Positions 1 to 64,000 of a stretch of 64,000 nucleotides of DNA are shown here, piece by piece. This stretch comes from Cenococcum geophilum (lineage: Eukaryota), in assembly GCA_050273025.1 (NCBI GenBank), contig CP158635.1:5642001-5706000 (forward strand), read 5' to 3'. Position 1 is the first letter of the stretch. Each line of letters starts with the position of its first letter. The notes below the pieces were generated by a model, which did not search any database, was not told the DNA's origin, and worked only from the letters and a program-made list of their open reading frames with translations. Position numbers and translations under genes: made by a program.

Positions 1-1576
1 CTACGCTTGCCGCGTTTATAATAGACTCTATAGTTACTATATCCGCGGTTATTAGTTCGCGTTATTTAATGGGGTAGTATTAGGACTAGGTTTACTATCT
101 TAGTAGGGTTATAAGTATCCTTCTAGTGGCCGGGCAGGCTATAGGCAAGGTATAGTCTATTATTAACGTGGCGCTTATACTCTATGTCTAAGATTCTATT
201 AAGGTTTATAGGTTTTCTAGTTACTACTAGGGTTAGGGTTAATATAGGGGCGGGGCTTAGGCAGGTAGGCAGTGGTTAGCGTTCTTCTTAAGGTTAGCTT
301 AGTGTATATAGTTTATAAGGTTCTTAGCAAACATATTTATCTGCTTACTTTAACCTATATAGTCGCTGTTATTAATTTTATAGGTAAGTCTAAGTACTAG
401 CTCTTCTATCTTTGGAGAGATAAACTTTTAGAGTAGGTCCACCTTCTATTTATTTATCTTCTTAGCGCAGACTATTAGCTTATTAAGATCTTTCTTTTAG
501 GACTAGTAATTACGCTCGCCCTAGGGGAAATAGTTAAGCTTATTTTTTTTACAACTTGGGTTATATTAAGGACCTTATAGTAGGTAGTAAGGTCTTTAAG
601 TATATCTTCTTTAGTAGGCCATTTCCACGCAGATATATTATTTAGGTTCTTATATATAAGCTCTAGGCCCTACTTAATAAACTTATAGGCCTTATCCTTT
701 AGCATATCCGAGATATAAAGGATCTGGGACTAAACTATATTAAAGTAGTCCCAGTCCTAGTTAAAGACTCCCTTAATCTTAATATGCTAGGTTTTAAAAT
801 TAGCTTATTGTTCTAGTAGGGTACCTTTTCCGCTAAATATTGGCGGGTCTTTAGATCTCCGTTTTTTCTGCTAGGTTGCTACCGTTATTATAGGGGTTAA
901 TTATTTTAGAACGGTGATAGTTTCTACTTAGGAGTTAATAGTTCCTATCTAGGAAATAATAAGGGCACTAAGGTTTTTATTAGCTTTTTTATTGGTGGTG
1001 TTTGTGTTATATATACACTATAGTCCTACTTTAATGTTATTAAGGAACTTGTTAGTATAGTTAATAAGGGTAAGGTAAGCTTTGCTAGGCTTAAAGGTCT
1101 TAAGGTATAGTAGGGAGCGGCGGATTATTTATATAATATTAGGGTATGTCTCTATAAAGAGATCTGCGAAGACGTTATAGGGGTTCTAGGTTTCGGTTAT
1201 TTCGGCATTATTAGTATTACCTATCTAGGCGCTAGGTAAAAACTAAGGATTATTCTAGGACTATACTAGGGACGTATTGGTTTTAGTAGAGGCGCGCGTA
1301 GGTCGCGATTGCTCTAGGGTAGAGGTTAATTAGCTAGGGTATAAGGAGTTAGTAATTGCGATGGGGCGCAAATTAAAGATACCATAAACTGTTATAGTGC
1401 TGCAATAAAGTAGACTAAATAACTACGTTGTGGTATAAAGAGGGAAAGAAGGTAGAAAGGGGGTATTGTATATAAATAGTAGGGCCGGCCGCCAAGTCGC
1501 TAGTGGTGGGCTAGCTAATAGTAGGAAATAGTACGAGATAGTATGAAACAGTATGTATTAGGTCAGTGCCGTGATA
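1..1576 (-). mobile_element. Ty3/Gypsy LTR retrotransposon family A, 5' LTR plus gag (runs off the left edge), RIP-inactivated
   Basis: Reverse complement of the 5' part of the elements at 22272-29185 and 39835-46749. 187-bp LTR at 1390-1576. Interrupts the integrase region of Gypsy B. Confidence 0.93.
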
Positions 1577-4500
1577 TCCTAGAATGCTACTATAAATCTT
1601 AAATCTCTATCCGATATAATTTTACTTAGTACTCTATATCTTATAAACACTTCTCTAATATAGATTCTAGCGATATTCTTCGCTAAGATTTCTTCTATAT
1701 ATGCTATAAAGTAGCTCCATTTAGTTAACTTGTCCACTATTACTAAGATTACGTTATACTCTTATCTAGTAATAGGATCTCTTAACTTTAGTAACTTAAT
1801 AATAAAGTCCTATAATATAATCTCCTATAGTCTCTTTAGTATTTTAATAGGTTATAGCCCTCTATATAGCTTATACCTTATTAGTTTATTCCTTTAGTAA
1901 TCTAGATACTCTTTTATTACTTTTCTTATAATATTTTAGATTCTATTAATAATATATTCTTCTTAAAGTCTTAATACTAAGCCTATTACTCCATTATGTC
2001 CTTAAGTCATTCCCTTATAGAAGTCTTCTACGAAATGCTCTACTATACTCTTTAGGATATACTTTACTTCTTAATTTTTATATATATCTATCTGTAGATC
2101 TTTTAGCTATATTTCTAGAATTCTTTATACCTAAAAGCTTTCTAGTATCTCGTAAACTCTATCTAGTTTATTATCCTCTTAAGTTATTACTAGTTTGGGG
2201 TGATTATATCTAATCTATTTATCCTTATTTCTATATAGTATTACTCCTAATAGCTTCTTATTATTCTATAGTTTAGCTTTTCTACTAAGTACGTTTACCC
2301 TTATATTCTTAGTTCCTTTAGTATACTAAATCTTAAAATAGTATTCTGTAAGTATCTCTACCTATCTAACCTATCTTTAGTTAAGTTCTTTTATTATTAG
2401 GAACCCCGTTAGGTTCTTATAATTTATCTTAATTATAAATAGTTTCTTTACGCCTTATAAGAATGCTCTCTATTTCTTAAGTGCTATAACTATTTTTAAT
2501 AACTCCTTATTATAGACGTTATAGTTTAACTTTAGTAGTGTTATCTTTCTACTATAATATAATACTGGATACTATACGTCCTTATACTTTTATAGTAAGT
2601 ATACTCTAAGTATATAGTTTAATACATCCGTTTTTATAACCGTGTCTAGTCCTAGTTAGTAGATTTTAAGGATTAGCTCCTAGGTAAATAACTCCTTAAG
2701 TTCTTTAAACAACTTCTTTTATTTATCTCCCTATACCTATAGTTCCTCTTTCTTTATAAGCCTAGTAAATAGTTTAATATTCTTTAACTATTATACTATA
2801 AACCTTCGGTAGTGGTTATAAAACACTAAAAATAACCTTAACTGTATTACATTCCCTAGTTCTTACTAACTTACTTTAGCTTTAATTTTTTTTTAGGTCT
2901 ATACTAATATAACCTAGTTTAATAATAAATCTAACAAAATCGGTCTTCCTTATAAAGAACTTGTATTTCTTAATTGCTACTAGCATCTATTCTTCCTATA
3001 GTCTTTTAAAGACCTATTTAACGTGTTCCCCGTATTCTTCCTTAGTTATTAAGTAGATAATAATAATATTAAGGTATACTATAATAAACTCATTAAGGTG
3101 TTCTCCTAATATACTATTAATTCTTTTCTAAAATATTACTGGTATATTTATTAATCCAAATTATATAACTAATAGTTTATATAGTCCTTCTCTTAATCTA
3201 AAGGCTACCTTTTATTTATTATCTTCCTTAATTCTAATCTAATGGTATACCTATCTTAGATCTATCTTTATAAAGATTTGCGCATTACCTATCCAATCCT
3301 AAATTTCGCTAATTAAGGGTAAAGGATACCTATCCTTTTAAGTAATGCTATTTAACTATCTATAGTTAATGCATAGTCTAAGTTTCCCGTTCTTCTTTAG
3401 TACGAATAATACTAGATAACCTACTAATAACTATAATAGTTTAATATATCTCTTTTATAAGTTTTCCTAAATAAACTCTTTAAGTACTCTAAACTCTTCT
3501 TTAGTAAGCTTATAGATTAAAAAGAACCTTAAACTTATTTCTAGTTCTAACTCTATCTTATAATCCTATACTATATAATCTACTAACTTTTTACTTTCTA
3601 GGCTCTATAATTTCTTACTATACTTATAGTATCTTTTTAGTATATAACTTAAGCCTCGCTTAATCTCTTTATATATCGCTCTAACTTAGTACTATATTAA
3701 CTTAGTTTACTATTGCATTTTATAGCGTTAAGTATCTCTAATATTAACCTAACCTATAATCTAATTAATCCTTAGATTATATTCCTGTAACTAAGGCATT
3801 CCTAACACTACCTTATCCCGTCTTAATAGTAGGATATTAAAAGATATCTTAATTTATCTTCCTTTAATAGTTATCTAAATAGGTCCTGTTTTAAGATTAA
3901 TAATCCCTCCTCTATAGGCTATTAGATCTCCTAAAATCGTAACTAATAGGTAAGATTGCTCCTTTTATCTATAAGGTAATCCCATTTTTTTAACTACTAC
4001 TAGTAAAATATAGTTCTATATTACTCCACTATCTATTAATACTTTAAACTGCTAATCTTACTACTTAACTTGTAAATTTAGGTATTATTCTTAAATTCCT
4101 TTAAGGGTCTAAGGCTCTACTACTAGCTCCCTCTAGTTCTATAGACCTCCACTTTTCCTAACTATTAGCTGTTTAATCCTATTATACTTAGCTTACTCTT
4201 TAACTAATACCTAGTTCGCTTTTTATCCTCTATATACTATAGATATATATTCTTTAAGTATTCCCACTACTATTATCCGTCTAAGTATTCTTCTATAAGG
4301 AATCTTTTTAGTTAAAGTATTAAGTCTCCTAACTCTTAAACTTCTATTAGATGCTATCTGTATATATACTTAATATTCTTATACTATTACTCTTCTAGCG
4401 CCTAATATATCCTTATAGGGTATTTCCAATTCTTTTCCTTTGGATTTTTATATATTTTGTATATATCGTCTACGTATATAATCCATAATAGCGTATAGTA

Positions 4501-7447
4501 TACTAGGTGCTTTAGGTTAACTCTTAATTTATTTTTATCCTTAAGTTTAAACCTCTACTATATTAATCTAAATATTATAACTTTATTCGCAGGTACTAAG
4601 ATACGCCTTTTACTTCTTTAGTCCTCTAATTATTCCTTTAAATCCTTTAATATAAGTTATAGCCTTCTCTATAATTAGGTAGTCTTAGATAACTTATTTA
4701 TCTAACCATATATAAAAATCTTCCCACTTATCGTTATATCGTTGCCTATACTACTTTTAGTATAGCTATTAAAGTATATACGGCTTGTTTATAAGGAAGT
4801 ATCTTTTTATTACTGCGTTGTAATAGCCTTTTATATATCATTTTTTAAACCTAGTAGGGATTCCTAGATCCTCTTCGTTCTCTAGTTTAGTAAGCTACTT
4901 AGCTCTTAGTGTGCCTACCCTAGGCCTATTAGTAGTTCTTTATATAGGTGCTCTATCCCTTATACAACCGAGTATACTAGATCTCTTATCTAGTTTCTAT
5001 TCTTACTATATAATAATTCTTTGCCTAAATTCTTCTATAGTTTCTTTCGGTTTTCGCCTTATATGTAGATCCTTAAAGTCTTCTTACTTCTTAATCTTAG
5101 TATTAACGTTTTAATCCTATTGCTAAGCCTTACTCGCAATTTCTTTAATAGTCCTTATTTTATTACTAAAATCTTAGTCCTATAAAATTCTTAATCCTAA
5201 GCTTACTTCTGTCTTAAGCTTTATTCCAGCCTTAGTCTAACTAGGCTTCTTTAGTATTCTTATCTCATCTTAAGAGTCTTAAATCTCACTTATCTCGTCT
5301 TAAGAATCTTAGTCCTTTAGGAAACTTTATCCTAAGCTTATTTATATATTACTAAACTAAGCCATTGCTCTACTCTATCGGTTATCGTCCGTTATAGGTC
5401 TTTAAGCTTACCTTATCTCGTTTTAAGAATCTTAGTCGTCTTATATCTCATCTTAAGAGTCTTAAGTCTTTAGCCTTTTGCCTTTATTAAATGCCGAAGT
5501 AGTTCACTGTTCTACTTTTCTTACGTCTTATAAAGTAATAGATATTATATCTAATAGGGTCTTAATCCCTACTAAGATTCCCTATTCTATAGTGGAATTA
5601 TCCTTTACCTCTTATATAATATCTCTAAGGTCTATATACTCCTAGTAAGCTGCCTTTATTACCTTATCGTTATTAAATATTTCGCCTATATCGAATTTAT
5701 TGTCCTTAATATCCAATCTATAAACTAGTTCGTTAGTTCCTCTAAACTTTACTAATTTTAGCTCTTATAGCCAATAGCTTACACCGTACTTAGCGTCTTT
5801 ATAAATTTAGTATGCGTTATTATAACAAAACGCAAAACTTTTAATTAAATATTCTTTTGTTCCTTATAGCATATTATTATCCCTCTATACATATATATTA
5901 TCTATTAATCTTATTCCTTTTACTACGTAGTAACTCTACCTACTTCTATAGTCTTTAACATAATAACCCTATTTTTTATAATTTATACAAGCTCCTTCTC
6001 TAAACTATTTTTCTTGCTATAGAGTCCGCCTAAACGTCTTCTGCTGCTAAAATTTCTAGTTTAGCCTCTACTTTTTAAACCTTTAATGACTTAATCCTTA
6101 TCCTCTGGGTTTCTATAATTTCTTATTTTATCTTTTAAATTCTTTAGTATTACTTAGGTCTATTAGCTCTACACTATAATATAATTTTTAACTTTAACTT
6201 TGTTATTGCGTGCCTTACGCCTTATACAACTATAAAACTCTATCTTAACCCTTCTTAGCCTGCTCTCTTTGGTAGATCCTATTATTAATTTTAATTACTT
6301 AATTAATTAAATCCCTAAAAGTATCCGCATCTTCTATAAGGATAATTATGTCCTAGACTTTTACCTTAAGTCCTTACTTATACTATACTATAAGCGCTTT
6401 ATTATTCTATTTAACCTATATTACCAATATTTAAAACTACATCGTATACTTAATTACTAAAGTTCTTTATACTAGGTTTTAAAGATTTCTTTCTACCATA
6501 GTGGTTACCTTTAGGTCTCTAAATATTTATATTAATTATTCTGTAAACCCGTTCTAACTTAAGAATATATACTGTACCTTCTAGTTAGCGGTTATTATAC
6601 CGTGTTCTTGAATTTCTATAAGGTAAGATTTAAACTACTTAAGTGCCCTTCCCGTTAAGAACAATCCTACGTAAGTGACTTAATCTATAGGCGTTCTTAG
6701 TTTAACTCCTTCCTGCGTAACCTTAAAGTGCATTTACATAAGGAATCCCTTAAGCTTTAACTTTTCTCCTAAGAATCGCTTAATTAAGGGTAACTTAACC
6801 TTAGCTGCTCCGATCCCATTAATCCTTTCTTTAAATATCCTATTATTGTCTCTTAATTAATTAACTATTTCCTATAGCTATCTAACAGTAACTAGTTATA
6901 AGTCAGTATCTGCTATACTAGTGTTATTACCTAATCCTAAGGTAGTCGCCGCTGTAGACGCCGTTGTGGCTACTACTTTTAGTAGTATATTATTCGACTT
7001 CTTTTACTGTAACCTTAGTAGTGAATATATAATAAAGCCTTATAGGAAATACTACGGTAGACTTATTAATGGGCTAGGTATATAGGTATAGAATAGTCAA
7101 CAACGTAAATATAATTGGTGGAGTGGTTGCCTAATAAATTAACTCCAATTGTATTCTAAGATTCACTATAAAGGAGAGGGCTATCTGGGTAGGGACTATG
7201 GTCCTTTAAACACACAACCATACTCCTAAGAAATCCCCTTAGTATATAAGATAAGTATGCTCTATCTGCTCTGTTATAGATCCTATAGATTATTTAGATT
7301 ATATAGATTACGTTATGTGACCTTAGCTACTATTCCTCGTTATATAGTTCTACCGGCTCCATTCTGGACCGTGCTTTAATTAACTAACTAGCTACTTCTA
7401 ACTCTTCTCTTAGTAGTTATAACATCGTATTTAAAGCGTTCGTAATA
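1577..7447 (-). mobile_element. Ty3/Gypsy LTR retrotransposon family B (5' LTR, gag, protease, RT, RNase H, start of integrase), RIP-inactivated
   Basis: 440-bp LTR at 7008-7447 matches the LTR at 57430-57869 in opposite orientation. Minus-strand remnants of RT (LCIDYR/LPLI-like, ~3300-3390) and RNase H (ETD.S, NY..Y.KELL-like, ~2500-2640). Many TAA/TAG stops. Confidence 0.88.
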
Positions 7448-9310
7448 GGCATAAAAGTGCTCTATAAAGATTACCTAGTTAAAGTCCTAGTGGTCCCCCT
7501 AAGTCTTAGGGTAGAAAAGGGACACTAGGTGGATAATATAGTAATTATATATAAAATAGTAAAACAAACGGAACGCCTTATACGAGGACTTAAGATCACC
7601 TATATCTAATAGCTTTAATAGGAAAATATAAATTAAGTGTATAATAAGAACAATAAGAGGATATAAGGGTCGTTAGAGACTTACTAGGGAGTCGCTAGTT
7701 AAACGTATAGCTCTCTTATTATTAGCACATATATACTAGGAATGTAAAAACTCCTTATCTAAAAAGGTATTATTATAAACGGCCTTATATATAATATAAG
7801 GCTCTATAACTATAGACTCTACTTAAAATAATGCTATTACTACGTATAATAGGGATATACCTAATCCATATGCGCAGTATAGGTATGCTGCGGCTACTGT
7901 ATAGGCCTTTACAATATAAGATACTGCTTAAATTAAGACTAAGTGGAGTACGTAAACTGCCACTAAAGCATATATAAGGCGTAGGAAAGAGAAGACTATA
8001 TTAAATATAGGAGATAGAAGGTAAGGGTTTAGGGCGTGTTCGGTTACAGCTCCAGATTAAATCTAGAGGCTTTAGAACCGAGTTAATCTAAAGCCTCAAT
8101 CTGATCTAAAGGTAGGTGTTCGGTCAATCTAACGACTTTCTAATCTAAAGCTCCTCTAGATCGGCAACCGCGTCAAATTCGCACGCTTTACCGTATATAG
8201 TAGTTGAACTTAAGCTCTTGGCGTTAGATTAACCTGTAGCTTTTTTCTATAGGTTAATTGTTAAGTTAAATCTAGAGCTCTGCTCATGCACCCATCCGAT
8301 TGCCCATTATAACCCTACTGCTACTACCCTTACCAACGACGGTATTACTACAGCAGCTGCAGGCCCTATATGACGTCCTCTTCTTAATCCTTACTGTTGC
8401 CATTTAGATCCGACCAGTCGGCGTTTATACTTAATATACTAATATATAGCGGGGGACGTTATAGACAACGCAATTGCTCTATAGCCACCCACAGAGGCTC
8501 TATAATTTAATGAGGATGTAACTAGAGGTATTTAGGAAGTTGCTCAAATGGCTTTAAATTAATAGTGACTTAAAGGATATAAAGCTTCTATTAGCAGTAG
8601 AGAAGCTATTAATATTCCAGCTAATATTTAGTAATAATTAGTTATACTAATTAGTTTATAAGGAAACGCAGCACACCTTATTAACAGTTAAAGAGTAGGT
8701 AATATATACTTTAATATACATCAGCATTTTGTTGGGGTGCCAAGATCCTAGAGGCCTCCTGACAGGATTTTGACTTTCCTAGAGGTCCTAATCGTCTTGG
8801 TAGGCTCCTGGCAGGCTCCTGGCAGGATTTTAATTTTCCTAATCGTCCTAGTCGTCCTAATAGGCTCCTGGCAGGATCTTTAATTTCCTAATCGTCCTCT
8901 TACGGTCCTGTTAGGGTTCTAATAGGAAACTAGTATTTCCTAATTGTTCCTAATAGGCTTCTGGCAGGATCTTAATTTTCCTAATTGTCCTATCAGGTTC
9001 CTGACAGGATACCCCTAAGTAATACCCCTCCTAACCCCCCCCCTAAAGCGACACCTCCTATGCACACCCCTTAAGACACCCCCCCAATGCGACACCCTCC
9101 CCACTATGATACCTCCCCCGTAATGGGATACCTCCCCCCTAATGCGACACAACCCTATATGCGCGTGCGTGCGACATACAGTGCTATCGGGTTCCCGCTA
9201 TATTCCTAATAGCCTGCACGTGCCTCTGCCAAGTTACCCCCTTTGCAGTCACCCTATTCTTTACCCTTCCTTACATCCTCCCTTAGGAGGCACTAGAACG
9301 GCAGCCAGCA

Positions 9311-9440
9311 GAGGACCGTCGCCAAAACCAGACGACCGTCGCCAGAACTAGACGACCGTCGCCAGAACCAGACGACCGTCGCCAGAACCAGACGACCGTC
9401 GCCAGAACCAGACGACCGTTATAAGAACTAGACGACAACC
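9311..9440 (+). repeat. 20-bp tandem minisatellite (gacgaccgtcgccagaacca), about 6 units
   Basis: Directly visible head-to-tail units, no spacers. Confidence 0.92.
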
Positions 9441-9661
9441 TTTCGAATAACCAGCTAGCGAAGACCACGAACGATTCAATTGATCGATTAATCGAATTTA
9501 ATATTGGCCCATTACTGAATCGTATTAAGGCCTCCTAGGGAGGCACCCTAGACGACTACCGTTTAAATGTACAGCTAGCGAACGGCCATAGAGAACGACC
9601 TGGATCAATTAGAGCCTTCAATCGGGCCGACCTCTCCCCCGAATTAAATTAGATACTGACA

Positions 9662-10092
9662 CAGGCAGGCAGGTAGGTAGGTAGGTAGGTAGGTAGGTAG
9701 GTAGGTAGGTAAGTAGGTAGGTAGGCAGGCAGGCAGGCAGGCAAGTAGGAGAGGACCGTCGTCAGAACCAGACGATAATCGTTTGAACGACCAGCTAGCG
9801 AACACGATCAATTCAATCGATCGATTAAATCGAACCAGAGCCTTAATATCAGCCTATTACCGAATCAAATCGAATTAAGGCCTCCTAGGGAGGCACCCTA
9901 GACGACCACCGTTTAAACGTATAGCCAACAAACGCCCATGGAGAATGATTCGAATTAATATAATTAATCGCAATCGAATCAAGCAGAGCCTTCGATCGGG
10001 CCGACCTCTCCCCCGAATTACAGATACAGACAGGTAGGCATAGACAGGTAGGCACGACAGGCACAGGCGGGCACAGACAGGTAGGACAGGCA

Positions 10093-10142
<50 letters not shown>

Positions 10143-10144
10143 CA
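9662..10144 (+). repeat. (GGTA)n/(GGCA)n microsatellites closing each copy of a ~350-bp internal direct repeat
   Basis: Arrays at ~9662-9745 and ~10030-10144. The preceding blocks ~9395-9660 and ~9752-10030 share aggcctcctagggaggcaccctagacga and tcgggccgacctctccccgaatta. Confidence 0.88.
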
Positions 10145-10411
10145 CTAGGCCTAGTTAGGAAATCAGCATACGGCCGGCGGATCATCGGGAACACCGCCGA
10201 TCGACGATTTGGAGCCTCCGCAAGAGGCTCCTCAATCGATCGCCCGACGCCCGAGCAATCGTAGAGCTCCATAATAGATACAGGCGGTAGACAGAAGAGA
10301 TTGATTTGGATTATTTAGATTATATATAATTAAATTAATTTTATATTTTTTGACTAGCTGCAAATACTGGAGTGTTAATATACCTTATTTTTAAATCTAG
10401 AATTTTTATTA

Positions 10412-10605
10412 TTGTCCTAATAGTCCTGATGGTCCTAATGGTCCTAATGGTCCTGGAGGTCCTGGAGGTCCTGGAGGTCCTGGTGGTCCTGGTGGTCCGG
10501 GCGACCTCCTGACAGGTTCCTGACAGGATGCCGAGTGTGAGTGTCTCCTGGAGCTCCTGACAGCCCTGACAGGAGCTGTCAGGAGCTGTCAGTACTGTCA
10601 GGAGG
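10412..10605 (+). repeat. 9-bp tandem array (ggtcctgga/ggtcctaat) followed by clustered CCTGACAGG palindromes
   Basis: Directly visible. A similar mix of 9-mers and CCTGRCAGG occurs at 8750-9010. Confidence 0.88.
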
Positions 10606-11732
10606 TACAAACATTTTACTGATGTAGTCTTTTTACCGGAGCTAATTTAGTATATAGAGCAGTATATACAGTTCTTCCTAGGCTTATTAAATTGCATAAG
10701 GAGCTCGTTAATCTACCTAAAAATACTATACTAGATAAGATTATAGATAACCCAAAGCAATATCCGTTCTTCGCCAATTGTATTAGAGCGCTTAACGGTA
10801 CGCATCTACCAATCGCGATTAAAGGCGGGTATAAGAAGTAAGCTCCCTGGCGCGGTAGAAAAGATATATTAACGCAGAACGTTTTAGCTGCCGTTAATTT
10901 TAATATAAACTTTATATACGTTCTAGCTAAATAGGAAGGTACCGCTTATAACTATAAAGTCATTAATTCGGCAAAAAAGAAAGGCTTTAAAGCTCCATAA
11001 GGTTAATATTATCTTGCTAACACTAGTTATTTAAATACCTCTATAACGTTAGTACTATACTAAGGCGTTTAATATCATCTTTATAAATAAGCTTAGGCAA
11101 ATATAAGGCCGCAGAATGCAAAGGAGCTATTTAATCTACGTTATGCAGGACTAAGAAATGTTATTAAGCGTACCTTTAGAGTCTTTAAGAGACGATTTTA
11201 ATACTTTAAGGCGGCAAGATAGAACTTCCCTCTGGCGACGTAAATTCTTTTAGTATATATATTAACAGCGGTATATAACTTCTTAAATATATATAATCCG
11301 GATAATCTAGAGGACTACGGTGTAGTAGAGGATAAGGAGGTTAATAAAAAGGATGCGCAGATAGTAGAGGAAGAGAGTAAGGTCGCTATAAATTAAAGAT
11401 AGGATGAAATTGTAGAGCTTATATAGAGAGGCTATTATTAGGTAATTGGGAGGCCTTTATAATATATAGGTATATAATCTATAGACAAATTACCATACTA
11501 AATTATGTACTAATACATTTTACCGCTATATAGCGCGCTTTAGAAGAGCCTTTTAATATAATAACTTCCTAATAATTATATATAGAAAAGCGGTTACTTT
11601 AATTTTATAGAGTACATTTATAATAGGTTTAAGGATTTACTAATTTATATATAAAATCCTTACTAAAAAATAAAATTGTTAATAGTAAAGTAATTACAAA
11701 CGCAAAGTAAAAGCAGCTACTAATTTTAACCC

Positions 11733-12913
11733 TTAACGTCTTCCTTTTTCTTTATTTTTGCCAAAGTTCTATCTATTAGTCTCTTCTGTAACGCCCCTAA
11801 TATAATTAAAAAGGTCCTTACTATTAATTCTGTCTTAAAGGCTTCTAGAATAAGCACTTAATCGTTAAGGTCTATATCGTTAAACTTATTAAGGAACTCT
11901 ACTAAGGCCTTTTCTAGAGGCGGCTTTTAACTAAGAAGCTCTCGCGTAGCTCTAATCTCTTTTAATACTAGCTCTATAGTCTCTCCTAGTAGGTTCTTTA
12001 TCCATTGCCTATCTCCAGGTCGCTAACGCTTTACATCTAGTTTATTTAATATAGCAGCTTATTTAGTAGCGCGTTTTCTTATAGCCAGCGAAGACTTTTA
12101 AGCAGGCGTTAACAAAGGCGTATAATAAAGGCTTAGGCCTGCTAAGGACGACAATCGTTAACTAGAAGGTGTAGTAGAGCGATTGTCTAAGGAAATATCA
12201 CTAGCTGACAAAGCTAACTAACGCTGTTCTATAGAAGATTGAGGTTTATCCTTATTAGCTACCTTATCGTCTTCCTCATTATAAGACTCATCCTCCTCGC
12301 TCCTGCCGTCCTGCACAGTAGCAGCGCTTTCCTCCTCTATTAGCGTAGGATTAATTAGCGGCCCATTCTCCATTTAATTAAGAGCTTTATCAACTATAAG
12401 AGCATAGCCGCCTATTATAACTATACCTTAAAATAGCTTATCAAGCTCCTCTAGGAAAGGCGGCGGAGCGTCTTAAAACTTTGCGGCGTTAGGATTAGCT
12501 TTAAAATATCTATTTATAACGTCTTTAGAGGCAACTAGTACACCTTTATTATTATTCTACCCCTAGCCAGATTAATTATAGAGCTCCTTCTACACCTTCT
12601 AATCCCTTTTTTAACTATTATGCTTACTTTTAAGCTGCCGTATAGTAATCGAATATTAAGTCTTTGCCTATGCGGCGTCTAAAGCTATCTGCCAGCCTTT
12701 CTTCTTATACGAGCTATCTGCGCGGAGCCCTTTCCGAACAGCCTCTACTAGGCCTTTAACTATAGCTTCTTCCATTTCATAAGTCCAGCTAATACGCTGT
12801 TTCTTTACAGTCGCTCGGCGAGCCGTAGGCTATATACGAAGGGGCGGAGGGCGCGAGGAACGTAGTGTATGCGCATTAGTGGCAGGAATAGGGGTGGCAG
12901 TTATTAATAACAT
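11733..12913 (-). pseudogene. Harbinger Myb/SANT-like DNA-binding protein, RIP stops
   Basis: Minus strand reads KQRISWTYEMEEA.V.GLVEAVRKGLRADSSYKKKGWQIALDAA, then SGWGW-like and AAKF.DAPPPFLEELDKLF. Convergent with the transposase. Confidence 0.83.
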
Positions 12914-15900
12914 AGTAATAAGACACCGAAATAAGAAGCTGGTAGTAGAGGTTCGGTAGTAGGTACGTTTTAGCAGAGGATTAATTAATGTGGGCAGAAG
13001 ACGTCGCTAATTTTGAGCCTCATCTGAGGCCTTTTTAGAACGATCAACCGAACAGTCGGCTTCATTTCAGATTAAGTACAACTACCAGATTAAGCGCCAC
13101 TAATTATCTACTAATTGACGCCGGCGAAAGCACAGATCAACGTCAGATTGAAAAAGCTCCAGATTGCAACCGAACACGCCCTTAATAGCTACGGGAATAA
13201 CTATACGCTAGGTTATATAAATGGAAACAATAGGTAATAAGCTAGGGAGACGTAGGTGCCTTTTTAGCGTTTCTTACCTTTAATATTAGGGGGCTAGGCT
13301 AGCTATCCTAAGCCTTAATAGGCTAGAAGCGACGCTGCGTAATATTGTTAGGCTAAATAGGGATATAAGGGTTATAAGGGATATAAGGGAGAGGACGCCC
13401 TATAAGAAGACCCCTATAAATAGTAATAGTAAGCTTAAGACTAGGACAATTAAAAATTAGACTTAACGCGGTAAATATAATATTTATAGCTAACTTATAA
13501 AGGGTATATAGCCGTTTAGTAAGAATAGGGGAAGAACCGGAGATAATAATAGATTTAGATATAAAAGCGCTAGTAGGAATATAAGATATGGAAACGGAAA
13601 GCTTTATATAAAATAAGTAGTAACTAGGGTATAGATATAAGAGATAGAAGTTCTAAATATCCTAAAGAAAGTGAAAATAGAAGAAGTAAGGAATAAAGGA
13701 AAGACAAAGGACCCTTACTGGGGGTCCGCTACCTATCCATTATATAGTATAACTATGGTAATGTAAACCACCGTCTCGTAAGGCCCCTATTAGACAGTTT
13801 AGACCTAAAGAAATACTATATCCTTGCTATATAAGAGCCGTATTATAATACCTATATATAATTAATATACTGCCCCTAAGGATTTTAGCTCCTATATAAA
13901 CTAAAAGTAGCTATATATATATGCTTTATAATTAGTAAGGCTATTAGCCTATCCTTATAGTTATAGCAGATAGTTAACCTAAATATTATAATAATAATAA
14001 TAATCTAAATATATAGGTGTTTGTATCAACTTAATAATATAAGTAAGTTATATCTAGGGGCACGAAATACATATAGTATTGTATGCTCCTTTAGATGGTG
14101 GTAACTGTTAATTCTATTAAGGTAGACTATATAGTCTATATACTGACGCCCCCTCCCCCCTAATTAGTTATAAGTAAAGTGGTTAGTACACTAAACGCGT
14201 AGACACGCGTTTGGTATACTAGGTGCTGTAATTATATACTAGCGGCACTTAAAGATAGACCCACTTGTATATAGCCTCCGTAATTACCTTATTAGAACCG
14301 TAAAATATAAAAGAAATATATAGGAAATCCCTCCTAAGATGCCTTCTAAATGGTGCTCTAAGCTGGCCATAAGTCCTGTTTACGGTCTGTAAAATGAACC
14401 GTACGGCCTTTTAAGAGGCCGTAAATGAACCGCAAGTGCTCCATTAGTCTCGCTCCACCTATTCTATAACCCTTAGGTTAAGCTTATTTGTGTTAATTAG
14501 GGTTTTAAGAGCTTAGTACGGCTTTGCCTTAGTTATAGCGTCCGCTAGGTTATCTCCGCTGCTGATCCATTTAACCTCTATAATCTCACGTCATTTGTAG
14601 GCCTAATGTAAGCATATTAGGTCGACCATAAGCCTCTTCTCTTGTGTTATACCTAGTTTAACTATACAGTTATAAAGGGACTTTAAATTGGTGTATAGAA
14701 CTAGGGGTAATTGCTCCAATTATAGGATCTTCTGGATTGTTAACTTAATTATAGCTCCTATATTAAAGCTATAAGCTAGTGCGTATAACTTAGAAGCTAG
14801 TATACTGCGGGTTACTCATTTACACTTAATTAAAGATTAGTAGATTATATTTGCATCCTAATTATAGTCCATAAGTATAATTACGAAGCCGATTTGTAAT
14901 AATAGGTCCCTATTATTGGTAAAGGAGGCGTCTATAAATACTAGTAAGCTAAGGGAATTTAGGTCTAGTGGCATAAACATAAGTCCTCTTATTGCATTAT
15001 TAATTTGCCACTAAATACGTTTATTAAGCTGCTTAATATTTTCCTCTTATAGATCTATTACCTGGGCCGTAAAGGATAAATTATAGGTAGATTTAGGTTA
15101 ATAGACTATAGTAATATAGGCGCCTCTTATACGCTATATAATATATTAGTTCTTTATATTTATAGTTTTATAGGTCTCTTTACGGGAACTAGTAAGGTCT
15201 ATAGGCTTACTATAATAAGCTTTAGGTTTTAAGCTTAGCGTTTTTAAGTTAGCTAGATTAGGTTGCCCTTTTATATAATTAAGCCTCTATTAAACTTAAT
15301 TGAAGTTTGCTTAGTTAACTGCTCTTACAGCTTTGCTAAGAACTTTACCTCTTATAGTTTAGTCTCTTTAGTATCTATAAAAGTCCGGTCCGCTAAAAAG
15401 AGGGTATTATCCGTTTAGAGTCTAATAATACTAAGGCCGTTTAATAGGGTGTATAGGAGGTAGGGGTTATAGGTTAACTATTTTATTTTAAGTTTACTAA
15501 TATAATGCTAGTAATATATTTTAAACTAGTGGTTTCTAGCTTCCGGTACTCTATAAAGGGGTTTTATAACCTATAAAATTATTCCTAGTTATAAATTAAG
15601 CTTAAGGGGTAGTCGTATATAGATGTCTCTACTTAGGTAAATATTAGACTGCATATAGGCTTATAAGATGTCCCATAAGTAGAGGGCTATAGGTTTAGTT
15701 TGCTATAGTCTAGGTATAAGTATAAGTATAATCTATTAACTAACTTGTTAAATTATAGGCGATTATATAAGGACTAAGTCCTTTCCTTAGTTGTTATAAG
15801 CTTATATAATAAGCCTTAATTTCTTAAAGGCTTCGTTAGTATTAGGGTGCTTAATCTTATTAATAAAGTATAAGTTAAATATACGGACGCCTTATAGAAC

Positions 15901-16652
15901 GTCTCTCTCCGTTATAACCGTAAAGACGCCCTTTTTAAGTAGTCTATTAATCTCTTTATATTGTAAGTCTGTAAAAGGGGTTTCCTATACTAAGACTAAT
16001 TTATTTATAGATAGGAGTTGCCTTACGGATGTGCCTACGGAGGTTAGGTAATTCTTTATTATAGGGTTCTTAGTTATAGGGTGCTTTTAGGGGCGTCCTT
16101 AGCCACGCTTTATAGCAGGTTTAGTGGGTTTAGTAAGTTTATAGGGGACTTCTAGAGTAGGTAAGGGTGCTTCTAGTTTATCTAGTTTAACGTTATAGGT
16201 GTTTTTAGACCGAAAATAGGGGTTTACAGACGTGCTTCTAAAGCTAGTTAGTCCGCTAGAGAGTTATACGTAGTATATTTTATCTTCTATAGCTAGTAAA
16301 CAATAAGGTCTAGTCTAATTGCCGCTTTTATGCTATGTAAGGACTTTAGAGTTAAGTAGGAGGTTATATACTAAGGTTGTATTAGGTCTGTTATAGTGGT
16401 ATAGGGCGCTATTAATAGTTTATTTAGCCCGTAACTTAACTATTTCGGCTATTACCTTCCGTATTATAGCTGCTTAATCTATAATAAACGGGGCAAAAGG
16501 GTCCAGTTTGCCTATTCTTAGGTAGGCTCTATAAACTAAGAGGGTGGGTACTAGTCTATTAGGGCCAGCGGTGTTATTAACGGCTTTTATAGCCATCTGT
16601 AAAGCCAGTTCCTTTTAGATGTCCTTATACTCGTTTATAATAATTTAGTAAG

Positions 16653-18748
16653 GCCCACCTTCACCGCACATACAACCTTACCAAAAGGTAGCGCCACACT
16701 CTAAAACTTACGCATACCCATCTTACCATCAAAAACAATTGATTTTCCAACTTTTAAGACCTAATTCCTACCGCCTAGCGAGCTAGAGGTGGATTTATTT
16801 ATTATTTTACCCCCTTATCCCAACAGAAAAATTTCTCTAGGGGTGGTCCTAGCTTATAAGCGAGGCACGGATAGGAACACCAAAACCACTACTACTACCA
16901 CTAATATCAATACCAATAGGGGCTAGTCTTTCTACTCCCTTTTAGCCTAATCTCCCCAGAAATCTTCTAGTAGGATTAGTAAGGAGAAAGGGTATAAGGG
17001 TAGAAAAAACTAAGAAACCCCCCTATAAGATGCCAAAGTCTAATAGGCATAAAAAAAAACCTCCTATAGAAATAAGTGATAATGAGTCTACGACTATATT
17101 CACTTTTTCTGCCCCTTCTTCTTCTCCTGGCCTATTTGGGATAGGAGAAAAAAGAGAACATCCTCAGTCTTCTACTAAAAAAGAAAACCAAAAACCTGCA
17201 AAAAAGACAACAAAATTAATAACTTTTACGGCTGGTATACCTAGTATATCTTTCCCTCCCCTTTCTCCTAAACAATACCTATAAAAGGCCCTAGAAAGCC
17301 TAATACAGGCCTATAAAGGGCTAGAAGAAGAAAAAAAAGAAGAAGAAAAAGAATAAGTTAAATAGCTAGAGGACTATACACGGAGTATTCTAGCAGGAGA
17401 AAATCCCTTTATAAAAGGAAAAGAAAAGGCAAAAGATATCCTATAAGGATTAGTTAAAGAAGTAAGAGCTCTCCGTAAGGAGGTAGCTCCTACTAAGGAA
17501 ACCTACGCAGAGAGACTAAAGAAGAACCTCCCTTCCTCGTCCCCCCTGCCCTCCTTACCAATACTATCTCCTACCCCTTCTACTTCTACTAGAAGTAAGA
17601 AAAAGCAGCTATAAAAAAGGAAGCTAGTCCTTATTACAGACCAAAAGGACCAACCTTTAGATACCTTCTCTATACGAAACAAAGTTAATTAACTATTTGC
17701 ATTAAAACTGCAAGTAGAAAAACCTGTTTTAGCATCCATAGCTAGAACTAAAGGAAAATAAAATATTCTTCTTATAACTACGGAAGAGTATAATGCGGAT
17801 TTCCTAGTTAAATACAAGGAAATTTAGCATAATTGCTTTACTTTTTAAAGAGAACAAAAACTAGAACTATGGGTTTAAATTATAGCCCATGGGGTTCCTA
17901 CCCTACCTTTCCTAGGAGAAGGAGGCTTTAAGCTTCTAAAAGAAGAAATTAAAACCTTTAATCCTATAAGGATATAAGGACTACCTAGATGGATTTTATC
18001 TAGTGTAAAAAGACACGATCTACAGACCAGATTCGGCTCTATAGTTTTTACTATAGAAAACGAAGAAAAAAGATAAGAAATCCTTAAGCAAAAAGAGATA
18101 TTAATTGCAGGTACAGCTACTAAGGTAGTAAAATACCTCGAAGTCTCTCCTACTACGCAGTGTACGAGCTGCTAAAAATTTGGCTATATAGGAGACAGGT
18201 GCTCTACTAGGGCCTACAGATACTGTGCGGCTGCATATTTATCTAAAGACCATTCCTGTTCTACCTATATAATAATAGGCAAGCCTTACTAGCATACCAC
18301 CCCTCTTTATATTAATTGTAAAGAAAAACACTTTGCTAATAGTAAAGACTGTAAGACTCTTAAAGCTGCTAAACTAGTACGCGAAGAAGATTCTATAGAA
18401 GAATAAAAACAGATAGGATTTTAGAAGGAGGCAACTCCTACTAGGCTCTTAAAATAATATTAGAGAGCAAAAGGACAGAAATAAATTGCAAAAGGACAGG
18501 GACAGGGGTTAGGATTTCTTATAGTTTTTCTTACCATTTTCTCATTCCCTAGTAGTTGTAGTATCTTAGTATTTTACTAGGAAACTATAAACTCCTAATT
18601 TAGGGGTTTATAAACTACTAGGATATAGCTACTAGTACATATTAAGCTGCCTAGAAAGGATTTATATATATAGAACTATAGCGCCATAGCCTAAGGCTAC
18701 ATGCGTAGTATTGTACGTAGTATAATACAATGGATATAAAAAAAAAAA
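16653..18748 (+). mobile_element. Gag(ORF1)-only non-LTR retroelement with poly(A) tail, inserted in the Copia integrase
   Basis: Target duplication tttagtaag (16644-16652, 18762-18770). One ORF, ~330-nt 3' UTR, A-tail. No endonuclease or RT sequence. Confidence 0.85.
17030..18406 (+). pseudogene. LINE ORF1/gag-like nucleic-acid-binding protein (~458 codons) with C-terminal Cys/His knuckles, RIP stops
   Basis: ATG 17030 to TAA 18406 spans 1377 nt. RIP-reverted C-terminus: TQCTSCQKFGHTGDRC..CRYCAAAHLSKDHSC..C.NCKEKHFANSKDC. Confidence 0.82.
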
Positions 18749-21700
18749 TTTTTTTTTTTTTTTTAGTAAGCTCTCTATAGAGCTAGGTAAGCTTACTTAA
18801 TAAGCCTAATAGACTAGTACGCCTTAACTAGAACAGCTTTTATTAAAATAGCCATAGCTATAGCGTACTATTAGAATTCCTTACTAATAAAGTTCCTACT
18901 GGCGTTGTGGGTAATATACTTAGGGGGTCTAATGTATGTGTTAATCTAGCAGGTCCGTAAAATATTCTAAGTATATTTTATAGATATATTTTATAACTAA
19001 CAGGCGGCTTAATAGCGGGTTGTCTTGTTAATTATATATAATATTAGGCTGCCGTTAATATATATAATGTCTACGTATACTAAGTGGTTAAAATTAAGAT
19101 TCTTATAAAGAGTAAACTTAAATCGGCCTAGGGAACGTCCGTATTTCTAGTAAAAGGAATAGTATTTAGTTAGGTGGTTGATTGCCTTTTTATTAACGTT
19201 GTTATATCTAGAGCGTTTAAGGACTTTATATAGCTTTTCGGCTAATAGGTAGCCAAAACGGCGGTATAGGCGGTGGATTTCTATACTAGTAAGGTAGCAC
19301 GGGTTATAGTTAAAAGATTCCTAAATATAGGTCCGTAAAGTCTCTCCCTATATAAGGAATGGGTGTCTAAATTATTATATAATTGGTAAGGTAATATACT
19401 TACTTCCTAGGGCAGTTATAGGGCTAATTAAGGTATCTGTAATATTTTTATAGTAAACCTATAGCCTATCCATATCTGCGAGGCAAAGTAGAAAAGGGGT
19501 ATTTGCTTTTACTATATGGAAGTTAACTAGGCTAATTAGAGTCTTAACTGCAACTAATTTAATTAATGCGGTTAAGCCGATGCTAAATTAGACATTTATG
19601 GCCCTGGTTTACATAGTATTAATATCCGTATTATTATTTGTAGTGGTCTTATATATAAGGTATTGTCCGTAACCTATAGTAGACTTCTTAGAGGTACCTA
19701 TATTAATTATAACGCTATAGAATTCTTTAGGGGTATAGCGTTTTATAGTAATATATGTAAATAGGTCCTGTTTATAGTCTGTAATGTCTATAATAGGTCT
19801 AACGGGTATACTTATAGGTTGGTTTTTGGGTGCGATTAAGTGTATAAAGGAGCGGTTGGCTAATATAGTCATAACATTAAAGGCTTAGCCGTCCGTAAAA
19901 GGTTTAAAAGTAGTTAGGAACGTCTTTAAGGTCTCCTATTTCTAAGTATTTAAGTTAAAATTAATTATAAGGGCTTTTATTAACTTATTAGAAGACTTTT
20001 TTACTTCCTTTCCTTTATAGTTTAAGATAAACTAGTTAATCTAATTGTTAAATCTCTTCTTAGACTTATTATGTTCTTTCTAGGTATACCTTATAAACTA
20101 ATATTCTTTCTTACCGCATATAAAGCACTTCTGGCTAGTTTATCTATAGGGGTATGCTTTTATATAGGAGTTACTATAGGGGTTACGGGTGGGATTTAGT
20201 TGGTATAGGTACTGCTAGCGGTAGCGGCGGTCCGTAAAGTAGGCATCTAAGTTAGTTTATAGGTTTTATAGGTCTGTAATAAAGGCTTAAGTACTGCCTA
20301 GCGGGTTTAAGACTTTATATATTATAATAGAGGACCGTAAATTATTAATAAGGCCAGTTAAGGTGTTTATAGGCTTATAGTAGGTATATTTATAGGGCTC
20401 CACTTCCTAATAAGCCGTAATGAGTTTATTATACAGGAAGTTGTCTATTTAAAGCTTAATATTAAGGCCGTGCTATAGGTGCCAAAGGTTTTTAATAAGA
20501 ATTTATAGGCACTCTATAGTCGATTTTTTGGTATTCTTGTTAATTACAGTCCGTAACTTAATTGCATTCTATTAGGTAAGGATGTTACGCTTATATTTTA
20601 GCCCTTTAAAGTAGTTATATATAGCTTTATATAGCTTATTAAAGGGAGCACTAAAGGAGTTGCTCTTAAGGTTAGTGTAATAGTAGTTAAGGGCTAGGCC
20701 GCGTAGTATAGTAAAGTAGGCTTGGCTAAACTTCTGTTTAGGAATATTAGCCTTCTAGTAGAGGTCCGTAAAGATAGTTAGTTTAAAGTTAAAATTATTG
20801 TTTTTACCGCTATACTTAGATTTATCGGTATAGAGCTTAGCTAGGTTGGCTAGCTCCTTGCTATAGATCTTTACTTAGGTAGTTTGCGGATCTGTAACTT
20901 AAGTAATAGAAGGGTTTTAGTCCGTATTTTAGTTTACAGGGGTATTACGGTCTGTAACTTAAGTACTAGATATACTTTAGTCCGTAAAATTAATTCTAAG
21001 ATCTCTTTAGTCTATAGGGCGAATTTAGTTAAATAGGTCGTCTATAAAACCGGAGATCCTATTAAGTTTAAAAGAGGTAAAGAGTCCGCTGGTTTTAATA
21101 TAATCTAAAATCTACTCTTTAGTTTATTTTATTTAGTCCTCCTTATATAATATATTATATAGAGACCGTATAATAGTAACTTGTTTATCCTTTTTAACCT
21201 ATATACCTTAGTAATATAAGAGGGTTTATAGGTTACGGGTAGCTATAAGGTTATAAGCCTTAAAGATAGCTTCCGTAAAGTCCGTAAAGTCTTCCTTATA
21301 TTATTTCTATAGATCGTTATTTAGAAGCTTAAAGTGTCTATATTTAAGAATTTTAAAATTAATATAGTTATTAACGCCGTTTATAAACGTAAGGTTAACT
21401 CCCTAACTCTACTTCTTTTAACCTTTATTAATTTGCTTACTTATATCTGCCATATTATATAGCGTAGTATATTTATATAAGCTGTAACGGGTTAAGAGGA
21501 GCTTATAGCGGGTAGAGGAGGTCTTATAATGGTCTGTAAAATCAATTAACAGGTCCGTAATAGTTCGAGAGGTCTTATAATAGTCCGTAAAGGCAATTAA
21601 TAGGTCCGTAATAGTTTGTAGGAGGGTAAAAGGTTCTATAAAGGTCTATATTTGCGTTTATAAACTTTTAGTAAACTATACTAAGACTTAAATAAGTATA

Positions 21701-21906
21701 TAGAGATAGTAATATGGTCCGTAATCCCCAACTTCTAACCTTTTAGTAGGTCGTACTAGGATATAAACGGGTGGTTACTGTCATATATCGCTTAGGGGGA
21801 GGTATTAAATAATTGCTAATTTGTACGCGCTTACTGATTAGTGTTTGTATCAACTTAATAATATAAGTGAGTTATATTTAGGGGCACAAAATACGTATAG
21901 TATTAT

Positions 21907-22074
21907 CCCTTGTACGGATAGGGTGCTATATTCTATAGCCCATACGTAAAACATCAAAAACTTTTAAGAGTTTTGGTTTGGTGATGCGGCAGAACGACTT
22001 ACCGCCTATATATGCACCCTATTGATTGGTGCGCACGGGCCGCATTTTATAGGGCGTGTTTATCTATACAAGGG
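21907..22074. mobile_element. 168-bp MITE with CCC...GGG termini and 2-bp TSD inside the Copia 5' LTR
   Basis: TIRs cccttgtacggata / tatctatacaaggg. Absent from the sister LTR (empty site tattgtatgc, ~14077-14086). Flanked by at/at. Confidence 0.88.
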
Positions 22075-22271
22075 ATATGCTCTTTTAGATAGTGGTGATT
22101 ATTAATTCCATTAAGGTAAACTACGTAGTCTATATATTAACGACCCCTCCCCCCTAATTAGTTATAAGTAAGTAGTTAGTATACTAAACGCATAGATACG
22201 CGTTTAGTATACTAAGTGCTATAATTATACAATAGGGGACTGGTATAAATTATTAATGTATATAACCCTAG

Positions 22272-25200
22272 TGTCACGGCACTGACCTAACGCATACTGT
22301 TTCATACTGTCTCGTACTATTCCCTACTGTTAGCTGGCCCACCACTAGCGACTTGGCGGCCGGCCCTACTATTTATATACAATACCCCCTTTCTACCTTC
22401 TTCCCCTCTTTATACCACAACGTAGTTATTTAGTCTACTTTATTGCAGCACTGTAATAGTTTGTAGTATCTTTAATTTACGCCCTATCGCGATCACTGAT
22501 TCCCCGTACCTTAGCCAATTAACCTCTACCCTAGAGCAATCGCGACCTACGTATACCTCTGCTGAAACCGATACATCCCTAGCACAGTCCTAGAATAATC
22601 CTTAGTTTTTACCTAGCGCCTAGATAGGCGACACTAATAATGCCGAAATGGCCAAAACCTAGAACCCCCGCGACGTTTTTATAGACCTATTTATAGAGAT
22701 ATACCCCAATATCGCGTGGATAATCTGCTACTCCCTACTATACCCTAAAACCTTTAAGCCTAGCAAAGCTTACTTTACCCTTGTCGACTATACTAATAAG
22801 TTCCTTAATAATATTAAAGTAGGACTATAGTATATATATAATATAAACACCGCTAATAAGAAAGCTAATAAAAACCTTAGTACCCTTATTGCTTCCTAAA
22901 TAGGAACTATTAACTCCTAGATAAAGACTATTACCGTTTTAAAATAATTAACCCCTATAATAACGGTAGTAACCTAGCAGAAAAAACGGAGATCTAAAGA
23001 CCCGCTAATATTTAGCGGAAAAGGCACCCCGCTAGAATAATAAGCTAATTTTAAGACCTAGCACATTAAGATTAAGGGAGTCTTTAACTGGGACTGGGAC
23101 TACTTTAACACAGTTTAGTCTTAGATCCTTTATATCTTAGATATACTAGAGGACAAGGCCTATAAGTTTATTAAGTAGGGCCTAGAGCTTATATACGAGA
23201 ACCTAAATAATATATCTACGTGGAAATGGCCTACTAAGGAAGATATGCTTAAAGACCTTACTGCCCACTATAAGGTCCTTAATATAACCTAGGTCGCAAA
23301 GAATAAGCTTAACCATTTCCCCTAAGGCGAGCGTAATTACTAGTCCTAAAAGGGAGAGCTTAATAAGCTAATAGTCCGCGCTAAGAAGACAGACAAATAG
23401 AAGGTAGACCTACTTTAAAAGTTTATCTCTCTAAAGATAGAAGAGCTAGTACTTGGACTGGCCCATAAAATTAATAATAGCGACTATATAGGTTGGAGTA
23501 AGTAGATGGATATGTTCGCTAAGAATCTTGCGAACTATACATACCGAGCTAACCTTAAGAAGAACGCTAATTACCGCCTACCTGCCTAAGCCCCTGCCCC
23601 TATGTTAACCTTAACCCTAGCAGTGACTAGAGAACCTATAGACCTTAATAGAATCTTAGATATAAAGCGTAAGCGCCACATTAATAATAGACTGTGCCTT
23701 ACCTGTGGCCTGCCTAGCCACTAGAAGGATGCCTATAACCCCACTAAGATAGCAAACCTAGTCCTAATACTACCTTATTAAACGACGCAAATAAATAACC
23801 GCAGACGTGGCGACCGTAAAGTCCATTATAGACGCGGTAACCGCGGAGCCTATTATAGCCGCAGCGGATAACCCCCCCCTTTAACCCTATAGCTTAGTTA
23901 CTCCAAACCATACCCTATATAGGAGCCTAACCCGTTAATAACGCCTAGTATTAGCGACTTCGCGCTAGCGAATATAAACACGGCTACATTATTAGCGAGG
24001 TATTATTTTCCTATACCCTAACTAAAATAGAGACAGATACCGCCAGCTAGACGGATACTAGACCACCCTACTAAGACAGCCCCGTACCCTAGTTGTTAAA
24101 AGGTAAACCCTTAAACTAAGTTGCGCCTAAGGGTCTAAACCATATAAGAAGGAAGATGAGAAGATTAGGTCCCTATTACTAGATTAATTAGTCCTTTCTA
24201 TTAGTAAACTACTACTTAATCTTAGATTAGTAAATAGTGATAAGAAATTAATCCTTATTTAAACCTAACTCTCCTTATTACGTAACCTATACCCCTAAGT
24301 TTATATTAATATAGTAAGCCTAGTGGACTCCGGTAGTACTATAATAGCATTTGCTAACGCAGAGTCTATTATAAGAAAGTATAACGTTATAACTAAGAAG
24401 CTGCTAGCACCTAGGCCACTATACCTCGTAAATAGTATCCTAACTTTACTTATTACGGACTACTTTACCACCTAAATATTAATTAGCCTCTATACTAAAG
24501 CTATACTCTTTTTTATTACTAAACTCTCGCCCACTACCCTAATTATTCTAGGTATATTTTGGCTTTAGAAGCATAAGCCCCGTCCCAGCTTCAGGAAACT
24601 TAAAATCCGCTTTAACTTAGATTACTACTCTAGGCACTGCCTCCTGTGGGGAATAGCCGACGTTAGTAGGGACGCCCTATATAGATACTTAGCACTACTA
24701 AGCCTAGTGCCTAGGACTATATATAAAGCCCTAATAATAGAAGATGTTCCTAATAAAGGGGAGCCTATATAGCTATAAAGAAACGAGATAGTAGAAGACT
24801 AAACTAACCTAGTACTTAAGACCAAAATAACGGGCTAGCCAGCCCTGCCGAGACCAAGGAAGAAGGTCCGCTTTACACCACTACTACTAAGAAATTAACC
24901 CTAACCCAGGCACTATTTAAACCCTAGCCACCTAGCCTAATACCCGGAACTAAGCCATATACTATATACGCACACTATAGCTCGCGTTATAGTAAGGACT
25001 GGCTATAGAACTACCAAGACCTAGATAATAGAAACCGCGCTACCGTAACGCCTAACCTCATACCTATCTCCCACGCGTACTATATAGGGCCGCCGCCTTG
25101 TTTCCGCCCCCCTGGGCCAACTAAGCTATGCTAGCCTAGCCGTAGCACCAGAGAGTTAGATATGCCCTAACCTAGACAATATTAAATACACCCATACTAT

Positions 25201-28200
25201 TAATTTTACCTAGTTCTATAAGCAAAAAGACGTAAAGGTAATAAGGATTTATATAGCGGAGCTAGTAAAACTAGTTAAACAAGATAAGCACTAATAGTTG
25301 CTTAAAGAGCTACCTATAGGCCTAATAGAAGTACTAAACCTATTAAAAAAGTCTTTCCGCTGGCTGGTGGAAGGCGACTATATAATAAAGGAAGCCCATA
25401 AAGCGCTCCCCCCCTATTTCTATAACTTCCTTAAAATAAATCTAAAAACTAAACCCAAGCTTTTATATCGGAAGATAGTCGACACTAATATTAAAAATTT
25501 TTTAAAAGGTAAACCAGGATTAACCCGCAAAGATATTCTATAACGCCTATTAAAGGAGTTTAGTAAATATATTAAGCACTTCCTCCCTAAGAATATAGAT
25601 AAGCTGCCCCCTTACCAACTATAGGACTATAAAATTAAGATCACCCCCGGAAACTAGGCCCCGTACTATAAAAATAGACTACTTTTACCTACTAAACTTA
25701 GGTATATAAAGAAGTAGATTAATAAGATGCTAAATAAGGGTTTTATCCGCGAATTAACCTTACTAGCTACCGCACCACTCCTCCTCGCTACTAAGCCTAG
25801 CGGCGGTATATAAATCTGCTATAACTACTAAGGCCTAAATATAGTTACTATTAAGAATTAATACCTACTGCCACTAATCCGCGAGACACTTGACGCACTT
25901 TATAGCGCTAAGTACTTTACTAAACTTAATATAATTGCTACGTTTAACCGGATTTGGATTGCGGAGGGCTATAAGTGGCTTATAGCATTTATTACCCGGT
26001 TCGGACTCTATAAGATACTAATTACACTATTTGGCCTCTATAACGCACCCGTTACGTTCTAGAACTATATTAACTATATTCTATATAACGCCCTTAATAA
26101 CTACTACACTGCCTATTTTAATGACGTTCTTATCTTTTCTAAAACACGCGCTAAGTATATTAAGTATATAAATAAAGTTATCTAAAGACTCGGTAATGCT
26201 GGACTTCAGATTAATATTAATAAGTTTAAGTTCTACTCTACTAAAACAAAATACCTTGGCTTAATTATCTTAATTAATGGTATAATTATGGACCCTAAGA
26301 AGATATAGGCCTTATAGGAATGGAAGGACCTAACATTAATTAAAGAACTATAATAATTTCTTAGCTTCGCGAACTTCTACCAACAATTTATCTAAGGCTA
26401 CTCTGCTATTGCTATACCTATGATAAAACTTCTAAAGAAGGATATTGGATGGCTATAGGGACTAGAATAAGCTAAATCGTTCAAGGCCCTTAAGGGAGCC
26501 TTTACTTCAGCACCAGTACTAGCATACTATAACTATATAAAGAAAATAGTAGTAGAGATAGACGCATTAAATTGGGCTTCCGGCGGAGTCCTTTCCTAGT
26601 ATAATGACGACGGAAAATTAAAACTGGTTGCATTCTTTTCTATAAAGCACTCCGCGCTGGAATATAACTATAAGATCTATGATAAAGAACTCCTAGCTAT
26701 TATTAAGGCTTTAGAGGAATAGCGTTCTGAGCTGTAAGGGACTAAGGAGCCGTTTAAAATTATTACCGACCATAAAAACCTATAGACGTTTATAACTACT
26801 AAGTAGCTAAACTAGCGCTAAGTCTAGTGGGCAGAGTTTCTTTTATAGTTTAACTTTGTAATTATATATAGACCTAGTAGCAAAGCTACGCTCCCTAATG
26901 CCCTAAGCTAGCTACTAGGAATAAGGCCTAAGGACGCTAATAATAAACGCCTCCGCCACTAAGCCTAAGTTATTATACTACCCTAGAAAGTTAACCCTAT
27001 AATCTTAGAAGAATTACTATATAAGTCCTATAACTCTAATGACGCGGAGTTTATAGCCGCTCTAGACCCTAAAATAGCCAAAAAGTCACTAGATAAGTTA
27101 ATCTAGCTAGGATACTAGGAGAACAAACTCGCAAGAGATATAGTAGCAGCCCTGCGTAATTAAAAAGCTCGCCATTAGCTAAAGAAAATTAGGAAATTAT
27201 TCTATTGCGATAAGTTAGAATATAGTATTATTAACGGACAGATCTACTTCCGCTAATGTCTCTTCGTCCCTAACGCCTTAGACCTCCACCTAAAAGTTAC
27301 TTATCGCTCTTATAGCAGCGGCCTCACTAGTTACCCCAGCCGGGTTAAAACTTTTAACCTCTTAAACTAAATATACTAGTGGCTAGGAATCTCCTAGTTT
27401 ACGGCTACCTTTGTTAAAGACTATGCCCTATACTTTCGCACTAAGACCCCCCATTCTGCCCCACCTGGTTTCCTAAAGCCATTAGAATTACCCGCCCGCC
27501 TGTGGACCAATATCTTAATTAACTATATTATAACGCTACTAGTATACTAACGCTATGGCAAGGTATATAAATATATCCTTATTATTATAGACCGCCTAAC
27601 TAAAATGTAATACCTCGTTTTAGTAACAGGACTCTTAATAGAGGAGTTAGTTAATAGCTTTATTAATAATATATATAAGCTCTATAGTGCACCAAGCATA
27701 ATTATCTCTAATCGCGGTATATAATTTATTAGCGACTTTTAGTAATAACTAAGTAAACGCCTTAAGATAACCTTGCGACTAAGCTTAGCCTAATACCTAG
27801 AAATGGACGGCTAAACCAAAATTATTAACGCCGTTATAAATAAATACCTTTATACTTTTATTAGCTTTATATAGGATAACTAGGTTAACTACCTACTGCT
27901 TACTAAGTTTGCTATAAATAACTAAGTTAATAAGAGTATAGGCATCTCCCTATTTTTTACAAACTATAGCTTTAACCCTCACCTTGGAATTAAGCCTACT
28001 AGCCCCTACCTACTGACACTATTAGTATAAGTAAAGAAGGAGTTCTTCCGCGCAGACTCTATGGCTAACTACTTTAAGCGGATATTAATATAGCTTAAGG
28101 CCCTAGCCCGGATTTCATAGTAACGCTATAAAGATAATACTAATACCTATAGGGATAAGAGCGCGTTATTCTATAAAGGTAATATAGTTATAGTTAGCTT

Positions 28201-29185
28201 AGAAAATATAAAGATAAATAGACCTAAGAAGAAATAGGACGATAAATAGGACGGCCTGTACCCTATACTTATAGTATACTAAGGGGCAGTCATAGTAGAC
28301 CTCCCGGACTACATCTGAGTAAATAAATCCTTTTATATATTTAAGGTCCGCCTCTAAGCTGCTAAAGAGATCCCTAGCTAAGCAAATATTAATACTGTAG
28401 AGCGCCGTAATATACAAGGACGAGTAGTAGAGAGAGATAATAATAGCAATATAGAAGACAAATAGGAGTTTAAGAAAATCCTTAATATATATAACGAAGA
28501 CCCCTAGGGCCTAACTTATAAGATTAAATAGAAATATTATAAGGATACAACCTAGCAGCTAGAGGAAGACCTAAAAGGTTATAAATAAGCTGTATAGCGC
28601 TTCTATAAGCAACACCCTAAGAAGCTAAGACCCCCAGACTAGGCACGAGATAAGGAAAAGTCACGCTAAGGTCGCGGCCGACTACCGCATTAAAATTTGT
28701 GGTGGTTAAGATATTATAGAACTTTAACTAGCGGTTAAAGTTATCTAATTAGCCAAATTCTTGCCAAGAAACGCCATACGGACCGATTTAGGTGGCGGTA
28801 TAGAGTTCTGCCAACCTTACTTACTAAACTAACTAATTAAGATTTTCTATGCCCGGCATAGAAAATCGCTATTAGCTTAGTTAAGGGCGGTAAGTAGAAC
28901 TAATATCTTTACGGTAGAAAATAGGCAACCCTATATACTGCCTATTTTTAAGTTATTTATTTAGTTTAGGGACCAAACTGTTTAGGGGAGAGAAGTACTA
29001 TTACGGCACTAACCTGACGCATACTATTTCATACTATCTCGTACTATTCCCTACTATTGGCTAGCCCACCACTAGCGACTTAGCGGCCGGCCCTACTATT
29101 TATATACAATACCCCCTTTCCACCTTCTTCCCCTCTTTATACCACAACGTAGTTATTCAGTCTACTTTATTGCAGCACTGTGACA
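22272..29185 (+). mobile_element. Ty3/Gypsy (chromovirus-like) family A, full length 6914 bp, RIP-inactivated
   Basis: 187-bp LTRs 22272-22458 and 28999-29185. TSD cctag. PPT ~28984-28998. Remnants of protease LVDSG (~24320), RT, RNase H, integrase and chromodomain (~28460-28610). Confidence 0.96.
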
Positions 29186-30501
29186 CCTAGGGTTAAAGGG
29201 GTCCTATAAATAGAGAATATTATATTAGTAATAAGTTTACTAGAAACTGTAGGTATAGAGTTTATCCTATTAGGAGATATAAACCTCTACTACCCGCGCT
29301 AGGGGGGTATCTATATTACTGCTAAATAATAGGCAAAGTGCCTATTAAGAGCTATAGATATCTAGGGCCTTAAGCTAGCTACCCCCTTAGGAGCAATTAT
29401 ATGGCAATAAGGCACCGTTAAAAGTATAATTAACCTTATATTTATAGACGAAGGCCTATACTAGAGACTTAAAAGGTGTAACCCTAAAGAAGAATAGGCA
29501 CTTGCCTTAAATTATATCCCTATTTAAATATAGCTAGATTTAGACATTAAGGCGTAACTAAGTAGTAAAAGATACGTAATAAGGAAGCTTAAAATAGACA
29601 GTTTCCTTAATATAGTTAAATAATAACTTTAAGACCTAGAAGAAATCTACCTAATACTAAATAAGCGAGGCTTACTGGCTACCCCTAAGGAAATTAACTA
29701 TAGACTAGAAAGGATCTAGGCAGTAATTAAAAATAGGCTAAAAGAGCACTACCTAGTCTTAAAACTAGGCCCCTATATGCAATACGTATAGTCCGTATAA
29801 TACGCGGTTCTTATTACTAGCTAATAATAAGTAAAAAGGAAATATATAAGTAGCTATAACCCTAAAGATAAGAGATAATATATAGATATAAGAAACTAGT
29901 TAAAGAATACCTTAAAAAAAAGTAAGGAATAATTAGAGACGGTTTATAAATAAGTACACTTTTAACCTAAGCCTCCCCTATAATAAGGGCCTTTAGGCTA
30001 TAGTAAAATAGGTAAAGAAAAAGGTAAGACGTTTAGTAAAAGACTTATACCTACTGCCTTTATAAAGAGCAGGGGAATTATAGGCTACTAATAATAATAA
30101 TAAAAAGGCAAAGATCCTTATAGAAAGGTTCTTCCCCTAACCGGCTTTAGTAGACCTTAGTAACATTATAGGTAAAATACTAGTAACTTGCCTATGGGTT
30201 AATAGCGATATAATAATAGAGGAAATGGCTAGAACTATTAGCTGCCTTTTAAATAATATAGTATTAGGACTAGATAGGATCCTAAATAAGGCCTTAAAGA
30301 CCTATAGACTACTTATAGTACCTTAGCTTATAGATATAGCTAGAGTATACTTTACTATAGGCTACTACCCGCAACTTAGAAGATCTATAATAACGGTTAT
30401 TTTATAAAAAGAAGGTAAAGGAGATTCCTTAACCCCAGGAAGCTACCGCCCTATTACCTTAGAAAACACCCTTAGCAAGATTTTAGAAAGGGTAATAGTA
30501 G

Positions 30502-31079
30502 TATTAGGTAACGACAAGGGGCAACGAACGTATATATATTAGTTACCGAGCCGTCAAACCATTCGGTTCAACACTGTACCTTTTTAGCCAGTTGCGTTTG
30601 TTTAGCTCGGTGGGCGATTATTACAGAGTATCGAACCAAATGCGGAGTTCTCCGTGGCTGAGTTTTAGACGCGTCTAGTTATAAGTGCGATTCCAGTTAT
30701 ACATAGAAAAATAATTTTATTCAGCATTGGCCGATCGCGACCCGAGTTACGCCTAGTCCACGTACAATGTCCGATTAAGGGTTACGGCCCATATGGGGTT
30801 CCGACCGTAGCTGCTAGAGGTCGCTAATATATATAAGACGCCTAAGGCACGCGCGCGCCCCTAAGGGAGGCGTTGTTAGGCAAGGGTTCTGACAGGGGCA
30901 ACGTATACGTACGTTGGCGCCCGCGGTCGTGCGCTCCTAAGAAGGGATGCATTGTTAGGTGACGATAAGGGGCACGAACGAACATACATATATTAGTTAC
31001 CGAGCCGTCAAACCATTCGGTTCGACACTGTACCTTTTTGGCTAGTTGCGTTTGTTTGGCTCGGTGGGCGATCGTTATG
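30502..31079 (+). mobile_element. TRIM (terminal-repeat retrotransposon in miniature), 578 bp, inserted in the LINE RT
   Basis: Direct repeats 30502-30625 and 30953-31079. TSD agtag (30497-30501, 31080-31084). Purine tract aagaagggatgcat before the 3' repeat. Non-coding ~327-bp interior. Confidence 0.9.
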
Positions 31080-33162
31080 AGTAGACCACATAGTAGATAC
31101 GGCTGAGGAACACGCCCTACTACTATAAAGCTAAATGGGGGTAAGAAAGAACCGCTTAATATTATTAGCACTTACGCTACTTGCTATCACTATTAAATCT
31201 ATATAGGTAATGTAAAGGGACTTTACAGTATTAATGCTAAGCCTAGATATTAGTAGCGCCTATAATAACGTACCCTATAAGCGCCTCCTATACATCCTTA
31301 GGGTAAAGGGCTTCCTAAAATAGATTATATAATTTATTTAAAGGTTTATAGGTTAAAAAAATTATTACTGGTCTTTAGTAGGTACTAGAGCCCCCCTATT
31401 ATAATTACAACAGAAACACTATAAGGATTACCCCTCTCGTCTATACTCTTCCTTTTCTTTATAAGTAACCTGCTTAACTTCTTTAAGGAAGGGGCAACCT
31501 AGGGGATAAGTTTTGTTAATAATATAAACCTAATTATATACGGGCTAATAGCTGTAGAGAATTATAGAACACTAGAGAAAGCCTATAATACCTATATAGA
31601 ATAGGTAAGATAATACGGAGTTTAATTCTCTCTAGAGAAATACTAGCTAATCTATTTTATAAGAAAACGCAACTAATTTATAGATCTTTAGCATATAATT
31701 TATATTTAAGGCTTTAGGGGTTAACTAGTTTAAGGCCTAAGGGTATTAGGAGTATAGGTAGACAGTAAGCTCTAGTAGAGCGTATATACGTTATAAGCGG
31801 CCCATAAGGACTAAGCTTAGTATATTATAATATCTAGGATTGTTAATTCTATATAAGGTCTATGCTTCTAGAGGTTACGCCTACTATATATAGCAGTTGT
31901 CTAGCTAACTATAACGTATAGATCTAGTATTTAGGCAATAGGAGAATCCGAAAAAAGCCCCCCTAAATTACTCCTTAAACTACTCTAAAAGGTCTAAATA
32001 GCCTGCCTTTAGAGTATAATAGGCGGGTATAAGTAAACGGCTATAGTATTGCTTAAGAAGGAAGCTAATATCCCCCCCCTATAATTATATATTAAAGCCG
32101 CTGTAATATAAAGGGTATAAAAGGAGCGTAACTCTAATATTATAAAGTATATTAATACACGCCTAAACAAACTATAAAGGGACCCTAGGGTGCCCCGCAG
32201 GAGAGTAAACTAAATACCCTAAAGTAGGGAAGATATATTAGAGAAATAGGTAAAGAAAGTAGAAGAAAAATAGTATTATATTAGGGCCTAGGCCTATATA
32301 AAGGAGAAAGGGAGATATATAAGAGGCCAGTAAAGATAATAGCGAGAGAGAGAAAGGAGCTAAAGTAGAGTATAAAAGAGTATTAGGAAACTATCTACTA
32401 TAATATAATACTGGTTAGACCAATACTAAAAAGGTATATAGGAGTTAAAGGTATAAAGGCTAACTTAGGCAAGAGCAACCTAAGCTATAGTATAGTTAAT
32501 ATTATAGGGGGTAAATACCTAGGGGCTCTAAAAAGGTCTAATAAAAGTAGAAAATATAATAGTAACACTTATAAGAACAGGAATAATAGGACTAAAAGAT
32601 TGGCTCTACTAGGTAGGTGTCTTAGTAGGTAGCCTAAGATATAAATATAGCTGGCTAAGATAGACACTAAAACACGTAATACTATTATGCTCCTTATGCA
32701 CTAACTAAAAAGTAATGCTCTTAGTAGCTAGTATAGAGAACTATAATATACTACTCTTAATATAAAAAGGTTTTAAGGCGGTTACCTAGTAGCTTATTAG
32801 CTAAAATATACTAGACTAGTTCTAGGTTATAAAGGAAATAGTAATAAAAGGTAAAGGGGCGAGTAATAGGCGTCCCCTAATAACTCTATAGTAGTAGAGT
32901 AAAGTTTACGATACTAGCGCGTCCGTAGGCTTATTACGGCAGTAGTAGTTCCTAAGAAGGTTAAAAAGAAAGGTAGTAGAGCACTACTGGCAACTTAAAG
33001 GCGCTAAGTAGGCAAGTCCTAAAAGGCGGGGAGATAGATTATAGGGTTTTCTTAAGTTAAGTTTTTCTTAAGTTGAGTTTTCTCTCTATATGTAAATAAG
33101 GAGTAGTTCGCGTAGGCTTAATAGGGATCCAAATCGGACGTTAAGCAATGAATTATTATTAT

Positions 33163-35330
33163 ATATAGCCTTCTGCTTAATTTAGTAAAGGCTTTAATAA
33201 ATACTTTATTAGCTTTAAAGATTAAAATATAAATAAGGCCTTAAGTAAGTCTCTCTTTAGCTTATTATAAGAGTATATATATTAGATCCCGCCGCGCTTA
33301 CGACAAGTTCGCAAGCACTCGATGTCTTTTTGGCTGAATGGCGACGTAGGGGCAGGACACGTTATACTTATTATATTTAATAGTAATCTAACTATAGTAG
33401 TATTATAGCGGACGTATATCTTGTTATTATTCTAGTAGATGTTCTTATTATTAAGCTTTTAGATATATATAAGGTTAGTATAAAAGTTTAGTATAAAGGC
33501 TACTCCTATAAATAGTATCTATTTCTTACCCTTAAGGTAGCTAATTATAACTATAGCTATACTAAATTCTATAATCTCTTCTATATATAAGCCTGCATAA
33601 AGTTAGTCTAAAAAAGGCTTAATATTGCTAATAAATCTAGCTTAATTGTTAAAGACGTATATATTAATTTCTAAGTTAAAAAAAAAGCACTATTATAAAG
33701 CTTATAGTTAGGAGCTATATTATAGATTTCTTTTTAATAACCCGTAAAGGCTCTAGTAGGCTCTTATAAGCTCTAATTACCTCTATCCTTTAGCTTTAAT
33801 TTTAGGTATTATATTCGCAATCTTTTTCCTCTACTTTCTTTTAAAATTTGTTACTTAGTTTAAACTAAAATAGGTAAGGAATTAACTCTACTATATACTA
33901 GCATTTGTTATAGTAGTAATGTTTTCTATATAGGCACTTGTAAGGGTTATTTTAACCCTTACTCTGGTGCATCGCATAAGGGCCGCTTAGGGGTAGCCAA
34001 GGCCTAGCCGAAGGCTAGGCTTGGCACCTCCTTATAAGCACCTCAGGCTTACAGCCCTTCCCTCCTCATCGGTTTGTCTCTGTACTAGGGTATTGCCATA
34101 CCTACTCTTTACCATATCGTCCTCTTCTATCGACTCTCCTTGTGACTCATGCTCGGCTTACCTGCTCCCTACCATATACCTAGGCAATATGCCTTACAGC
34201 ACTTTAGCAGCAGTCGCCTTTTCTTCTTCTACTTATCTACTAACGATTTAGGCTTTAATCTAGGCTTTAAATTTAGCGACTTACTTAACTTATTCTTAAA
34301 AGTAACCATAAAGAATCTTTATAGGTATTTGCCTTTCTAAGTAAGCTCCGTATAACGGTGGTTTTAGTATATTTTAACTAGTTTAAAAAAGCTAAGAAGC
34401 ATCTTCTTCTTCTACTTAAGCCTTTTAAGCTAATTCTTCTAATATTCTAACTAGCTTAATATAATTAAATTAACTATATATATATAAAGTCTTTTATTAA
34501 ACAAATACTATCTACCTTAGGTAGATTTAGTTCCTTATACTTAGTATATACCTTCTCCTACTCCTATAACTAGACTTTAAAGTTTTAGTTCTAAGGCGCT
34601 TTCTTAAGCTTTATATACTAAATAGCGACTTAAAGCTTTTAGGTATTATTAGTTAGAGAAATTCTCTACTTTAGTAACATTAAGGCGTTATAGGTAGTAT
34701 ATATAAATAAGGTAAATACGTAAGATAGAGCTTTAGATTTAACTGCGCAATATATTAAAAGCTAACATTTATTTTCTATATATCTTTATATTATCCCTAT
34801 AGTCTAATTAAAGTATATAAAGTTTCTCCTTTTTATTCTTATCTAGCTTTAAAAGCTTTGTCCTCCGGCTATTAATATCCTTTAGTAAGGCTTAAATAAG
34901 TTCTTTAAGATTTAGTAAATCAGTCTTAGGCATTAATAGGTCGATATATCCTAGAGACGATTGTTATTAGCTTTTAACTTAATAACCTTAATCCATTCGT
35001 TCTAATTATTTAGGCTTGCTAGGATAACGGATAATATAATAACAGGCTTAGTCTCTTGTTCAGAGATTATTATAGGTATCTATAATTAAGACAATAATAG
35101 AAATTAATAGAAATAAAGGCTTTAAATTAAAGATAATGCAGTGGACGGCCCGGGCTTATAACTATTAAATGGACAGTTAGGAATAAGAACTCTATCTTAT
35201 TACAAGAGGCTCTAGAGCCTTACTATATACACTAGATAGGTAGCAAATAGAATAACGACGACGTCGTTATTTAGTTGGTAATATTTAATAGAAACAGGTA
35301 ATAAGACATTCGAAAAGACATACGAAATCA
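33163..35330. other. RIP-degraded AT-rich sequence of unidentified origin (possible decayed gene or TE on the minus strand)
   Basis: Same TpA-rich composition as the neighbouring TEs, but no domain I can recognise. Confidence 0.4.
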
Positions 35331-35450
35331 AGAAAGACAGTACTTAGTCATAAGTTAAGAGACAACTGAGCCATTGTACGTAAATACGATCTAGGTCGAT
35401 AGATAGTAGTACGATGGTAGTAAGGAGATTCGATTTAGGTCGATAGCTAG

Positions 35451-35930
35451 TCTCTGGAGTGTCTCGCAGGAATACAAAGAGTCTTTCTCTAATATGACCA
35501 CCAGCCTCGAAGATCACCTCCAAGATATCGACCGCAGCCTTCGAAGAAAATCCTGCCTAGGATAGAGGATGTCCGCCGAATATACAGCCGACCGCCGGCA
35601 AATACAAGAGGAGCAGGGCAATGTCGAACAATTTTCATCTAAGCAAACGGACAAGGCTCGATCTATTTCCTTTGGAGACGTTTCCGCGGCCGAAGACGCT
35701 TAGCAAGTGATTGTAGCTACGCGTGGAGATTCTATCTCGGCCACGAGGTTACCGCTGGGTTCGAGCATCACAGTAGCTAGGTCAGATGTCTGATGGTGCC
35801 TTACAGCTGCTCTCACAAAATCGAGGAGTGAGTTCGTCTAGCTACACGGGTTCTACAGACAGCATACAGCGGGGTAGGCAGGCGGATACGCAGTTTGAGA
35901 AGCAACGTGAAGGGGGTACAAGCTTACTTG
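35451..35930 (+). pseudogene. Degraded fungal gene, resembling from recall the HeLo-like N-terminal/azaphilone-cluster protein L family
   Basis: Fragments QEYKESFSNMTTSLEDHLQDID and ISFGDVSAAEDA*QVIVATRGDSISA..Q*LGQMSDGALQLLSQNRG. Stops at 35701 and 35774 plus frameshifts. Family assignment is from memory only. Confidence 0.55.
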
Positions 35931-36431
35931 ATGTAGAAATGCATATGCTTTGTATTTGGTGTACTCGACAATGGGCACTCTGATATCGCGGGTTTCAACA
36001 CTCAGCTGAAGACCTTAACTCACCTACTAGCTCAACGCCCCTTGGTTATTCTCGGGGTACTATTTTATATAGACATTTACATTCTTCACAACCCCAGTTC
36101 CTCATTCTGGCAAACTCATAACCTGTTCCATCGCTCAGAGAATAAGCCTTTCACCGACTCCAAGAGAGCCACTCTCAAATTGTTAGGCTGGACTCCTTTT
36201 TTTCTCAAAGTCTCACGCATTTCCTTTACTTTAATCTGAAGAAAATCAATAACTTTGCATTCCTATAAGTCCTATTCACCCACCACACCAAGTGACCAGC
36301 TGAACAAACAATAAGTTGACAAAGAAACCCCTAGACGGACCCATAGCAAACAGTCACAACGTCCACAGGTTGAACATGTGCAATGTGTTCTCAGAACGAC
36401 TATCCAGTCATCGCAACTGCTTCCACCCCTT

Positions 36432-37697
36432 TTACAGTCTGGTTGTCTCCCCTCCATATCGGCTCATGACGCTACTACTGAGCACATTGCCTGAGAGGGC
36501 TATAAGAATCCCGTTAACAAACCGCCATTCCTCCTCGTCTAAAGCCCCTGTTGCCATCAAGCGCTCTACTTCGGTGTCGATTTGGCACTCGATTTGAAGC
36601 TGCAGGGCATATGTCTGACTTATTGCGGCCTCCTCGTCCGAGAGACACATCACTCGTCTGATCATATCAACAGTATTGATAAGGTGCATGACTTTTCCGG
36701 TATCAAAATGATGCTTTTCCTTCTTCCAGGAGCCCAGATCATTCGCTACCGGCACGTGTTTACTAGCGAGGCGTATAAATTTCTCCAGTTTGGGGCTGGC
36801 GATGTCAATGCTAGAACCTAGAGAAAATTTCACACTTGCAAAAACGTATCTGTAATTTTATATTAGTATTAAAACGGACATAGAGTCTGTAGGTGATTCT
36901 TACGGCACTGCGGCATCCTCAATACGATAATCGATAAACTCATCAAAGTCCTTGAATTCTTTTGGGGGGTCAGAGCGGCTCAAAAAGCCCAGTATATGGT
37001 CTATCACTTCCTGCCCGCCATTGCCAGAAATGCTATCCTGATCGTGAAATCCTTTGATTGTGAAGTCGATCAGGGATTGTAAAGCCGACTTAGACTCATT
37101 ACTGGAGTTGAGTTGGTCCTTGCTCCGAGCTATCCGCGGGATAAAGTTGTTCTGCATTTTCACGAGCTATTATCCTTTAGTAAAGAGCTATATCCCAGGA
37201 ATTCCTACTAGGGCTTACATCTGCTCCACCGTGCATCTCCCAACAATCTATGAGTGAGAACAGGTTAGTCTACTTCGAAAATTTGGCTGAGATATAACTC
37301 TCACAGTGGCGGCAATGGAAGTCTCCTACTTACCGTCACTAATATAGACGTAAAACAATGTTGACGCTAATAGTACCGTTCGCTGCTCGTCAGCATAAGG
37401 CCAAAGATACATGAAGAACCTTGCCCATGTATCTTGGACTATTGGCATCTCGCGCTTTGCAAGACCTGCTAGAGATAGTCCGTTGGACTTGAATGATTCC
37501 CCAGCTGTGTTGTCTATGGCAAGCAGCTCAAGCAATTTGGTTATCATCGCAACGCCTGCCTTCCAGTGCTTGGTCTGCTGAATTGTCTTCAAACCCGTCG
37601 CGAGTGGTAGACCAGCCGTTAGCGGGAAGACGCTAATAGAATTTTCACTTTGCAAAATGGACTTATGATTGTCATTCCGGGGCTGTCCGTCGTTCAT
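36432..37697 (-). CDS. Class I terpene cyclase (sesqui-/diterpene synthase), 4 exons: 37697-37334, 37247-37219, 37166-36904, 36849-36432; 357 aa (365 aa if the ATG at 37721 is used)
   Basis: Three GT-AG introns with branch-like sites join into an open 1074-nt frame. The DDxxE motif (DDCWE) is formed across intron 1. Also YRIEDA effector region, NSE motif NDLGSWKKE and C-terminal RY. Confidence 0.9.
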
Positions 37698-37891
37698 TCG
37701 AAGAAATGTTCCTGACTGCATATGCGTATTTATCTTTAGCGGAGGAGGCTTGAGATAAGGGCCCAGATTTCCGATATAGTCATACCAATATCGGATGGGG
37801 CAGATGCATGCTTTATCGGCCACTGGTGTGAGCACATCTAGTAAACATGTCAGGCCATTGAGTAAAGGGAAATATGGCTGTAGTTTTCTAA

Positions 37892-37900
37892 CTATTTATA
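37892..37900 (-). promoter_or_regulatory. Candidate TATA box (TATAAATAG) of the terpene cyclase
   Basis: About 170-195 nt upstream of the candidate ATGs. Motif match only. Confidence 0.35.
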
Positions 37901-38704
37901 GCTGATGCCATAGTCAACCGTGATGAGAGAACCGGTTGAATGTCGTGAAATAGTTACAGTGCTCGACCAAATTATAGGAGAATCTGCTAAATAACCACGA
38001 CTCTACTGCAAAGGATAAACAGGTATCAGGTGGCAAGGGTAGAGGTGATAAATTGCGAATGTAGAACAAAGTGGCTGAGGACACAGACTTCTTTTTACAC
38101 GTACAGGCAAAGAACAAGTTGTCAATCGGGAGTCGATTATAAGAAAAGAATGAAGACTCTGATTTTGAAATAAGGCCTTTTGACAGCGTGGTCGATTAAG
38201 CGGCCAGTCCGTAGACTCACCGCCACCCGATTGATCGCCCAAATTCTAGCTGCCTAATCCAGTCAGTCCATGAGGTTATCCGTCTTAATCCGGACTGGAT
38301 CCAACTGATAGAGCTCTTAGTACCCCTGGATACGCGTAAAAGAGGGGTGGATGGACACGTTCGCTTTGTTTTTGGTCTGTGAATAGTCCATGCATTCACT
38401 GTTTCCCCCTAAATTCCCCTAAACTATGCCTAAAAAGGCTTAAAACTAAGCAATGCGGCCCTGTCCGCCGTCTGTAGATGTTTGCAATCGGGCCTTATTG
38501 ATCAGGCCAATCAAACAGCCCTGATTAAGAGGCCAATCTAGCCGTTTAAACCTTAACGATCCAGACGTCGGGCAACTAACCACGCTGCCCTTTAATCTAT
38601 TATTGATACAAGGGGGTAACCTGAGCGGGCTGCCGCCCTCCCTGCTAGCGCCGGCGTGGGTTTAAGCCAAACAAAGCATAGCTCTTCGTATTATAAATGC
38701 ATAC

Positions 38705-38821
38705 GGAGAAGCTGCACAAGAACATCTAAGACTAGTAGAAAATCTACAAGAATCCCTAGAGTGGGACCTAGTAGATCTATACTATACAGATGGCTCTAAA
38801 GACAATAAATCAAACGCAGCC
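38705..38821 (+). mobile_element. Fragment of LINE-type RNase H domain
   Basis: Translates EAAQEHLRLVENLQESLEWDLVDLYYTDGSKDNKSNAA, containing the YTDGS RNase H motif. Confidence 0.65.
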
Positions 38822-39096
38822 TCCCTTTAGCGATTAAGCTTATTCCTTTACTATTATAGCTCCTATATAGGCTAGGCATTTAGGGCGTCTCTTTTTAGAA
38901 GTATATCTATCTACTCCGCACCCTCTATAGCTATTATTCTCGACTTTACGGCCTTCCTTAGTCTTTTAAATATAAGGGTACTAGGCTCGTCTGCTACGGC
39001 CTCTATCTTTTTTATTACGTGCCTACGATATTTAATAGGGAGTCCTCGCATAAGCTACTACCCCTTTTTTTACTTAGTAAGGTTTCCTACGGCTAC

Positions 39097-39260
39097 TTTT
39101 TTATTTTTTTATTTTTTTATATCCGTTATATTATACTACGTATAATACTACGCATGTAGCCTCTAGGCTATGGCCCTAGATTAATACTATTTACTAGGCT
39201 AATGCTATGTGTAGAGACTAGGCCTTTAAGAAAGATATATAGCTTAATTCGCAACGGATC
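39097..39260 (-). mobile_element. Short non-LTR 3' end sharing its terminal ~75 bp and A-rich tail with the gag-only element
   Basis: 39097-39173 is the reverse complement of ccatagcct(a)gaggctacatgcgtagtatt..ggatataaaaaa seen at ~18684-18748. Sequence further upstream differs. Confidence 0.7.
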
Positions 39261-39834
39261 CGTATACTACGTCGCCCCTAAACTACCTTTATTACGCCAC
39301 CCGCATTAAAGACCTAAGAAGTTAGTAGTAACCTAAAAAAGCCCCCTATAGAGAGCTTAGGCCTTATACAGCCACGAAAAATAGTAAGGGATATTAAATG
39401 TTATACTAAACTAATAGATTAGAGGGATAACCTACGGAAGATAAAATAGGAGCTAAGAAAGATTATAAACCCTAGACTGCAAAATACGGTCCAGAAAACG
39501 GCTATAAAGAAACCAGCGGACCTCCTACTAGTTAATATCTACTATATTAGTGCCGTACAATTTTACTAAAACTTAGTTTAGCCTAATACCGTCACCTTTA
39601 TAACAAGCTTATACGAAATTAATTAAATAATTAAGGAAAAGGGAAGCGAGCTTAGTGGATAAAAAAGCGAGCTTATAGATAAGGAACTAGTAGAATAAAA
39701 GCTGCCCTATTAATACCAGAAATTTAAGAATATATTCTCTAAAGTAGCGTCTAATATACTTCTACCTTACTAACTGTATAACTATAAGATCGAGATAGAG
39801 TAGGGTAAGGAAAGCACCCTTAGCTTTAGCCCCC

Positions 39835-42800
39835 TGTCACGGCACTGACCTAACGCATACTGTTTCATACTGTCTCGTACTGTTCCCTACTGTTGGCTAG
39901 CCTACTACTAGCGACTTGGCGGCCGGCCCTACTATTTATATACAATACCCCCTTTCCACCTTCTTCCCCTCTTTATACTACAACGTAGTTATTTAGTCTA
40001 CTTTATTACAGCACTATAACAGTTTATAGTATCTTTAATTTGCGCCCTATTGCGATTACTGATTCCCTATACCCTAGCTAATTAACCTTTGCCCTAGAGC
40101 AATCGCGACCTATACGCGCCTCTGCTAAAACCGATACGTCCCTAGTACAGTCCTAGAATAATCCTTAGTTTTTACCTAGTGCCTAAATAGGTAATACCAA
40201 CGACGCTAAAATGGCCGAAACCTAAAACCCCCGCGACGTTTTCGCAGACCTATTTATAGAGATATACCCTAATATCGCATAGATAATCCGCCGCTCCCTA
40301 CTATACCCTAAGACCTTTAAGCCTAGCAAAGCTTACCTTACCCTTATTAACTATACCAATGAGTTCCTTAATAATATTAAAGTAGGACTATAGTATATAT
40401 ATAATATAAATACCGCTAATAAGAAAGCTAACGAAAACCTTAGTGCCCTTATTACTTCCTAGATAGGAACTATTAACTCCTAAATAAAGACTATTACCGT
40501 TCTAAAATAATTAACCCCTATAATAATAATAGTAACCTAGCAGAAAAAACGGAGATCTAAAGACCCGCTAATATTTAGCAAAAAAGGTACCCCGCTAGAA
40601 TAATAAGCTAATTTTAAGACCTAGCATATTAAGATTAAGGAAGTCTTTAACTGGGACTAGGACTACTTTAATATAGTTTAGTCCTAGATCCTTTACATCT
40701 TAAACATACTAGAGGATAAGGCCTATAAGTTTATTAAGTAGGGCCTAAAGCTTATACATAAGAACCTAAATAATATATTTACGTAGAAATGGCCTACTAA
40801 GGAAGATATACTTAAAGACCTTACTGCCTACTATAAGGTCCTTAATATAACCTAGGTTATAAAGAATAAGCTTAACCATTTCCCCTAAGGCGAGCGTAAT
40901 TACTAGTCTTAGAAGGGAGAGCTTAATAAGCTAATAGTTTGCGCTAAAAAGACAGATAAATAGAAGGTAAACCTACTCTAAAAGTTTATCTCTCTAAAGA
41001 TGGAAGAGCTAGTACTTAAACTAGCCTATAAAATTAATAACAGCGACTATATAGGTTAGAGCAAGCAGATAAATATATTTGCTAAAAACCTTACGAACTA
41101 TACACACTAAGCCAACCTTAAGAAAAACGCTAACTACTGCCTACCTACCTAAGCCCCTGCCCCTATATTAACCCCAACCCTAGTAATAACTAGAGAATCT
41201 ATAGACCTTAATAGAATCTTAGACACGGAGCGTAAGCGCCGCGTTAATAATAGACTGTGCCTTACCTATGGCCTGCCCGGCTACTAAAAGGATACCTATA
41301 ACCTCGCTAAAATAGCAAACCTAGTCCTAATACTACCCCGTTAAATAATGTAAACAAATAACCGCGGACGCGGCGACCGTAAAGTTTATTATAGACGCGG
41401 TAACCGCGGAGCCTATTATAGCCGCGGCGGACAACCTCCCCCCTTTAACCCTATAGCTTAGTTACTCTAAACTATACCTTATATAGGAGCCTAACCCGTT
41501 AACAATACCTAGTATTAGCGACTTCGCGCTAGCGAATATAAATACGGCCATGTCGTCGGCAAGGTATTATCTTCCTATACCCTAACTGAAATAGAGATAA
41601 ACACCGCCAGCTAGACGGATACTAGACCGCCCCGCTAAGATAGCCTTATACCCTAGTCGTTAAAAGGCAAACCCTTAGACTAAGTCGCGCCTAAGGGTCT
41701 AAACTATATAAGGAGGAAGACGAGAAGATTAGGTCCCTATTACTAGATTAATTAGTCCTTTCTATTAGTAAACTGCTACTTAATCTTAGATTAGCAAATA
41801 ATAATAAGAAATTAATCCTTATTTAAACCCAACTCTCCTTATTATATAACTTATACCCCTAAATTTATATTAATACAGTAAGCCTAGTGGACTCTGGTAG
41901 TACTATAATAGCATTTACCGACGCAGAGTCTATTATAAGAAAGTATAACGTTATAATTAAGAAGCTGCTGGCACCTAGGCCACTACGCCTCGCAGATAGC
42001 ATTCTAACTTTGCTTATTATAGACTACTTTACCGCCTAAATATTAATTGGCCTCTATACTAAAGCTATGCTCTTTTTTATTACTAAACTCTTGCCCGCTA
42101 CCCTAATTATCCTAGGTATACCCTAGCTTTAAAAGCACGAGCCTTATCCTAGCTTTAGGAAACTTAAGATCCGCTTTAACTTAGACTACTACTTTAGGTA
42201 CTACCTCCTATAGGGGATAGCCGACGTTAGCAGGGACGCCCTATATAGATACTTAGCACTACTAAGCCTAGTGCCTAAGACTATATATAAAGCCCTAACA
42301 GTAGAAGATATTCCTAATAAAGGGGAGCCTATATAGCTGTAAAGAAACAAAATAGTGGAAGACTGGACTAACCTAGCACTTAAGACTAAAATAACGGGCT
42401 AGCCAGCCCTACTAAGACTAAGGAAGAAGGTCTACTTTATGCCGCTACTACTAAGAAACTAACCCTAACCTAGGCACTATTTAAACCCTAGCCGCCTAGC
42501 CTAATACCTAAAACTAAGCCATATACTATATACGTATACTATAGCTCGCGTTATAGTAAGGACTAGCTATGGAACTACTAAGACCTAAATAATAGAAACC
42601 GCGCTACTGTAACGCCTAACCTCATACCTATCTCCCGCGCGTACCGTATAGGGCTACCGCCTTATTTCCGCCCCCCTAGGCTGACTAAGCTATACTAGCC
42701 TAGCCGTAGCACCGGAGAGCTAGATATGCCCTAACCTAGACGATATTAAATGCACCCGTGCTATTAATTTTACCTAGTTCTATAAATAAAAAGATGTAAA

Positions 42801-45800
42801 GGTAATAAGGATTTATATAGCGGAGCTAATAGAACTAGTTAAATAAGATAAGCACCGACAGCTACTTAAAGAGCTGCCTATAGGCCTAATAGAAGTACTA
42901 AACCTATTAAAAAGGTCTTTCTGCTGGCTAGTAGAAGGCAACTATATAATAAAGGAAGCCTATAAAGCGCTCCCCCCCTATTTCTATAACTTCCTTAAGA
43001 CAAATCTAAAAACTAAACCCGAGCTTTTACGTTGGAAGATAGTTAACACTAATATTAAAAAATTCCTAAAAGGCAAACCAGGATTAACCCGTAAAGACAT
43101 TCTATAACGTCTACTAAAGGAGTTTAGTAAATATATTAAGCACTTCCTCCCTAAAAACGTAGATAAGCTGCCCCCTTACTAACTATAGGACTATAAAATT
43201 AAGATCACCCCTAGAAACTAGGCCCCGTACTATAAAAATAGACCACTCTTACCTGCTAAACTTAGGTGTATAAAGAAGTGGATTAATAAGATGCTAAATA
43301 AGGGTTTTATCCGTAAATCGACCTTACTAGCTGCTGTACCACTCCTCCTCGTTACTAAGCCTGGTGGCGGTATATAAATCTACTATAACTACTAAGGCCT
43401 AAACATAGTTACTATTAAGAATTAATACCCACTACCACTAATCCGCGAGACACTTGACGTACTTTATAGCGCTAAATACTTTACTAAACTTAATATAATT
43501 ACTGCGTTTAACCGGATCTGGATTATAGAGGGCTATAAGTAGCTTATAGCATTTATTACCTGGTTTGGACTCTATAAAATACTAGTTATACCATTCGGCC
43601 TCTATAACGCACCCGTTATATTCTAAAACTATATTAACTATATTCTACACAACGCCCTTAATGACTACTGCACTGCCTACCTTAATAATGTCCTTATCTT
43701 TTCTAAAACATATACTAAGCATACTAAGTATATAAATAAAGTCATCTAAAGACTCGGTAATGCTAGACTTTAAATTAATATTAATAAGTTTAAGTTCTAC
43801 TCTACTAAAACAAAATACCTTAGCTTAATTATCTCGACTAATAATATAACTATGGACCCTAAGAAGATATAGGCCTTATAGGAATAGAAGGACCCGACAT
43901 TAATTAAAGAACTATAATAATTTCTTGGCTTCGCGAACTTCTACTAATAATTTATCTAAGGCTACTCTATTATTACTACACCTATAATAAAACTTCTAAA
44001 GAAGGATATCGGATAGCTATAGGGACTAAAACAAGCCAAATCGTTTAAGGCCCTTAAGGGAGCCTTTACTTTAGCACTAGTACTAGTATACTATAACTAT
44101 ATAAAGAAAATAGTAGTAGAGATAGACGTATTAAATTAGGCTTCCAGCAGAGTCCTTTCCCAGTATAACGATAATAGAAAATTAAAACTGGTTGCATTCT
44201 TCTTTATAAAGCACTCCGCGCTAGAATATAACTATAAGATCTATAATAAAGAACTCCTAGCTATTATTAAGGCTTTAAAGAAATAGCGTCCTAAGCTATA
44301 AGGGACTAAGGAGCCGTTTAAAATTATTACTGACTATAAAAACCTATAGACGTTTATAACTACTAAGTAGCTAAACTAGCGCTAAGTCTAGTGGGCAGAG
44401 TTCCTTTTATAGTTTAACTTTATAATTATATATAGACCCAGTAGTAAAGCCACGCTCCCTAATACCTTAAGCCGGCTACTAGGAATAAGGCCTAAGGACA
44501 CTAATAATAAACGCCTCCGCCACTAAGCCTAAGTCGTTATACCGCCCTAGAAAGTTAACCCTATAATCTTAGAAGAATTACTATATAAGTCCCGTAACTC
44601 TAACGACGCGGAGTTTATAGCCGCTCTAGACCCTAAAATAGCCGAAAAGTTACTAGACGAGTTAATCTAACTAAAATACTAGGAGAATAAACTCGCAAGA
44701 GATATAGTAGCAGCCCTACGTAATTGGAAAGCTCGCCGTTAGCCAAAGAAAATTAGGAAATTACTCCGTTATAATAAGTTAGAATGTAGTATCGTTAACA
44801 AACAGATCTACTTCCGCCAACGTCTCTTCGTCCCTAACGCCCTAGACCTCTACCTAGAAGTTACCTATCGCTCTTATAGTAGCGGCTCTGCTAATTACCT
44901 TAGCTAGGTTAAGACTTTTAACCTCTTAAACCGAATATACTAGTAGCTAGGAATCTCCTAGTTCACGGCTACCTTTATTAAAGACTATACCCTATACTTT
45001 CGCATTAAGACCCCCTATTCTACCCCGCCCGGTTTCCTAAAGTTACTAAAATTACCTACCCGCCCGTAAACCAATATCTTAATTAACTATATCATAACAC
45101 TACTAGTATGCTAACGCCACGGCAAGGTATATAAACATATCCTTATTATTATAGACCGCCTAACTAAAATATAATACCTCGTTTTAGTAATAGGACTCTT
45201 AATAGAGGAGTTAGTTAATAGCTTTATTAATAACGTATATAAGCTCTATAGTGCACTAAGTATAATTATCTCTAATTATAGCACACAATTTGTTAGCGAC
45301 TTCTAGTGATAACTAAGTAAACGCCTTAAGACAACCTTGCGACTAAGCTTAGCCTAACACCTAAAAACAGACGGCTAAACTAAAATTATTAACGCCACCG
45401 TAAATAAATACCTTTATGCTTTTATTAGCTTTATATAGGATAACTAAGTTAACTACCTACCGCTCGCCGAGTTTACTATAAATAACTAAGTCAATAAGAG
45501 TATAGGCATCTCCCCGTTTTTTATAAACTATAGCTTTAACCCTTACCTTAGAATTAAGCCTGCTGGCCCCTACCTACTAACACTATTAGCACAAGCAAAG
45601 AAGGAGTTCTTCTATGCAGACTTTATAGCCAACCACTTTAAGCGGATATTAATATAGCTTAAGGCCCTAGCCTAGATTTTATAGCAACGCTATAAAGATA
45701 ATACTAATACCTATAGGGATGAGAGCGCGTTATTCTATAAAGGTGATATAGTTATAGTTAGCTTAGAAAATATAAAGATAAATAGACCTAAGAAGAAATA

Positions 45801-46749
45801 GGACGACAAATAGGACGGCCTGTACCCCGTACTCGTAGTATACTAAGGGGTAGTTATAGTAGACCTCCCGGACTATATCTAAGTAAATAAATCCTTTTAT
45901 ATATCTAAGGTCCGCCTCTAGGCTGCTAAAGAGATCCCTAGCTAAGCAAATATTAATACTATAAAGCGCCGTAATATATAAGGACGAGTAGTAAAGAGAG
46001 ATAATAATGGTAACATAGAAGACAAATGGGAGTTTAAGAAAATCCTTAATATATATAACAAAGACCCCTAGGGCCTAACTTATAAGATTAAATGGAAATA
46101 TTATAAGGATATAACCTAGTAGCTAGAGGAAGACCTAAAGGGTTGCGAATAAGCTGTATAGCGCTTCTATAAGTAATACCCTAAGAAGCTAAGACCCCTA
46201 GACTAGGCACGAGATAAGGAAAAGTTACGCTAAGGTTGCGGCCGACCACCGCATTAAAATTTGTGGTGGTTAAGATGTTATAGAACTTTAACCGGCGGTT
46301 AAAGTTATCTAATTAGCTAAATTCTCGCTAAGAAACGCCACACGGACTAATTTAGGTAGCGGTGTGGAGTTCTACTAACCTTACTCACTAAACTTACTAA
46401 TTAGGATTTTCTATGCCCAGTATAGAAAATCGCTATTAGCTTAGTTAAGGGCGGTGAGCGGAACTAATATCTTTGCGGTAGAAAATAGGTAACCCCGTAC
46501 ACTGCCTATTTTTAAGTTATCTATTTGGTTTAGGGACTAAACCGTCTAGGGGAGAGGAGTACTGTTATGGCACTGACCTAACGCATACTGTTTCATACTA
46601 TCTCGTACTATTCCCTACTGTTAGCTAGCCTACTACTAGCGACTTGGCGGCCGGCCCTACTATTTATATATAATACTCCCTTTCTACCTTCTTCCCCTCT
46701 TTATACCACAACGTAGTTATTTAGTCTACTTTATTACAGCACTGTGACA
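39835..46749 (+). mobile_element. Ty3/Gypsy family A, second full-length copy (6915 bp)
   Basis: 187-bp LTRs 39835-40021 and 46563-46749. TSD ccccc. Colinear with 22272-29185, differing mainly by transitions. Confidence 0.96.
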
Positions 46750-49165
46750 CCCCCTTTATAAATAGTCTATTACTAAATTATAGGCTATAAAGTAGTATTT
46801 TATTAACAACCTAAATAAGGGCTTTATTAAGCTTAGCTAAGCCCCTTTTACCTTACCTATTCTCTTTATTAAAAACCTAAATAGAAGACTCCGCTTCTGT
46901 ATTAACTATTATAAGCTAAATAATATAACCTATAAAGACTACTATCCGCTTCCCCTTTTTAATAAGACTTTAGCCTAAATAAGTAAAGCTAAGGTCTTTA
47001 TAAAGCTTAATATCCGCTAGGCCTTCTACCAAATTAGGATAGACCCTAGGTCTAAGAATTTTATTATATTTTAGACCCGTTACGGAACGTATAAATATAA
47101 AGTACTTTCTTTTAGACTAACTAACGGACTAGCTATATACTAGCGGTATATAAACAATATACTCTTTAACTACCTTAACAACTTCTATACGGCCTATTTA
47201 GATAATATTATAATCTACTTTAAGAATAAACTAGAATATAAGGAGCACGTCTATAAAGTCCTATAATAGCTCCGCGAGGCTAGCCTCTAGGTTAATACTA
47301 AGAAGTTGGTGTTTAGTGTTAAGCGTATAAAGTACCTAGGTTTTGTTATTAGTACGGATAGAATTAAAGCCACCCTAAAGAAAATGGCTATAATTAACTA
47401 GTGGGCACCCCTATAGACTATAAAGGGGGTATAATTATTTTTAGGGTTTTATAACTTCTACTAATACTTTATTAAGAACTATAGTAGGATTACCCAGCCT
47501 CTTAACCATCTTACTAGAAAAAACTAGCCCTTTTACTTTAACGCTATATATAGGCAGGCCTTTAATAAGCTTAAAAACGGCTAGTATTGGCTTCCCTACT
47601 TGCCTATTTTGACCTAAAATGGCCCTTAATGCTAGAAACTGATGCCTTAGATAGCGCGATAGCTAGTATTTCCCCCCAGAAGTAACCAGATAGAGAATAG
47701 CACCCTATTATATACTATTTAAAGACTATAATAGATGCTAAGCTAAACTACCACATCCATAACAAAGAAATGCTGGCTATTATCTTTAGCTTTTAGTATT
47801 AGCGTATATAGCTAGAGGGGACCCCTAAGCCGATTAAGGTAGTTTTAGATTATAAGGCCTTAGAATACTTTATAATAACTAAGGCCCTTATAGCCTAGTA
47901 GGTATACTAGGCAGACACCCTATCTTGGTTTAACTTCTTAATTATATATAGACCAGGCGCTATAAACCGTGCAGATACTTTTATAAGGCGTAAATAAGAC
48001 CTAAATAACCAGACGGCTGTGAAGATCTTATTACAGACCTAGACGCTACTATAACTAGAATACCTTAACCCCCAGATATAGGCAGAACTAAGTATAGACT
48101 CCTTAAGCGCCAAAATATATCCTATTAACTCCTCTAAACTTAACCTTATTAATAAACTACTATAGGCTAACCAAACAACCCCCTCTCTATAGGAGTACTA
48201 TAAAAAGGCAAAGAACATTACTAGCCCTTAGTCCCTTAAAAATGGACTACTTAAGCACTAGGAACGGCTAGTAGTAGTTAAGGAATAGAACTTACGAACC
48301 TGGCTTATTACTAAAGCTTATACCTAGGTCTTTACGGACTACCCTAGAAAAACTAAGACCTGTAAGATTATTAGTAACCGCTACTACTAGCCCGGAATAG
48401 TTATAGATATTAACCGCTATATATAAAACTGTAACGACTGCCGCAGATCTATAATTCTATAAGATAAGACCCTAGGACTATTAAAGCCACTTTTAATACT
48501 AGAACGCCCCTAGCAGTATATCTCTATAGACCGTAACGGATACGATATGGTTATAATCCTAGTTAACCGCTATAGTAAGCGCCTGGTCTTAATCCCCTAT
48601 TATAAGAATATTAATACTAAAGAGGCGGCCTAACTATATATCCATTACATCTACCAAATTTACAAACTACTAGATACTATTATATCCGATTACGGGCCGC
48701 AATTTATATTAGCTTTCTAGAATAAGTTTACCTAGATCTTAGGCATTAAGCTAAAGCTTTCTATAGTATACCACCCCTAGATAAATAGTTAGATGGAAAT
48801 TATAAATTAATACTTAGACTAGGGACTTCGGCCCTTTATTAACTACTTCTAAGATAACTAGGGTAAACTACTACCCCTAATAAACTACGCCTAAGTAACC
48901 CTACCTTACGACTCTACAGGATTTGCCCCTATTTAACTAGAAATAGGTTACTTACCCTATATAAGCTTTAACTAGGAAAGACTAGAAGGACCCCAGACTA
49001 TACGCGAAAAATTATCCTATAAGGAAGCACGGCAGTACGCTAAGCGCTTAGAAAAAGCCTAGACGGTAGCCTGTATAAATCTAGAAAGGGCCTAGAAATT
49101 AATATAATAGTAGGCGAGTAAGTATAGGCGAGAGCCTAACTTTACTATAGGAGATATAGTTTAGG

Positions 49166-52100
49166 TGTAAGGTGAGGATATAAATAGGGAGTCCAATAAT
49201 AAAATAATAGGTGTATTATATAGACAGAGACAAATCCTTAAGGGAAAAAGGAGGAGTCTGTGTGCGAGGTAGGAAGGGTTTTCCTTAGGTATATATAGAG
49301 CACGTGCCTTACGGGCGAGTCATCCCTAAGTTGACCTAGGGTCGCCCATACCTTGCAGCTATATAGCTATCTACTTAGGTTTCACCTAACAATGCCCCCC
49401 CCTTTAAAAAGGGTTGTCCCCAATCCTTTATATACTTAAGCCTTAATAAAACCCTATAAAAAACCTTAGTAAGGAAAAAAAAAATTAGAGGGGAAAGAGT
49501 GTCTTAATTTTGCGTATAGAGAGACGGGTAGTATATATGCGCGGCGCGAAGATGTTAAGGAACTTCGACCGGCGGTCGAAGTTGTCTAATTAGTCAGATT
49601 TGCCTTGCTAAGACTCCCCCGTATTTAACCGAGCTAGTAGCAATTTTATATACCCGGTATAGAAAATCCTAATTAGTCTATTTAATAGGTAGAGCTAGTG
49701 AAGTTTAATACCGTCGCCTAAATTCGGTAGACCAGAAATATTCTAAAGCTCGCTTATATAAGTAGGTCGCTAGTACCTTGCGGATAAGTTATAGGTTATT
49801 TATATATAGCCAGATTTATAGACGGTAAGGCTATATACCTATTAAATCCGCCACTAACCCTACTTTGGCCTTACGCTATACCGGCGTAGCGCCGTGTATA
49901 CTTTATGGGTAGGTTATAGGTTATTTATATATAGCCAGATTAGGACGGTAGGGCTATATACCTATTAGACTCGCCACTAACCTATACTTTAGCCTTATGC
50001 GTTATCTGCGTAGCATATACGTGGAATAGTATATAAGTTATTGGTATAGGTTACCACTAGCGGGTTACTAGTAGGTTATAGACCCCGGTTAAATAGACCC
50101 CAGTTATAAACGGGCCTATTCTTTAATATATAAATAATCTGCTTAGCTAGTATAGAGTAACGGACTAGGTCTAGGAAGGGTGCTTTCTAAATTAAGGCTG
50201 TAGTTCTTATAGTAATTATTACTTATTCTTTAATCCCTTGGGATATCCTCTACTCCGCTTTAATACAGGTTATATTTTAACAGCAGTGCTTACTTTTTGC
50301 CTACGCTTTAGCTATAAGGCTAGGGTGTCCCGCTTGCGGTACTTATCTAATAGTTATTAATAATTTTTAAGTTCTATCTCGTATTTTTATTTATTATACT
50401 TATTTAGCCATCCTAGCCATTTAATAAGGTACTATAGTTATCTAGCATAATCCTAGTAGGCGATAATTACTTCTACTTCCTAGCTGCCTTCCTTAAGCTC
50501 TTTTACTGCTAGGGGTTAAAACCTAGGGCGCGACCTGTAAGGCTCTAGTAGGGAGATATAGAAAACTAGGTGGAGCTATGCTATAGTAGGTAGGAGCTCT
50601 AGCTTATATGCTTACTACCCTACGCGCTCTAGGATCTAAAACGGTTCTATAAACTTGTAGTTAAGCTTTTTGTAGGGACGTTTTATGCGGATATTCTTAG
50701 AGGAAAGTAGGACTTATTTACTAACAGCGAAGTGCTTAGCTAGGTGGTGATAATTATAGTATTTTACCTAAAGCTTTTAGGCGTATATTATTAACGCCGC
50801 CGCTACCTTATATATAAGGCGCAGGCGTTATAGGTGCGTCTCTGCGAGTTAGTTATTCGTTAACTTAGACCCCTCCCCACCTTACTAGGCGTCTTAGACG
50901 CTATCTAAGACTCTATCTAGAACGTTTAGTAGCTAGCTATAGGCGAGCTTAATAGGGGAACGCTTTATTATAGTATAGACTTTAGAGTTATAGGTAAAGG
51001 CTACTTCTTTAAGTAGGGAGGCCCAATTAGACTATTCCTAGTTTGTAAATATACGTAGGTATATCTTAAGCTCCTAGTTCTAATACTCTGTCTAACTATC
51101 TATCTACAGGTAAAATATAGTACTAAGTTTATATTAAACGCGGAGATGGTAGTATATAGTACTCTAGTACTTGCTTATAAATATACTACCCCTATTAGAG
51201 ACAATATTATTTAGAGGCCCTATTTACGTAGAGACTCTAAATAAGAGTTCTGTAAGTTGCGTAGCATTAATTATCTTACGTACTAGATAGTAGCGCACTA
51301 GCTTTATAAAACGGTTTATAAGGACAAGGATAGAGTTACACTCTGCGCTATTAGAAGTCTTAGACTCTAGGAAATCTGTAATAAAGTTAAGTAAATAATA
51401 CTGCTAGGCTTGGGTGGGGACCTAGAGAGGCTATAGCTTACTATAGGGTTTATAGCGACGCGATTTAAAGCGTTAGTAGGTATTATAATTATCTAGGTAT
51501 TTATAGAGGCCCTAGGTAAGGCCGTTCCAAGCGTACTTTTACGCGATTACCTTAAAAGTATAATTAAAACTATAGTGGCCGCCTATAGGATTATTATAAT
51601 TCCGCTTAAGGATCTCCTGCTATAGTAGTATATAATTTGGTACCTAGACTTTATTATTTTACCTTAAGAGTCCTTAATTATTAAGGGTATAGTCCTTATT
51701 ACTAGTAGGAACTCGTTTTTAAGTTAACTGATTATATATAGAGCGTATAAAGGCGTCCCTTTTTTATACTCTATAAATAAAATTAACTAGTAACTTAGGG
51801 GGTTATTCCGTAAACGCCGTTTTAGCTAAAGTAGCTATTACTACCTCTTGCCGTGGCACGAGACTCTACGTAAAGTTAGTGCTAGCGAAGTAACGTGCGA
51901 TATATAGGTAACTCACTAGGTTATTGCGGGGAACTATAGCCTAGGCTAAGGGGTCTTCCCTAGGGTTAAGCGCTATTAGGTTAGTTAGAGTGGTCTTAAA
52001 GAGAATAGTAGGACGCTCTTATCCGCCGGCGCTAAGTTCACAAGGGTTACTTATATACTGCACGCATATTACTTACTAGTTTAGTATAGTAGCACTAAGG

Positions 52101-55100
52101 CTGCCTATAAGGCCTATAACCTACAACTTTTGCTGTAATATAGGCAGTATAGTATTAAGGATTATCCTCTTACTACTATCTTTAAAGCCTTTAATATAAT
52201 CCAGGCGCCGGGATAGTATATTAGTAGAATTTATCTTACCTAGCTTATATTTAATCTTAAAATTAAACTTAGCTAGTTCCTTAGCGTACTAGGCCTAGTA
52301 AGTAGATAAGCTTTTAGTAGTTATAAAGTACCTAAGATTATTATAATCATAGAGTATACGCGTTATATGCGTGGCGTATTTAAGGTAATAGCGCCACGTC
52401 TTAAAGTATTACACTATAGCGAGTAGTTCTTTATTATGCGCATTATACTATACTTCTAAACTAGTAAGCTTTTAACTATAATAGGTAATTAGGTGCTAGT
52501 AGAGTTAATTTCCTTACCTTAAAGGCTACAGAAGTATACCGCTATAGGCATAGTTAGAAGCGTCAGTAATTACTATTAGGGGTAAATTAGGGTTAAAGTA
52601 GTAAAGTAGAGGAGCCTATATAAACGCAGCGCGTAGCTTACAGAACGCCTACTATGTGTCATTAGGCTAGGACCAGGGTTAATACCATTTAGTCGGCCCT
52701 TTTAACTTACGCTTCTTCTTCTTCTCCCTATTTAACGTCGGGTTATGATATACTTATACAAGATATGCGTATAGGGGGTATGCGGTATTTAAGTAGTTCT
52801 AGATAAATCGCCTATAGAAGTTAGTAAAGCTAAAAAAGACCTAGATATCCCTATAGGACTTAGGCTTAGGCCATTCCTTAATAGCTTTTACGTAGTTAGG
52901 GTCTATTATAATACTCCTAGGGGTAATAATAAAGCTTAGGAACTTAACGTTCTTAGTATAAAAGATATATTTTAATAGTTTAGCGTATAGGCCCCAAGCG
53001 CGAAGCTGTTATAGTACCTGCTTAACATGCTTAACGTGCTTATCCTTATCATTTAAGTAGATAAGAATATTATCTAGGTAAACTACGTAGATAGTATCTA
53101 CTAGGGGTTTTAGAGCTTTATAAATATAGCTCTAGAAAGTTATAGGAGTATTAGTAAGACTAAAGGGCATTACTAGGTACTTAAAGTGACCGTAATATGT
53201 CTTAAATATAGTCTTCTATTTGTCTCCCTTTTTAATATAAATCCTATAGTACGTATTACAAAGATTTAGCTTTATAAATATCTTCGCATAGCTAAGCCTA
53301 TTAAAGAGTTTGCCGACTAGCGGTAGGGGGTACCGGTTTTTAATTGTAATCTTATTTAGGCGTCTATAGTCAACGCATAGCTATATTATACCGTCTACTT
53401 TCAGTATAAAGAGGATGGGCGCTCTAGTAGGCGACTTACTGGGCCTAATTTAGCCCTTTTTAAAAAGCACTGTCTAGGTACTCTTATAAGATCTATAACT
53501 CTTTCTATAAGAGGTTATAGAGGGGTATTTACAGTAGCGTCTTGCCTTCTTCTAAGTCAATTATATAGTCGTACTTAGAGTTCTGCGGTGGTATACTTGC
53601 TAGCTTATTAGAGAAGATATTAATTTCCTCCTTATATATATCTAACAGGCCGGGGGCTATAAAGGTTAAAGTAATTATTATATAATAGTGTGCTTCCGGG
53701 AGCTAGTAGAGAGAAGGATGCAGCTAATATGCGTTTTATAGGTATACTTGCACTAAAAGTGCATACAGCTCTACTATAGTATACTTAATAGTTTTGGGGT
53801 TTTAATTACCTCCCCCTTATGTATAAGTGATCTGCGCTAGCACCGGAGGGTCTCTATAGGTACTCGCTACTAGTGACGGCAGGTCCTCTACTATATTTAT
53901 AACCGGTATCTTTATATCTAGAGGGTCTGCACGGGTACTCACTACTAGTAATAATAGGTCCTCTATTATATTTATAACCGGCGTAAAGAAGGAGTCTTCT
54001 AGCTATAGCGAATAGACTATTTTACTAGCCTTAATGTTTACTAGGAGAGCGTTAAGGGTGACTATTTAGAGGCGTCTAGGGTTTAAAGTACCCTAGATAA
54101 ACTATCTAGAATAGAAGCTAATTAATAAATCTACTTCCGCAAGTTAATCCTATCTAAGAACTATATTATAACTATTAAATAAGCCGCCCTAAAAGGTCTG
54201 CGGGCCGATAGTGCGAGAGGTACCCTAGAAGTCGCTAGTAGTAACCATCAGATTATAAGCATCCTAGATTGTTATTTAGTTACTATTAAGGAAATATATA
54301 ATAGGTTTACATAAACGTAGCGCGTAGCGTATAGGCAGGTTAAACCTATAGACGATATCTTAATTAATAAGGTTAATTTGGTACCTATTATCGTATAAAG
54401 CATATAGGCGGACTTCGCCCTAGGGCGTATTTATTGCAATGTATACCATAATACGTTTCTTCTCTCCCTTTATATTAGGCCCTAGTTGCAGTTAAGAGAG
54501 ATGCGCTACTAGGGCTTTAGGTTTTCTAAAGGCCGAGCTAACTTCTCTTTATTAGCCTGCTTCTAGTGTTCCTTATAGTGGCCGCCTACGGTCCTTTAAC
54601 TCGCCTGCGTAGCACTAGCGTCTGGGGGGTCCCTTAAGCTATCTAGCTTTTAGGTGGTCTCCCCGGGAGTTTACTTAGAAAAGCGTCGCCCTTTTTAGGT
54701 TTTATTCCCTAAGCCTAAGTCTATAGAGCCTATGCTGCGACCGCGCTTCGTATACAATAATTTGCCGCTATTACTTAAGCGATCTTCCGCGAGCTTTATA
54801 GTATTAAGCAATTACTCTATATAGCGGATTTTGTTAAAGAGGTCTTTAGCGGTTTTTACCTATTAGGCGAAGTTCTGGCGGAAGAGCTCTACTTATAGGT
54901 AGGCTAGGAGATATAAGAACTAAAAGTCTACCTATTATTTAAGATTAATAAAAGGGGTATATAAGAAGAGGTCCTTTAAGCTATATATATAGGCTAGGAA
55001 GACGTTAAACCTCTAGTTCTCCTTTATAATAGCCGTATAGTACATTATAGCGTTATTAAAGCGTCTCACTATAGGGTTCCTAATTTAGTCTTGGACTATA

Positions 55101-55986
55101 GTCTTAAATTCGTCCTATAGTAAAGGACCCTTATCCTTAGTGCCTAACCGGCAATAAACTAGTTAGGCGATTATCTTCTTTTTTATAAGACCTTTAATGG
55201 CCTAGCGCGTGCGTCGCTTACAGTTATAGTTAGCGTTATTAACCTTAAATCGGGTTTTAACTGCGGCAATCCACCGGTTAAAATGCTGTTAAGTAGTACC
55301 ACTAATATTAGGTAGTAACTTCTTAACTAAGGCGTTAAGATTTAATTAGCGTATACGTTCGCCATATAACTTATACTCTTTACTAAAGAGGTAACAGAAG
55401 GGCTTTATTAAATTAATAATACTCCGTAAGTTAGCTATTTTCTTAGCCAGCTTATCTAGCTCCTTTATATTAGCGGTATTAGGTAGGACGCTAGTAACCT
55501 TACTAAGCTCCTATTAAGCCTAGGTATATAAGTTAAACTAGTTTTTAGCGTTTATAGATATCTAATCGTTTTAAGATTTAGAAAATAGCTTAGATGCTAC
55601 TAGTATGCTTCTAGCGGTTTTGCCTACACTAGATCCTAAGGCATTCTGCGGTTGCATTGCTAGCGTATTACTGTTAGGTATAGGCGTCGGTTTTCTTTTT
55701 AGAGGCATTATAGAAAAATTAAACCGGCTATCCTCTTAAGGGGATTGGTAAGGATTTAAATATAAGGTAAATATGTAAATAGGGAGTCCAATAATAAAAC
55801 AATAGGTGTATTATATAGATAGAGACGAATCCTTAAGGGAAAAAGGAGGAGTCTGTATGCGAGGTAGGAAGGGTTTTCCTTAGATATATACAGAGCACGT
55901 ACCTCACGGGCAAGTCACCCCTAGGTTGCCCTAGGGTCGCCCGTACCTTGCGGCTATATAGCTATCTACTTAGGTTTTACCTAACA
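49166..55986 (-). mobile_element. Ty3/Gypsy family D, full length 6821 bp, RIP-inactivated
   Basis: 226-bp LTRs 49166-49391 and 55761-55986. TSD ttagg. PPT 49392-49405 on the minus strand. RT LCVDYR/YLDNIL (~53370, ~53070), RNase H TDAS, integrase and chromodomain remnants. Confidence 0.95.
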
Positions 55987-56862
55987 TTAGGTTATAATAA
56001 AGAACTAAAAGACGGAACGACCTAGTCGTAAGCTAAACTATTAGATAGTAGAACTATATAAGGTCCTTAAGAAGATAAGTAACCTATATAAAGTAAAGCT
56101 CCTAAATTCAATTAAAGTTTATCCTATTTTCTCTCCGGATAAACTGCGGAAAGCTATAAATAACCTATTACCTAGATAAAAGAATAAACCTCCCCTACCA
56201 ATCTAAGTTAATGGCGACAATAAATAGGAAATTAAAGAAATACTGACCTGTAAGCTTATAAGGGGAACGTTAAAATATTATATTAGTTAGAAAGGGTATA
56301 ACCTAGACCCTACTTAGTACCCTATATAGAACTTTATAGGTAGTCCCTATAAGCTTTAAAAGTTTTATAATTATTACCCTAATAAACCTAGACCCCTAAA
56401 GTACCTTAATAAGTAGATAAAGTGCTAGAATAGCAAAGATAATAAGCTGCCTATTAAGTATAAAGAGAAGAATACCCTATAAATATAATACGGACGTATA
56501 AAGCCTAAGGGCAGGCTTTTTTAGAGGGGGGGGGGTAATATTATAGCGCTGGTAGAAACTAGTGGATTATAGCTGATAGAAACTAGTAGATTATAGCTAA
56601 TAAGTATTAGTGGATTATAGTAGATAGTTATAGACAGTCGCGGATAGTTTTATATAGTTTTAAATAACTACTATTATATAACCAGAGGATTATATATAAC
56701 GTTAAGCGGCGCTACCCTCTGTCTCCTTCCCTTTCTCTAGCTTTAGATCCTTATTTATAGACAATCTAATCGTATAGGCTTACGCGACCCTTTTGCCGTA
56801 CTTATACCTCGATTAACTAAGTCGCTAATAGGTCCCTTAAAGTAATTACATATAGCGTTACA

Positions 56863-57429
56863 GATTTAGTTAAATAAAAGGGTTAGAGTAACGTTCTTAA
56901 AATTAGTATAGTAGTGGTTAAGTGTTAAGCCGCATAACATTATTGGGTAGGCTTTAACTTTAGCTTCTTAGGGTACGTTAGCTCTACTATAGAGGTTATA
57001 AAAGATAGTAAGTTTAAAGTTAAAATTGTTATCTTCTCCGCTGTACTTGTTGTCTTCTATATATATCTTTATAAGGTTTATTAACTCCTTACTAAAACCC
57101 TAGTTTTGGTTCTGTTTAGATAATCCTATTATTATTAGTAGATTAATATAAGGCTAATTTTATTATGCCAATAAGATAGGTTATATAGGTAGTATTATAG
57201 GTAGGATAGAGTTTATAGGTGGTATCGTAAGTAGGGTAGAGTTTATAGTTAGTAAGATTAAGATTAGGGTTTTAATAATAGTAGTACTGGCAAAGTTATT
57301 CTTAAGAAGGTAGTTAATTTATCCTAAGGTAAACTTTCCTCTAGTTGCCATATATTCCTTAATCTTAAGCTTAGTCCATTCTATAAGATCTTCTTCTTAT
57401 AAGGTGTTAAATAGTAATTTAGGGACTAT
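56863..57429 (-). mobile_element. Copia gag fragment (related to, but diverged from, 14018-22231)
   Basis: 57001-57090 aligns by eye with 20771-20860 (KYSGE..NFNFKLTIF). Confidence 0.7.
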
Positions 57430-60190
57430 TATTACGGACGCTTTAAGTACAATGTTATAACTACTTAGAGAAGAGATAAAAGAAGCTAGTTGGTTAATAA
57501 GGGCACGGTCTAGGATAGAACTAGTGGAGCTATATAACGAGGAACGGTAAGCAAGGTTATATAATATGATTTATATAATCTATATAATCTATATAATCTA
57601 TAATAGAGTAAATAGAGTAGATAGAGTAGATAGAGTAATAACTTTCTTAGGAGTATGGATGTGTATTTAAGGACCTATAGTCCCCACCTAGATAGTTTCT
57701 TTTCTTATAGTAAATCTTAGAATACAATTAGAGTTAATCTATTAGGTAACTACTCTACTAGTTATTATTTATATTATTAACTTCTTATTTACTTATACAT
57801 TTAGCCTATTAGCTAGTCTACTATAGTATTTCCTATAAGACTTTATTATATATTTACTACCTAGTTATAGTATTAATAAAGTTAAACAATATACTACTAA
57901 AAGCACCAGTTATAACGCCGTTAATAGTAGTAATAACCTTAGGTACTAGCAGGGATATATAAGAGGCCAGTTTGACTAGAACGTATAATTATCTAATTAA
58001 TAGTATAGAATAAGAGTTACAGGTAAGTAGAAGATAAGTTAAGGTAGAACGATCTTTATAAATAAAGGATAAATGCTTTCTAACCTCTTCTATTTAGAGA
58101 CTAATTGCTAGCTTTTCTCTAGAGGAGAACTAGCTCCCTATATAATCCTTCTAAGACGCTAGCAAAACCCTTCGCCCCTTATCTACCTAACCGTATCTCC
58201 TAGGACGTAAATGGAACATAGATAGGACATAGGCAAAACCTCTTACTATCTTATCTAATATATACCTTCCGGGGGATTCCGTTACAGAATACTAGCATAG
58301 GGGACACTAACTTATAACTAGTTATAACAGGATAGTTATAGGAGATAGTGGATTAACTGCAAGATAATAATAGGGTACTTAAAGAAAGAATTGATAGCAT
58401 TAGAGCAGCTAAGGTTAAGTTACCTTTAATTAAGCGATTCTCAGGTAAAAAGCTAAAACTTAAAGGATTTCCAACATAGATGCACTTTAAGGTTATACAA
58501 AAAGAAGTAAAACTAGTAATAGTTATAGATTAAGTAGCATACGCAGGACTATTCCTATTAGGGAGAGCACTTAAGTGGTTTAAACCTTACCTTATGGAAA
58601 TATAGGTAAATAGTATAATAACTACTAATTAAGAAGTACGGTATATATTCTCTAGTTAGAACAGGTTCGCGGAATAGTTAACATAGATATTTAGAGACCC
58701 TAAGGTAGCAACTACAGCGGAAAGAAAACTCCAAAATCTAGTATAACGTACTTTAGCAATTAAGTATATAATATAGTTTTAAACGCTTGCAATATAAGTT
58801 AAATGGAATAATAAGGCGCTTATAGCATAGTATAAACAAGGACTTAAGGCTAAAGTCTAGGACGCAATAATTCTTATAGAAGATGCGACTACTATACAAG
58901 AATTAATCGACTAGTTAATTAAGATTAATAATAGAATCTATTAAAGGGAATAAGCTAAGAAAGGGTAAGATAGAGTTTTATAGTTATATAAGGCGTAGAG
59001 TACGTAATAGTAGATATAAAGTTAGAAACTATAGAATGGCGGACCAGAGCTAATAGACCTAAGTAGTACTAAAGAATCTAAGAGATGGAGTAAGAAACTA
59101 TAAAAACCTAAAGGTTAAAAATTAAGTAATTATAGGACTAAAGGGCAGAGGCTAAACTAGGGATATTAGTAGTAAAAGATATTTAGGCGAACTCTATAAT
59201 AGAATAAATAGTTTAAATTAGGAGCTTATATCAATTATAAAAAATAAGGTTATTTTGCTAAAGACTACAGAGGTAGTTAGAGCAACTACGCGGTAAAGGG
59301 TATAAGGTTATTAGAGTATAATAATACGGATATAAGTGTATTACGCTGGACTAAGAAGTGTTTAATTAAACACTTTATATTTTATTATAATAACATATAC
59401 TAAATTTATAAGAACGCTAAGTACGGCGTAAGCTATTAGCTATAAGAGCTAAAGTTATAAGGACCTAAAGGAACTAAAGAGTTAGATAAAGAATAAGATT
59501 AACTCTATAAGCTAGATTAAAATATTACGGCAATATACGGATAAAGATTAGTAATAATAATAATAGAGTTAAAGTACTTATTAATTAGTAGTAATAAGAA
59601 AGAAAAAGAGGCTAACTAGGGGCACTTAAACCTTATATACGCAACAAAAGTAGAGACTAAAACCATTATAGGGACTAGTTTAGTAACGGACATTATAACA
59701 CCGTTAGATACGGCATTTATTACTTTATAAGACGGAAAGATTAATATTAATAAAAGATTAAGCAAGTAGATAACTGCTAGTACTAACTTACTACATAAAA
59801 AAGGTAAAAGGTTATAGGCTTAAGATTCTTAAGATAAGATAAGATATACCTAAAAACTTATAATAGACTAAAACTAATAGGAAAGGGCAGCAGCTTAGTT
59901 TAAAGACAAATAAATAAGCATGGGACGACAATTTCTAGGAAGCTAAGATTTTAAAGAACAAATAAGGTCCATAGCAATTTCAGGTAAACATAGTATTTAG
60001 CCTAAAGATTAAAAAATTAATACAGTAGTTAAAAGGTTTAATAACGTTAAAACCCCATTTACAAGACGTAACAGAACAGAAACTATAAAGGAGTTTAGAT
60101 AATATAAGTATCTAATAAGGATATATTAGATAATAGATAAGAAGCGATATAGAGACACTAAGTATATACATAAATAGCACCTAGTAGAAG
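57430..60190 (+). mobile_element. Ty3/Gypsy family B-related copy, 5' LTR plus gag, interrupted at 60191
   Basis: 440-bp LTR 57430-57869. Gag at 58340-59450 is homologous to the reverse complement of ~5760-6910. Confidence 0.87.
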
Positions 60191-60923
60191 TTTTTATTTT
60201 TTATTTTTTATATATCCGATTATATTATACTACGTACAATATTATACATGCAGCCTCTAGGCTATAGCGCTATAGTTCTATATATATATAAATCCTTTCT
60301 AGGCAGCTTAATATATACCAGTAGCTATATCCTAGTAGTTTATAAACCCCTAAGGGTTTATAGCTCCTTAATAAAATACTAAGGTACTGTAACTACTAGG
60401 GAATAAGAAAACGGTAGGAGAAACTATAGGAAATCCTAACACCTATCCCTATCCTTTTGCAATTTATTTCTATCTTTTTACTAAGAGCTTAGTAGAAGTT
60501 ACCTCCTTCTAAAATCCTATTTGTTTTATCTTATTCTTCTATGAAACCTTTTAAGCTAGTATTACCTACTAGCTTAGCTACTTTTAGAACCTTATAATCC
60601 TTACTATTTATAAAGTAGTTTTCTTTACAGTTAATATAAAGAGGGATAGTATGCTTATAGGGCTTGCCTATTATTATATAAGTAGAATAGAAGTAGTCTT
60701 TAGATAAATATACAGCTGCATAAAATCTATAGGCTCTAGTAGAGCATCTATCTCCTATTTGGCCAAATTTTTGGCAGCTAGTGCACTACGTAGTAGGAGA
60801 GACTTCGAGGTATTTTACTACCTTAGTAGCTATACCTGCAATTAATATCTCTTTTTACATAAGGATTTCTTGTCTTTTTTCTTTATTCTCTATAGTAAAA
60901 ACTATAGAGCTAAATCTGGTCTG
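60191..60923 (-). mobile_element. Second copy of the gag-only poly(A) element (3' part), interrupted by Gypsy E
   Basis: Reverse complement of ~18023-18748, including the same gag-stop/3' UTR/A-tail junction. Confidence 0.88.
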
Positions 60924-63900
60924 TGTTACGGAGTAAGTATAAGCGGCGATAATATATAGCAAGGTAGATATTATTAAGCTATATACATAAACTATATAAG
61001 AAGTTAAGACGTTATATAAGGAAAGAAGGTAGGAAAACGAGAAGAAAGGGCATATATCGTTAACTTGGTTGCTTAGTTAATATATATATAGGGCAGAATA
61101 GGGTTTAGGTTATAGTCCTAACAGAACTTAGTAAAATTTAGTAGAACTTAGTAGAATATAGCAGAATGCCATAAATTACCGTTAAATTGCTATTTCGCGG
61201 TTAGTCTCTAATTGCTAAGTTAGTGGAAACAGGTAGATGTGTATAAGGTATTACGAGAGTATCCCATAATAGTACCCCCCCTTTAAACTCGAGCTTCTAC
61301 GAGATAGGGCTATAGTAGTTCTAGGTGGAGTTTATAAAAGTCTTCTATAGCTTATATAAGTCCTATAGAGTTAACGGGTTCCTATAAAGGCTTAGTAAAG
61401 CCTTTCTATTTTATAAGGTATATATACTAGCGTTTCCGTTTATTGTACTTAATATTATTAATTTTTTTAATAAAATACTTATTCTTACTATCTACTTTAA
61501 CTAGTAGGGGAGGGTCTTATATTTATCTAGGTAGGGCGTCTAATGCGGGGATAGTAGGGTAAAAGACTAACGTATAGAATATAGGGTGGATTTTAACTGT
61601 ATTAGGGAGCATTAGTTAGTAGGCGTAAAAGGAAATAATTTTCTTAATCTTATAAGGGCCAGCGTTCTTTTAATTAAGTTTCTTAATAGGTCATTTTATA
61701 TTTAGGTTTCTTATATCTAGCTAGACAAAGTTACTAATCTAATAAGCCGGTACTGGGGTTTATTTCTTATTCGCTACGGCTTTATAAACAGATTTGGCCC
61801 ATATTATTTTATTAGTAAAAAACCGTTATAGTTTCTCTATCTTTTTTATAAATTTATTTGCTTCTATAACTTATAAGACATAATAAGTAGGGTAAGAAAC
61901 ATTGCTAAAAGGTTTAAAACCTATTTATAGGTGTTAGCCGTAATTAGCTAAGAATGAGGAGACCTTTATAGTTTCGAAGACGGAATTATTTATAGTAAAC
62001 TTGGTAAATGCAAGCTAGTTAATCTAGTTATCTTATAAATACAACGTGTATATCCGGATATACTGTTCTATTATAGCGTTTATATATTCCGTTTAAATAC
62101 CTATTTCCGGTAATATATAGTAAATAGTAGTGCTTTAATATAGAGTTAGGTAGTTAGTTTTTTTCTAAAATATAGAGATAAACTAGCTGCCTTTGTTAGA
62201 GAGAATCGTTTTAGGAAGTCTGTGGAGTTTCTATACATAATCTAGAAACAGTTAGGCGATAGTAGGCGTTAATATATTAGGGCAGGCGATTAAGTACCTT
62301 ATCTTAGATAGCTAGTCTATAATTACTATAATATTTATATAACCTTTACTTACGGGGAGGTTAACAATAAAGTTAATTAAGATATCCTTCTATCTTTGGT
62401 CCGGAATAGGTAGTGGCTTTAGGAGGCCGTTATACGTCTTATATAAAGCTTTAGCTCGTCAGCAGATATAGCAGCTAAAGACGTACCTTTGTGTTATATT
62501 ATGCATATTCGGCTAATAGTATTCTTATTAGAGTAATTCTAGGGGTTTTCTTTAGCCTAGGTAGCTGGCTACTAGTAGATTATATATATGCTTAAGGAGC
62601 TTAAGCCTAAGTTTGTTATAGTTAGGTATAACTAGGCGGTTCTAGTAATATAAGTGGTTTCTATAGGCTTTATATTTACTTAAAGAAATCTTTTTAAAAC
62701 GTCTAATGCTATTGTGTATTAGCTTAAGCGTCTCCTAGATAAACTCGTTATTTAGGTATTTATTAACTATAATCTATTTAATTAATCGGTTAGTTATTTC
62801 AAGAACGTATACCGTAAGGTCTTTAGTGGGAGGGTTAAATAGTTTAGGGCGAAGTAGGGTCTGATTTTAGTAAGAGTACGCTTTTTTTAGGGCTAGCGCG
62901 TCTTATAAGCGTTAGGTTAGGGCGTTAAGCTTTTAACTTTAAATGCTTAGGCGGTATATAATTAAGAATTGGAAATAAGACAGATATTCTAACTAGCGGG
63001 CCTAATAATAACTTAGCTGTTTTATGGTTGTGAAGTACTATAGGTTCTTATAGTCGCTAAGGACCTTAATTAGAAATTTAGCACCTTCTAGTTTAGGTCG
63101 CTATTATTTAAAACATCTAATAATAGCTAATAATTCTTTATTGTAGATCTCGTAGTTATATTTAGCTAGGCTTAATTATTTTAAGAAGTATGCTATAGGG
63201 TATAATACTTCATTCTTATTATATTGAGACAGAATACCTTTAATAACGTAGTTAGGTAAGTTGGCTTCTATAACACTTATTTAGTTTAGGTTAAAGTGTT
63301 AGAGTATAGGCGCAGTAGTAAATATAACCTTTAGATAGGCGAAGGCTTTCTTATATTCCTTATTAAAAATAAAAACTTTATTCTTTTAGGTTAAAGCTAT
63401 AAGGGGTAAAACTAGGGCGGAGAAGTTATTAATAAACCGTTAGTAGAAATTAGTAAATCCTATAAAGGCTTTTACGTCCTTAACGTTCTTAAGTTCTTGC
63501 TAGTTTATAATTACTTTAACTTTCTTTAGGTCTATTTATATATTATTTATAAAAATAAGGAGTTTAAAGTATAGAACTTCCGTTTTATAAAACTCGCATT
63601 TATCTATATCTAATTATAAACTAGCTCTGTATAGGGCTTATAAAATAAGGTTAACGTATTTCCGATATTTAGTTAGGTTATTACTATATATTAAAATATT
63701 ATTAATATAAGCAGTGCAGAAGATATCTAGGTAGGGGCGTAGGGTATTATTTATATAATGTTAAAACGAGCTTAGAGCGTTTATAAGGCTAAAGGGTATT
63801 ACTAAGTATTTAAATAGTCCATATTGGGTGCGAAATGCAGTAAGCTATTTATCTCCTTTTACAATGCGGAGACGGTTAAATGTAAAAATAATATTGAGCT

Positions 63901-64000
63901 TTATGTAGTAATGAGCCTTATTTAGTTAGTTTAGCGTCTCTTATATTAACGGGATTGGATATTAGTTCTTAACGGTAACGGCGTTAAGAGCTTAGTAGTC
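60924..64000 (-). mobile_element. Ty3/Gypsy (chromovirus-like) family E, 3' LTR, chromodomain, integrase, RNase H, RT (runs off the right edge)
   Basis: LTR 60924-61271 (tgtta..taata). PPT 61272-61285. Chromodomain ~61320-61500. RT AFRTQYGLF and FCTAYI.NI ~63700-63840. Confidence 0.9.

Follow-up and report, generated by a model that had tools for sequence, protein, structure and literature searches.

The window, the whole stretch of 64,000 nucleotides that was analysed, carries at 30502-31079 a real, gene-less miniature LTR element (TRIM) of 578 bases, further called family A, whose primer-binding site (PBS) shows complementarity to a motif of its own LTR. Self-priming of the Tf1 type is likely for this family, judged by sequence comparison: three families are each matched to their own PBS, the distance from the TATA tract to the motif is constant and a hairpin in U3 changes together with the motif. 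Within known transposon biology family A stands out as an unusual variant; it would extend Tf1-type self-priming to sub-kilobase parasites, backed by covariation rather than by one match.

Structure of the element in the window

The coordinates of the features are collected in Table 1. The original prediction had delimited a 578-bp TRIM, and this was borne out by the LTRs, the 5-bp duplication, the polypurine tract (PPT) and the absence of coding capacity: the 327-bp interior, read in three + frames, gave no Pfam match besides the reverse transcriptase (RT) of the flanking LINE. With 537-578 bp in total and LTRs of 106-127 bp the family lies within the size of a TRIM (<1 kb, direct terminal repeats of approximately 100-250 bp), and target-site duplications, dispersed copies and solo LTRs are present. 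The PPT ahead of the 3' LTR is short and not pure. The tRNA-complementary PBS of a classical TRIM is absent and a self-complementary one stands in its place.

Table 1. Positions in the window of the features of the family A copy and of a candidate helper element
Feature	Position	Strand	Basis or remark
Left target-site duplication copy AGTAG, 5 bp	30497..30501	+	right copy at 31080-31084
5' LTR, 124 bp	30502..30625	+	identical ends found in solo LTRs
TATA-like tract	30531..30540	+	first base 29 nt upstream of primer motif; 29-32 nt in families A, B, C
U3 partial PBS copy, hairpins with primer motif	30553..30560	+	one G>A in window copy; present and family-specific in A, B, C
Putative self-primer, predicted first 16 nt of RNA	30560..30575	+	predicted start site
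T5 run, possible Pol III terminator and part of short R region	30581..30585	+	5 nt past primer motif; in A, B and C a T4-T5 run follows at 5-8 nt
A-box-like motif in U5	30603..30613	+	tRNA-gene matrix scoring
PBS, complementary to LTR motif	30627..30642	+	complementarity and shuffle tests
B-box-like motif in leader	30684..30694	+	TT core is TG in 4/4 copies of this genome, TT in 3/3 metagenome copies
Interior motif common to family B, loosely to C; candidate packaging/recognition signal (inferred)	30807..30830	+	cross-family comparison
Degenerate second copy of PPT and LTR start	30852..30912 (limits approximate)	+	0-5/2000 shuffles in 4/4 copies tested
Purine-rich tract (PPT) and short spacer ahead of 3' LTR	30936..30952	+	last 9 nt and LTR start common to family B
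3' LTR, 127 bp	30953..31079	+	primer motif 31014-31029, T5 run 31035-31039, A-box-like motif 31057-31067
Right target-site duplication copy	31080..31084	+	AGTAG as on left
RIP-damaged Tf1-like Gypsy, candidate helper family, outside TRIM	49160..55986	-	domains and LTR ends

The two LTRs of the window copy are approximately 90 % identical and all 13 substitutions between them are transitions. The insertion site of the copy is a LINE reverse-transcriptase region damaged by RIP (weak RVT_1 match, E 0.0016), and RIP-like dinucleotide indices extend across most of the window; these signs mark the host as a fungus with active RIP. Beyond what had been noted earlier come the sister families, the masking hairpin in U3, the T run, the A-box-like motif in U5 and the B-box-like motif in the leader. 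An inverted LTR copy in the interior (30795-30840) was considered and rejected, as equally good matches appeared in 32, 176, 1256 and 156 of 2000 shuffles. Rfam yielded only weak sub-threshold matches to unrelated RNA families within the element, and the folding energy of the whole segment (z -0.62) was uninformative.

Copies of family A

The genome search for family A, in which the best 40 of 58 candidates were scored, gave four interior-bearing copies, i.e. the window copy, two on C7 and one on C4, all showing RIP damage, together with at least 25 solo LTRs. Among 25 solo LTRs the 5-bp duplication was perfect in 21 and had one mismatch in three; the remaining one was perfect when read separately. 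Three more whole copies, each with a perfect duplication, came from a single metagenome assembly. The flanks of the seven interior-bearing copies are all different, and the interior of approximately 325 bp is collinear in both sources; six of the seven are intact and account for the size range given above. The U3 occurs in length variants of 106, 121 and 123 bp, on which the two LTRs of a copy mostly agree (the window and C4 copies are the exceptions), and this agreement indicates repeated regeneration by reverse transcription.

No long or autonomous element with the family A LTR was found: of 47 LTR ends identified by pattern, three had the PBS behind them, and no other interior was shared among the rest. 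The copy on C4 is split by a 13-kb insertion (L040/L041, C4:16448144-16461196). This stretch was considered as the long parent element and rejected: it was inserted later, has inverted repeats at its termini and is accompanied by a duplication of approximately 10 bp. The nest is presumably Mutator-like.

Pairing between the PBS and the LTR motif

The 16-mer at 30627-30642 is separated from the 5' LTR's last position (30625) by a single base. The pairing claimed originally, 14 of 16 positions with the 3' LTR motif (31014-31029) and two G>A mismatches, was reproduced; with the 5' copy (30560-30575) 13 of 16 positions pair. Of 3000 dinucleotide shuffles of the LTR, 1 attained 14/16 and 11 attained 13/16. 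In the metagenome copy L042 the PBS and the motif pair at 16/16, which was matched by none of 3000 shuffles.

One of the two PBS G>A changes is common to all four copies of this genome, leaving 11 bp as the longest perfect run, and occurs in none of the three metagenome copies; the LTR-motif base opposite to it is altered in only 3 of 25 solo LTRs. This distribution suggests that the change was probably inherited in the lineage of this genome and not produced copy by copy by RIP. The T>G change in the B-box-like motif, with the same distribution (4/4 here, 0/3 in the metagenome), is a second mark of the lineage. In the available text of PMC6317226 self-priming is recognized by at least 10 nt of the LTR complementary to a sequence beginning 0-5 nt past the 5' LTR. 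By this measure families A, B and C show 16, 15 and 14 nt, respectively, the window copy being broken by its two G>A changes.

Sister families and covariation

Family B was found in a search with the PPT-LTR junction, whose 28 matches comprised the window, 18 family B loci and nine belonging to an unrelated repeat. The family sharing this junction had initially been taken for the helper and turned out to be another TRIM: the 10 of 18 loci examined were all TRIMs, either 526-593 bp long or enlarged by nested insertions. It has 127-bp LTRs, a modular, variable interior and at least 24 copies with a PBS (L045-L054, L056-L084), and the two LTRs of the copy L048 (C5:18448966) are identical. The PBS of family B is a different 15-mer, complementary at 15/15 to LTR positions 58-72. 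The outermost pair is A:T in 21, G:C in two and G:T in one of the 24 PBS that were readable at 29 loci collected by the shared interior motif. Two family B copies carry reversed insertions. L047 (C7, ~17000000-17006000) harbours a 5.8-kb LTR element with 176-bp LTRs, whose PBS we take to resemble the half-tRNA-iMet type of Copia, and L053 (C5:8833292-8836300) contains 2.4 kb with a long poly(A) tail.

Family C was reached through a 101-bp LTR nested in one family B copy, and its PBS was predicted from the LTR ahead of inspection. The exact junction pattern with a 1-nt spacer failed (two matches, neither behind an LTR), but the core of the predicted PBS was found with a 3-nt spacer. Elements of this family measure 446-448 bp with 101-bp LTRs, and there are 532 LTR candidates in this genome. 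At 30 loci examined (L087-L116), seven LTRs were followed by an interior, six of them with a 14-15 nt perfect complement after the 3-nt spacer and one with 10 nt; PBS and motif pair at 14/14. Family C is very young, and the sister families are young and numerous. In L108 one LTR is preceded by a PPT and followed by a PBS, as in a tandem unit.

The three families are homologous: LTR alignments were equalled in 0-2 of 500 shuffles and the A-B interior alignment in 0 of 500, with weaker interior alignments wherever C was involved (15, 15 and 292 of 500). The duplex energy is -22 to -27 kcal/mol for the own-family combinations of motif and PBS versus -4 to -8 for the cross-family ones. Within a family the changes are transitions, which RIP can mimic, and only the cross-family change is clean, since RIP is unable to produce a changed motif together with a matching PBS. 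The collected genomic copies thus display conserved LTR-PBS pairing that is compensatory across two homologous families, and the proposal of self-priming in place of a tRNA PBS gains its support from here.

Common layout, predicted RNA folding and the self-priming model

The order of elements is the same in A, B and C: the TATA tract, 29-32 nt, the motif, 5-8 nt, a T4-T5 run, the A-box-like motif, the LTR end, 1-3 nt, the PBS and the B-box-like motif. The TATA-like tract that had been noted upstream of the LTR motif is therefore confirmed, with a spacing of 29 nt in the window copy. In RNA predicted to begin at the motif, the motif-PBS duplex has a mean pair probability of 0.95-0.97 in the least damaged copies of the three families; it is weak in the window copy (0.37) and partial in L003 (0.73). 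With U3 attached, the motif is predicted to pair instead with the bases just upstream. In A, B and C alike this U3 stretch partially copies the PBS (7, 9, 42 and 1 of 5000 shuffles), with stronger own-family than cross-family pairing, and the motif in the 3' LTR is likewise predicted to be largely paired with U3 (mean 0.52-0.63). The upstream pairing of the motif in U3-attached RNA suggests that the start lies at the motif itself and that the 3' primer copy is concealed by the hairpin. The central duplex of the Tf1 'pretzel' is present; no side duplexes were found above chance, 424-888 of 1000 shuffles being equally good.

In the proposed mechanism the RNA would start approximately 30 nt past the TATA tract, at the motif, and its first 14-16 nt would fold onto the PBS across a loop of 51-56 nt. 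The reverse transcriptase/RNase H of a helper would then cut after the duplex and extend the freed end. The 5-8 nt spacer and the T run may provide the short repeat needed in strand transfer, while the second motif copy, at the 3' end of the RNA, would be held in the U3 hairpin and so would not compete for the PBS. A Tf1/sushi-type Gypsy whose ends match would supply the proteins. The ancestor of the family may have carried tRNA-like A and B boxes flanking the LTR end.

Candidate helper and other elements of the window

The Gypsy at 49160-55986, 6.8 kb in length, shows matches to RT, RNase H, an integrase zinc finger and Tf2-1 SH3 in Gypsy order and is very abundant, with 925 candidates in this genome. 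In 20 of 20 copies its LTR ends differ from the first 10 and last 9 bases of family B only by transitions, the same GCAT stands ahead of the 3' LTR and its own PBS is partially complementary to its own LTR. The ends of family C differ from those of this element, and the match to a helper is by ends alone. The element, whose ends resemble those of families A and B, is accordingly named here as a candidate helper, and the helper would presumably be a chromovirus.

Two 90 %-identical copies of another RIP-damaged Gypsy of 6.9 kb, with 186-bp LTRs and RT and RNase H matches, lie on the + strand at 22272-29187 and 39835-46751, and a further partial copy at 4-1574 (-); by eye, its PBS region is partly complementary to its own LTR. 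The stretches 35000-38500 and 8000-11000 are islands without RIP signature among the repeats and possibly contain genes.

RNA evidence

Four of 24 listed sequencing runs were compared with the copy L042. The raw-read RNA run (X21) gave 0 reads on L042 and hence provides no test. In two runs, which belong to different studies and of which one is recorded as RNA and the other only guessed to be RNA, contigs contain the interior together with the 3' U3 of an L003-type copy: 23 of 26 listed differences match L003 and the other three fall in a gap region. Among the five copies compared, only L003 has a 20-nt piece of U3 that is present in the contigs. None of the 11 contig records compared continues from the interior into the flanks, which fits an LTR-to-LTR transcript, although starts are not resolved by contigs and a contribution of DNA is possible. 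For a putative transcript 5' end at the first base of the primer, as in Tf1/sushi elements, the observations are the constant TATA spacing, the 0 reads of the raw run and contigs that do not resolve starts. A joint in the RNA contigs had suggested a circle and proved to be an L003-type 3' LTR with a longer U3. In other contigs of the RNA libraries (X13 record 10, loose ends in X12) a family A LTR is joined to hundreds of unrelated bases, and solo LTRs may thus enter host transcripts.

Alternative explanations

That the window copy arose once by deletion from an autonomous element and was passively copied, with the pairing inherited from its parent, is extremely improbable and has already been largely refuted by the independent insertions. 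The small number of interior-bearing copies in this genome, four and all RIP-damaged, would suit such an origin, but the target duplication differs at every copy, the interior is collinear in two sources, no long element with this LTR was found, and the sister families are numerous and of young age, L048 having identical LTRs and family C 532 LTR candidates. The idea of a unique deletion derivative is at odds with seven interior-bearing copies, each with its own 5-bp flanks, and with the solo LTRs. It is also very unlikely that the host provides the primer as a tRNA or half-tRNA, in the manner of Helenus and Copia of fungi, and that the LTR match is incidental. The family A motif does include a T-loop-like GGTTCGA, anticodon-loop priming is described for fungal Helenus in the accessible part of PMC10886601, and the host tRNA set used for comparison, 11 genes retrieved from 63 scored candidates of an Rfam tRNA search, is incomplete. 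On the other hand, the PBS of A, B and C lack the TGG start required for pairing with a tRNA 3' end, their longest complements to these 11 tRNA-like genes are 8, 5 and 7 nt, respectively, and three different PBS each have a 14-16 nt match to their own LTR. The absence of a tRNA PBS assumed in the original prediction agrees with this comparison, within the limits of the incomplete set.

A primer that does not derive from the RNA 5' end, either a trimmed 3' motif copy or a separate 21-27 nt RNA made between the TATA tract and the T run and acting in trans, is improbable to a lesser degree. The position of the motif 5-8 nt ahead of a T4-T5 run in all three families makes a short or 3'-terminal motif RNA geometrically possible; the predicted U3 pairing would, however, conceal the 3' copy, and priming from it offers no obvious repeat for strand transfer. 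Priming by the folded-back 5' end of the RNA is the preferred reading. It could also operate on RNA synthesized by RNA polymerase III, a refinement of this explanation that is possible but rather doubtful. The promoter would then be split, with the A box in U5 and the B box past the PBS, so that only a 5' LTR joined to the interior would be active and only intact elements would be transcribed. Transcription would start approximately 30 nt past the TATA tract and end with the 3' LTR's T run, which would produce a Cassandra-like terminal repeat of approximately 21-23 nt plus U's.

tRNA-like boxes

The boxes were scored with matrices built from 10 of the 11 retrieved host tRNA-like genes. Some tRNA-like genes of this genome (L139, L138 and L142) have very AT-rich flanks, L139 with a stop anticodon, and are possibly organelle-derived or RIP-hit. 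The A+B pair scores 13-25 bits in 16 element copies, and 12 of them reach 17.5 in comparison to 1 of 146 genomic control stretches; three Gypsy controls score 0-5 bits. In 5 of 6 family A copies the best pair consists of the U5 box and the leader box, and equally good pairs appeared in 0-19 (A), 0-9 (B) and 0 (C) of 100 shuffles. ARAGORN called the U5-PBS-leader segment a tRNA in 3 of 8 family B copies at default settings and in 3 of 3 family C copies at relaxed ones (-ps95), placing the LTR end in the anticodon loop. Runs of T4 or longer are confined to the LTRs in the four little-damaged copies checked, and Cassandra, according to the accessible text of PMC10886601, starts and stops within its LTRs with an 18-nt repeat.

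Several observations argue against transcription by Pol III. In the RNA libraries, contigs of the L003-type copy do not end at the T run in the 3' LTR but continue for another 11 and 21 nt, which speaks against a strict Pol III stop for those molecules, and the polymerase would have to read through the identical T run in the 5' LTR. In tRNA genes the distance from the start to the A box is usually roughly 20 nt, and the 34-43 nt between motif and A box is longer. No ARAGORN call was obtained in 6 of 6 family A copies down to -ps90, the B box of this family is damaged in this genome, and Rfam detected no tRNA in families A, B and C, whose relatedness also means that the boxes were not observed three times independently. 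A tRNA-like origin is well supported for families B and C and weakly for A. Tentatively, the three families might represent an undescribed ascomycete TRIM lineage that uses no host tRNA primer and yet has a split tRNA-derived Pol III promoter, with the LTR end at the old anticodon loop. Such elements would carry their own 14-16 nt primer and silence its second copy by a co-evolving U3 hairpin, and the primer, PBS and mask would turn over together.

Comparison with known systems

Self-priming is a common trait of the Tf1/sushi group (available parts of 10.1101/2022.12.06.519325 and PMC6317226), also covered in the accessible text of PMC4600332 and PMC2864245. The definition of TRIMs and self-primed fungal elements are both treated in the available text of PMC6934838, and ascomycete TRIM annotations in that of PMC4112212. 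No paper on a self-primed TRIM was found in the literature searched, in which subscription papers are scantily represented, and the families may be catalogued in Repbase. In a term search the accessible text of PMC13570524 gave no self-priming and that of PMC12910237 no TRIM elements. Five features are fixed in the three families: approximately 30 nt from the TATA tract, a duplex of 14-16 bp with CAC(U) at its end, a loop of 51-56 nt, a T run with its short spacer, and the U3 mask. The minimal requirements of self-priming become directly testable on a 170-nt RNA. Annotation tools that demand a tRNA PBS will overlook such elements, and tRNA finders can call them tRNAs.

Family A resembles the Tf1/sushi elements in having a PBS right after the 5' LTR that is complementary to an LTR motif downstream of the TATA tract and for which no tRNA match was found (available text of PMC4600332, PMC6934838, PMC6317226 and 10.1101/2022.12.06.519325). 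It differs from Tf1 in being non-coding and only approximately 0.55 kb long, in the undetected side duplexes of the pretzel, and in the added U3 masking hairpin and tRNA-like boxes. The duplex of Tf1 has 11 bp, in comparison to 14-16 bp in the present families. In contrast to coding members of the group, no Gypsy RT or integrase with a chromodomain is present; the element seems to work like them and is not a coding member. With TRIMs, as described in the accessible text of PMC6934838, it shares a length below 1 kb, direct repeats of 100-250 bp, a PPT, a 5-bp duplication, solo LTRs and the lack of coding sequence, whereas the PBS, by definition complementary to a tRNA in TRIMs, is here complementary to the element's own LTR.

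GalEa Copia elements of fungi, with their Conserved Hairpin Site (CHS), are likewise ascomycete LTR elements without a tRNA PBS, as far as the available text of PMC5445492 tells. Membership in this group was rejected by a by-eye comparison with that text, the 9-bp CHS palindrome (CHSeq1) being missing directly past the 5' LTR; GalEa, for its part, is presented there without an LTR complement to that site.

Helenus (TRIMp3; Kojima 2024, PMC10886601, available text) is similar in its tRNA-derived A/B boxes, several families per genome and 5-bp duplications in fungi. There it is described as tRNA-primed, with both boxes in each LTR and no complementarity between the tRNA part of the LTR and the PBS, linked to Copia in fungi and reported only from basidiomycetes. 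In the present families the boxes straddle the LTR end and are not contained in each LTR, the PBS is self-complementary, with no match to a tRNA end or anticodon loop in the 11-gene set, and the likely helper is a Gypsy. A motif search of the PMC10886601 supplement found none of the primer motifs of A, B and C. Cassandra, a TRIM of plants, has Pol III-type signals with a terminator in the LTR and a short RNA terminal repeat (accessible text of PMC10886601 and PMC7215508), and shares these traits with the elements described here. Its promoter is of the 5S type, its PBS of the tRNA type and its transcription experimentally shown, whereas the promoter proposed here is a putative split one of the tRNA type. 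If the split A and B boxes work, these families would unite the Pol III-driven TRIMs Cassandra and Helenus with the self-primed chromoviruses, which have so far been described apart.
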